A stretch of DNA of 64,000 bases, from contig OZ234493.1 of NCBI GenBank assembly GCA_965153455.1, positions 17,474,213 to 17,538,212 of the forward strand. Reading direction: 5' to 3'. Positions 1-64,000 of the stretch are shown piece by piece. Origin of the DNA: Sphagnum compactum (Eukaryota). Within the stretch, counting starts at the first letter, position 1, and each line of letters begins with the position of its first letter. Position numbers and translations under genes: made by a program. Under the pieces are notes generated by a model, which was not told where the DNA came from, searched no databases, and worked only from the letters and a program-made list of their open reading frames with translations.

Positions 1-25
1 GTCAATGGATGTTGCTGTGTGACAG

Positions 26-1538
26 GGTCAACTTCCTGGGCTCGGAGCCCTTGCGTTGTGGGAAGAGCCCAGACCATTGGCGACGAAAGACGGGGATGCA
101 TTGCAAGCGGTCGATGGATCGGATGGCATTGTGGTGGTGGAGGAGCCTTGCGATTGGTTAGCATTTCTAAAATCTCGTAAAAGCTGAATGGATAATTGTG
201 TTTTTGATTTAACACTCGCTCGAAATCGTAATCCATCTCACTAGATTTTGTGGATTCCTCGCAGGAATATCAAACTGCATTCTACGAAATATTGGGGTCC
301 CGGTGAGAGTGCTTGGATCATCCGGCATTTTCGCAGCGAAGGGCACAGTGTCCCTGGCTCCATGCGGCAAGTGATAGGGCTCGGACACGCAATTTCCGAC
401 GAAGGGCAAAACAAGGGAACATATCCCAATCTCCGTGATTTCAAAGAACTGAGTGAAGATTGCATGCTCATTTACCACGGAGAAATGGTGGCAATCCTTT
501 TGCATGGGTTTGTTCCCTCTACGGAAGCGTCGGAGCATCTTCAAACATTGGGATATTTGTTTCAACACGGCGGCACTATCTCCCGGTCCTGTTCTCGGGA
601 GTCTAGAATGGCGCTGTTCGGGCATAGATTTTGCCGTTTCGATCTTACCGTGGATAGGTCTGCACCCTTCCACTGCCCAAACTCAGTTTATGCATGCTAT
701 AATTTAAATAACTTTTTTTCTCCTGATGCCTGGTTTTCTTTTCTTTAGGTACCAGCACCCTACAAAAAATGCTAAAAATAAGAAAACTTACTCGCAAGAA
801 GAATTGGAACGCTTCGCAGATGCTTGGGCCCCCGAGTTTGTGGAGAAGAATCTACGTCCCCAGTTGACATCCTGGCTCCAAGAATTGGACGGCTTCTTCC
901 CGGAACAATTGCCCTTTGGCACTTCTCGGATCGGGAGGACTTGTTTTACGGCGATGACAGTCACGGAGAACTACCATTCGACGCCGCACACGGACAGGGA
1001 CCTGTCTAATTCTATGATTTCCTGGTTCTTAGAAAGTAAGTGTGTTTTGCTGCATGTGTCTGTTTCAAAGATTTCGAGCTTTTTGGAAAAACAAAAAAAA
1101 GGGAATTTAATTTGTCGAACTCCATCTTGACACCCCACAATTGTGAACATGTTTGGAGCTTGAACAGGAGAAGCAGAATCCGGAGGGGAATTTGCATTTC
1201 CTGCGCACGGAATGTTTTTCAAACCCCGACATGGGATAATCATCCTATTCCGATCTGGGTGGCTTCAGCATTGCATAATGCCCGTCTTAGACCGAAGACG
1301 ACAATTGGGCTGTGCGTTGTACCTTAGGAAGCAGACGTTGACCCATTATGTGGCTCGACAAGCTGATTTGTCTCGAATCAACGAGGCTTTGAACGAATCA
1401 ATGAGGAAAAAAAGTTGCATGAGAAGGCGAGGGAAAAGAACAATGGGCCCGCTTAAAGGTGCTTTGCGTTTGACTTATCGCGGTGGCACCATAGATGTTA
1501 ATGACGAGGCAGGATCCAGTGATGAATCCTTCGAATAG
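26..1538 (+). CDS. Tet/JBP-like 2OG-Fe(II) dioxygenase-domain gene, 5'-incomplete; exons 26-156, 265-657, 749-1035, 1168-1538
   Basis: GT-AG introns 157-264, 658-748 and 1036-1167 join four GC-richer exons into one open frame (393 codons plus TAG) with consistent phases. Motifs: RMALFGHRF; FTAMTVTENYHSTPHTDRD (HxD at 987-995); GGEFAFP; IILFRSGWLQHC (distal His 1269-1271); QLGCALY. The first exon's boundaries are the least certain. Confidence 0.72.
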
Positions 1539-4500
1539 CTAGGTGTTTATTCGCTAAATAGCTTGGCCTTTTATAATAATTGCAAAATTTTCTAGCAAGT
1601 AAAACAATTTTGGGAATCTTTTACAGGATTTTAGCAAGAAAAAAAGATGATAATTAACCAAAATGAACTTGGATTAATTATTAGTTTTCTCTTTTAGCAT
1701 CCAGAAATTTAACCAAGTGAAAATTCTGCATGGCATATATCAAGGGCTTATAAAGGGCATAAAACCCCTATTGTTATTCAATTAATTTTGAGGAATGGAA
1801 AATTAGCTTTTAAAAATGAAAAAAACATGTATTAATTATTTCAACTACTCAATTTTTGCAAATATGTATGCACTAAATAATAGTGTTAGGGTTCTTGCTC
1901 AATTTGGCTGGGTAGAACCATCAGTTCTAAATAGTAAAAACTATATCAAAACTGGGTTTGATTTCTAGAACCAAAATCAGCCATTAGGTTTGGGTTTTAA
2001 ACTAGATTTGGTTTTAGACTTTCACTTTAAAAGTGGATATGGTTTCATTGTGGAAGGCCTTAACCTAATCACCCCTAGTAGTTGGGAACTATGTCTCAAG
2101 AAGCTAGTCCGCTCTCGCAATGTTGCCACCATCACCAACAACAAATGCCCTGAAGTGCAACATTTCGCAATATTGGTGTCTAGCTCTTTAACTAAAGATT
2201 GATATGATTTATTCCTCTTGAAGTTGAAACTGCCTAAATTTTCTTCTGCATGCATGTTGTCTAATTATGTCAACTATGTAAAATGCAATGAGTGTACACA
2301 ACTCTTTGTTGTGCTTGAAAACTAAAATGAGCATTCCTAAGTTGCAGTTATTCTATTTGTTTTGTTGAAGTTTTGTGAAACTTACAAGTTACAGTTGTGA
2401 ACATTGTATTATAATTTATGCGATTGTGGATTTGTTGAGGGTGAAGGGGGTGGTCATTTCAACTTTGAATAACGGCAAGAATATGAACCTAAAAAGGTTA
2501 TAGATGGGATTTGATTTGAGAATTTGCAAGATGACTACAAATGGGATTTTGTTTTGGATTTCCAAAATGAAACTCAAGGTGGATTCCTTTACCTTTAACC
2601 CCACAATCCACTTTGCAAATTGTTGGGTGATTTGGTTTGTTGTACAAGTTCAAGATCAAATGGAGCTTTGCAATAAATCCACAATGTTTTTTTATGTTTT
2701 TTTCGTTTCTATTTTTCTAAGTTTTATTCTTCTCCTTATCAAAACCTTTCCTGAATTTTTATTTTTTTTTTTTCACTTGCTTTTATCTTAAATATGTCTT
2801 TCTTTTACTTATAAAATTTTAACTTACTCTCTCTTCAAGTCTATAGCACTATTGTTTGCAAAACTTTTTTTCTTGGTGTCTTGATTGCAATCTTGAATTT
2901 TATTCTAGATTTTCCATGATTGCCACGTCTTTTATTATTTTATAATATTTTGATTCCTCCATGAATCTTAATACCACCATGCCATTGTGCATTGTATTAG
3001 ATTTTAGTATGTCCCCAAAGTCAGATAACTCTTCCAGCGAGCCAAATCACCTATGGCTGGAGCTTGGTTTCAATTCCTAGAGTTCATAATCAGTATAGTA
3101 AAAACAACCAAGTCCATAGATATCTAAAACAGTAAATTGATTTTGTGATTTACAATCCCTTAAATTTGTTCATAAAGGTGATATATTCATATGCGATTTC
3201 ATAGCCATAACAAATGTATGTTAAAGTTAGTTGTACATTATGTATTGTGATATCACCTTATCACTCCAAGGGGATGAATTATGGTCCTTTTGTGGACTAT
3301 TACAAGGTGACCACAGTCAAATCCATATGAAATGGACTACTAACTACAATACAAATTGCAATAAACATCTTGCCTTTGTTATTGATGATGAGAAGATGTG
3401 GGTTCACCGAGGTGCCCAAATAGAAGGCCTAAATTGTTGGTCACACAAACAACGTTTGGAACTATGGTATAATTTGTGAAAGTTGATGCAAAGGTAAATT
3501 AATGACCCCCTTTGAATTCCTCCTCCTATTTTACCTCTATCTTCTAAGGTCTGGTGATGAACATGAAGGTTTTTTCTCAAACCTGAATTGTGTAGCTTAC
3601 AAATTTGGACATTGATGATCTTCCACCATTTTTCTTGTTAATTGTTTTGTTTGGTGTTGGATGGTTAAGACTACATAGTAAGGCATAATAATAAAATTGG
3701 ATGCACAATTTTCTAAGCAAGTAATCGCAGATGTTTTAAGGTTTGTTTATCCCCAATATTCGCTGCAAGTAGACAATGAGGCAACAGTTCTTTGACATTT
3801 GGAAATCTTGATAATTATTGGAAACACTTCTCTATCTTCACCACATGTGCTTTCTGTTGCTGAAATGTTTTGTCACTTATGCCACAACCCAAATTTGGGG
3901 GAGAAGGAAAAAAGGGCTGGTTGGCATTCTTACGGTGAACAAAGTTTGCAAGTCTTGTCATATGCAACCCACCACTGCCTGTAAGGTGAATTGCAGGTTC
4001 ATAGACTCAACACTTTGACCAAACTGGTTGTAAATTGGAATTTGCCTATTGTAGATGCCCAAGGGGGCCATTCATCGAATGCCCAAATAACAGTTTCTAA
4101 GAATGAAAGAGGACAAAATGGATTTCAAGTGGATTTTTGCACTTAATGTATTAGGTGGGATTGGATGTGAGTAAGCAGCCAAAGGGCGAAGGAAAAGCTT
4201 GTGCAGTCCTAGAACCTTGTGCGACAGCATAAGGATCATGGGTCATGGCATCCTTGGTCAAATAAATTTGCTGTTGTTTACACATATGAAGCTCCCACGA
4301 TACCATGATAATTGTAATCAAACAAAAAGTGTATGTATGTACATCAATTCCCAAACAGTTAACACCAAAGGTATAGCAACTAGTGCGCTTAAATTTCACC
4401 CAAAAAATCTAGACCTTGTAAATGTTGCCAAACCTCCCCATACATAATCATATGGGGAACAAAAATAACCATAGATTTCTTATATTGAGGATTCTGTAGA

Positions 4501-6479
4501 GCATGGGACGTCCTTCGCAACTTAAGTAAGGCCAATTGGTGGGTGCTGGGTCACATTGCTCTTATAAGCATCTCCACCCACAACAATAAAGTGGCAAGGA
4601 AGCACTGTTTTGGATCAAATACAGGAGTTCAAATAGTATGAAACTCAGTTTTGGGCCTGTAAATATGCTCATGATACAAAGACTTCCAAGAGGCAAACAA
4701 AGCAACATGATCGTTTTTGATTGGTCGATGTTAATGATTGGCCAAGATGGTCTTGCCCATTAGATCATTCATTTTTTCATGTTTATGGGTGTGGATGGGA
4801 GAATAATTAACAATACATATATTGAATATGGTAAAGGTTTAGAGCATCTCCAACAATGCATTTGATGCAATATCAATTTTTACTAAACTCAATTTTTTTG
4901 CTAAAAAATTGCTCCTCTCTCATTATGAACAATAAACATTAAACAATCTATTTATGAAGGAAGATAAAAAAAAAAGTCTTTTTTTTTGGTACTTATAAGA
5001 TCCACCGAACCAGGATGCTTCAAATTGTGTTCTTGATCTTTGGAAAGCTCTCGAGGAGGAGTGCATTGGCTTGGTTTCATGGTGTTTGGACTTGCCGTGC
5101 AAGAGTTCTTGAATATTAAATGATTTCTTCATTAAAAACTAAATTAAATCATAGCTGAAAATTTAGGAGGAATTGGAATGTGCATTTCGTGTTCTTGGAA
5201 AGATGTTGATGAGCACAATTTAATGGAATTTATTTGGTAAAAAGTGGGAAATTTTGGGTTTTTTCGTGTAAATTTGACATTTTTCAAAAGATAACCCTAA
5301 ATTCTAATTGTCACAGAATTGAAAATCAAAACCCTCCTCACCAAATCCAGCTTTCCTGAGCAGGTAACAAGCTCTAATTTCTCTTGTGGTGGATGAATGC
5401 ATCTCATTGTACTAACTCGTGTACTTAAACGCGCAGTTGGCAGTTGGTTCCTGATGAAAATGCAGTAAAATATAATTGAATACATCTTTTGATGAACATC
5501 TTGCTTTCTGGACAAATATTCGGACCTTGCACATATCTTGAGCGATTTCTAAAATCTTCTACCCTAAATAGTAAGTAACTCATTGGCATCCCTTAGTTAC
5601 CTTAGCTGTTTTCACCAAAAAATATTATTCGTTCAAAAGTTGATATTTTCAAATACATGTTTTTCCAAAGAAGAAAAATTTTGTGAATGAAAATAGAGAA
5701 TCTCATGGAGTATTGAATTTTTTTGGCATGGAATCTTCAGAATTAATTAATTATTCAAATGACATGTGTTGAAGCTGCCCTTGTATATCGAGTCATCAAA
5801 CTATTTAGTGGAATATATTCTAAATTGATTTAAGGCCTTGTGCATAGAAAAGGTTACAGGCGAGATATCCGAAGATCAAATTTTTTGTGCAAATGTACCT
5901 AAGGGGAATGAAAATAGAGCTCCTTCAAGCCCCATTATTGGCCATGGGCAAATCCTAAAGTGTCAATATGACTAGGTCATTTGTACCGGCTGTTAGCCCA
6001 TGTTTTACAATTTGAAAAAATCAGGCAGAGCTTTGCAAAAACATTTTCGGGCACACACAAAAACTTCAAGCGCATCTGGCCGTTGAGGCAGTTCATTTGG
6101 GATGCGGGTAGCCAGAACAATCTTTTGACAACCAGTGCATCTGCTTGTAAAGGTTGTAGATCCCTTAAGCTTGGTCTACACTACCTAAGTATTTGTGAAA
6201 ACTTTGGAACATATTAAACACTTGTATTTTCTTCATTGAAAGGGCAGTGGCCAAAAAATTACCCCTAAATTTGAACATGGTTTTCTAGCAGGAACTATTT
6301 TGATTTGGGATGTATTGAACATATTTTTGGTGACCATGGCTTGGAAATAATGGAGGTTGTTTTCGCACTACAAAAGAAACAAGGTAAAACAAAATTGAAC
6401 GTTCATGTGTGTTCACAATAGTCTCACAAGGTTGCCAATAAATCTTAGGTGCACCATATTACATATAGTAAAGGAACGA

Positions 6480-6746
6480 TGAAGCCGCCCGTGAAGCCGG
6501 ACGGCCACTCTCCGAAACCAGAACTTCATGTAATGGCATTCTTACTATTCTCAACTCCAGAGCTTCAAGCCCGCCCGTGAAGCCGCCCCTGACTCCGGAC
6601 GGACAGCACGTGGTCCGCGTGGCGAGTAGTGATTGGCTACAGTGTCCGTTCATAGTCAGGGGAGAGAGCAGACTGTCCACTTTCAATGAAGCCGGACGGA
6701 CAGTGGCCACGGGCAGTAGCTATATCCGGACGGACAGTAGCCACTT
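6480..6746. repeat. GC-rich island with repeated GAAGCCGCCC / CCGGACGG(ACAG) motifs, probably part of a non-autonomous transposon
   Basis: CCGGACGG occurs four times, three of them followed by ACAG. GAAGCCG occurs four times within about 270 bp of an otherwise AT-rich background. Confidence 0.45.
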
Positions 6747-7433
6747 GGGAGGTAGGAAAACTGGACAGGACCTAAACCCTAATAGTGACATGGTATGAAC
6801 GTGTGCCCAAAGAAGGGATGAATAATCTTGATGTATGCTTTCAATGTTTAGTCATGTCACTTACGCGACGTGAGATAGTTGACTATGGAATGTCAAAATG
6901 TAAATCGATAGGCATGTTGGGGTTTTAGTATAGCCTATGGATGAAACCCAACAAAATTGATGTCGAGTTCCATGCTGGTAACCTTTCTTGTAAACAATAT
7001 GTTGCACATGTATGTATGTAGACCTTAGGATAATGGGTGACATGTAAATGCTTGATTGAAAAATGTAAGCTCCTTTCCATCCCCACGAATCTTTTATCTA
7101 CCTCCATTATTAAGTAGGAGGAACCCTAAACCCGTCCACTTACAAAGGTTTACCTATTGTTATTAGAATAGTGGTGGCTCACACTAGCTCTTTCAAATCC
7201 TTGATTTATTGGGTCAAAGAACGCCCACTTTATTTTTACCCATTCACCTTTTTTATTTAACATTAAACATTTAACGTAACCCATCATATATATGTTTAAA
7301 TTTGTAAAAATCAACAACTAAACTTTTCATTTAACAAAGATATTATTAAGCCTCTTCCCATCTCTTGGTTTTTTAATAAATCAAATTTTGGTGTGTTTAA
7401 ACATTCCATACAAGGTAAAGTTTAAGCCACATT

Positions 7434-9242
7434 TGGTGCACCCCTCGGTTTTTCAAGCGGTGTCGATGGTAAAGAACTTCCTTCATCTTTAATTTTGTAA
7501 CAAGATGTGAACATAGAGTGCATTCCCTAACCCCCAACAAGAGTTTCAGGATGGGACTAGAATGAGCTTTTCAAGTCTAACTCAAGGACATGTCAAATTA
7601 CACAAACCAAATGTAAGTAGGTAGTTAGTGTATTTTGGAGCCAATTTGGACATAAACAAATCACCGGGTATTTTTTATTCATTAAATTTGTCATGGCCAA
7701 AACTTGAAAAGAAGCATACCGTTCCTTCCTATAATATATTATGTAGTTCCCTATGAGGTTTACATCTAAATGTTAGGTGCAATCACAATATAATGAGCCA
7801 CCAACAAATGAAATTATAGTTTTTTTTTTTCACATTTAAAAATGATAAATCAAGTCAACGTTGAAAATGTTTGGTATACTTCTAGAAATTTGTCTTATGT
7901 ATTAATGGAACATTTGGTTGAATTTGAGATGAATTCAATAATTATAGGGTATCCAAGAGCTCTAAAAACGATGTAATAGAAGTTTTCATATTTTAAAATA
8001 TTATTAAAAGTACTTTAAACGATTTGAAAATTATCTATTTATGAGAAGCAATTTATATATACAATTACATAATAAATTGCACCACTTGATTGGATCATAT
8101 ATATTTATTTTACTTGTAAATAATGATCATAATAATATTTTCTTCCACAATCCGATCTTCATTATGTCATAAATAGTAAACAATGAAGGAATGTTTTAGA
8201 AGTTTCCAAAAATATTTTTGGAGATTTTTATAAATTTCTAGGAAGATCCTTGAGAATACGTTTGGAAGTTTATAGAAAATTTAAAAAGTTTTTAAAAAGG
8301 TCCTTTAAATTTATTTGTAGCAAAACCTTTTTGAAGACGTGATTAGTGGAAGTTTCTAGAAGGTTATTTGGTAGAAACTCATAGAAGGCTTAATTGATGG
8401 AACTTTTAAAAAGGTTAACGATGTTATAAAAGGTTCCATTGGATAATATAAAAAGGGTTCAAGGCACATCGCCTGTCAATTTGTTAACAAAAGTTGTGCC
8501 TTTTGTATCCCTTCTCCATATCTCGCCTAATTTGTATTATGTCTCGTTCAAATAATAAAATTATTTAATTTTTGTTCATTATCAAATTGTAAGTTTGTCA
8601 AGCTGATATGTTTTTTTCCAAGTTGTGTCCTTGCCTTGTCTTTGATATTATGTCATGTCATTTGATTGGCCCGCCCATTGTTTTCACACAAACCACCAAA
8701 GAGGTTGTGATTGCATCATACCATCTTCCCAAAATTTTCAAATTTAACAAGTTATGATTTTTTCATTTTGTTTCCAAATTCAAAACTAGTATGGAAAAAA
8801 ATGTACCCGTTGAAAAAGGTCTTCCAATGATGTATCCAACTCTTGAATTGGGAATGATTTGACCTTTCAAATTGTGATTTGTGACCGAGGATCATTTTGG
8901 CAACTTGATTACTAGCCAATTTTAAATGACCATTATATAACAATTGCTACATATCTATTTTGAAATGTGTCACACTTCATTGTAGTATTGTCTAACACAT
9001 TTGTAGTTGTTTGATGGGGGTTTGATTTGGACAAAGTTTGGTTCTTCAAACTTTTGACCAAAGATTTAAAACACCATTGGACTTCCAATTCCCCGAGTGG
9101 GAATGTTGGGGCTTCATCCTTTGCACTTTCATACATGGGTGCGAGTGCATTTGAATCAAGGGATGCCTTTACCTCATTCTTTTAACTCATTTCCCTTTTC
9201 TTGCCGGAGCGTGGGTTGTGATTCAAAGGTTAAAGTGGCAAA
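7434..9242 (-). mobile_element. Highly degenerate LTR relic related to the Gypsy LTRs at 38924/45287, split by a DNA-transposon insertion
   Basis: 7540-7772 aligns by eye with LTR 39050-39277, e.g. ggccaaaacttgaaaagaagc...cctataatatattatgtagttcc...tacatctaaatg vs ggcccggacttgggggaagcc...cttatagtatactctgcagctctcc...tacatccaaatg. Most differences are C>T or G>A. The right boundary is approximate. Confidence 0.5.
7776..8717. mobile_element. Non-autonomous TIR DNA transposon (PIF/Harbinger-like) inserted in the LTR relic
   Basis: Left end GGTGCAATCACAA (7776) and right end TTGTGATTGCATC (8705-8717) form a 12/13 inverted match. Flanks are TTA and ATA (degenerate 3-bp TSD). The interior is AT-rich and non-coding. 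Confidence 0.5.
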
Positions 9243-10489
9243 AAAATTTGTGGGTTTAACAAAAATTACGTAGTAGTTCATCTTGGCTGGTGGTTTTTAA
9301 TGTTTGTATAGTTGATGGCATTGTGATCCTTTGCTTTGCAAATCACACCTGTCAAAGAAGTAGTCAAGCTTTAGATGAACATCCCCTATCTTGCTTTTTT
9401 TTGTTGAAAAAGTTTTCAAGAAAATAGAGTTAGAGGATGAAAAAACCTCTTTGTTACAATCTCCTCAATGGTGTTTTGTTCTTCATAGAGGGATGCAAAA
9501 AAGGATCTCCACATGTTACCCATAACTTGTTCCACCACCTTTGTTGCTTTCTTCGGTTTCCCTTCATGCGTTTTTATTTCTTTCCCACTTTATATTTTGT
9601 GGACTTCTGCCATATATTTACCTTTTTGTTTTTTGTTAGCTTTGAAACTCTTATTTTCTTTCTTTTTATTATGGGGTTTTTTGTTATTCAGATTTTCTTC
9701 ACATGTAACCCGATCGATCTATAATGAATGGCTATGAAGGTGCCTGGTCATGATTCATATTTGAATGACTATGAGTATGTTTCGATAAAAGTTTTTCATA
9801 TTATGTTTATACCGACCATAACGTAAGAAAGATCATGAAATTGAACCCGTGGCCCTAAAATTTCGTGTTCGACATCTTTTGAAACGAATCCAATACTCGG
9901 AAACATAACATGCAAGAATTACTACGTGGTCAATATCCGTATGCAATCAATGTGGAAGATCTCACACAAAACCATATTTTCCCATTCCGAGCGCATGTTG
10001 CGAGAAAAATGTGTAAGAGATTTTCTCACGTGTCCTTCACCCTGGTAGGTCTCACGTGAAAGTAAATAATTCGACAACCAAACTCCGATGAAAGTTCGAC
10101 CATCCACACACAGTCTTAAGGCTCGCTCGCACCAACCTCGCTCGCCACAGGTCGTGAAACTTCCGCCATCAATTCAGCATGCAAAACGACGATCAAATAT
10201 CACACACATACACAGTTACGGAAATGGTTTCATCCGGGCTATTAACCTCTCCTATCGATACATACACATCTACGAAAGTCGTTTCATCCTTGCTAATCAC
10301 CTCTCCTATTAAATGGATGCGATGCCTCCCAGGTTCAATTTGTTTTCTGCAACAAGCCAATTTGATTGGCCAATCACTCAGAAGGAAGTGAAGCAACGGA
10401 AGCTCCCTAAAATATAAGGTTTTATTTTGAGTTCCTCCCCTTTGGCTCACCTGCACGTGTGAAAGGAGTACTACATGTGCCATAACAAA

Positions 10490-11165
10490 TGGGTTACATG
10501 TGGGGTGCTATGGAAAACATGTTGGGGGAATACATTAAGAACTTGGACAACAGATTGAAGACATGATGGTAACTTATTGGGAACTTAAAAGGAACAAGGG
10601 AAAACCGAAAAGTATCCTCTTCTAAATCCCCGCCCCCAAACTGAAAAATGCAAGGCACCTTTGGCGTGTGTTCGGGCCTTCCCGTTGGCTGCAGGAAATT
10701 TCTCCTCCCATAAGAGTTCATCACCATTTTTGGCCCGACCTTTACCCCCCACAAGTATAACTTTTTTTTTTGTTGAATTTGATTGGCCCATGTCTAAAAG
10801 TTGAAACCCTGAGGCTTCCCAAAAATTTGAAGATTCTATGGACAGATGGAGTGCCTCCCCCTTTCGCCCACCTATATATGTGAGAAGGGGAGGACTTTGA
10901 GCAAAACATATGGGATTAAAGCAGGGTGCAATTGAGAAAACCCATGGGGAACGCATTGGCAACCTACTGGAACAAATGAAAAAACACAAAAATCTTTTTG
11001 CCCCCCCGCCCCCCCCCCCCCCCGCCCCCAACCTGACCAAACTCGAAAGGAGAAAAACAAGACACCTTGAGTGTATGTCGAGCCTTCCCATTAGTTGCAT
11101 GAAACTTCTATTGCCAAAACTTGTTGGTGCCGTTTTCAACCTTGTCTAATACCCCCATTATAAAC
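10490..11165 (+). repeat. Dispersed repeat family (a partial copy plus a fuller copy); another copy at 62955-63370
   Basis: The block tgattggccca...gaagattctatg...cccacctatata.gtgagaaggggagga.tttg.gcaaaacatatgg.attaaagca.ggtg...taatacccccat is shared between 10780-11160 and 62963-63352. Confidence 0.75.
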
Positions 11166-12814
11166 ACATTATTTATTCAATCAGGAGGTTGCACACAACA
11201 TCAGATCCGTAAAAACCTCCTTTACTTTCTTTTTCCTTTTCACATTTCTTTTTATTCTTCCTGGTTTTGGTTTTTCCCTTGATCTCTCACTTTTCGATGA
11301 TTTCAAATCGGCAAAAAACCTTATATTTCGATTTTTTTTTTTTGGGGGCAATTTCTTCCCCCTAGAAAAAGGACGCCCTACACCTTGGATAACATTTTTT
11401 CTTCCAATTTTGCGATGTAGCCAGTTTGGCAATGATCCACAGTTGAATTTAGCAAATTTTGATTATCGACAAGGTAAAGCAAGAAAGTAACAAATTTGAA
11501 GGGAATTTTACTGTTTTCTAAATATTTGTTTCCTAGAGTTGTATAGTTTCCATTGTCGTGGGTTTTCTATAGATGCTTTCCCCATTGGTTTTATTAATTT
11601 GTATATATATTTATTTTTTATTTATTGTGCTTGCTAGAAAGGTTGATATCTTATCTCTTATTTCATCCGTGGTTTTCATTTTCTACGATGTTTGCAAAAA
11701 ACTATTTCTTTGTTGTGTATTTTTTCTTTTTATTCTGTATGGTCAATTTTTAGATTTTAGGGGTGTAAGTTTTCAAATAAAATGTAGTTTCTTTGCCTTC
11801 TTTTTCTTCTTACAAATTTTGTTATCAATCTCATTTGTTTATGTTTTTTTTTTTACAACCTTTTTTTTGGGTATTTGTAACCTTTGACAACCTTATTTTT
11901 GTTTTTTTATATTTTTTGGTTTCTTTTTTTCTTTTATTTTGGTTTTTCAAATATGTAACTGGATCGATAATACTTATAAAATTTTATACATGTAGTTACG
12001 ATAATTCCTTTGAGCTATGCTTCAAATTGTGATTGCACATAACCACATCCCTTGTTTTTATTTGTCTTTCGCAGGGGAGCCAACGAGCATTTCGATTGCG
12101 ACACGAACGAACCGCATTCAATGATTAACCTAGATTGCAAGATCATTTGCGCGACTCCTACGTCCTATTCCTTCTTCCTAACCTCAAGCATGCAGTGTTT
12201 ATGAGCAAATTTTAGCAATGTTTGTGTTGATATTTCTCGAAATAATCTAACGACCAAAAACCTTGGATGCAAGATTTACATCGTGCCGGAGATATCATTG
12301 TAATCAAAATGGATGATCTCACGTAAAACATTTTCTACCAACTGCAGCTGAAAGAAAATGTGCATGAAATTTTGGGCTTGTCATTCACAATATCAAGATC
12401 TCACATCAAAGGAAGTAAATAAATTCTGAGAATCCTATGATCTCGAACGTGTCATTACAGGTGGGCCAAGATTTTTTGCCTAAAATGAAACAGGCTTCAA
12501 GGTAACTCAATGCAATATAAAAGATTGCATACGGTGGTCGACCCATTGAATCATTCACGTGAAGGTTATTTTGACAAAGAGTTGACATATACTTGAATCA
12601 CACAGCCCTTGTTCCTTCTGTGCTCAATTCTCAAACTCGTGTGCCTGGAAAGGTGCGTAATTAGTTTTTTGTTATCGTCAATCCTTTTGATGGCACTAGG
12701 TTGATCATTGATTGTAGTTGGTTTTTTATCGACGTTTATGATCTTGCAAGAGGCATCAATTTTCTGTCCATTTGTTTCAAAATATTTTCTGTCTTATAAT
12801 CGTATTTTTTGCAG

Positions 12815-13273
12815 ATGGGAGAACCCGAAGCCACCAACCTGATGGACATGCCTTCAAATGTTCGAACTAACATCCTCAAATTTTTATGGGCCGGGGAATA
12901 CGATGCATGGGAATATGAGGAGAATGGTCGCGTTTTAACCGTCGACCTGCATAACTTGCTTTCCCCTATCACTGATGAGAGGGAAAAGCAAATGACAGAC
13001 ATTCTGGCCCATGTTGAGCTCGGGGTGGTTGACCATCTCGTCATCCTGGCATACTTAGAATCCACAGAAAGAAATCGGTTAAGCAGACATTGTTACACAT
13101 TATATCACCCCCTAGAGGTAGAATGGTTCCCAGAACTTGATAATCTGGTCCGAAATCCGCCTCCGAACATGCTCGTCACTATTAAAACGCATGGTGACGA
13201 CATCCCTGTGGTGCATCCTGACGACATATATGGAACGCCTGCTGGTGACGACATTGATGACAAGAAGGAATAG
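12815..13273 (+). CDS. Orphan 152-aa acidic protein (or terminal exon) with an N-terminal F-box-like motif
   Basis: The ATG follows a strong acceptor (ttttttgcag), with an upstream donor aag|gtgcgt at 12653. The ORF is open and protein-like. NLMDMPSNVRTNILKFL resembles the F-box consensus LxxLPxEIxxxILxxL. Confidence 0.5.
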   Translation: MGEPEATNLMDMPSNVRTNILKFLWAGEYDAWEYEENGRVLTVDLHNLLSPITDEREKQMTDILAHVELGVVDHLVILAYLESTERNRLSRHCYTLYHPLEVEWFPELDNLVRNPPPNMLVTIKTHGDDIPVVHPDDIYGTPAGDDIDDKKE

Positions 13274-14834
13274 ATTTGTCATCATAATAGTAATCATTCA
13301 TTTTTGTCGGCATTACGAAAAAAAATGCTTGTGATAGTTTTAAGTGCGATGTGGATATTTGATGTAAAAGCAATGACAGCTCAAAAGATACTAATTGTTC
13401 ATTGTTGCAAGCAGCATGAAAAAAATACTTCTGATGGCTTCGAAGTTAATGTTTTTTTTCCCCTCCTTCATTTGACATGTGAAAGGGTTAACTTTTATAA
13501 ATTACTTCTTACTGTTTAAGGGGGCAAGGTGAGTTGTTTTACAGGTTTAGTTTGATTGTTCACGGGAAGAGGGTGCGCCTTTATTTATGTATTTTAATTT
13601 CTTTTACTGTTGAACGGGAGGGGTGCAGGTTAATGTTTTTCTTTCTCCTTCATTTGACATGTGCAAGGAGGAGGGGAAGAGGGGAGGAGGTTTTTATATT
13701 TTTCAAAACTTTTTTTTCATTATTTGTCAACCTTTTTTTTTCTTAAAAAAACTTTGTTTTTCATTGTTTAACTTCTGTTTGCCAACTTGTTTTTCGTCGA
13801 CATTCTCACGTTTTTCGAATGCCATCTTGTTGATTTCATGTGTGGACTCTCTCCGTCTCACTATAAACTAAGGTCGTCGTCTTGCTGCCATCACCAGTAT
13901 GTATGATTTGTTCAATCCATATCAATTTACACCTTCATGGGCACCCCTCCTGAGTTGCAAAAAGCTTGAAGGCAAGGTCCTCGTGCAACCTTTTTGTTGC
14001 ACATAGCAGACAAAAGGCTGGCATCAACTCGAGCAGGCATTGAAAGATGCCATATATGACCTTCATCTTCAATTCAGTCAGTAGTTTAGGGGAAATAAAC
14101 TTGACGATGATGTAACACAATTGAAAGACAACAAACACTGAAACTTCGGTTCTGCAACACTTCTGCAAGGTCAGCAGTCGGTGTCAAGAGGGTACCATCA
14201 ATTCTGCCTGAAATTCATTAGCAACTGCCTTATAACTTCCGTAGCCTCCTCTCGAGAGGGCACCCTTCTCAGCTTTGAAAAAACCTCCCCCTTCACAATA
14301 TCTTCTAAGCAGAAGTCCTAATTCAGTTCTGGTTCTTTGAGAAAACCAACAACCCAATTCTGATTCCAAATGCATATTTTTGCATGGCTAGTAGGTTTAA
14401 ATCCTCTCAAACACTCTTCTAAAACCTGCTCTGTATGTCTGCAGACTTCTGAGCTGATGGAGGAGATTCACCATTCACATGTTTGTACTGTGAAATCTAT
14501 TGATGTGGTTTACAAGAGCAATGTCAGTTGGGGGATATGTCAACCGAACATGTTCTCAAAGACTTGTCTGTTCCTAGGGTAGCATGATAGGGCTTTTAAC
14601 TGTCTTGTCTTACGTGAGGGACAAGAGCTTGATCTAGACAAACCTTTAATTAGTGGAGGTAGGCCTGAGGGCTCAAAACGCAATCTGAGATTTCAGAACG
14701 CCACGTGGGATAATTCGAGTATGTGATGAGCAAGTATGTTGCTCAGAGAAGAGCACACTGTCAAAACAGAAAAAAGGCACAAATAGAGACTTTAGCAATG
14801 TCCTGATCTGAGACCCATGAATTTGTCTTTCTAC

Positions 14835-15196
14835 CTGCAATTGTTGTTCTGAAGGCAAGAGCTGCAGAGATTGAGAGTACACCAATGTTCCCATTGTCCA
14901 TGCACTCTCATTTGATCCTCAGGTAGCTAACAGCTTTGCCAATGCCGCATCTGGTCCATCTTCCTCCTGCATAGCCAAGCTCCCTAGCATCAATTCCACA
15001 ATCATGAAACCACAATCCTGCTGAGCTCAAGAAGGGTATGTAAAAGAGGAGCAGTATGTACCTTGGAGGAGATTCCGGAGGAAACTGCGAGAGACCTTAA
15101 TTTGCCATAATGCTGACATGCTATCTTAAGCAAACCCCAAAGGAGCCGCATTGAGTCTTGTGGTGAGCATGAGGAGATGCAGTCATCAATGGCCAA
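14835..15196 (-). pseudogene. SEC16: Two-exon fragment of a Sec16 (MAIGO5-like) COPII scaffold gene
   Basis: Exon 15196-15062 reads IDDCISSC...RLLWGLLKIACQHYGKLRS. Exon 14966-14835 reads EEDGPDAALAKLLA*...LQLLPSEQQLQ. They are joined by a GT-AG intron and match the plant Sec16 central region as I recall it. There is an in-frame TGA at 14919-14921 and no flanking Sec16 exons. Confidence 0.75.
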
Positions 15197-15417
15197 AAGT
15201 TAGGAAAATCAACGTAAATAATGCAAGATTTAGATTTGGTTTTCAGTTTGTAGCCAAAAGTATAGAAGGATGATTAAACATTTGTGTAAATATCTATTTT
15301 ATACCCAGATTTGGCTAAATATTCCTTAGGATGATTGCCACTTTGCCTACATCCAAAAAACAATTCCTTACAAAAACACCAAGTTATTGTTACCCAAGTT
15401 CTATTCATGCAAGATAT

Positions 15418-15816
15418 CGGCCACAGTGAACCAGCAACCACCAGTGCACCATGAAGGATGAATCATGGTAAGTGGTCGAGAAACAGTTTTATGTTGGCTT
15501 GCAGTTCCCAAGCTAACCATGGTGGTTAGCTCAGTTGTTTTTTTTTTAAACCTATCTACTAACAATCCACAAGCAGGTTGTTAGTAGGTAGGTAGTAAAA
15601 GCAGCCTTGAAATATGTTAAAACCATTTACTTACCTAATAGTTACCTATTTTCCTACCTACCTACCTATGTATGAGACCTATTGCCTACAGAAAATTGGT
15701 TACTAAGGTGAAACCAAATATTTACCTGAGTTGAGGTGGATGAGGCTCATCCACAACTGAGTAAGAATGGGCATCCAGTGGATGATATATTGGTGGGTGC
15801 TGGTTCATCGTGGCCG
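15418..15816 (+). mobile_element. MITE (~400 bp) with CGGCCAC.GTGAACCAGCA terminal inverted repeats
   Basis: Starts cggccacagtgaaccagca and ends tgctggttcatcgtggccg. A second copy lies in opposite orientation at 20766-21146. Confidence 0.75.
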
Positions 15817-16844
15817 TGCTTTTTGTTATGGTTTGTTGGATGATAAATATATATTGGTCTACAAGTATGAGCAACAAATTTGTGCTACAAGCCTAATGTG
15901 AGAAAGACCTAGTTTAGTGGTGGTATTGCCTTAACCAAGAGCTGACAGAGTGGTCGGTAGTGTAGGTAATGCAAAAGCTGAAAGCAAAAGATAGTTTAAG
16001 TAAAGAGCTGATGAATGCTATTCAAAATTTGCAGTTGCAACTTACTCACTGCTTTATGTCTCTGCCCCTTTTTGGGTCTTACTTTCAGACATAGAACTAA
16101 CTAGTTAGTTCAGAAAGGACTTCCAAAAATAGCCAAAAAACCATTTGGTTTGGCCTTCCGATGCTACTAGTAGTAGCCTCCATAGGGTTTGGGGTAGAAA
16201 TGCCTTACATGCTGCCACATTTGCAACATTTGTTTAGGGTTTTTGGTGAGGGGTTTTCAGGGTTTAGTTAGGGGTGTCTCTTCTGAGATTTCCCCTCATT
16301 TTCTGTGCTTTTTTTCTAGCATGGGCATGGCTTCCAAGATGGGCAACATGAAGGGGAATTTGTTTTTTAAAGTGGGTTTTGTATTTCGAACATGGAAGGC
16401 TAGAAAGAAGAAGGGCCCTGAAATTAAATGTGCAAGAGAAAAATAATGGCATTTTGGGAATATGAGCTACGTGTTTTGCAATTATCTTTGTCATGGTTGC
16501 CATTCTTTTGTCAAAAAAGTTAACCAACTATTTTCTTAAATCCTGATGAATAAATACATATCCATTTTAGAAGCTCGTACAGACCAATCGATCATGATCC
16601 GGCTCCTACAGACCAATCGATCGGGATCGATCGATCGGTCTGTAGTGCCATAAAGCTCAGCCCGGCCCGAGGCATCCACCAATGCTCCAAACACATAATT
16701 CATTGATATAAGTATCAACTGAGAGCGCATGACATTCCAAAATGACTGATTTGCAGAGAGAAAAAGACCCGTTGTTTTCTTTGCTTTTGTTTTGAAGCAT
16801 AAAGAGGGTAGGGTGATCTCAAGCTGCAGATAGATACCACATAC

Positions 16845-17598
16845 CTACAGTCCAATTGTACTGAGCTGAGAACTGAACTCCATTGGATGTGTTGACAGAG
16901 ACGACGAAGGAACGCTGGCCATCAAGCAGGTTCACAAGAGAATCCTCTCGGCCAGCACAATGCTCAAAATTTCTCTGATCCAACTGCAGTGTTTTGCCGC
17001 CACCCAGCTAGTGAGAGTTGTCATCAGAGAACTATAATAACAGTCTAGAACTTGACAACGGGCTTCACCAGCCTTGCAGAAGAGGACTGTCATCTGCCGT
17101 AAATTAGGTTTGTTATGTGCAGGTTGGGGACATGAACAATCCAAAGTGCTTATCAAATCTCTGCGAATGCAACAGCAGAAGGAGCAGCAGCTCCCATGGT
17201 TTACAGCTTGAGGATAGAGGAGTGCAAAAATAGGAAGCAAGTCTACTTACCTGATCTGCTGCAAGAGCATCAACAAAATGCCTGCCTACCTTGCATCGAA
17301 TTGAGCACAGAGTGGCACACGTATCAATGCTGCTGCCGCTGCCATTTGCAGCACTTGTCAAATTGGAGCGAAATGTCACACTTGTGTTGGAAGTGTATTT
17401 GGCAGGTGCTTCCATGAATGTAATTCTCCGTGTCTGGGCTTCTTGTAGTAAGTTTGGAATCACAACAACAAACAAGAGCAAGGCAAGAAACCTCCCAATG
17501 CAGACATGAAGCAGCTTACAGGAGGAGGAGGTACCCACGCATGATTCTTGGTAACCAAGCAACCACAAGAAGAAGCTAGCTCTGGCTGTGATCATCAC
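16845..17598 (-). pseudogene. 5' exons of a plant bacterial-Ig-like-domain membrane protein gene (At3g48200-like), fragment
   Basis: A hydrophobic leader is followed by ITFMEAPAKYTSNTSVTF...TCATLCSIRCK|gtaggc (donor 17289). Further on is LLDGQRSFVVSVNTSNGVQFSAQYNWTV|gtatgt (donor 16844), matching the family's LLDG.H.FEVC...YNWTVD signature. The intervening part is disrupted. Confidence 0.6.
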
Positions 17599-18097
17599 GC
17601 CTTCTAAGTGGTCAGCCTAGTCACGTCCTCCACTGCTGCTGCTGCCGCTGCCCAACATTCTCGTTTGCATAATGCTTCCAGCTGCTCATGATCAATCCTC
17701 TATCCTTACTCACCGCCCAGTGCGTAAGGATAGAGGATTGATCAATGCTTGCTGAGACTCTGGGATGGCTGTCCAAAGAAGCACAGACGGCACTGTTCGA
17801 TCTGAAACACAAAACCAGGAGTTTTTGACATAAGCCCAAAAGCCAAGACTTGAGAGCTGGCCGATCTCAAAATCACTGCGTGCCCACCCACAGGAGAAAT
17901 CTTCAGATTGCAAGCAACATCCTCAGATCCTCATCCCTAAACCCACATATTTGTCAAACTGAGATTCATTGAAGATGCTTATATTACGGCTGAGCAAATC
18001 CAGCGAACCTTTTTCCTTCCAGTCTCTCTCCAACCCTAAATCTCATCAGGACTACCGATTCCAGTCTAGCCGGTTCAAAAGGAATGCACACGCATAC

Positions 18098-18299
18098 CAA
18101 AGTGAACAAGAACACTAGAGTTTGCAGTTCTCTAGAAGAGATTTCCTGCTGCATCAGTGCAGAATCCTCTTCTCATTGAGATTCGAACCCTGCCTGATGG
18201 AGTTTGAGTGGAAAGCCCAACTTGCAGAGAATAAACAATTCCAAGCATTATTTGCTTGTAAGTAGCAGGTATAACAGCTCCATCTCCAGAGACAAGCAG
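18098..18299 (-). pseudogene. Internal exon of the same Ig-like-domain protein family, with a nonsense codon
   Basis: ag|LLVSGDGAVIPATYKQIMLGIVYSLQVGLSTQTPSGRVRISMRRGFCTDAAGNLF*RTANSSVLVHF|gtatgc. TAG at 18132-18134. Confidence 0.65.
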
Positions 18300-18519
18300 C
18301 TTCAGATGATCAAGCAACAACACCAATGTAACAAAGTAAGACCCATGGTAGTAGCAGATACCCGTCCATCCATGGACAGACTTTCTGGAACAATTACTGC
18401 TATACGAGCCAAACCCAAAACTCAAAAGGTTTGGGCATCTGATCTCCTTGTCCTCTACAAATGCTAGGCAAATGTGCAGGGAGAGAGTACCCGTGGCTGG
18501 GAAAAGAAGAGGCAGATCG

Positions 18520-18885
18520 GGACAGTGCTCCAGCCTCAGTCTGGGCAGGGGAAACCATATTTTCTGGCAAAGGTGGTGATGCTCGTTGAGTACAAGATTC
18601 AGACTCTCCCACTTTGAGTCCATTCAAACTTGATGCCATCACCTGTGAACCTCAGTGCTACAAGTTACAACCACGGGCTACCCTCTAGGGTTGAACAACA
18701 TGAAGTCTAGCAAAATGCACTTTTGAGATCGACCATAAAGGGCCGTGGAAGGAAGTATAGTGAACACATGAGAAACCTACCTCTGTAAGATAGAGCTTGT
18801 GAACATGGTAATTATCATAGTAGATTTCATCCTCAACCACCCGACTCCTTTTCCCAGTCATTGCAGAACTTGAATCTCGACCCAT
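18520..18885 (-). pseudogene. First two exons of a conserved plant protein of unknown function
   Basis: Exon 18885-18781 (MGRDSSSAMTGKRSRVVEDEIYYDNYHVHKLYLTE) splices in frame across GT-AG intron 18780-18643 to VMASSLNGLKVGESE. This resembles the plant motif DE.YLDN.HSHKRYLSEIMASSLNGL.VG. The 3' end is approximate. Confidence 0.6.
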
Positions 18886-20369
18886 ATTGCTGGGCAAATC
18901 TGCTCCTCTGCAATAAAAATTCATAAGCCCCAAAATATCAGAAAAATAATAACCACCACCCCTGCCTTGCTGGTTCACACACCTGCCTTCTTAAGTATTG
19001 GCAGCAAAATTCTACTGCAATGTTCCAGATTCAAAATTTCAAAAAACCTTGCCATGCATCAGAATTTCACAAACGTTCAAATGCATCAGAAATTCACAAA
19101 CTTTCCAATGCTTTTCAAATGAGCTGACAGGCTGGCAATGGTTAGATAGGTCTTGAGGGATTTTGATTCCAAATGCACAAGACAAATGTGAGTTGAGGTG
19201 AGTTGTATCCTTGAGTGATTTAGATCATGAATGCTCCTAGAGCTTGCTGGGCTAACTGCAGGTCCTACATTCGAAATGCTAGGGTCTGACATTGTGATTT
19301 GCTTCACTTTGCACGGTGGAAGGTCTTGACACAAGAAACAGGTTTCTGTTCAGTGATGATATTATGGTCAAATTTTCTCAACAACAGATTGCCAGACTCT
19401 CAAGAATTACTTACCTGCTGCAACTCAGATACCAAAGGAATGTATCGGAAAAATGTGCAAGATCTACAAGCTGTTTTCATAAAGCCAGTGTTCTCTGGTC
19501 TCCGAAAGAAATGCTGCTAGGTACTAGGGAGATTGCGATATAAAAACAAGTGACCAAAAAAGGTAGTATTCTCTCTCTCTTCCCCTCCCCCGGATACCAC
19601 ATCTGTAACATCGAAAGCAAGAAGAGGCACGGGAGGAGTTGGAAGGCAAAACGTGTACATGGAACCGAGGCGAGGCTCCGAGCGACTCATCGGCATTCTT
19701 CTTAAGCGATCGGGCAGAGGGGAAAGAGACGAATCTCTCATGGCCAACAAGCTGAGAGCATCGGTCTGCCCTCGAGGTGTTCAACGTACCTCTGGACAAA
19801 GATTGAAACGCAAAACCTCACGCAACAATCGGCATCGCTGTGAGCACAGTCCGTCGTCGACGTGTGTACACTACTGCAGCGTCGTTGTCGTCACTCTTTA
19901 GCACGTCGAAAACTCGTTACTAAAACCCTCGTTTGCGTAATGCTTCCAGCTGCTCATGATCAATCCTCTATCCTTACTCACCGCCCCCAGTGCGACAGCC
20001 GATGGAATTGCAAGCCATGAAATCTAGTTTTAAGAGCTGAATCTCGATCATGTATGCTGCTGGTGCTGCCCTGGAAGAAGCCGGAGGTCCAATATTGATG
20101 AATGGTACTAGACATCATGAGTTCTTCTTCTGACAATGTCTTCTGCACAAACAACCCTAACCAGCTCCCGAGTTTCTCCATCAAGCTCCAGTCTAGTACG
20201 ATCAGGTTGTACACTTAAAACTCCCTGAGCATCTACAACTAAGTACAACATAATACTCCCGGAGATGAGAAGGCAAACCTTGAGGAAGCCCCGCAGCAGC
20301 ACACGCCATGATCATAGATCGTCCACACTCACCGATGCGATCCAAAAACCTAAAATAACACTCATTCCT

Positions 20370-20700
20370 GCTGCTGCTCTTCTCTCTCTCTCTCTCTCTC
20401 TCTCGATGATACTTACTACACAGCTTCAAAAGGGGCTGTCGAAGGCGGCACCACGGGAACCAAAACGACCGTCGTCAATCCAGTGCCATGAAGAGAGAGA
20501 GAGAGAGGGCGAGCCACCGAGCGTCCGAGGCGAGCTCCCTTTGCGACCGACCGACTGAGCGTCCGAGGCGAGCTCCCTATGCGAGCGAGCGAGAGAGGGA
20601 GGAGCGAGAAGGCGAGAAGCAAGAACGGCCATGTGCTGCCCTGCCAGTAAAACTCACACGCGTTGGTGGCAGGCAAGGCCACCCTCAGTTAAGCTAACGG
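20370..20700 (-). promoter_or_regulatory. GC-rich, GA/CT-microsatellite-rich 5'-UTR/promoter-like segment heading the minus-strand fragment mosaic
   Basis: (CT)n at 20382-20404, (GA)n at 20493-20507, and a duplicated gagcgtccgaggcgagctccct. This composition is typical of plant 5' ends. Confidence 0.3.
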
Positions 20701-20765
20701 ACCTACTACCATTCCAGTCCAGTTAACAATTAACTAGCTGCAAACGGAATCATGTACCTTTATGT

Positions 20766-21146
20766 CGCCACAGCGAACGAGCACCCACCAGCGCACCATC
20801 CACTGGATGCCCGTTATATACTCAGTTGCGGATGAACCTCAAACTGGGTTAACGTTTGGTTTCACCTCAGTAACCAATTGTGTAGGAAATAGCTCTCATA
20901 CATAGGTAGGTACGTAGGTAGGAAATTACTAGTTGAGTAGATGGTTTATACATGGGAAAGGGTTGTTTTTACTACCTACCTAATAACAACCTGCTTGTGG
21001 GTTGTTAGTAGGTAGGTAGAAAAAAAAGGGCAACTGAGCTAACTACCATGGTTAGCTATGGAACTGGAGCCCAACAGAAAACTGTTTCTTGAACACTTAT
21101 CATTCATCCGTCATGCTGCATTGGCAGTTGCTGGTTCACCGTGGCC
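20766..21146 (-). mobile_element. Second copy of the ~400-bp MITE, inverted relative to 15418-15816
   Basis: Its reverse complement reads ggccacggtgaaccagcaactgccaatgcagcatgacggatgaatg...gaaacagtttt...agctaaccatgg, colinear with copy 1. Confidence 0.75.
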
Positions 21147-24100
21147 CCTTGATGTACCTTACTATCTTACTACTTACCCCCCAGCGAAAGTTACTAAACG
21201 AGGTACTAACCGAACCAGGACTCTTGACGGGTGCCGGTTAGCAGGTGATGAGCAGAGGCGGGAAACTTGCAACCCGTTAACTTCCCCCGTCCGCGGCCGC
21301 GCCCTCGCCCGTGCGGTCCATTTCTGGGCGCATTGACCGATGGACCTGCTTTGTCCGACCGGCATGGCAACAAATTTGTCCCCATTTCGGCCCACCACAC
21401 AGGAGCTGACACGTCGTTATTTGGCCTCTCGAATTAGCCATTTGTAGCTGACCTTTTTAGTTGTACGTTCAATTTTATCGCCCAATGAGAACGCGCCAAG
21501 AAGTTGTGCGCCTCCAGATCGAGGAGTCCACCGGACTGGCACCAATGAGAAGGCGGCACGTGAACAAATGGGCTTTTCTTAGGTCGTTGGGTTACTATCT
21601 CCCTTGCTGGCTGTGTGTGAAAAGGGATTCAAATAATTTCGCATTCAATTTGGGTAGGTAACTGTGCCCTGGAATGGGCACGCAATTGACTCGACGGAAA
21701 AGTGCGGGGTATCCTGGGATTTCATGGCCTAGGGGGAAAAATCATTTTTAAGGGTGAGGGCCAATCGACCTGCGCCAAATCAGCAAAAAAGACCCCCCAT
21801 TTGGCGCCATCTTAGATGGGAGGTTGCCCATTCGAAAGGTGTAAAAGGCTGAAAAATCAAAAGCCCGCGAAAAAGTAAACAAATACTTACGAGTTCGCAC
21901 ATAGGGAGCACAGAGATGATGAGGGCAAATTTTTTTGAACTGATGGACTGGGGTTAATTATGAACTGCCACTTCGGTTAGTTTTATTGGCATCACTTTTG
22001 GCCATCTCCCATTATTTGGCCCCTTTTTGACCCCATTCATGAATAAATTGCCTTTGTTACACTTGCCAGTTCTTGAGTAGTGCCGTTTTATGGTAAGTGA
22101 ATGTGAAACGTGTTAAAATTTGGCATCGAGCAACGTCTAGGGGCTTAGGGGTTGGCAATCAAGCCTTTGCTTCTCATCAAATCTGGGTAGTTCAAAACGG
22201 GCTTTTGGCCAGCTCTTTGTGAGGCCAAATTTGGCTCTTGACCAGATTTGTGACGGGAAGAACCAAATAGGTATAGGTCAATTGGAAGGGAAAATGTTCC
22301 CTCCCCCCCCCCTTCCCATGGGCCTTTGAGCTTTATGACCACTTGACCCTAAACCCTCTTTCTTTTCACTCCCATCCTCTTTTCTTGTGTTTTGTTGTCA
22401 TAAAGTTTGGTGGGTTTACATCATTCGTCTATGGACATGGGGAAACCCATCCTATCACCTTTGCTGGACGTGTTCATGTTAGGAGTTCCCTCTTTAATGG
22501 TGATTGTCAATTGAGTTTGCGTCTAATGAATGATACGTTGTCAACGTCAGTAGTGAGAGAGAGATATTTAGATGGATGAATAATTTTAAGGTAAGCTTTC
22601 ATTTATGTGATACTTTTAAGGTAGGTTTTAATACACATGGACCTCCAACATTTATTCTACATGCAAAAGGATATGCTTTGCATTTCAGGTCATGCTAGCA
22701 AAATATTCAGGAATTCATTGAATTTGCTCTTGATTTTAAGGACCATTTTTTGGTAGTAGGTCTTCACTGATATGTAAGTTGTTTCTACCAGGGAAATTTG
22801 CAAAAACTCGGAATATAAATATATATTTGAAATGAATTAAAACTGCCCCCTTTTGTGGAAGAGCCCGACGCTCCTTTATGAAGCTCCCCCGAAGGAGCCG
22901 TCGAGGAGGCTCGCGCCACCCAAACCAAAACCGAAGCCCAACGAAACGTTGGAATTTTCCCTGAAGTCATCCCATCTTTGGGCCTTTGTTCACCCCCCCC
23001 CCCCCCCCATCCTCTCTTCGAGGGAGGTCGTAAAGAAAGGAGATTTGATTAAATCTGTGTATGAAATGCTAAAACCCAGCATTTAATGCACAAGGTTCGA
23101 GGTAATTATGGTAGCGGTACACGAGGAGCAGCGAAAATGCATCCCACAACAGCGGAGGCTTCAGGAAAAGGGGAAGACGGGGTCAAACCCGGTCGAGCAC
23201 AGGAAGTGGTGCGTTTTAGAGTTTGACCCCCGATTGAAGGCCAATGTATTTCTTGGGAGGTTTTTCTTTGATCTCACCCGGTTTTCGCCCAAACTCGACA
23301 GTACTGGCGCCGTGTTTCCCTGAGTTTGCGGAAAACACTGCGAAACACCCTGAAAACCGGTGCCCGCATGTTTAAATACCCCGTCGAAAAAAGATTCAAC
23401 TGATACATTCCGAGGTTTTCAAGAAGTCGCTGGTCATCTCTGTGTGGAAAAACCTCCGACTCTCACTCTGAGAATCGGAATGAAGACATTGAAAAAGGTT
23501 CTCATTGAAAAAGTGAGAACCCACCCGACGCTGGTTTCTACCCTGCATTTGTGTTCGAGCATCTCCAGCACCACCCTGGAGATGACAAGACGGATCTTTT
23601 TCCCCCATCCAAGTTTAGTTTTGTACTCTTTCACAACCCCGCCCGTAAAACTCAAACCACGTGGACCGATCATCGTGATGGGCCAACCTTCTCGGTAGCG
23701 ATGAGATCACATTAAATCCGATATTTTCTGCAGGCGCCCTTCACCAGCCAAGGCAGGCAACGCAATTAATGGTGCGCACTCACTATACAGTAACACTAGG
23801 GTTTAAGGTTTACGCATCATCTTACTATCTTACACACTATCTTATCCCCTCCCTCTCGCTCTCAGATAACAATAAGGAGTAGCCGGAACTTCAGTTTTCC
23901 TTTCTAGGCATTTTTTGTTTGTAGCCAAAATAGTGGGAAGATGTAGGAAAAAATGGCTATCATCCCCACCAAGTTTAAGCCAAATATGCCAATTGATTTT
24001 GCATGACCCACTGTGTGGTTATGGTTGAACAATTCCAAAGACATTTACAAATATAACTATCTCATTCTCAAGCCTAACCCTAAACCTAACTCCTTTCCTT

Positions 24101-25741
24101 AATGATTACTTCTTATCCTAATAACTATCTCCCACTCATTTTTTTAAAATAACCATTTAATAACTTATCTTTAAAATTATTTCACCCCTTTTCGTAAGTA
24201 CCCGCCAACCATGGATACGAGAAGATAAATTGATGTGTGCCTTTCCATGTCCATGATATTTATATTGATTAACACTAAATTTTTACATTGACATAAAAAA
24301 TAATGATGAATTTTTTGATATTACATTGATTAAAATTTAACGCATGAATCATATCAAATTTTCTACCCGTATGTATTACCCTTCAAATAAAGCATATTCT
24401 TCAACATCAAGTTGTCCGACATGTTTCGGATGAAGATTAGTGAAAATTTGTCAGAATAGGGCTTTTATTTAAAAGATAGCTTGGGCTGAACATTTTTTTT
24501 GAAGATGTTGGGGGTCACAAAAAGCCATTGCATAATGTGATGCCCACTCATCGGCCCAAGTACACTTGTTATTGAGACACGTAAGTTATCTTGATTGTGT
24601 TTTCTCACATGTCCATGTCCTGTTATGCATCGTACACGATATTCATAATTTGGTAATGAATTAAGGAATTTATTTCACATTGAGGTGACAATTTAAAACA
24701 TGAAATACTAAAATCCCATGGTTTTTGGGAAGCAAATTGTTGTCAGAAGTATCCATGGGCATTAATTTTGTGACATTTTTTGGCTATTTCGCCAAGACGA
24801 GACGATTGTTATCGTGGTTGTCTCCATTTTTTTATGTATGATCTGGGGTTTTGTCTACATCACAAAAGTTGAAAACAATTAATTTATGAATCATCACTTC
24901 CAGCTCCGTGTTTTTATGAACATCCTTTTATAGTTTTTTTTAATGTAACAATTTCATAAAAATGACTCCATCCTTCTACGAACGACTTTTATAGGGATGT
25001 TCTGACTATATATTTGATGAAGAAAATATACACTGAGAAAAAGTGAAATTTGCGGGTTTTATCACCAAGTTTCGGGGGAAAAAAAGAAAAAGAAAGAAAT
25101 CCCAAGAATTCTATGTTGGGTGCCCGTAGTTAGGAAACAATATAGAAGAATGCTTAAATCGTTCCACTTTCATATCTTGTTTATAGCCCAATTTGGCCAA
25201 ATCTTTGTTATGGAGGATCACCCCTTCCACAACACCACAAAATTAGAAAGAAAGAAACACTAATCACACCATTTAAATAAAAACTATCCTACATTTTTAT
25301 TTTTATTTTTTTTAAAAGATCAAAGAAACCAAAAAAGATGGAAAAGAAACATTTTCCTTTATTTTGGGATGTTATCTTTCTTTTTTGATGAAAAAAGTTC
25401 CTTTGGTTCACTAATGTCAGTGATTGACCCAGAAGGTGACATTTGATTGGGTCCTTTCAATTTACACTATTTTAGTACCTTCGACAGCTTCAGGGGAAGG
25501 AACTTTCTTCCTTTACAATATATAATGATAATCAAGTGAGTTCGGTGAGCTTTGCATCGGCCTGCTGAGCACTTTTTGCCCCCACCCACCAACCAATGTG
25601 CCATCTCTGCACGTTACACAAACAAACACCAACCATCTGCAAGCATCAACCTACTCGCCTTCGACCTACCGATCCCTGACACACCTGTTCCTACCGACGG
25701 CCCACGAAGCAATTTTGATTTTTCCATAAGACTTTCAACTA

Positions 25742-26899
25742 CAGTAGTCTCCCCGTTTAAGTACGCACCCATTTAAGTACGCATCCCGGTTAAGTACGCA
25801 TTGTTTGGCAAAAAAATTAGGGTTCAAAATTATTAATTACCTCTGGTGTACGTTTTTTTAATAAATTTTACAGATAAAATGATCTAAGCTCCCAATTTTC
25901 TGAAGAAATTCGAAATTGCAGAAGTTCTGGTTCAGGATTTCACAAAATTGACACTTCCTGAATTGATGCATTCGGCTAATCAGAAAGCGGTAGCTTTGTA
26001 CTTAGTTTCTTGCCTAGACAACAGGAGTGTTTTGCTCGAGTCAACTATGTAATTGTCGTCAAATGGATCTCTCTGGTCCGGGTATTGACGTTAAATTAAA
26101 AGAAAGAAAGAAAGAAAGAAGGTTCCAGTTTTTTGCAAAAACATACAATCATCATAAGAACCTCTAATTTTGGGTTTATTTTGAGAACTGCTGGTCAAGG
26201 ATCTGAACTGGTTCTTTGATTTTCTGGGAACCGCTTGTGAAGGGTCCCGGGTACTCAACCCTACACACTAGTTCTTTTATTTGAAAAAGGAGAGAACCGC
26301 CCAACACTGGTTTAATATGGAGCACCCAAAAAACACAGATTTCAAGTGGGATCTTTTTTGTAGAACTCAAAATGGAAAAAGGAGAAAGAAGAAGAGACAA
26401 AACCCACTTAAGAAATAGAAATGCTTCGCGACAGGTGCATCACCCCAACATCAGGTAAAGTGGTGAAACCCTGCAAAACTTTATTAACAAACACACAGAA
26501 GATTTCGAAAATGTACAGTACAAAGGAATAATTAAAAAAGGAAAATGGAGAAGTTCCAGAATGTCAACTTAGTTCAGGTAAAGTAGTTTTTTTCTTTCGT
26601 GGCTCTGTCTCTCTGAGGGAGGAGGGACCACCCACTAATGTACCTAGTTTTCATTTGGTCCCACATTTTCAGGAATGTCCACCACGTGTCCTAACTTGTG
26701 AGACTTCATGGAAACATTTCACCGAACTTGCCATAAGGGACAAGGTAATGTGATTTTGTCTCAATAGGTAGTGTGTAGTTGCAAAGTAGATTACCAAAAG
26801 TGAGCGACTTGGGAGCTGCAAATCTAAAGTACGCACCTACTGGCTAAGTACGCACAAACCATGTAGGTTCAAGTTGCGTACTTAAGCGGGAGACTACTG
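25742..26899. mobile_element. Non-autonomous Tc1/mariner (pogo/Tigger-like) element, 1158 bp
   Basis: TIRs are CAGTAGTCTCCCCGTTTAAGTACGCA and TGCGTACTTAAGCGGGAGACTACTG. TA on both sides (25740-41, 26900-01). AAGTACGCA repeats near both ends. No transposase ORF. Confidence 0.85.
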
Positions 26900-28021
26900 T
26901 AGGCACAATCTTCTCCAGCCAAGGGGGGGGCAAAAATTGATGTGACGTGTCAACTTTTCATTGGCAATGATGTCAACATTCCAACAAATCGCATTGGTTC
27001 CGCCATCATATTTGGCACCCATTCGGACTTCAAGTCCCTTTCAAATGCGAGCGAATCATACCTTAAGGCCTGGTATAGAAAATAATACCAATACGGGCCA
27101 TGTATCGGTGACCAAAAATAATCTACCCCATACTGGGGTTGTGTATCGACGATGGACGTGATCCAGGGGCATTGGGAAAATGAAAATGATCTGCGCAATT
27201 GGTGTTTTTCCAGGCAGTTAAAAGTGATCTCAATAATGTGTGGATGACCAAAAATAATCCACATCGTCCATGCCTTACCAAAAAAGGATCCACCCTATGG
27301 AGTGAATATAAATCATCTCTTTCGTCCACGGGTGGTTGAAAATGATCCACTACATCCACGGATGTTTGGAAATGATCTACCCCATCCAATCGGTTGATCA
27401 CAATCGTTACCATGTTATCGCGACCGCTGTGCCCTGGAAATTAAAATAGATGAGAAAAGTCAAAACAAGTTGTACTGCAAGTCTATTGGCTCAGAATTTG
27501 CTTTTTATCTGAAATTTGGGTTAAGAATGGTGAGCTCTCTATTGCATTTTCCAAAGCTAATATTGTGGCCACCATTGTTTAATGAATACCCCACCTCATG
27601 GGGATCTCCAGAATGCAAATATATGCATATATTGCTAGCGCATGCAGAGCGTGCCAACAACAATGAAAACTTTGAACAGTAGGCGTTGTCTTTTATTGGA
27701 ACAACAACACTTTCATATATTTTTTTTGGTCCAAATGTTTTTCCTGGATAAGGCTTATCCAAATTTGATTGTGGGTATTGATGCTCTAGATGGATTGCAG
27801 CATTGATAAACATTACAGGTATCCCTAGTTTTAATGGGCTGGGTTTGTCAAGTCCACATTTAAGATTTTGCAGGTTAAATATATGCACTAAGAGGCCTCA
27901 ATCAGGGGTTTGGATGAATTAGCACCTGCAGTGGTACTGTGGTATAAACATTATTGCTTCTAAACATTATAAATACATGCCTTGGATGAAGCATTGGTGC
28001 CATGGTCGAAATTTACAAAAT

Positions 28022-28338
28022 CATTTAAATCGTTTCTAAATATTATAAATATCCCATGATTAGACAAAATCACAGTCTCTGATTCCAAATCTAACATCTC
28101 TTGGGTTTTAATTTGGCCACTAAGCTGCCTCACTCAAGAAGCTGAAGGTGATCAACCGGTCATCAGTGTAGGCCACAAGTTGGCCAGGGTGAACCCAGCA
28201 CCCATGTTGGTACCTTGACCTTTTTGAATGAGCCCTCTTAGTGGCCATATTAAGCCCAAAAAATGTTAAATCTGAACTCGGACACCCTGATTTGGTCTAA
28301 GCATGGGATATTTGTAATGTTTAGAAATAATTTAAATG
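28022..28338. repeat. Foldback/MITE-like inverted repeat, ~100-bp arms around a ~112-bp spacer
   Basis: 28022-28124 (catttaaat...aatatcccatg.ttagac.aaatca...tggccactaag) is an imperfect reverse complement of 28237-28338. Confidence 0.7.
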
Positions 28339-29484
28339 GACTAGCTTGGGATCATACCTTAAGGCTCTCAAGTCACAGTGTCCTTGTTGGCTGATTGAAT
28401 ATCATTGAAACTACTTAATTGCTCGATGGGAATTTGAAAAAGTTTCTCAAAGTCCACAATTTTTTTATAAAAACAATCAAGGCATTGAAACTAGTGTTGC
28501 CCTGTTATTCGGGAATTATTTAAAATAAATGTGTTGGGTACCAATAAAGGGCACAATGACAAGCTATTGCAACCTACATGCCGGTTCTCACTAGCAGCAA
28601 TATTTATTTTGGGAAAAAAAAAAAGGTGAGCTAGAGTTGCACAAGAAGTCCAAGACCATATAATTCACAGGGCTCTTGTGAAAATACCAGCCAATCTCAT
28701 TTGTAAAGTTGAATCCATCAGAGACATGTCTGTGGACGTCAGCTGCAGAAGGCGTCCAGGCGCTGAAGAAGACTTACGTATGCCAGTGATTTTGCAACTG
28801 CTGCTGGCTTGTTTATCAGAGTGCCATGTGGCATCATTTCAAACACTTCCAAAGTAAAGATTTATTTTTTTGTCGCCTTTCTTTCACAGCACTTGAATGA
28901 TTTTGTCATAATTACATGAAAAATCCTTAATTACATCGACAGTAAAAATATTAATACCTTTCATAATATTGGGCGCTAGGCCTACCTCCACTCCAGGTCC
29001 CAGAAGGGACCAACTAGTTGTTTCCAGCAACTACAAACACAGTGAATGATTGCTAGTCACAGTATGAGACTTGGAAAAAAAAAACAGTACTGATTTGGGA
29101 CAGTTCGACTATTTACAGGATCTTAACATACTGTTGTTCTCTAACGTTGTAGACCAAGCTGCCCGGAAAACTGAATACTACTTAGCCTACTGAATGGGGG
29201 GGGGATAAACAAGGCACTAGCAGCAGCAGACATTCACATGGCATTTACATTGACATGGCATTATTTGTCTGAGGTACATAGGGTTCATTTTTCTTCACAA
29301 GTTCCTCAAATAGGTCCAATGGGGGAGGGTCCCCCAACATTTATTACCATTGTTACTGGCAACTGTCATTTGAGGTGGGCTGTAGCATTTTTACAAAATG
29401 GGTGGGCCTAGGTCTAGATATGGGTAATTTATTTATTTTCATTACAAAAAAGGTCCGAAAAATGGCTAAAAAATCACCCAAGTC

Positions 29485-30405
29485 ACTCCTGCCCACCAAG
29501 GATGTTCATTGCTTGGTTAAACAGGAAAAAAAATTCGTGCCATATAAAATTTCCCCCCCTTTTTTTGTTCATGGGCTTGAATGACCCAACACCCACCGGC
29601 GCAGAAGCCACAAATCTTGTTTTAGGGTTCAAGGTGGACAAACTTTTCTCCTGGGGCAATTAAAGAACAGGTCGGAGAAAACGGATAAAACATACTTATC
29701 AAAGAGGTATATAATATGGATTTGTATGGAAGAACTTAAGCCGTATCACAAAATTAATCAAGAATTATTTTTTAAAGTCTGCTTTATTGGACCCCTCAAA
29801 TGTTTCGGGTATACATGTGGACCACCCAAGGATTTTTATTTTTTTGTCTGTTTATGTTTTGTGAATACATTTAATAGGGTATAAATATTTAATGCCGTGC
29901 AAGGACATATTTTGTTTTGGGATCGTAATCATTTGCATCTTTTTAGAGTAGGAGTATTGTAGGACTCCTGCCCACCAAGGATGTTCATTGCTTGATTAAA
30001 CAGGAAAAAAAATTCGTGCCGTATAAAATTTCCCCCCTTTTATTTTCCTGGGCTTGAATGACCCAACACCCACCGGCGCAGCAGCCACAAATCTCGTTTT
30101 AGGATTCAGGGTGGACGAACTTTTCTCCCGGGGAAATTAAAGAATAGCTCGGAGAAAATGGATAAAACAATACTTATCAAATTGAAAACCTTTACCATCA
30201 AAGAGGTATATAATATGGATTTGTATGGAGAACCTTAAGCCGTATCACAAAATGAATCAAGAATTATTTATTGAGGTCTGCTTTATTGGACCCCTCAAAT
30301 GTTTCGGATATACATGTGGACCACCCAAGGATTTTTTTTGGTCTATTTATGTTTTGTGAATACATTTAACAGGGTATAAACATTTAATGTTGTGTAAGGA
30401 ATATT
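29485..30405 (+). repeat. Tandem duplication of a ~480-bp unit
   Basis: actcctgcccaccaaggatgttcattgctt starts at both 29485 and 29964. The copies stay colinear through ...gggtataaa.atttaatg...gtg.aagga. Confidence 0.9.
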
Positions 30406-31665
30406 ATTGGCCAGCTAATACAACTTATCATAAAAGTCTGGCCAGTGTTTTATAAACTTTTTTTTACCACAAAGTTTGGCCAATTTGGGACCATTTATTT
30501 TCCATGAAAAATCCTTCAAATAGGTTGAAATTTGAAACCATATATTTCAGGTGCAAAATTGGCAAAAAATTTGGCAATAAAACAAATCCCAGGTTCTAGG
30601 GTTTAGGCAAGTAGGCAGTAGTACGTACATTACTACACATACTGAGTAGGCCAATCACGTGGTTGCCCGAAAAAGAAACTAAAGAAATATAAATAAAAGA
30701 AAATGGGGCAAGGGATGATGGGGAGGTTAATGATGGAAAGAAGGATGGATGGACGGAAGGACCGAGGGACGGACGAATAGATACATAGAAACTAAGAAAG
30801 AAAGAAAGAAAGAAAGGAAGACGGACGGATGGATGGACGGATGTACGTACGTAGAGCTCTTTGATCCCACTGCCATGGCCACAATCCGCGAATGTCTGTG
30901 ACGAACAGACACCACCACGTTTGCTTTAATATATAGGATCTTGCAATGAGAAGGAATCTTGTAAATACGATCTAGTTTACTTTTACTGTCATTTGTAAGA
31001 AAAATTAAACAATATCCCCTTGAAGTAAATGTTTTTTTTCTTATCGTAAACGGCAGGGCCAGCATGTGACGCATGCCGTGCCCGTCGTGTTTTGTTTGTC
31101 CTTGACGACGAACATGTGTCGTTCGAATAAACCTTGGCCGGATTGTGTGGTGGATGAAATTGAACCCATAAAATGCAATTTCGTCCCATGAATGAAGATT
31201 TGATGTGAGTCATAATGGTTTACAATACAAATGTCAGTCGCGAGAATGAAACCCTAATGTTAAATTATGGATAATGGAGCGGGGGAAAATTGATATTTAC
31301 TTAAAATGGATGTCATATTAATTTCCTTAAAGAATTACTTTGTTTTTTCCAAGACCGGGGGGAGGGAGGGGAAGGAGGTTCAATTCCCTGCACCCCCGGT
31401 CCTCCTACTCTTATCTGAGCTTTGGTTCGATGACCAGCCTAAACCCCCCCCCCCGCCGCGCCCCCCTCCTCCCTCTTCTACTTGCAATTGGTTGGTTGCC
31501 TTTTGTTATTTTTCATCAAGCCTCACTCATTTTCTCCCTCTGCTTGTTCGATTTCCGGTCGGTCGAATCGTTCATTTTGTTAAGATGTCTATTTTTCCCC
31601 AGCGATTGAAATTGTTGAACTTTTTCCCTCCGCGAACGAATGTAAACGCGGAGAGCCCAGAGTTC

Positions 31666-32152
31666 GCTTTATTGGACCCCTCAAATTTTTGAGAAATACA
31701 TGGTAACCCCCTAAGGATTTTTTTTGTCCGTTTATGTTTTACGAATACATTTAACAGGGTATAAATATTTAATGTTGTGTAAGGAGGTATTTCGTTTGAA
31801 GATCGTCATCATTTGCATCATTTTTTAGCAGGAGTATTGCAGGACTCGTGCCCTCCAAGGATGCTCATTGCTTAATTGAATGGGAAAAGAAAATCTTGCC
31901 TTCTGAAATTTCCCGGTTTTTTTTGTTTCCCGGGCTTGAATGACCCAACACCCACCAGTGCCCCGTCCACAAATCTCGTTTTAGGGTTTAGGGTTGACAA
32001 ACTTTTCTCCCAGGGAAATTAATAAATAGCTCGGAGAAAACGGAGAAAGTATACTTGTAAAATTAAAAATCTATACCATCAAAGAGGTATTTGATATGAA
32101 TTTGTCTGGAACAACCCAAGCCGCATCACAAAATAAATCAAGAATTGCTTTT
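31666..32152 (+). repeat. Third, circularly permuted copy of the ~480-bp unit
   Basis: Starts at gctttattggacccctcaaat (mid-unit), passes ggagtattg.aggactc.tgccc.ccaaggatg, and ends at aatcaagaatt. Confidence 0.8.
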
Positions 32153-32160
32153 TATGACGA

Positions 32161-32289
32161 CCAAATAATAATTAGGGTTGTTTTGGGAAAAGGAACATTG
32201 TGGGAACGCCGCAGGGCATATCTAGCCAAATAATAGTTAGGGTTGTTTTGGGAAAAGGAACATTATGGCAACGCCGTAGGGCATATCTA
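32161..32289 (+). repeat. Two-copy ~66-bp tandem repeat
   Basis: ccaaataata.ttagggttgttttgggaaaaggaacatt.tgg.aacgccg.agggcatatcta occurs twice. Confidence 0.85.
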
Positions 32290-33749
32290 AAGTATGTCAT
32301 CATGGCGAATCCCGATTAATTTTAATTGGTAAATACCCTAGGACATTTTTGGTAAACAGTAATAGAGTTTTCACGCTCGCACAAAGTTTAATATATCACA
32401 CATCCTTTTTAATCTATAAACATTCATTGTAACAAAGCTTTGTTGGGATGGAGGACGAATTAAATGTTTATTAAACAATGAGAATGAGAATAAGATCTAT
32501 TTCCCTCCAAATATACAAAAGATAAATCGACCATGAATCATGCATGTCCGTAAATGTTATGTGATGGCCCACAATTTTGACACCCCCCCCCCTGGACCCC
32601 CAAAAACACAATTTCCATATGCTCCTCCATCCTCTCCCAATGGCCCTTGTAATCCCTTTAGTTTATTGTTATTTTTATATATAATAATCTATAAAATTGT
32701 GTCAATGGCGACATTTTGATGGGTAGTCAAAAGCTAAATAGAATGCAAACGTAACTATTGAAGCTGCACACAAAAACGTAAAATAATTCGAACCACGTCA
32801 TGCGAAGTTATACTATAATGGAGTACAGCGAAAAAATAGGAAAAGGAAGTCGATTAGCGAGCCAGGGAGTGAGCTTCCATTGAGAGGTTCTTTAAAAATT
32901 TAGTGGAGTGGTACCCTAAGCCCCAAATTGAACTTTAAAATTTCGCGATTTTTTGCCATCAAAAAAAGTTTTTTTTTTAATTATAATGTGTGATATGACG
33001 TGATATAAGCAAAACATGATGTGTGATAGCGCCGCGGGGAAACGTCATATGGGTTCAGTTTATGGAACATGTAAAAATTATAAAATATGCTTCATATATG
33101 GTGCACAGGATTTTTGTACAGGCCACATTAAATACCTAAAACTATGTTCAGCATTTTCCCAAGCGTTATCAAAGAAGTGGCAGCCGTATTGCAATGAATA
33201 CAGGATTGTATCAAATCCACCACAAAGTAATTTACCTTTTCATAGAATTTATTAGATTCCATTTATGAGGATAAATAATATATATGCATGGATGGAAATA
33301 AAAGGCTGCGCAACATGCTACGAAGGCCAAAGTACATTTAATCACGTCATTTATCAATTTCTCCAAACATAATGAAATTGGAGTGGGGCACAGAATAAAC
33401 ATACGGGGTTAGAGATTTTTTTTTTCTAATGTTCTAGTGTGCAGCAGGAATTTCTCTCACAAAATCTCGTGATTTGGAAAACCAGGAGCTGTTCTGTATG
33501 TGTAACCAGGAGCGCTTCACATCACCGAACTCTTGTTCCTAAGGTGAGCAACCTGACATCGGGCTCCATGTAAATTTCAAAGATACATCTTATAATCTTG
33601 TACGCAAGGTCGGCCCGTCATTCAAATCACGAACTTTTGGATTGTCATTTTCTGCACATGTTATGCTAGAAGGGGGCATTACAACACAAACGACACACGT
33701 TCCACTTCGCACAGATGCCAGCTTATTTGAGCGCGGGGAGCAAGCGCAG

Positions 33750-35190
33750 GTATCAAAACCTGAACCTATACCGGCATTTGCATCCGAAAATTTCATCTGT
33801 TGTCGTTGTGGCTTTCCAGTGCAGCGGAAAATCCTAGGAACAGAAAGTTCTTTCGTGAATCGTGCAGCATGTTACAAATTCTAACTTGTTCTCACTGTGA
33901 GATCGCAACAAAACTTGTAGGACTCGCCTTGATAAATTTGTAGAATTTTTTGGTGGTTCAAAGACGTTATCCGTGTGGGCGAAATGAATGTCTGTCCACA
34001 CAATACCAAATTACCATAGTGTGCAAACGTTAGTTCAAGCTATATTGGTTTGCGTAGCCCCAAACATTTCAAGTGCGTGCATTCGGAGTCTGTTGTAGAC
34101 ATGGAACCTGTGTTGTTTTCATCTTTCAACTCCCGCCCTTCACTGTTTTACAGGAGCGAGGAGGCAAAGGGAGCACAGTCGTTAGATCGCATCGCAAGTC
34201 CAACTCCATGTATGTGCGAACTTATCTAAGTAAGCACATGTGCAGAACTACCTTAAGGGCCGTATGCATGAATTTGAACACTTTCCTATTGAGGGGATGT
34301 CGGTGTCGGGTAAGATCACCAACGCCCAAAATTTGATTTCGTGTGTCTACAAGGTTCAGGTGGATTCGACAAAGCCGGTGTTATTGGTATATCGACCTTT
34401 GGTTTTCTATCGTAACCCTGATGCCTGCACAAACATCTGTTTGAGCACAGCGGGCAATATGTATAGGTATCAAAATATCAACCCTACACCATCATCCACA
34501 TTCGTTTCCCTCTCAAAACTTGATTCGGGGTCGTTGTCACAGTGGCTTTGGAGCGCAGTGAAAAAGTCGTCGGAAACGGAGAGCTCTCGTGTGAATGGTG
34601 TAGCGTGTTGTAAAATTGAACTTGTTTTTCACACATAGAATTATGAGATCGCAGGAAAAATTTGTGTGATTGCACCTGATATCTTTGCAGTGATTTTTTC
34701 ATGTTTTAATGAAGTCACTTAGTGCCGGTGAAACGGATGTTTGTCGACCCAACACCAAAATAACACAGTGTGCAGACATTGGTTTAGGATGTATTGGTTT
34801 ACAGAACTCCGGGCATTTGAGGGATAGAATCAATGTTGTTTTCGTCTTTCCACTCGCACACTTCCATGCTTTACAGGGGGCCACGGGGCGCACGGAGCAC
34901 AGTGATTAGATGCCATCGCAAATTCCACTGCATATATACGCCCGAACCCTTATTCCGGCACTGAGACCCAGTAAGCGCACGGACCCGACATCTTTGGTGT
35001 ATGCAGGTATTTGATCTTGTGTAGATGTTCTGTTCGGGAAAATCAATGTGTACACTAAAATCAGAACTGCATTTTCCTATGTATGCAGGCTGCAGGTTGG
35101 TTCGACTGGGCTGGAGTTATCCGTGTATTGACCTTTCATTATCAATCACAACTCTAAACCCTAAACCCAAAACATCGGTCTGTTATCAAC
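33750..35190 (+). repeat. Diverged tandem duplication (~720-740-bp unit) immediately upstream of the recombinase-helicase frame
   Basis: Colinear anchor pairs: tatcaaaa (33751/34468), gtggcttt (~33808/34542), tgagatcgca (~33897/34644), tgttgttttc.tcttt (34111/34834), ggagcacagt..ttagat (~34170/34894), caggt.g.ttcgac (~34357/35093). Confidence 0.65.
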
Positions 35191-35198
35191 CGATATTC

Positions 35199-38100
35199 AT
35201 GGCCGACTTCCGATGCCCCGAATGTAACATTTGTTTCGCCGCTTCTCATCAACGCGATGGACATCGCCAATTGGTGCATCAAACGACCTGTAAGATCCGT
35301 ACCGCCACCGGTCGAATTACTATCAATCGATCGATTGACGGTAAATATCCTTGCCCCATGGAGGGCTGCACGAGCACATTTGAGCGCAGTGATACGCTCT
35401 AGCACCATTTCAAAGGGCGACATGGGGAGCAAAGCAACTCCGCCCTAAATCAACATCTTGACGACGATGCGCAAATTAGGGCAATGTCCCTGGGCATGTT
35501 AATCGAGCCGCCCATCGAGCAAACACCGGAACTGCTCCGTGATGTCGGCCTTACGGTTCTCAACATCGCGGATGGCATTCATCTCCTGTTGTGCAGGGTT
35601 TGCAACGTATGTCTGGAGCCCGAGGCTCGCCGTGTGCATAACCACTTGTTAGGGCACAACAATTAGAGAGCTCCCAAACGACATCGCAACGGTGGTCCCC
35701 GTCGCGTGACTGGGATCCCACCTGTTACGGATTTCGCATCGTCGCTCGATGAGATCGAGTTCACCCAGTTGCAAGACCCTCGCCTGGAAAGGTATACCAC
35801 ATCTCCACGGCAGGAGCTTTTGCCGGTGGTCCCAGGGATAAGGGTTGTGAACGGATATCGATGCGAGGCGGATGGATGTGCGTACTATTCCGCCACCAAG
35901 AAGATTATGGGCAATCATCGTCGCGCCAACCATTTCTTCTTACCAATTCATGCAAACGGTCAACCGTGTCAAGTGCAGCGCCTTTTCAGAAAGGTCGGGT
36001 ACACCGGGTATTTTGGTGTGGACCACCAGAATATGGAGCTTGAAGGCGATCCAGCAGGGCTCCACTTGAAGGAGCAGGTGCACGTTTCGTTACAGGCCCA
36101 CCAATGTTCCCTGGGAAACGTGGCACCAAATCCATCCATTCGTGAGTTGAGTCCATGGCTCAGAGTGTCTCGTTGGCACGAACTAGCCGTTAACCACATC
36201 ATTCCGGCAGGTACGCCGCCGGATCGCATCAAGCGAGCCAGCATGCTCCCGAACCCGATCGACGGGGAATCCAATTTGGATCGTTTGCCCTCGATGGTCC
36301 GAAGGTATTTGGAGGCTTTGCAGGCCATGATCGGTCGTGTGCCGTATCATCTCAGGCGGTTGGTCGTTTCAGTGGAAGATTCCCCCCTGGCCACGGTGGG
36401 GTTCAACCAGCTTTGGGTGCCATCCACAATAAGCAAATATTGTATGTTGATGACCAAGCTGCTCACTACGATGGTCCGATCCAGGGACAGCGCCCCGGTG
36501 GATGATGAGCCATTCGTCAACGTTCTTGGCGATTTGCATCCAGATCTCGGAGATGCGTTGGAGAATCTCATTTTTCGCATCCGAAGTCGACGAGATGCGG
36601 AGGGGGACGACGAAGATCTCGTTCCGATCCACGCGGTGTTATTGAACATTTGCAGACCGCCGACGTGTCCGATCGTTGGGCACGGGCCGCAAACCGGTTG
36701 TCCGATAATCAGGTTCCTGATCGTGAACAACTTGAAGTCGGACCCTTTGTCGACCAACCTCGCTTTCGAACACGTTCGACACGTGACAGGTCCCGTAGCC
36801 ATTCTCCAGTATTGGTGGAGATGCACGATCCTCATGCAGCTGGTGCGTCCGATGTGGCAGCCCGATCACCCCCCAATCCCGTGGTGCGAAGCCGAGGAGT
36901 GGCTCCCTTGCGTTCGTGATAGCGCCAAAGATACACCGTTCAACAGACTGCGGGAGACCATGCGCCTCGCATGGAGGGTGTTGGGCGACGGCCCTGACAT
37001 TCCAAGACTTGTTCGGATCGGTCCCATGGCGTGCACAATCGATGGTCAAGCCGTCACCATCGACACGTTACGAAACCTGGTCGGCAAGCTACTCCGCGAG
37101 GCAAATCAAGTGATGAGCAACCAATTGTTGCTAGGACTCCAGATAGCTTGGATCAACCGGGTGATAGCTGAGGGCAACGTTGAGGACAGGGCGAACGAAG
37201 ACGAAGTCGGGTATTCTTTCTTGTCGGATGCCCGTAATGAATTTCATCGCCGTGGACAAGATCTCACCATCCACCTTTTCAGCGAACGGCGTACCCGAGG
37301 TCTCTTCGTCAAAGGCACAGACGGCGATGGATCCATCGTATGGAATCAAAATGCCTTGGCATTGTGGGCAAAGGCGGCGGATCGTATGCACGCGTTGTTA
37401 TTTTTACTCATGCATTTCACTGCCGGTGGTCCTCCTCGCGGGGAGGAGTACAGGAGCTATCTCCTTCGCAACACGGAGCATTCCGATAGGACATTTTATT
37501 GGTCGGCCGGCACCATCATGACCTTCCAGAGGTACCACAAGGGCGCCAACGCCGGGCGGCCGGTCAAATTGATACCCCGTTTCCTACCTCCGGAACTCAA
37601 TTTGCTCTTCATCGAATACATGTTGCTGGTGAGGCCGGTGCAGTCCTTCATCGCGGGCCTGCGTGGAAACATCAACGCCGCTTGACAATACATGAACCTT
37701 TGGGCCATTCAACGAGATGCCGCCATGGACGGCGAAGATGTTTCCCGTTTGGTGGCCACGGCGTTCCTCGAGCACGCAAATCTCGATTTGGGGATCGCGG
37801 ATTATCGTCATCTGGCCGCTTACTTCGGGGGTGCCATCAAGCAAAGTTATTGCACGGAATTTCCCATCGATGAGACATCCGGGCACTCTTCGACCACGAC
37901 CGCACGACAGTATGCCAATTGTTCCAACGATCACAGATTCATGGACAGTCAACAAATGTACACGTACAGATTGGCCGCCGAAGCGTGGCATCGCTTGTTG
38001 CAATTTGATCGGAGCCCGGTCCGAAACCCTTCATCCGGTGGTTCGACCGTCGAGATTCCGACGAGCGTCGACCTACCCGACGGCCATTGTCCGTCGCAAT

Positions 38101-38923
38101 CCCAGTGCGCGTCTCTCCTCGCATCCCTCATGTGTTCGGTCACACAAACCATCCCTCAACCAGCCGTGCCGCCACCGCCCGAGGATCAAACGCACGAAGT
38201 TCGTTCTCTGCAAGCTCTTCGTCGACTGGGCCACGGACAGTGGACGTGCAAGGAACAAGGCTTGGCTGTGACGTTGGTCCTCGAAAACAGGCTCGATTTG
38301 TTGGTGGTCATGCCCACCGGACATGGTAAATCGGCTGTGTTCATGATCCCGCCGATGGTCACCGCTCGCACCGTCATCGTGGTGGTGCCTCTGACGATCC
38401 TCGTCCGCGGACACGAAGCGGACGCGACCCGAACCGGCTTACGACACGCGACCTACGGCACGGACACGATCAGATTTGACGATCCTCCGTCCATCTTGTT
38501 CGTATCGGTGGAACGTGCAGCCACTTCGAGGTTCGTGGAAATCGCACATACGTTGAACCATTTGCAAAAGCTTCATTGCATCGTCGTGGATGAAGCGCAT
38601 TTACTATTGTCGGATTTCAGACCCGTCATGAAGCGCCTGTTGCCGTTGTGGGCCGTGGGATGCCAGCTCGTCGCGTTGACGGCCTCCCTGTCCCCTTCTC
38701 AAGAGACGGACCTCAAGATCGTGATGTCCACGAGATTCGCCGTCGTCCGGATGTCCACGGTGCGCCCCCTGATCGAGTACGTCGTCGATGAAGTGGCCGA
38801 TGTGGACGAGGAAATCGTTCGACAACTCATCGAATGGGATTGCAACGTTTCTTCCGAGACGGATAGGGCCATGGTGTATTGCTTGACGCGATAGTCGGTC
38901 GAGCAAGTGGTGTCCATGGCCAA
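35199..38923 (+). pseudogene. C2H2 zinc fingers + DUF3505/OrsD-like region + tyrosine-recombinase-like domain + RecQ-type DEAH helicase (fungal telomere-linked-helicase architecture); four nonsense codons, truncated by an LTR
   Basis: One frame runs from ATG 35199 through ORFs 35484, 35706 and 37692, with stops at 35400, 35664, 37683 and 38892. Zinc fingers: CPEC..HRQLVH, CPMEGC..HFKGRH, LCRVC..HLLGH, CEADGC..HRRANH. DUF3505-like: VQRLF...YFGV and SPWLRVSRW. Recombinase-like: GGPPRGEE, YHK, DYRH, GHSSTTTARQY. Helicase: Walker A MPTGHGKS (38310-38333), VVVPL, VDEAH (DEAH 38589-38600), DFRP, LTAS, MVYCLTR. Motifs V-VI are missing because the LTR begins at 38924. Confidence 0.85.
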
Positions 38924-39959
38924 TGACGCACTCCCAAGTTCCTAGTGGACCCACTTGAGGGTCCAAGTATGTGGCAATGCGGAAGGAGTTGGAACTTGGA
39001 GCACGCTCCCGACTTCTAGCACTAGAGGGGGGGGTGAGAGGGGTGTGCTAGAAGTCCCGGGATAGACTAGGAAGAATTGACAAGCTTATTCACTCACACG
39101 GGCCTGCACACAACCCACACAAAGTGGTTAGTGCATAGTTGGAGCACCTTTGGTGCTAGGACGAGCCACGGGCAACACGGACACACAAGACTCACCACGG
39201 CCCGGACTTGGGGGAAGCCACCACCTTCCCCCTTATAGTATACTCTGCAGCTCTCCACGGAGGCTACATCCAAATGGCTATTTTTCCCGGGACTCCCGCG
39301 TGGGAGTCCCGAAATCGCGCCAAATGCGACTCCCGCGACTTTGGAGCCCCATAACTTTGCGAGCAGACCTCGGATCGCGATGCGGTCTGAAGCAAAGTTG
39401 TAGCTCTCGTCGAGAGCTTTCCAACGATATGTCGCACGTCCTCTGCAGCCTAGTATTTCGGGTCGATTCCCGACTTTTAGTGGTCGGGAGTCAAAACTGG
39501 CAGACTCCCGGGAATTCGACTCCCGATCCTTCTTTTGGCCATAACTTGTGTTTCAGATGTCCAAATGAGCTATGCGAGCCCATTTTAGATATCTACGCTT
39601 CAAGAGCTTTCCAATGATATAAAGAACGCCACAAGACATTGAGGTTTGACACCTGCAATTGCTCTCTGAAGTTTCGGGAGTCCACCGGGACTCCATCTCC
39701 CCAAAGTGGGAGTTGCCTTGGGAGTGTGAGTGTTCACTCCCTCACACTCCCTCACACTTTCTTACACTCCCGGGAGTGTGATGTGACTCCCGGGCTTTCT
39801 CTTGCCTTGGCTCCCGGGCTTCCTCTTGGTTTAACTCCCGAGCAACCTCTTGGTTTAACTCCCGAGCAACCTCTTGGTTTAACTCCCGGGTTTCCTCTTG
39901 ACCCGCAACCTTATAACCCCTTTGCCTTTGGTCCCGGGCCCAAAGCTAGGGTTGCGACA
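38924..39959 (-). repeat. 3' LTR of element 1 (1036 bp)
   Basis: tgacgcactccc...gggttgcgaca, adjacent to the polypurine tract (ctctccccc on +). Confidence 0.95.
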
Positions 39960-40746
39960 CTCTCCCCCACTAGAAGGAGAGGTCAATGTCCTCATTGACA
40001 CTTAGAATTTCTTTCAACAATTATAATTGCTTTCTTTTGGATCCTTGGCCATCAAATGCCGACTCCTTGCGGCCGGACCTTGCCTCAAGCTAACTTAGGC
40101 GTCCCCAAGCTTCCAACACTCTCTTGGCAAGTCCAAGGGTGTCTCAATAGAAACCCTCCATCGCTTCGTCAAAAGACCTAACTAGCCTAATTGACGAAGC
40201 CCTCATTTGGGAGGCCATTCTTTCAACCTTCCCTTCATGAGGAACTCAAGCCAAGCCTAATCTTGACCTAAGCTACTTGACATGACTCCTTTCGCAATCT
40301 TGCGCCTTGATCACAACAATCAAGCCTTTCCTAAAGGTATGCTTATCAAGGTACGAGAAGCGACGTTTAGGCTTTGCAAAAGCCTAAGTCCCAAGATACG
40401 CGATTATAGTACACGAACGGGGTCATGACTTCCCGCGTTGGCCGCCACTACCAACCAACCCCTTGGGATGCACTTTGGGCATGTGCACGTCCCCGCAAGC
40501 TCACCTTGCTTGCCTCCTCTTTTCGGACCAAGATTTCTCCTAGCCCCCAAGTAGGAGTCCGATTTTGATTTGGGCTTACGCAAGAAAGTTCCATTTGTCC
40601 ATGCCACTTGACAACGCCCCCTTTTCTAACATATTATTATGTTTGTGATGCAATCTCTCGGAAGTCTTTAGCCTTTATTTCACTTACAACTTGATTTGGT
40701 ACATTTGTGTAACTTTCCGCCCCTTAAAAGAAAGGTGATGTCCTCA

Positions 40747-43700
40747 TCACGCTCTATGTTTCCTTTGCCTTTTAGCCGGTCTATTGTGGAATTCTTCTAT
40801 GGCTTCTTGGGCATGTTCCATGTCGGACTCATTCACCCAAGATGCCTCTATTGGATGGTATCCTTTCCACTTGACCAAGTACTCCCGCTCTTGCCCCTTT
40901 AGTTGCCTTGACTTGAGCACGGCCTCCACTTCAAATTCCGGTTCATTATGAACCAAATCCGGAGGGGGCCTTGAGTTGTGCTCTCGATCGGGCCTTGAGG
41001 CATCACGGACGACCGGCTTCAAAAGCGAAACATGAAATATGGGGTGAACCTTGAGATTTTCCGGTAGTTCTAACTTGTAAGTGTCGGGAAATTTCTTTTC
41101 CAACACTTTGAATGGACCCGCATATGGGCCCAAGAACTTATGGCTCAATCCTTCGGGCAACCGGAAGTTCTTGATGTTCAACCATACTTCATCCCCTTCT
41201 TCAAAATTCACCTCTCGACGGGACTTGTCCGCAAAACTCTTGTACCTTTTATGCGCCTTCTCAAGATTGGCCTTGGCCATCTCCCACAAGCGTCGCCTTT
41301 CTTCATCAAGTTGTGTGACCATGGGCACTTCCTCACTTGCATCACTTGGGGGTTGCCCAACCCAAGTTGTGGGCACAATTGGTGACTTGCCCGTCACCAT
41401 TTGAAATGGGGTGGCCCCCGTTGCCGAATGCTCCGAATTGTTGTAACAAAATTCGGCCAACTCCAAATGGTCCACCCAATCTTGTTGATCCGCTGCCACA
41501 TAATTCCTTAGGAATTGTTGGATCACCAAGTTCACCCTCTCGGTTTGTCCATCCGTTTGAGGCCGAAAGGAAGTGCTCATCTTGAGCTCGGACCCCATGC
41601 GCTTCCACAAGGCTCTCCAAAACTTGCTTGTGAACTTGGGGTCTCGGTCCGACACAATGTCCTTTGGGAGGCCATGATGCTTGAACACGTGGGTGAAGAA
41701 CAACCTTCCCGTCTCTTGGGCCGTGGCACTATCCTTGGTAGGAATGAAATGTGCCATCTTGCTAAACCGATCCACCACCACCATGATCGCATCAAACCCC
41801 TTTGATGGTGGCAAACTCACCATGAAATCCATGGAGACACTTTCCCACGGCCCTTCCGGAATGGGTAACGGTCGCAACAATCCCGCTTGCTTTTTATTGA
41901 GTGCCCGGTTTTGTTGGCAAGTCAAGCAAGTCTTCACGTATTCCTCCGCATCCTCCTTCAAGTTGGGCCAATAATAGGACTTCTTGAGGAATGTGGTGGT
42001 GCGCTTTGCACCACCGTGACCCGCAAGGGGCCCATCATGGCATTCCTTCAAAAGCACATCTCTTAGCCTCCCTTTTGGAACATAGAGCCGACTTTGCTTA
42101 TACCACAAAAGTCCATCTCGCAAGTGGAAGTGGGACTTGATCCCCTTTTGAATGTCTTGCTTCCTTTCCTTGGCAAATTCATCCCGACGGCTCCCAAGTC
42201 GAACATCCTTTTGGAACTTTGTTTCTCCCACATACACCACTTTGAGTTGGTGTTTCCGACTCAATGCGTCCGGCACCACATTTTCCTTCCCGGGCTTATG
42301 CCGAATGTCCACATTGAACAAAGCCAATGTGTCTTGCCATCTCACTTGTTTTGATGACAACTTTGGTTGAGTTGCGAAGTACTTCAAGGTGACATTGTCG
42401 GTCCACACCACCACATCTTTGGAACCTATGTAATGGCCCCAAGTCTTGAGACAATGTATCACGGCCCACATTTCCTTTTCATGGGTTGGCCACCTTCGCT
42501 CCGTCTCATTCAACTTCTTGCTTTCGAAGGCCACCGGCCTTCCATCTTGCACTAGGACTCCTCCTATGGCAAAGTCGGACGCATCGGAATGGATCTCAAA
42601 GTCCTTGTCAAAATCGGGCAACTTCAACACGGGCGCCTTCACCAAAATGCCTTTCAAAGTCTCAAAGGCCTCATTGCATGCCTCCTCCCATTCATAAGTC
42701 CCGGATGACTTCTTCAAAAGGTTTGTCAAAGGTGTGGCTATCTTTGCAAAGTTCTTGATGAACTTGCGATAATAAGAAGCCAATCCCAAAAAGGACCTTA
42801 AGGCGGGAACGGACTTAGGTGGTTCCCAATCCAAGATTGCTTTCACCTTGTGGTCATCCATTTTCAAACCTTCTTGGGTGATCCTATGCCCAAGGAAGTC
42901 CACCTCCGACACTCCAAACTCACACTTCTCGAACTTGGCATACAACTTGTTTTCTTTTAACCTTTGGAACACCTTACGAAGGTGCTCCGCATGCTCCTCC
43001 AAGGAGCTACTATAGATCAAAATGTCGTCTATGTAGACGACCACAAAATCATCAAGCCACTCTCGGAAAATGTCATTCATGAGGGTGCAAAATGTGGCGG
43101 GTGCATTGGTGAGCCCAAATGGCATCACCAAGAATTCATATGAACCATACCTTGTGCGGCAAGCGGTTTTCTCTTCATCCCCTTGTGCAATTCGAATTTG
43201 GTAGTATCCCGAACGTAGGTCAATCCTACTAAACACTTTGGCTCCCGAAAGCCGATCAAACAAGTCATCAATCCGAGGCAATGGGTACCGATTCTTCACC
43301 GTCACCTTGTTGAGGGCTCTATAATCTACGCACATCCTCAAAGTCCCATCCTTCTTGTGAGCAAAAAGGACGGGCGCCCCATATGGTGACTTGCTAGGCT
43401 TGATGTATCCCTTTGCAAGGAGTTCTTCGAGTTGAACCTTGAGCTCTTTTAACTCTTCATGACTCATTCGATACGGGGCCTTAGCGGGAGGTGCCACTCC
43501 CGGGACCACCTCAATGGCATGGTCCACTTGTCTTCTCGGGGGCAACTCGTCGGGCAACTCTTCGGGCATCACATCCGGGAATTCCTCTAACACTTGCTTG
43601 ATGCACTTGTGGGGGCTCACCACCTTGGTGGCCTCCTTTGGTTCAAACTCATCCAACACCCGCATCACACATAACATGCCGTAGCCTCCCCCACATTCTT

Positions 43701-45237
43701 TTTCCAAGTTCTTTCCCAACATCAAGTGGATGGTGGTCTCACCCACACTAGGCACTTCATGTGCCTTCACCCGCACAATCCCACTCTTGGATGGGATCCT
43801 AACTAGCCTATTGTGCCCTTCTATGAGCACATTGTTTTGTGTGATGAATTCCATTCCCAAAATGCAATCCATGCCCCCTAAGGTGGAGACTAACAAATCC
43901 ACCTTGCCTCTCCAATTCCCCATTTGGAGCGGCACATCTCTTGCTTGCAACTTGGTGGGATGGGGAATCCCATCCGCAAAATGCACCTCTATGGGTGCCT
44001 TGAGCTCCTCCAACCGGAGCTCCATTCTTTGGGCACTTTCTTGGGTTATGAAGTTGTGGGAAGCGCCTGTGTCCAAAAGACATAAAACTTCCCGCTTAGA
44101 AACTTTCCCTTTTAAGAAAATAAGGCGGTTACATTCACCTTCGGCTAGGTGGGAGGTGAGGGCAATTACCTTAGAAGCCCCACTCCCCGGTTTGGGTTTG
44201 GGGCAATCTTTGGAGTAATGGCCCACTTCATTACAATTGAAACATGTTCCCTTAGGTTTGCCACTAACATCTCCTTTGGGTTGGCTCCCTTTGAAAGGAG
44301 CCCCTTTCTTCACAAAATTTCCCTTGGGTTTGAAACCCGAGCCTTGGAATTGTTTAGGTTTTTCCCCTTTTGAGGTGTCTTGGCCTCGGTTCCATTCCCC
44401 TTCATGGCGTGCCTTCTTATGAGGGAACTTGTTATCCCTTTTGAATCCGGACTTCTCACCACGCCCAACATCCGAAAAGCCTTCCACTTTCATGATGGCT
44501 TCGGTTAGTGAGGTGGGCCAATTCTCCTCAAGCTTGCGTTTGGCCCAAGTGGGAAGTCCCATCACAAAGTGGCACACCCGGTCTAACTCATGCATATGTC
44601 GAATCTCAAGCATGAGTTCGGAGTAAGCCCTCACATATTGGCGCAAGTTGTCATTGCTCCCATTCTCAAGGTCACGGAGTTTGCATCTTGAAATGTAGTC
44701 GGAATTCTTGGGAATGAATTCCAACTCAATACGCTCCTTGAAGAATTCCCATGTGTAGCCATGGGTCTTCCCTTCTTCTTGCCTCACCGTCCTCCACCAT
44801 GTGGAGGCATAGCCCTTCAAATAGGATTGGGCAAGTTCCACGGCCGAATGCCGACCAACCTTGGCGGCATGAAGGTAGTCCTCCATTTCCGCAAGCCAAG
44901 CATCCACAACCTTCCGATCCCGGGCCCCATCAAAGTTCCCGGGCCTAGCGGGCTTGAACCCCACACTTTTGGATGAGCCTCCCTTGAGGGCCTCAACCAA
45001 TTCACTAAAATCGGGCCTATTCATTTTGAGTAAGACCTCCAATTGTTCCGGGGTGAAGAGCACCGCATTAGGTTGCTCCTCTTCATTTTCATGCTCCTCA
45101 AGGCTAACACGGTCTTCTTCATCTTCGGAATGGTTTTGTTCCTCCTCCCTCATAGCTTCGGGAGGAACATCTAGGTCTTGGGTGGGTTCTTCCACCACGG
45201 GCTCTTGGACTAGCTTGCGGGTCTTCCTTGGTGCCAT
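40747..45237 (-). CDS. Gag-Pol polyprotein (gag, CCHC knuckle, aspartic protease, RT, RNase H, integrase, chromodomain), 1496 aa
   Basis: [37 protein letters not shown]...CLTC, SMDF...SDRD...TE, GPF, FEVEAVL...YLVKWKGY...SW. Confidence 0.97.
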
Positions 45238-45272
45238 CGAAACTCCCCAATAAGTGGATCGAGCTCACCGGC

Positions 45273-45284
45273 GCTCTGATACCA
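45273..45284 (-). other. Primer-binding site (tRNA-iMet) of element 1
   Basis: The reverse complement is TGGTATCAGAGC, 2 nt from the LTR end. Confidence 0.92.
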
Positions 45285-45286
45285 AG

Positions 45287-46274
45287 TGACGCACTCCCAA
45301 GTTCCTAGTGGACCCACTTGAGGGTCCAAGTATGTGGCAATGCGGAAGGAGTTGGAACTTGGAGCACGCTCCCGACTTCTAGCACTAGAGGGGGGGGTGA
45401 GAGGGGTGTGCTAGAAGTCCCGGGATAGACTAGGAAGAATTGACAAGCTTATTCACTCACACGGGCCTGCACACAACCCACACAAAGTGGTTAGTGCATA
45501 GTTGGAGCACCTTTGGTGCTAGGACGAGCCACGGGCAACACGGACACACAAGACTCACCACGGCCCGGACTTGGGGGAAGCCACCACCTTCCCCCTTATA
45601 GTATACTCTGCAGCTCTCCACGGAGGCTACATCCAAATGGCTATTTTTCCCGGGACTCCCGCGTGGGAGTCCCGAAATCGCGCCAAATGCGACTCCCGCG
45701 ACTTTGGAGCCCCATAACTTTGCGATCAGACCTCGGATCGCGATGCGGTCTGAAGCAAAGTTGTAGCTCTCGTCGAGAGCTTTCCAACGATATGTCGCAC
45801 GTCCTCTGCAGCCTAGTATTTCGGGTCGATTCCCGACTTTTAGTGGTCGGGAGTCAAAACTGGCAGACTCCTGGGAATTCGACTCCCGATCCTTCTTTTG
45901 GCCATAACTTGTGTTTCAGATGTCCAAATGAGCTATGCGAGCCCATTTTAGATATCTACGCTTCAAGAGCTTTCCAATGATATAAAGAACGCCACAAGAC
46001 ATTGAGGTCTGACACCTGCAATTGCTCTCTGAAGTTTCGAGAGTCCACCGGGACTCCATCTCCCCAAAGTGGGAGTTGCCTTGGGAGTGTGAGTGTTCAC
46101 TCCCTCACACTCCCTCACACTTTCTTACACTCCCGGGAGTGTGATGTGACTCCCGGGCTTGCTCTTGGTTTAACTCCCGAGCAACCTCTTGGTTTAACTC
46201 CCGGGTTTCCTCTTGACCCGCAACCTTATAACCCCTTTGCCTTTGGTCCCGGGCCCAAAGCTAGGGTTGCGACA
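45287..46274 (-). repeat. 5' LTR of element 1 (988 bp, two 24-bp units shorter than its 3' LTR)
   Basis: Same termini as the 3' LTR. It lacks 48 bp in the internal ctcttggtttaactcccg array and differs by at least four further substitutions. Confidence 0.95.
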
Positions 46275-47082
46275 CTGGCCAAAACGTTGGCCAGGCAGTT
46301 TCATACCTTTCTCCCGAGTATAATAAGGCCAAATCAGACTGGTTTTGTCGAGGGAAGGAGCATCCTCGATAATACCTTCCTGGCACAAGAAGCTCAGGAC
46401 TGGGCTGAAGAGAGCAACCAGGACTTCGAGAAGGCCTTTGATAGGATCGAATGGAGCTTTTTGTTCGAAGCCCTGGCAAAGCTCGGGTTCTGCCCACAAT
46501 GGATCTGGTGGGTGAGTTCGCTGTACAAGTCAGCTTCGTCGACCATCAAACTCAATGGAGTCGAGGGGAGCACCTTCCCGCTCGCCAGGTCAGTGAGGCA
46601 GGGGTGCCCGCTCTCACCCTACCTTTTCATCTTGGCAACGGACGTCCTAGGGCACATGCTAGACGATCATCGCTTCGGGGTGGAAGGTCTAGCCCTCCCG
46701 GGAGGAGGGAAAATCACAGACCAGACCTTCGCGGACGACACCGCGCTCTACCTGCAAGGAACACGCGACAACATGGAAAGGACGCAAAAAGTCCTGGACA
46801 TATGTTGTAGAGTGTCGGGAGCAAAAATAAACTGGCACAAAACGGCCGCGATCTGGGCCAGTAAAAGAAACAAAGAGTGGGAATGGGGCTAGGAGGTGGG
46901 ACTCCAGTGGGTCCCGGAAGGCAAAGGGGTGAGATATTTAGGAATCCAGGTGGGATTCCATCTCCCCTCTAAAGCCAATTTCGACAAGATGCTATCCGCC
47001 CTTAAAAGCAAGCTAATCAATTGGAGTACATGCCGCCTCTCACTAGCGGGGAGGATCCTGGTGGCGAACCAGGTCCTCCTCG

Positions 47083-47166
47083 TGTCGCAACCCTAGCTTT
47101 GGGCTCGCGACCAAGGCTAAGGGGGTTGCAAGGTTGTGGGCCAAAAAGGAAAGAAACCCGGGAGTC
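47083..47166 (+). repeat. 5' stub of a related Gypsy LTR inside the LINE
   Basis: tgtcgcaaccctagctttgggctcgcgaccaagg...gaaacccgggagtc, then a return to LINE sequence. Confidence 0.85.
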
Positions 47167-47233
47167 GACCAATGTTGCCGAAGTGCTTAGACAACCGGTC
47201 TTTGGCAATCCCCTCGTAACAAACCAGGACAGC

Positions 47234-48176
47234 TGTCGCAACCCTAGCCTTGGCTCGCGACCAAGGCAAGGGGGTCACAAGTGTGCGGGCCTATAAGTAG
47301 ACCCGGGAGTCATATCACATGCTCCCGGGAGTGCAAAGAGTGTGAGGGAGTGAACCCTCACACTCCCAAGTGAACTCCCATGTTGGGAGTTGGTGAGAGT
47401 GGAGTCCCAAAAGGACTCCCGAAACTTCAGAGAGCGATTTGAGGGGTCAAAACTCAATGGCTTGTTGCGTTCTTTATATCAATGGAAAGCTCTTGAAGTG
47501 TAGATGTCTAAAATGGGCTCGCATTGCTCATTTGGACATCTAAAACACAAGTTATGGCCAAAAGAAGGCCCGGGAGTCGAACTCCCGGGAGTCCGCCAGT
47601 TTTGACTCCCGACCACTAAAAGTCGGGAATCAACCCGAAATACTTGGCTGCAGAAAACGTGCGACATACCGTTGGAAAGGTCTTGACAAGACCTACAACT
47701 TTGCTTTAAACGACAACTCAATTGGAGGTCTGCTCCGAAAGTTATGACGCTTCAAAGTCGCGGGAGTCCCGAAAATGCGCGATTTCGAGACTCCCACGCG
47801 GGAGTCCCGGGACAAAAAGGCCATTTGGATGCCACCCCCGCGACGAGTCACAGAGTATACTATAGGGAGTAAGGTGGTGGCTTACTCCCGAGCCCGGGGT
47901 GTGGTGTGTCAAAGTGAGTCCGAGTTCACCCGTGGCTGTCCCAACACCAAAAGGATCCAGGATGAGTTCTAACCACTTTGTGTGGTTTCATGCAGGCCCG
48001 TGTGAGTGAGTAAAGCTTGTCAACTCTTCCTAGTCTTTCCCGGGACTTCTAGCACGCCTCTCTTACCCCCCCCTCTAGTGCTGGAAGTCGGGATCGTGCT
48101 CCAAGTTCCAACTCCTTCCGCATTGCCACATACTTGGACCCTCAAGTGGGTCCACTAGGAACTTGGGAGTGCGACA
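47234..48176 (+). mobile_element. Solo LTR of a related Gypsy subfamily, no TSD
   Basis: tgtcgcaacc...cttgggagtgcgaca, colinear with the element-2 LTR but diverged. Flanks ACAGC and TGCCA differ. Confidence 0.9.
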
Positions 48177-49094
48177 TGCCAGGTAAGAAATCGCCAATCT
48201 ATTGGATTTTTGAGTCTGGCTCTATCTCTGACCTCTCGTGGGATCCTGGAGACTGGCACTGGCAGGCGACGCGCAACATGGGCAACGCCCCCCTCTTTGG
48301 TTACTCTTCCAAGAGAGGGTACCAGAACGCGAGGAAAACGCAACACTCCCCCAGCATCATCACCTTCATCCAGGACCTGAATCTTCGCAACTCAACGGTC
48401 GCCCAGACCATTGCTAGAATGTGGCACAATGCCCGTCCCCGCAAGGTTGGAGCGCTCACCTGGCTGACCCTCAACAACGGGCTGCCGGTGGGCACCTGGC
48501 TCCAAACCATGGGGATACAGGCCCCCTGCAAAGGCTGCGACCAGGGACTCCAGGAGTCTGCCCGTCACTGCTTCATGGAATGCACTCCCGCCCAGAAGGC
48601 CTAGAATGAGCGTCTGGGGCGAATGGGACGCGCCCAACCACCTCTCCATCACCTGGCCCTTCGTTCTCCTTGGGGAAACGGTGTTCGAGGAGAAGGACGA
48701 CCCCCCAAACCTCCACAGCTACCACCCGGGTGGGTTCTCCTACAGGCGACAACCTCTCGATATCCTCAGGAGCTTTCTGCTCTATTACCTCTGGTCTGAA
48801 AGATGCCGAAGGCACTTCGATGGCCAATACTCTCTCAAAAGGGTTCTTCTCCAATCCTGGGAGGCTACGGCGGAGGTGGGCATGGCCACCTGGAAAGCCA
48901 TTAGATCCTCTAACCAGAATAGGACTTAGGACAATCAGAATAGGATTGAGCAAGCCTTTAAGGCTGAATGGCTTCACGGCCACATCTTTGGGGAGGGTGA
49001 GGTTGCCATTTCGTGGCGCCTACTCCCCCCCTTGTACTTTCTCAACTTTTCTAATGATTGATGGGGCTGTTGCCTCCCTCCCCGCATGGGGTTC

Positions 49095-49600
49095 ACTCTG
49101 CAGCTCTCCGCCGAGGCTACATCCAAATGGCTCTTTTTCGCGAGACTCCCAAGTTGGAGTCCCGAAACTGTCCCAGGTTGGAGTCCCGGAACTTTGGGAG
49201 CTCGTATCTCCCAGCTCCAACCTCCGATTGGAGTGATCCTTGAACCAAAGTTGTAGCTCTCTTTGAGAGCTTTCCAATGCCATGTCGCACTCCTTCTGTA
49301 GACGTCGGGAAGACGTCAATTCCCGACTTTTAGTGGTCAGGAGTCAAACTGCCAGTTTGACTCCCGGCCCTTCTTTTGCCCATAACTTGGGTTGCAGATG
49401 TCCAAATGGCTAATGCGAGGCCATTTTAGACATGTAAACTTCAAGACCTTTCCATTGATATAAAGAACACCTCAAGGCGAGGTGTTTTGACCCCCTGTAA
49501 TTGCTTCTGAGTTTTCGAGAGTCCGAGAGGACTCCAAGTCTCCCACTTTTGGGAGTGTGAGTTGCACTCTCACCCTTAGCCTCAAAGTGGGGTTGCGACA
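49095..49600 (-). repeat. Truncated LTR of another related subfamily
   Basis: actctgcagctctcc...ggctacatccaaatgg...gggttgcgaca matches part of the element-1 LTR; the other end is missing. Confidence 0.85.
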
Positions 49601-49633
49601 TTGTAAGCAAGAGACTTGCCTCTCCAACTAGGG
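49601..49633 (+). pseudogene. Left stub of the older Gypsy copy into which element 2 inserted
   Basis: ttgtaagcaagagacttgcctctccaactaggg corresponds to [11 protein letters not shown] of the intact pol and continues at 57031 (NWRGKVDLL). Confidence 0.8.
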
Positions 49634-50670
49634 TGTCGCAACCCTAGCTTTGGGCCCGGGACCAAAGGCAAAGGGGTTATAAGGTTGCGGGTCAAGAGGA
49701 AACCCGGGAGTTAAACCAAAAGGTTGCTCGGGAGTTAAACCAAGAGGTTGCTCGGGAGTTAAACCAAGAGGAAGCCCGGGAGCCAAGGCAAGAGAAAGCC
49801 CGGGAGTCACATCACACTCCCGGGAGTGTAAGAAAGTGTGAGGGAGTGTGAGGGAGTGAACACTCACACTCCCAAGGCAACTCCCACTTTGGGGAGATGG
49901 AGTCCCGGTGGACTCCCAAAACTTCAGAGAGCAATTGCAGGTGTCAAACCTCAATGTCTTGTGGCGTTCTTTATATCATTGGAAAGCTCTTGAAGCGTAG
50001 ATATCTAAAATGGGCTCGCATAGCTCATTTGGACATCTGAAACACAAGTTATGGCCAAAAGAAGGATCGGGAGTCGAATTCCCGGGAGTCTGCCAGTTTT
50101 GACTCCCGACCACTAAAAGTCGGGAATCGACCCGAAATACTAGGCTGCAGAGGACGTGCCACATATCGTTGGAAAGCTCTCGACGAGAGCTACAACTTTG
50201 CTTCAGACCGCATCGCGATCCGAGGTCTGCTCGCAAAGTTATGGGGCTCCAAAGTCGCGGGAGTCGCATTTGGCGCGATTTCGGGACTCCCACGCGGGAG
50301 TCCCGGGAAAAATAGCCATTTGGATGTAGCCTCCGTGGAGAGCTGCAGAGTATACTATAAGGGGGAAGGTGGTGGCTTCCCCCAAGTCCGGGCCGTGGTG
50401 AGTCTTGTGTGTCTGTGTTGCCCGTGGCTCGTCCTAGCACCAAAGGTGCTCCAACTATGCACTAACCACTTTGTGTGGGTTGTGTGCAGGCCCGTGTGAG
50501 TGAATAAGCTTGTCAATTCTTCCTAGTCTATCCCGGGACTTCTAGCACACCCCTCTCACCCCCCCTCTAGTGCTAGAAGTCGGGAGCGTGCTCCAAGTTC
50601 CAACTCCTTCCGCATTGCCACATACTTGGACCCTCAAGTGGGTCCACTAGGAACTTGGGAGTGCGTCACT

Positions 50671-50682
50671 TGGTATCAGAGC
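50671..50682 (+). other. Primer-binding site (tRNA-iMet) of element 2
   Basis: TGGTATCAGAGC two bases after the 5' LTR end. Confidence 0.92.
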
Positions 50683-50717
50683 TCCGGTGAGCTCGATCCA
50701 CTTATTGGGGAGTTCCG

Positions 50718-53700
50718 ATGGCACCAAGGAAGACCCGCAAGCTAGTCCAAGAGCCCGTGGTGGAAGAACCCACCCAAGACCTAGATGTTCCTCCCGAAGC
50801 TATGAGGGAGGAGGAACAAAACCATTCCGAAGATGAAGAAGACCGTGTTAGCCTTGAGGAGCATGAAAATGAAGAGGAGCAACCTAATGCGGTGCTCTTC
50901 ACCCCGGAACAATTGGAGGTCTTACTCAAAATGAATAGGCCCGATTTTAGTGAATTGGTTGAGGCCCTCAAGGGAGGTTCATCCAAAAGTGTGGGGTTCA
51001 AGCCCGCTAGGCCCGGGAACTTTGATGGGGCCCGGGATCGGAAAGTTGTGGATGCTTGGCTTGCGGAAATGGAGGACTACCTTCATGCCGCCAAGGTTGG
51101 TCGGCATTCGGCCGTGGAACTTGCCCAATCCTATTTGAAGGGCTATGCCTCCACATGGTGGAGGACGGTGAGGCAAGAAGAAGGGAAGACCCATGGCTAC
51201 ACATGGGAATTCTTCAAGGAGCGTATTGAGTTGGAATTCATTCCCAAGAATTCCGACTACATTTCAAGATGCAAACTCCGTGACCTTGAGAATGGGAGCA
51301 ATGACAACTTGCGCCAATATGTGAGGGCTTACTCCGAACTCATGCTTGAGATTCGACATATGCATGAGTTAGACCGGGTGTGCCACTTTGTGATGGGACT
51401 TCCCACTTGGGCCAAACGCAAGCTTGAGGAGAATTGGCCCACCTCACTAACCGAAGCCATCATGAAAGTGGAAGGCTTTTCGGATGTTGGGCGTGGTGAG
51501 AAGTCCGGATTCAAAAGGGATAACAAGTTCCCTCATAAGAAGGCACGCCATGAAGGGGAATGGAACCGAGGCCAAGACACCTCAAAAGGGGAAAAACCTA
51601 AACAATTCCAAGGCTCGGGTTTCAAACCCAAGGGAAATTTTGTGAAGAAAGGGGCTCCTTTCAAAGGGAGCCAACCCAAAGGAGATGTTAGTGGCAAACC
51701 TAAGGGAACATGTTTCAATTGTAATGAAGTGGGCCATTACTCCAAAGATTGCCCCAAACCCAAACCGGGGAGTGGGGCTTCTAAGGTAATTGCCCTCACC
51801 TCCCACCTAGCCGAAGGTGAATGTAACCGCCTTATTTTCTTAAAAGGGAAAGTTTCTAAGCGGGAAGTTTTATGTCTTTTGGACACAGGCGCTTCCCACA
51901 ACTTCATAACCCAAGAAAGTGCCCAAAGAATGGAGCTCCGGTTGGAGGAGCTCAAGGCACCCATAGAGGTGCATTTTGCGGATGGGATTCCCCATCCCAC
52001 CAAGTTGCAAGCAAGAGATGTGCCGCTCCAAATGGGGAATTGGAGAGGCAAGGTGGATTTGTTAGTCTCCACCTTAGGGGGCATGGATTGCATTTTGGGA
52101 ATGGAATTCATCACACAAAACAATGTGCTCATAGAAGGGCACAATAGGCTAGTTAGGATCCCATCCAAGAGTGGGATTGTGCGGGTGAAGGCACATGAAG
52201 TGCCTAGTGTGGGTGAGACCACCATCCACTTGATGTTGGGAAAGAACTTGGAAAAAGAATGTGGGGGAGGCTACGGCATGTTATGTGTGATGCGGGTGTT
52301 GGATGAGTTTGAACCAAAGGAGGCCACCAAGGTGGTGAGCCCCCACAAGTGCATCAAGCAAGTGTTAGAGGAATTCCCGGATGTGATGCCCGAAGAGTTG
52401 CCCGACGAGTTGCCCCCGAGAAGACAAGTGGACCATGCCATTGAGGTGGTCCCGGGAGTGGCACCTCCCGCTAAGGCCCCGTATCGAATGAGTCATGAAG
52501 AGTTAAAAGAGCTCAAGGTTCAACTCGAAGAACTCCTTGCAAAGGGATACATCAAGCCTAGCAAGTCACCATATGGGGCGCCCGTCCTTTTTGCTCACAA
52601 GAAGGATGGGACTTTGAGGATGTGCGTAGATTATAGAGCCCTCAACAAGGTGACGGTGAAGAATCGGTACCCATTGCCTCGGATTGATGACTTGTTTGAT
52701 CGGCTTTCGGGAGCCAAAGTGTTTAGTAGGATTGACCTACGTTCGGGATACTACCAAATTCGAATTGCACAAGGGGATGAAGAGAAAACCGCTTGCCGCA
52801 CAAGGTATGGTTCATATGAATTCTTGGTGATGCCATTTGGGCTCACCAATGCACCCGCCACATTTTGCACCCTCATGAATGACATTTTCCGAGAGTGGCT
52901 TGATGATTTTGTGGTCGTCTACATAGACGACATTTTGATCTATAGTAGCTCCTTGGAGGAGCATGCGGAGCACCTTCGTAAGGTGTTCCAAAGGTTAAAA
53001 GAAAACAAGTTGTATGCCAAGTTCGAGAAGTGTGAGTTTGGAGTGTCGGAGGTGGACTTCCTTGGGCATAGGATCACCCAAGAAGGTTTGAAAATGGATG
53101 ACCACAAGGTGAAAGCAATCTTGGATTGGGAACCACCTAAGTCCGTTCCCGCCTTAAGGTCCTTTTTGGGATTGGCTTCTTATTATCGCAAGTTCATCAA
53201 GAACTTTGCAAAGATAGCCACACCTTTGACAAACCTTTTGAAGAAGTCATCCGGGACTTATGAATGGGAGGAGGCATGCAATGAGGCCTTTGAGACTTTG
53301 AAAGGCATTTTGGTGAAGGCGCCCGTGTTGAAGTTGCCCGATTTTGACAAGGACTTTGAGATCCATTCCGATGCGTCCGACTTTGCCATAGGAGGAGTCC
53401 TAGTGCAAGATGGAAGGCCGGTGGCCTTCGAAAGCAAGAAGTTGAATGAGACGGAGCGAAGGTGGCCAACCCATGAAAAGGAAATGTGGGCCGTGATACA
53501 TTGTCTCAAGACTTGGGGCCATTACATAGGTTCCAAAGATGTGGTGGTGTGGACCGACAATGTCACCTTGAAGTACTTCGCAACTCAACCAAAGTTGTCA
53601 TCAAAACAAGTGAGATGGCAAGACACATTGGCTTTGTTCAATGTGGACATTCGGCATAAGCCCGGGAAGGAAAATGTGGTGCCGGACGCATTGAGTCGGA

Positions 53701-55208
53701 AACACCAACTCAAAGTGGTGTATGTGGGAGAAACAAAGTTCCAAAAGGATGTTCGACTTGGGAGCCGTCGGGATGAATTTGCCAAGGAAAGGAAGCAAGA
53801 CATTCAAAAGGGGATCAAGTCCCACTTCCACTTGCGAGATGGACTTTTGTGGTATAAGCAAAGTCGGCTCTATGTTCCAAAAGGGAGGCTAAGAGATGTG
53901 CTTTTGAAGGAATGCCATGATGGGCCCCTTGCGGGTCACGGTGGTGCAAAGCGCACCACCACATTCCTCAAGAAGTCCTATTATTGGCCCAACTTGAAGG
54001 AGGATGCGGAGGAATACGTGAAGACTTGCTTGACTTGCCAACAAAACCGGGCACTCAATAAAAAGCAAGCGGGATTGTTGCGACCGTTACCCATTCCGGA
54101 AGGGCCGTGGGAAAGTGTCTCCATGGATTTCATGGTGAGTTTGCCACCATCAAAGGGGTTTGATGCGATCATGGTGGTGGTGGATCGGTTTAGCAAGATG
54201 GCACATTTCATTCCTACCAAGGATAGTGCCACGGCCCAAGAGACGGGAAGGTTGTTCTTCACCCACGTGTTCAAGCATCATGGCCTCCCAAAGGACATTG
54301 TGTCGGACCGAGACCCCAAGTTCACAAGCAAGTTTTGGAGAGCCTTGTGGAAGCGCATGGGGTCCGAGCTCAAGATGAGCACTTCCTTTCGGCCTCAAAC
54401 GGATGGACAAACCGAGAGGGTGAACTTGGTGATCCAACAATTCCTAAGGAATTATGTGGCAGCGGATCAACAAGATTGGGTGGACCATTTGGAGTTGGCC
54501 GAATTTTGTTACAACAATTCGGAGCATTCGGCAACGGGGGCCACCCCATTTCAAATGGTGACGGGCAAGTCACCAATTGTGCCCACAACTTGGGTTGGGC
54601 AACCCCCAAGTGATGCAAGTGAGGAAGTGCCCATGGTCACACAACTTGATGAAGAAAGGCGACGCTTGTGGGAGATGGCCAAGGCCAATCTTGAGAAGGC
54701 GCATAAAAGGTACAAGAGTTTTGCGGACAAGTCCCGTCGAGAGGTGAATTTTGAAGAAGGGGATGAAGTATGGTTGAACATCAAGAACTTCCGGTTGCCC
54801 GAAGGATTGAGCCATAAGTTCTTGGGCCCATATGCGGGTCCATTCAAAGTGTTGGAAAAGAAATTTCCCGACACTTACAAGTTAGAACTACCGGAAAATC
54901 TCAAGGTTCACCCCATATTTCATGTTTCGCTTTTGAAGCCGGTCGTCCGTGATGCCTCAAGGCCCGATCGAGAGCACAACTCAAGGCCCCCTCCGGATTT
55001 GGTTCATAATGAACCGGAATTTGAAGTGGAGGCCGTGCTCAAGTCAAGGCAACTAAAGGGGCAAGAGCGGGAGTACTTGGTCAAGTGGAAAGGATACCAT
55101 CCAATAGAGGCATCTTGGGTGAATGAGTCCGACATGGAACATGCCCAAGAAGCCATAGAAGAATTCCACAATAGACCGGCTAAAAGGCAAAGGAAACATA
55201 GAGCGTGA
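50718..55208 (+). CDS. Gag-Pol polyprotein with chromodomain, 1496 aa
   Basis: Same motifs as 40747-45237; the two translations appear identical. Confidence 0.97.
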
Positions 55209-57030
55209 TGAGGACATCACCTTTCTTTTAGGGGGCGGAAAGTTACACAAATGTACCAAATCAAGTTGTAAGTGAAATAAAGGCTAAAGACTTCCGAGAG
55301 ATTGCATCACAAACATAATAATATGTTAGAAAAGGGGGCGTTGTCAAGTGGCATGGACAAATGGAACTTTCTTGCGTAAGCCCAAATCAAAATCGGACTC
55401 CTACTTGGGGGCTAGGAGAAATCTTGGTCCGAAAAGAGGAGGCAAGCAAGGTGAGCTTGCGGGGACGTGCACATGCCCAAAGTGCATCCCAAGGGGTTGG
55501 TTGGTAGTGGCGGCCAACGCGGGAAGTCATGACCCCGTTCGTGTACTATAATCGCGTATCTTGGGACTTAGGCTTTTGCAAAGCCTAAACGTCGCTTCTC
55601 GTACCTTGATAAGCATACCTTTAGGAAAGGCTTGATTGTTGTGATCAAGGCGCAAGATTGCGAAAGGAGTCATGTCAAGTAGCTTAGGTCAAGATTAGGC
55701 TTGGCTTGAGTTCCTCATGAAGGGAAGGTTGAAAGAATGGCCTCCCAAATGAGGGCTTCGTCAATTAGGCTAGTTAGGTCTTTTGACGAAGCGATGGAGG
55801 GTTTCTATTGAGACACCCTTGGACTTGCCAAGAGAGTGTTGGAAGCTTGGGGACGCCTAAGTTAGCTTGAGGCAAGGTCCGGCCGCAAGGAGTCGGCATT
55901 TGATGGCCAAGGATCCAAAAGAAAGCAATTGTAATTGTTGAAAGAAATTCTAAGTGTCAATGAGGACATTGACCTCTCCTTCTAGTGGGGGAGAGTGTCG
56001 CAACCCTAGCTTTGGGCCCGGGACCAAAGGCAAAGGGGTTATAAGGTTGCGGGTCAAGAGGAAACCCGGGAGTTAAACCAAAAGGTTGCTCGGGAGTTAA
56101 ACCAAGAGGTTGCTCGGGAGTTAAACCAAGAGGAAGCCCGGGAGCCAAGGCAAGAGAAAGCCCGGGAGTCACATCACACTCCCGGGAGTGTAAGAAAGTG
56201 TGAGGGAGTGTGAGGGAGTGAACACTCACACTCCCAAGGCAACTCCCACTTTGGGGAGATGGAGTCCCGGTGGACTCCCAAAACTTCAGAGAGCAATTGC
56301 AGGTGTCAAACCTCAATGTCTTGTGGCGTTCTTTATATCATTGGAAAGCTCTTGAAGCGTAGATATCTAAAATGGGCTCGCATAGCTCATTTGGACATCT
56401 GAAACACAAGTTATGGCCAAAAGAAGGATCGGGAGTCGAATTCCCGGGAGTCTGCCAGTTTTGACTCCCGACCACTAAAAGTCGGGAATCGACCCGAAAT
56501 ACTAGGCTGCAGAGGACGTGCCACATATCGTTGGAAAGCTCTCGACGAGAGCTACAACTTTGCTTCAGACCGCATCGCGATCCGAGGTCTGCTCGCAAAG
56601 TTATGGGGCTCCAAAGTCGCGGGAGTCGCATTTGGCGCGATTTCGGGACTCCCACGCGGGAGTCCCGGGAAAAATAGCCATTTGGATGTAGCCTCCGTGG
56701 AGAGCTGCAGAGTATACTATAAGGGGGAAGGTGGTGGCTTCCCCCAAGTCCGGGCCGTGGTGAGTCTTGTGTGTCTGTGTTGCCCGTGGCTCGTCCTAGC
56801 ACCAAAGGTGCTCCAACTATGCACTAACCACTTTGTGTGGGTTGTGTGCAGGCCCGTGTGAGTGAATAAGCTTGTCAATTCTTCCTAGTCTATCCCGGGA
56901 CTTCTAGCACACCCCTTTCACCCCCCCTCTAGTGCTAGAAGTCGGGAGCGTGCTCCAAGTTCCAACTCCTTCCGCATTGCCACATACTTGGACCCTCAAG
57001 TGGGTCCACTAGGAACTTGGGAGTGCGTCA

Positions 57031-60013
57031 TAGGGAATTGGAGAGGAAGGTGGATTTGCTGGTTTCCACCTTAGGGGGGATGGATTGCATTTTGGGAATG
57101 GAATTCATCACCCATAACACTGTGCTCATAGAAAGGCACAATAGGTTAGTTAGAATCCCTTCCAAAAATGGGATTGTGCGGGTGAAGGCACACGAAGTGC
57201 CTCGTGTGGGTGGATCGATCATCCACTTAATGTTAGGAAAAACTTTGGAAAAAGAATGCGTGGGAGGTTATGGCATGTTGTGTGTGATGTGGGTGTTGAA
57301 TGAGTTTGAGCCAAAGGAAGCTACCAATTTGGTAAGTCCTTTCAAGTGCCTTAAGCAAGTCTTGGATGAATTCCTAGATGTGATGCCCGAAGAATTGCCC
57401 GACGAGTTGCCCCCGAGAAGACAAGTTGACCATGCAATCGAAGTGATGCTGGGAGTGGCACCTCCCGCCAAGGCCCTATATCGAATGAGTCATAAGGAGT
57501 TCAAGGAACCCAAGGTTCAACTTGAGGAACTCCTCACAAAGGGATACATCAAACCTAGCAAGTCACCATATGGGGCACCCGTCCTCTTTGTTCACAAGAA
57601 GGATGGGACGTTGAGGATGTGTGTGGATATAGAGCCCTCAACAAGGTGACAGTGAAGAATCGATACCCATTACCTCGGATTGATGACTTGTTTAATCGAC
57701 TATCAGGAGCCAAAGTGTTTAGTAGGATTAACCTACGCTCTGGGTATTACCAAATTCGCATCGTAGAAGGGGACAAAGAAAAGACTGCTTGTCGCACAAG
57801 GTATGGCTCATACGAGTTCCTGGTGATGCCTTTTGGACTCACCAATGCACCCGCCACGTTTTACACCCTCATGAATAACATTTTTTGAGACTAACTTGAT
57901 GACTTTGTGGTCGTCTACATAGATGACATTTTGGTTTATATCAACTCTATGGAAGAGCATGTGGAGCATCTTTGGAAGGTGTTCCAAAGGTTGAGAGAAA
58001 ACAAGTTGTATGCCAAGTTTGAAAAATGCGAATTTGGAGTCTCAGAAGTGAATTTCCTTAGACATAAGATCACCTAAAAAGGTTTGAAGATGGATGACCA
58101 CAAGGTGAAGGCAATTTTGGATTGGGAACCACTTAGGTCGGTTCTGGCCTTAAGATCCTTTTTAGGATTGGCCTCCTATTATCACAAGTTCATCAAAAAC
58201 TTTGCAAAGATAGCCACGCCTTTGACAAACCTTTTGAAGAAATCATCCGGAACTTACGAATGGGATGAAACATGCAACAAAGAAAGTGCCACAGCCCAAG
58301 AGACGGGAAGGTTGTTCTTCACGCACGTGTTCAAACATCATGGCCTCCCAAAGGACATTGTGTCGGATCGAGACCCAAAGTTCACAAGCAAGTTTTAGCG
58401 AGCCTTGTGGAAGCGCATGGGGTCGGAGCTCAAGATGAGCACCTCATCCGAACCCCAAACGGATGGACAAACCGAGATAATGAACTTGGTTATCCAACAA
58501 TTCCTAAGGAATTATGTGGCGACGGATCAACAAGATTGGGTGGACCATTTGAAGTTGGCCAATTTTTGCTACAACAATTCGGAGCATTCGGCAATAGGAG
58601 CCACCCCCTTTCAAATGGTGACTGGCAAATCACCAATTGTGCCCACAACTTGGGCCGTTGTTGGGCAACCCCTAAGTGATGTAAGTGAGGAAGTGCCGAT
58701 GGTCACACAACTTGATGAAGAAAGGCGACGCTTGTGGGAGATGGCTAAGGCCAATCTTGAAAAGGTGCATAAAAAAGACTTTGCGGACAAGTCTCGACGA
58801 GAGGTGAATTTTGAAGAAGGAAATGAAGTGTGGTTGAACATCAAAAATTTCTAGTTGCCAAAAGGTTTGAGCCACAAGTTCTTGGGCCCATATGTGGGTC
58901 CATTCAATGTGTTGGAAAAGAAATTCCCCGACACTTACAAATTAGAATTACTGGAAAATCTTAGAATTCATCCCGTATTTCATGTTTCGCTTTTGAAGCC
59001 GGTCACGCGTCATGCCTTAAGGCCTAATCGAGAGCACAACTCGAGGCCTAATTCATAATGAACCACAATTTGAAGTGGAGTCTGTGCTCAAGTAAAGGCA
59101 ACTAAAGGGTCGAGAGCGGGAGTACTTGGTTAAGTGGAAAGGTTACCATCCAATAGAGGCATCTTGGGTGAATGAGTTAGATATGGAACATGCCCAAGAA
59201 GCCATAGAGGAAATTCACAATAGACCGACAAAGAAGCAAAAGAAACATAGAACGTGATGAGGAGATCACCTTTCTTTTAATGAGGCAAGGTATTACACAA
59301 ATGTACCACATCAAGTTGTAAATGAAATAAAGGTTTAAAGCTTCGAAGAGATTGCGTCACAAACATAATGAATATTACTAAAAGGGTTGTCAAGTGGCAT
59401 GGACAAATGGAACTCCCTTGCATAAGCCCAAATCAAAATCAAACTCCTACTTTGGGGCTAAGAGAAACCTTGGCCCCAAACGAGGAGGTAAACAAGGTGA
59501 GCTTACGGGGACGTGCATATGCCCAAAGTGCATCCCAAAGGGTTGGTTGGTAGTGACGGCCAACGTGGGAAGTTATGACCCCGTTCGCGTACTATAATCG
59601 CATAGCTTGGGACTTAGGTTTTTGCAAAGCTTAAACGTTGCTTCTTGTACCTTGATAAACATACTTTTAGTTAGGCTTGATTGTTGTGATCAAAGCGCAA
59701 GGTTGGGAAAGGAGTCATGTCAAGTGACTTAGGTCAAGATTAGACTTGGCTTGAATTCCTCATGAGAGGAGGGATGAAATAATTGCCTCCCAAATGAGGG
59801 CTTCGTCAATTAGGCTAGTTTAGGTCTTTTGACGAAGTAAAGGTTAATGGTTTTGTTTTAGACCCGTCTGGACTTACCAAGATAGTGTTGGAAATTTGGG
59901 GACGCCTAAGCTAGCTTGAGGCAATGTCTTGCCACAGAAGTCGACAATAGATGGCCAAGGATCCAAGTGAAAGCAATTGCATTGAGAAAATAATTTCTAA
60001 GTGTCAATGAGGA
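57031..60013 (+). pseudogene. Older degenerate copy of the same Gypsy family (end of protease, RT, integrase, chromodomain, 3' UTR); no PPT or 3' LTR
   Basis: Colinear with 52030-55965 but with stops and frameshifts. It jumps from WDETCN to KESATAQ at ~58279, and homology stops after aagtgtcaatgagga. Confidence 0.93.
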
Positions 60014-61199
60014 AAAGATCATGAGGAATGTAATTGAGATGAGAACCTCTATCACAATCCTCCAAGGGGAAGAGGTTAAGAAATCACCTGAGGAAGACAC
60101 AGGCGATGATTTTGCAAGGGAATGACCCATGGGGCAAGGTAAACCAATGAATCCCAAAGGAGAAGGAAAACCAGTGGTCAAGGGAGGTCTTGCAAAGATG
60201 ATTCATGACCACAAGGACATGTTGGCACACACCAAGATGAAAGTCAACATGTACGTACCAATATGCAATATTCTTTTAGTAGAAAATTGACCCATGATGC
60301 ATGTTCTCAAAGGCTTATTAGAGTTTTTTTTCAACCTTAGGTTTTAGATATAAAAAAATTGGAAAATACTATGAACATTTTGATGGTAGCTAGGTGACAC
60401 ATTAACAATTAGGAACAATTTCAATTGTAGGAGGTGGGGAAGTTGAAAGCTTAGCTTTCTATTGTCATTTATGAATTGAAATGCATGCCAAAGTATGCCG
60501 ATGGTAAGATGGTGGAATATGAATCCAAAATGATAGATTGGGAGTGATCTTACAACATGTGGCAAGCAGCTGGAAGAGATAAATAAGGAATGGTAGTAGG
60601 TTAGAGAGTTGCATTGAATGCTGTAGAAAAAACACCAAGAACTCACAAATGGAGAGACCTTGAATTGCCAATCCACGCTCAGAACTAAAGAACAATTTGA
60701 AGGTTTCAAAAAACAAGTCATAGGACAATTGGCAACTCTCATTCAGGAGCTAGAAGATGTGAAGATGGAGGTCATGCAATGATTGATATCTATTATGAAA
60801 CATCTTGACAAAGTCAATGATGCTAGTGTGAATGTGTGAAGATAGGAGTTTGTGAGTAGAAAGAATATTTTAAAAATATTTTATGCCATTTCAACATAAT
60901 ATTCTAAATATATTTCAAGACACATGTGAAAAATATTTGATGATGGGGTGGAATATTTTGCCACATGGAAGTTTAGGGTTTAGGGTTTAAGAGTTGGATG
61001 AAACTTTGATGAATATTTTTATGTTGCAAGTTTGGTGTGTGGTTGTACACACATAGTTTTAGGAATGACAATTCAAAATCTAAGAAAAAGGAAATTTTCT
61101 TTCATTTTAACACTTGAAAAATTCATCATTCTGATGTGTTCTCAACCGTGCATCACAAATTACTCTTGAGCTATATCCCTAGCAAATTTCATTCCAATT

Positions 61200-62350
61200 T
61201 TAGATCAAAAAATGAATGAAAAGCTCATTCTACCCACAAAACATAACATCATACATATAATACAAGTGCTTATAATGTAGCCACTTCCTTTAATTGCCCA
61301 AAAAGCTTGCCATCATTGCAATAAAGTCCATGTAAATATAATAAAAGTAATTTCCAATTGTCACCTCATATTGCTTTATAGGTATAGGTTGAAAGGAAGT
61401 GATCTTATAGATCTGTCCATGCCTTAGTGAAGGAACCTCTATGGGTGAAAAAACACTCACATTGAAAGTTTGATTTGTTTCGAACCTTTTTTTTTGTTGG
61501 GTTCAATATCTTTGGTTGTTGAATAACTTTTTTGTTATGAATTAGTACCAAGGATCCGAAGGTTGATTATCCAATGGAAAATTAAGGCCTTCAAAAAGGC
61601 TCCAAAGGGCACATCATTACTACTTGCATAAAAGAAATCTAGCTTCTTCTAGTGTTGTCACCTCATGCCAATTCAAATTACTCCCTATTTGCATGAGCCA
61701 CAAAGAAAGAACAATTGGGCTATCATATTTTCTAGAGGTGCCTCCCATACAATGTTCAAATCATTAGGACAAAACCAAAATTTGTGACGGGCAGGTCTAG
61801 ACCCTCTAAAATCACACCACAACACATCATAACATGGAGTATGTCTATCATGCCCCAAGTTCTTTGAACTAATTTTGGCATTACAAAGGTTTTTAATGCC
61901 TCTTTGCACTACAATGCATTGAGTATTGGATTGTTGGGGTCATCAATTCTCCAAAAACCATCCCCATAAACATTTTCTTACACTTCAAACCCCTAATGTG
62001 TTAGAGTTAAAGGTTTGCCCTCGAGAGTACCACTAGTTTGACCAGCATGAACTTCTAAATCACTAGTCAATGGAGTTGAGGTCTTGTCCACTCGTAGATG
62101 AGAGAAGTTCATAGGGTTATGCATGTGCGAATCATCTTCTAACTTTAAGAACAAAGTTGACTTGTGTTTCATGGATCCAAAAACCTCTTCATTGTCAAAT
62201 GTGGTGTATGTTGTGAAAATTCAGCACTAGTTTTGAAACTTGCAACTATTGTTGCCATTTCAGCAATTCTGTGAAAAGCATTTCACTTCCTTTTAAAAAC
62301 ATCTCCCCATATGCAACCTTGCATTGGGACCCAAATTTTTACAACAAATC
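61200..62350 (-). pseudogene. Degenerate SWIM-zinc-finger (transposon-associated) coding relic
   Basis: Minus strand 61372-61252 reads QYEVTIGNYFYYIYMDFIAMMASFLGN*RKWLHYKHLYY, which fits CxC..DF...CKH with TGY>TAY decay. KFWFCPND lies upstream. Boundaries are approximate. Confidence 0.45.
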
Positions 62351-62954
62351 CAAAAACAATGACATGAACAATGAGCTAAAAATGTTCATAGAGAAATTAT
62401 AGATGCTTGGGTCAACATGTGTCAATGTGGAGCAAAAACTTCAATGGTCCAAACTATGGAATTGGCCAAGGTTGTTGAGGGAATTTCAAAAATTCCCAAC
62501 ACTAAGAATTTTTTATGTTTTTGATAAATGGTTCCACAAAGCTACTTTCTAATTTCAAGTAATCATATTTGACATTGTGAAGTAATAATCTTAGATCTAT
62601 TTCTCTTATGTGAAAGGTTTAAGCTTTCATATTTGCTTTCAAGTTATGGGAGGCCACAACGTTGTTGGAGTCAATAGTAAAAAACCTTGGAGTAAGAATT
62701 GAAGAAAAACCTTAGCTTTTGAAACCCTTTCAGTCATCATGTAGTGTGATCCTCCCCTATCCCCCCCCTTTTTTTCCTTCTTTTTCACTTCCCCCCCCCA
62801 TGGTGATCAAAACCTTTTCGGTTACCATGTTGTGTGACCCCCTCTTATAAAATTGAAGGTTCTTATTTTGTTTCATTTTGATTAGTTGGGGATGCTTCAC
62901 AAGTCCAATTTTTGTTTATTTATTTATTTATTTATTTTTATTTTTTTTGCAATG

Positions 62955-63370
62955 AACCAATTTGATTGGCCCATCACAAAAAATAGTTTAAATTATAGAA
63001 GCTCCCCAAAATAGAAGATTCTATGTGAAGATGGAATGCTTCCCCCTTTGGCCCACCTATATAGGTGAGAAGGGGAGGATTTTGGGCAAAACATATGGTA
63101 TTAAAGCAAGGTGTTATCGAGAACACCCTTGGAGAACACATTGGGAACTTAAGGAACATATTGGGAACTTGAAGGGAACATGTTGGGAACAAAGGAAAAA
63201 TGGAAACCACCCCCCCCCCACCCCCACACCCAAAACTTATAAGAAAAAATTCAAAGCATTTTGAATGCATGTTGAACCAGCTTCCCATTGGCTGCATGAA
63301 ATTTCTCCAAAACTATTCATCACCATGTTTGGCCTATGCTAATACCCCCATCGTAAATTGGGGGTATTTA
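62955..63370 (+). repeat. Dispersed repeat, same family as 10490-11165
   Basis: Colinear with 10775-11160. Confidence 0.75.
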
Positions 63371-63612
63371 TTTCTTTGTTTGTTTTTTTCTTATTATTTA
63401 TTTGATCCCCCCCTTTTCCTCATGATGGCATTCCCATGCAACAGCCACACATGGTTGTTGGAATGTCGTCGGATGGTGATTGAATTATTTTGGTCAACAA
63501 TGAGTCATTTGGATAGTTGATGGCTAAAAAACTTTGGTCGCCAATCCTAAAGATTGAAGGCGATCAAAAAACTTTGGTCGTTAACTAGTTGATTATATAG
63601 TCAACAAACTTA

Positions 63613-63767
63613 TTTTGGTTGCCATTCTGATACCAATGGTCTAGTGGCGACTAAACCTCTTTTGGTTGCCATTCTAACATTAATGGTCTAGTGGCGACTG
63701 AACCTCTTTTGGTTGCCATTCTGACACCAATGGTCCAGTGGCGACTTAACCTCTTTTGGTTGCCATT
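63613..63767 (+). repeat. 47-bp minisatellite, ~3.3 copies
   Basis: ttttggttgccattctgataccaatggtctagtggcgactaaacctc starts at 63613, 63660 and 63707, with a partial copy at 63754. Confidence 0.9.
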
Positions 63768-64000
63768 TGATGGCCTTACATCGATGATTCTTACATGTTG
63801 GATGGTGACTGAAAATTTTAGTTGCTAGGGAATCTGGATTGGTAGTCTTGGCCTGACACCTAAATTGAGCCTTCAATAACGACCGAAGGCGACCAAGTTT
63901 GGCCTAGGCCTAACTCCTGGGCCTTTGGGCTAGAATGGGTCCATTATTAGACCCCCACTTTCCTCATTCTATGTACTTTCTTCCATGATGTGTGAGGATT

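Follow-up and report, generated by a model that had tools for sequence, protein, structure and literature searches.

A five-exon peat-moss gene from a mostly broken Sphagnum family encodes a putative, divergent CMD1-like TET/JBP dioxygenase

Positions 26–1538 of the window, a 64,000-nucleotide stretch of Sphagnum compactum DNA, hold exons 2–5 of a five-exon nuclear peat-moss gene, the ATG exon of which lies outside the window. The gene is a member of a multi-copy family that has so far been seen in Sphagnum only and that consists mostly of broken copies. We favour the assignment of its product, on the basis of sequence comparisons, to the TET/JBP branch of Fe(II) dioxygenases, with CMD1 of Chlamydomonas as the closest characterised relative. 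The complete explanation that we put forward, namely that the window carries exons 2–5 of a divergent CMD1-like TET/JBP gene, that the gene belongs to a selected family of mostly broken members, and that this particular copy is open, is in our judgement rather likely to be correct.

When the four exons in the window were joined by script from the letters, they yielded a reading frame of 1182 nt, or 393 codons, with a single terminal stop (Table 1). GT..AG borders are present at every intron between them, and the introns split three codons, TG/G (Trp), AG/G (Arg) and A/GA (Arg). The original prediction of four exons in frame without stops, encoding HxD, GGxFxFP, a distal H and an upstream M.LFG.R motif in a plant-like genome, is thus confirmed, the host being a land plant, Sphagnum. 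Its term "intact" is apt for exons 2–5, which are open, but the judgement covers only these exons, since the first exon with the ATG is outside the window. The first two junctions, including 156/265, are the same as in the database gene models P0002 and P0004 from other Sphagnum species, and the last junction is the same as in P0001, P0015, P0032 and P0051, likewise models from other Sphagnum species. An Rfam search of the window gave no match.

The in-frame TGA followed by the acceptor at position 25 indicates that the window starts within an intron. The same intron end is found in loci L001, L003 and L038, where it follows a first exon ending in ...CCG CAG/gt. P0002 and the loci L001 and L003 reveal this upstream exon, which comprises 77 codons, includes the ATG and encodes a C-x2-C...H-x5-H finger. 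The full protein is accordingly predicted to have about 470 residues, with the C2H2-like finger supplied by the off-window first exon.

Table 1. Features of the gene in the window (positions are those of the window).
Feature	Position	Strand	Remarks
3' end of intron 1	1–25	+	acceptor AG 24–25; in-frame TGA 20–22
Exon 2 (exon 1 of the original prediction)	26–156	+	131 nt; closes on two bases of a Trp codon
Exon 3	265–657	+	393 nt; nearly invariant RMALFGHRFC block; MALFGHRF 608–631; Arg-Phe 626–631
Exon 4	749–1035	+	287 nt; VTEN; His-Thr-Asp 987–995 (predicted iron ligands); Trp 1023–1025 aligned with CMD1 Trp358
Exon 5 (last exon)	1168–1538	+	GGEFAFP 1182–1202; distal His 1269–1271; stop TAG 1536–1538
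Last-exon residues	Ile 1275–1277; Tyr 1320–1322 and Arg 1326–1328	+	aligned with CMD1 Thr399; Phe416 and Arg418
Final bases common to paralogous copies	1539–1554	+	sequence shared between the window and the copies stops at 1554

Splicing of a related copy was seen in a polyA RNA run. Six reads with six different start points skip the 108 nt GT..AG intron at 156/265, the exon 1/2 junction is present in three reads that carry upstream-exon letters before place 24, and no reads of this run fell within introns 1 and 2. The reads are only 90–95% alike to the window copy, none reaching 95% or more, and therefore derive from a related copy. Of the three junctions in the original prediction, 156/265 is in this way found in RNA, whereas the last two were covered by no read of the polyA run. 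In runs X1, X2 and X15 (metatranscriptome or unlabelled), the contigs continue through the introns and testify to presence, not splicing. A second joint in RNA, observed in three reads, links 561 to 756 through 10 inserted foreign letters; its source is a divergent copy.

The homology scores come from partial models of Sphagnum relatives and, for the window copy, from single exons. Against the PDB, the three-exon S. balticum model P0051 matched CMD1 (7cy4) with an E-value of 2.3e-5, the only match below E 1.7, which places CMD1 ahead of any other solved protein by 4–5 orders of magnitude for this query. CMD1 was also the sole match up to E 10 for P0001 (E 0.0025), the first of five for P0015 (E 0.019) and the best for profile A1 (E 0.0073; next match 0.7). 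P0004, which covers exons 2–4, had 0 matches, and profile A3, in which key columns were lost, found nothing significant, CMD1 being eighth of 9 rows (E 0.67). CMD1 is hence the top or sole solved match for three of the four single-sequence queries and for one of the two profiles.

In Pfam, the best family for P0051 was Tet_JBP (PF12851; 24.9 bits, E 1.3e-5), below the gathering cut-off of 34.9. Tet_JBP matches were obtained in four of eight relatives, at E 4.6e-4 to 6.7e-3 and 16–20 bits, under the cut-off. A TET-type family, either Tet_JBP or PF20515 (Tet-like 2OG-Fe(II) oxygenase), ranked top in P0001, P0005, P0032 and P0051, that is, in four of the five relatives with any oxygenase match; the PF20515 matches were weak (E 0.003, 0.014 and 0.044), all under the 27-bit cut-off. 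Among the 22 members of alignment A1, Tet_JBP was found in 6, PF13640 in 4, PF13759 in 4 and PF20515 in 2. The last exon of the window alone gave Tet_JBP at 11 bits (E 0.25) with WelO5 ahead at E 0.091, and exon 3 alone matched no Pfam family and had ESM Atlas scores of at most 0.78. Tet_JBP accounted for 23 of the 30 nearest ESM Atlas clusters, with scores up to 0.94. AlphaFold2 models of P0001 with A1 and of P0051 with A3 (mean pLDDT 57.3 and 48.2, respectively) were too poor for use; a Foldseek search of the latter against the PDB yielded nothing at the E 0.001 threshold, the best row (E 2.5) being at chance level. The Tet/JBP-like character claimed in the original prediction is partly upheld in that the predicted product belongs to the 2OG-Fe(II)-oxygenase superfamily and has TET/JBP-type best matches, but every score is under the curated cut-offs.

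The resemblance to CMD1 could also reflect superfamily motifs only, in which case the protein would fall elsewhere among the 2OG-Fe(II) oxygenases, in a prolyl-4-hydroxylase-like or comparable clade, and would act on a protein or small molecule instead of DNA. Prolyl 4-hydroxylase-type proteins (PF13640) share the superfamily, the HxD motif and the GGE..FP block (GGExxFP) with the Sphagnum family and come second in both Pfam and the PDB. For P0015, PF13640 scored above Tet_JBP (22.7 versus 19.9 bits), and for P0051 it was second (E 0.006, 17.9 bits); its best score, 22.7 bits, is under the gathering cut-off of 27 bits. Prolyl hydroxylases in the PDB rank after CMD1, at E 0.065–0.7 (profile A1 and P0015), and the two top Atlas clusters, made up of unnamed basidiomycete proteins, are auto-labelled prolyl 4-hydroxylase. 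Searches of phage sequences returned generic labels: a tblastn search with P0001 against 50,697 phage records gave eight weak matches (E at least 0.1) to generic 2OG-Fe(II) oxygenases, and PHROGs offered generic '2OG-Fe(II) oxygenase' families only. However, the alignments with prolyl hydroxylases are short and limited to the GGE..FP block, reaching neither the region before HxD nor the Tyr/Arg strand, whereas the CMD1 alignment extends over 87 residues from before HxD to that strand. Together with the lead of CMD1 over other solved proteins and the predominance of Tet_JBP among the Atlas neighbours, this makes membership of another clade quite improbable in our view. AlkB, which the original prediction had listed with prolyl hydroxylases as a competing family, was absent from all searches.

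The named relatives of the gene are all from Sphagnum (S. fallax, S. tenellum, S. compactum, S. jensenii and S. balticum). A phmmer search against 1.84 billion proteins retrieved only 26 short moss-like fragments, and none of the annotated Sphagnum models, all of them fragmentary, is longer than 296 residues. When the search was limited to longer proteins, exon 4 retrieved 9 matches and exon 3 retrieved 5, all of at most 381 residues and either fragmentary or with intron read-through; these protein searches found no full-length database model. No locus contains an open frame that spans two exons. About 30 distinct sequence versions are present in moss-associated contigs, and the intron positions are conserved in every copy.

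Comparison of the window copy with six relatives gave pN/pS ratios of 0.33–0.51 (Fisher p 0.045 to 1e-12), and comparison with the closest copies, L001 and L002, gave 0.43–0.51 (p 0.04–0.045). These ratios indicate that the family has a history of purifying selection, though most copies are now broken. It is an appreciable possibility, albeit one that we hold to be somewhat less than probable, that a once-active enzyme family is now decaying and that the window copy is an open-frame pseudogene without present function. None of the 14 fully covered metagenome copies has an open frame free of stops and frameshifts, which agrees with such decay, as do the fragmentary state of the annotated models and the S. 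fallax model P0001, in which Tyr replaces the distal His. Likewise, identity to the closest copies is about the same in exons as in introns (0.960 versus 0.975 and 0.954 versus 0.953), and the RNA reads include none that is at least 95% alike to the window copy. Finally, at the position of CMD1 Thr399 each of the 26 other loci compared carries Thr, the window copy alone having Ile, and place 1276 is C, giving a Thr codon, in all contigs of runs X1, X2 and X15; according to passages of a report on CMD1 (PMC7854593), the CMD1 Thr399Ala mutant is inactive. This unique exchange makes the activity of the window copy itself doubtful, open frame notwithstanding. Against complete loss of function, the 393 codons remain open, the low pN/pS ratios extend to L001 and L002, and these two partial contigs, 95–96% identical to the window copy, are open as far as they extend. 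In addition, the predicted iron ligands are preserved, as is most of the pocket, and a related copy gives rise to spliced, polyadenylated RNA.

The paralogous copies share a unit of about 2.4 kb that consists of the gene and about 530 bp of upstream sequence and contains this gene only. Its ends are sharp: on the 5' side the copies start at the same point, about 530 bp before the ATG, and on the 3' side they end within about 16–45 bp of the stop. Window positions 1555–2802 are missing from loci L003–L005, in which similarity resumes at window position 2803. A gene of this kind might be the cargo of a mobile element, like CMD1 and other algal and fungal TET/JBP genes, and might remove or mask 5mC on behalf of the element as an anti-silencing device. 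According to a preprint, the DNA transposon DNA-1_cRei harbours CMD1, and Helitrons harbour further TET/JBP genes of Chlamydomonas (bioRxiv 10.1101/2022.06.16.496473); fungal TET/JBP genes are described from several DNA transposon lineages (PMC12730594). The many, mostly decayed sequence versions, the sharp ends of the shared unit, a 128-bp tandem array upstream of the gene and a short palindrome after the stop in L009, L010 and L013 would fit such an origin. The small size and single gene of the unit speak against it, as does inspection of its ends by eye, which revealed neither terminal inverted repeats nor a target-site duplication. Moreover, the original prediction of a transposon-borne gene found no support in the flanks: no KDZ/CxC or other transposase ORF was detected within 3.4–9.4 kb upstream of the gene in L003 and L010, window positions 1130–10585 (9 kb downstream) contain no ORF of at least 130 codons and no transposase, and no transposase-like ORF of at least 170 codons was present near 16 loci. 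At other loci the neighbours are ordinary genes, five neighbouring ORFs yielding in Pfam an aldolase, a G-patch protein, one weak PDS5 match and two without match. The intron positions kept in all copies fit any DNA-level duplication. We thus consider the cargo explanation unlikely; given the many decayed copies, mobility of some kind may still be involved.

To our knowledge, land plants are generally described as being without TET homologues, which leaves oxidised methylcytosines in plants without a known enzymatic source. No description of TET/JBP genes from bryophytes, Sphagnum included, came up in our literature search, an earlier mention being possible. A transcribed TET/JBP-type family in Sphagnum, under selection through much of its past, would be an exception to the land-plant rule. 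It would provide a concrete gene for expression and assay and a motive to seek 5hmC or 5gmC in bryophyte DNA, and a CMD1-like pocket bears on the spread of ascorbate-dependent DNA modification beyond Chlamydomonas. The further-reaching proposition that one or more active CMD1-type enzymes persist in peat mosses and, with ascorbate in place of 2-oxoglutarate, convert DNA 5mC to a glyceryl-type or other oxidised derivative strikes us as a long shot. If true, land plants would thereby gain their first TET-family pathway of DNA modification, alongside the ROS1/DME glycosylase route.

For a divergent CMD1-like enzyme, we infer the fold, DNA as the substrate, the co-substrate and a role in demethylation from the correspondence with CMD1. 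Fe(II) would be bound by the His-x-Asp pair together with the distal His. The substrate would be a flipped-out 5-methylpyrimidine, 5mC in DNA being the likeliest, positioned by stacking against the Tyr and by hydrogen bonds to the Arg that align with CMD1 Phe416 and Arg418; oxidation or some other modification of its 5-methyl group would follow.

The likeness to CMD1 (Chlamydomonas reinhardtii; PDB 7cy4–7cy8) is confined to about 30% identity across about 87 residues. CMD1 His345, Asp347 and His397 align with the H/D/H triad of the family, the spacing being 50 residues here versus 52, and HMMER alignments show that Thr337, Ile356, Trp358 and Phe371 of CMD1 are identical in the Sphagnum family. 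In CMD1, according to passages of PMC7854593, ascorbate is the co-substrate and is contacted by Thr337, Thr399, His249, Arg244, Ser335 and Ser414, and Trp358 occupies the site of the 2-oxoglutarate C5-carboxylate; the flipped 5mC is held by Phe416, Arg418, Asp350 and Arg244/Phe245. Opposite these residues, the Sphagnum family has Ala at Ser414, and at Ser335 there is Thr in the window copy and Ala in the family consensus. A gap faces Asp350, with an Asp located one residue earlier. His249 and Arg244 have no alignable Sphagnum residue, the PDB search with P0004 having given no match; the Arg-Phe dipeptide of exon 3 precedes HxD by 90 residues as opposed to 101 for Arg244-Phe245, a likeness of motif and spacing only, unaligned. 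No CMD1 counterpart could be detected for either the C2H2-like finger or the exon-3 region.

The Arg position for binding of the C5-carboxylate of 2-oxoglutarate corresponds to Arg1896 in human TET2, Arg289 in Naegleria NgTet1 and Arg410 in CMD1 (PMC7854593). CMD1 Arg410 is aligned with a conserved Gln (profile A1) or a two-residue gap (P0051), so Arg410-Trp411 is without a clean partner; in some Sphagnum copies basic residues stand just before the Arg410-aligned position. Because the CMD1-type Trp is kept and no Arg is in register with the 2-oxoglutarate-binding Arg of TET2 and NgTet1, the family may resemble CMD1 in using ascorbate as co-substrate in place of 2-oxoglutarate. TET2 and NgTet1 were absent from all PDB searches up to E 10; via the CMD1 alignment, they have in common with the Sphagnum family the predicted iron triad and the stacking of an aromatic residue under the base (PMC7854593).

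Unlike the fungal TET/JBP genes carried by KDZ and other DNA transposons, no Sphagnum copy has a transposase found beside it. Nevertheless, the fungal and Sphagnum genes are alike in being lineage-specific, multi-copy and partly decayed, and the nearest Atlas clusters of the Sphagnum family include unnamed basidiomycete oxygenases.

The four exons of the gene at 26-1538 (+) join in frame across three GT..AG introns (3/3; split codons TG/G, AG/G and A/GA), which gives 1182 nt or 393 codons with the terminal TAG as the sole stop. The four motifs of the original prediction (MALFGHRF, His-Thr-Asp, GGEFAFP and a distal His) are all present in this spliced frame without an internal stop. The description as an intact four-exon gene, however, holds only for the open joining of the exons: the first exon lies off the window, which begins within an intron because an in-frame TGA (20-22) and an acceptor AG (24-25) precede the exon at 26. 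A first exon of 77 codons, with an ATG, a C-x2-C...H-x5-H finger and the 3' end ...CCG CAG/gt, was found in P0002, a Sphagnum tenellum protein, and in L001, L003 and L038, moss-associated metagenome contig loci carrying copies of the gene family. Its presence upstream in these relatives identifies the window exons, as judged from sequence, as the last four of five (exons 2-5) in a gene of ~470 codons.

Features of the window; splice sites of the exons were read from the window sequence
Feature	Position	Strand	Remark
Exon 2	26-156	+	
Exon 3	265-657	+	largest exon
MALFGHRF	608-631	+	motif in spliced frame
Exon 4	749-1035	+	HxD exon
His-Thr-Asp	987-995	+	motif in spliced frame
Exon 5	1168-1538	+	last exon, terminal TAG
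GGEFAFP	1182-1202	+	motif in spliced frame
Distal His	1269-1271	+	motif in spliced frame
Zinc finger/helicase frame	35667-38894	+	672 + 402 codons
Ty3/gypsy-type element	39028-45396		6369 nt
gag-pol frame	40747-45264	-	1505 codons
RVT_1 frame	45981-46892	+	303 codons
Ty3/gypsy-type element	50559-56927		6369 nt
gag-pol frame	50691-55208	+	1505 codons
Third gypsy copy	~56.9-59.7 kb		degraded, 86-91%

For splicing, ~12% of the polyA RNA data of 'organism A' (one run) was covered. All 17 reads on the gene stretch were 90-95% alike, so they derive from a related copy and not from the window copy. Of the three window junctions, 156/265 was recovered in six of these related-copy reads with six start points (108 nt skipped, GT..AG). 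Three reads joined the end of the first exon ahead of position 24, and introns 1 and 2 contained none of the 17. The reads stop short of the last two junctions: 0/17 reach the 3' end of exon 4 or any part of exon 5, so support is limited to the earlier junctions. Contigs of the other three runs pass through the introns and are not informative on splicing.

The sequence of the spliced protein places it in the 2OG-Fe(II)-oxygenase superfamily, where it most probably belongs to the TET/JBP branch nearest CMD1, the Chlamydomonas 5-methylcytosine-modifying enzyme, at scores short of curated thresholds. In Pfam, three of the window's exon pieces had no match, and the last exon matched WelO5 (E 0.091) and Tet_JBP (E 0.25) and nothing else; relatives crossing the last intron scored better than these pieces. 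Among eight relatives, Tet_JBP was hit in four (E 4.6e-4 to 6.7e-3) and the Tet-like PF20515 in two, all below cut-off, and the prolyl-hydroxylase-type PF13640 in one, there ahead of Tet_JBP (22.7 versus 19.9 bits). The S. balticum model P0051, which joins a portion of exon 3 to the last part of exon 4 and to exon 5, yielded Tet_JBP at E 1.3e-5 (24.9 bits) with PF13640 behind (E 0.006). Among sequences of solved structures, CMD1 (7cy4) was the sole match of the S. fallax model P0001 (E 0.0025), the sole meaningful match of P0051 (E 2.3e-5; next E 1.7) and the top match of the relative P0015 (E 0.019; prolyl hydroxylases following at 0.065-0.18) and of the family profile A1 (E 0.0073; next 0.7). 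Several results count against a TET reading: P0004, a relative spanning exons 2-4, had no match among solved structures; profile A3, which lost key columns in its build, gave nothing significant (CMD1 at E 0.67); and the top two clusters in an ESM-Atlas feature search were unnamed basidiomycete ones auto-labelled prolyl 4-hydroxylase. In that search 23 of 30 neighbours fell in Tet_JBP clusters. Also on the negative side, exon 3 alone gave no signal, two AlphaFold models of relatives (pLDDT 57 and 48) were too poor for use, and Foldseek on the second returned chance-level matches. The TET/JBP-like identity originally proposed is favoured by the top rank of CMD1 for P0001, P0051, P0015 and profile A1 and tempered by Pfam, whose cut-offs were reached by no oxygenase-family score of any relative.

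Active-site residues were mapped from HMMER alignments to chain 7cy4_A (offset 374 from CMD1 numbering), with roles taken from PMC7854593. CMD1 His345, Asp347 and His397 correspond to H, D and H in the Sphagnum family, and Thr337, Ile356, Trp358, Phe371 and Arg418 are the same residues. Phe416 is represented by Tyr and Ser414 by Ala, and Asp350 has a gap opposite it, the preceding position being Asp. Arg410, the counterpart of the 2-oxoglutarate Arg in TET2 and NgTet1, aligns with a conserved Gln (A1 alignment) or a two-residue gap (P0051 alignment). The same paper states that CMD1 cannot use 2-oxoglutarate and gives Trp358, which fills the site of the 2-oxoglutarate C5-carboxylate, as one of two causes. 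As both features are seemingly common to the Sphagnum family, which keeps the Trp and shows no Arg in register with the 2-oxoglutarate Arg, an ascorbate-type or otherwise non-canonical co-substrate can reasonably be inferred. The near-invariant Arg-Phe pair of exon 3 lies 90 residues ahead of HxD, and CMD1 Arg244-Phe245, matched to it by motif and spacing only, 101 residues ahead.

Word-indexed searches returned nine proteins out of 23 candidates for the HxD exon, the named ones from S. fallax, S. tenellum, S. compactum and S. jensenii (60-90% identity), and five out of 67 for the largest exon. With the last exon as phmmer query, a set of 1.84 billion representatives yielded just 26 matches at E <= 0.001, 25 of them of 45-198 residues and one a 1482-residue protein aligned on its low-complexity tail only; all those bearing names, including the most divergent (P0033), are Sphagnum. 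The family was not seen outside Sphagnum in these searches. Metagenome-called proteins run across introns and no database model longer than 296 residues is spliced correctly; thus, public Sphagnum annotations either lack the family or contain it in pieces.

A scan of metagenome contigs revealed 45 loci with 57-94% identity in the largest exon and an identical exon-intron layout; 40 extractable segments, including that of the window, comprise ~30 sequence versions at 98.5% identity. None of the 14 loci covering all four window exons is free of stops or frameshifts; in L003 a single extra nucleotide in exon 5 is the only defect. The partial contigs L001, L002, L006, L022 and L025 hold no stop in their portions, L006 with a 138-nt insertion. 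The pN/pS of the window copy against each of six relatives was 0.33-0.51 (Fisher p from 0.045, for the closest, to 1e-12); therefore, the protein was under selection for much of the time over which the family evolved. Relative to the closest copies, however, introns are conserved at least as well as exons. The window copy departs from the consensus (at least 85%) at four positions. The most notable of the four is 1275-1277, the partner of CMD1 Thr399, where it has Ile; Thr is found in 26/26 other loci and in all matching contigs from three other runs. A Thr399-to-Ala mutant of CMD1 is inactive (PMC7854593). The frame of the window copy is open, but its enzymatic activity appears doubtful.

Transposon carriage, also part of the original prediction, would be a natural idea because CMD1 is itself transposon-borne, as are further TET/JBP genes of algae and fungi (bioRxiv 10.1101/2022.06.16.496473; PMC12730594), and the many decayed copies are compatible with it, but nothing examined shows it. 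A unit of ~2.4 kb, from ~530 bp upstream of the ATG to a few tens of bases past the stop, is common to the paralogous loci L008, L009-L011 and L013 and to the window locus and its orthologues L001 and L003-L005. Against the idea stand this small unit size, unit ends at which no terminal inverted repeats or target-site duplication were seen by eye, and 16 loci in which a transposase-like ORF of at least 170 codons was looked for and not found. The neighbouring ORFs that were compared with Pfam were ordinary genes or unmatched, and the window has no ORF of at least 130 codons between 1130 and 10585. A ~128-bp repeat inside the unit is single in L001 and L003-L005 and forms a long tandem array in L009-L011.

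This array lies directly upstream of the first exon (L010 6820-9371; also L009 and L011), as a variable promoter-proximal repeat. Window 1555-2802 (~1.25 kb) is missing from orthologous L003-L005, which have 33 bp and rejoin at window 2803. A palindrome just 3' of the stop (6-bp arms, 12-base loop; L009 ~5529-5560, L010 ~11121-11150, L013 ~2397-2430) has decayed in L003 and L004, and other sequence takes its place in the window. It may represent a terminator-like feature or the end of an element.

Elsewhere in the window, a GC-rich (~55%) open frame combines an OrsD-type zinc finger (PF12013, E 5.8e-7) with the N-terminal lobe of a RecQ-family helicase (Pfam DEAD, E 1.8e-16; RECQ5, RecQ and BLM in PDB at E 6e-10 to 2e-7). 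The frame ends at ~38.9 kb, where an LTR retrotransposon cuts it off, and resembles a foreign or mobile gene and not a normal moss gene. The two 6369-nt gypsy elements, 100% identical, inverted and with open gag-pol frames, either inserted very recently or were duplicated in the assembly; the RVT_1 frame between them (E 1.4e-25) is probably a non-LTR element fragment.

Taken together, we rate the Sphagnum gene as a probable TET/JBP-type relative in an unexpected lineage; bryophyte TET/JBP genes were not described in the literature searched, of which two key older papers were not part. The weight of the find is lowered by sub-threshold homology, poor structure models, the family's decay and, in the window copy, the replacement of Thr by Ile. 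In its population biology the family resembles the transposon-associated TET/JBP genes of fungi, and the closest known system to the gene is CMD1.
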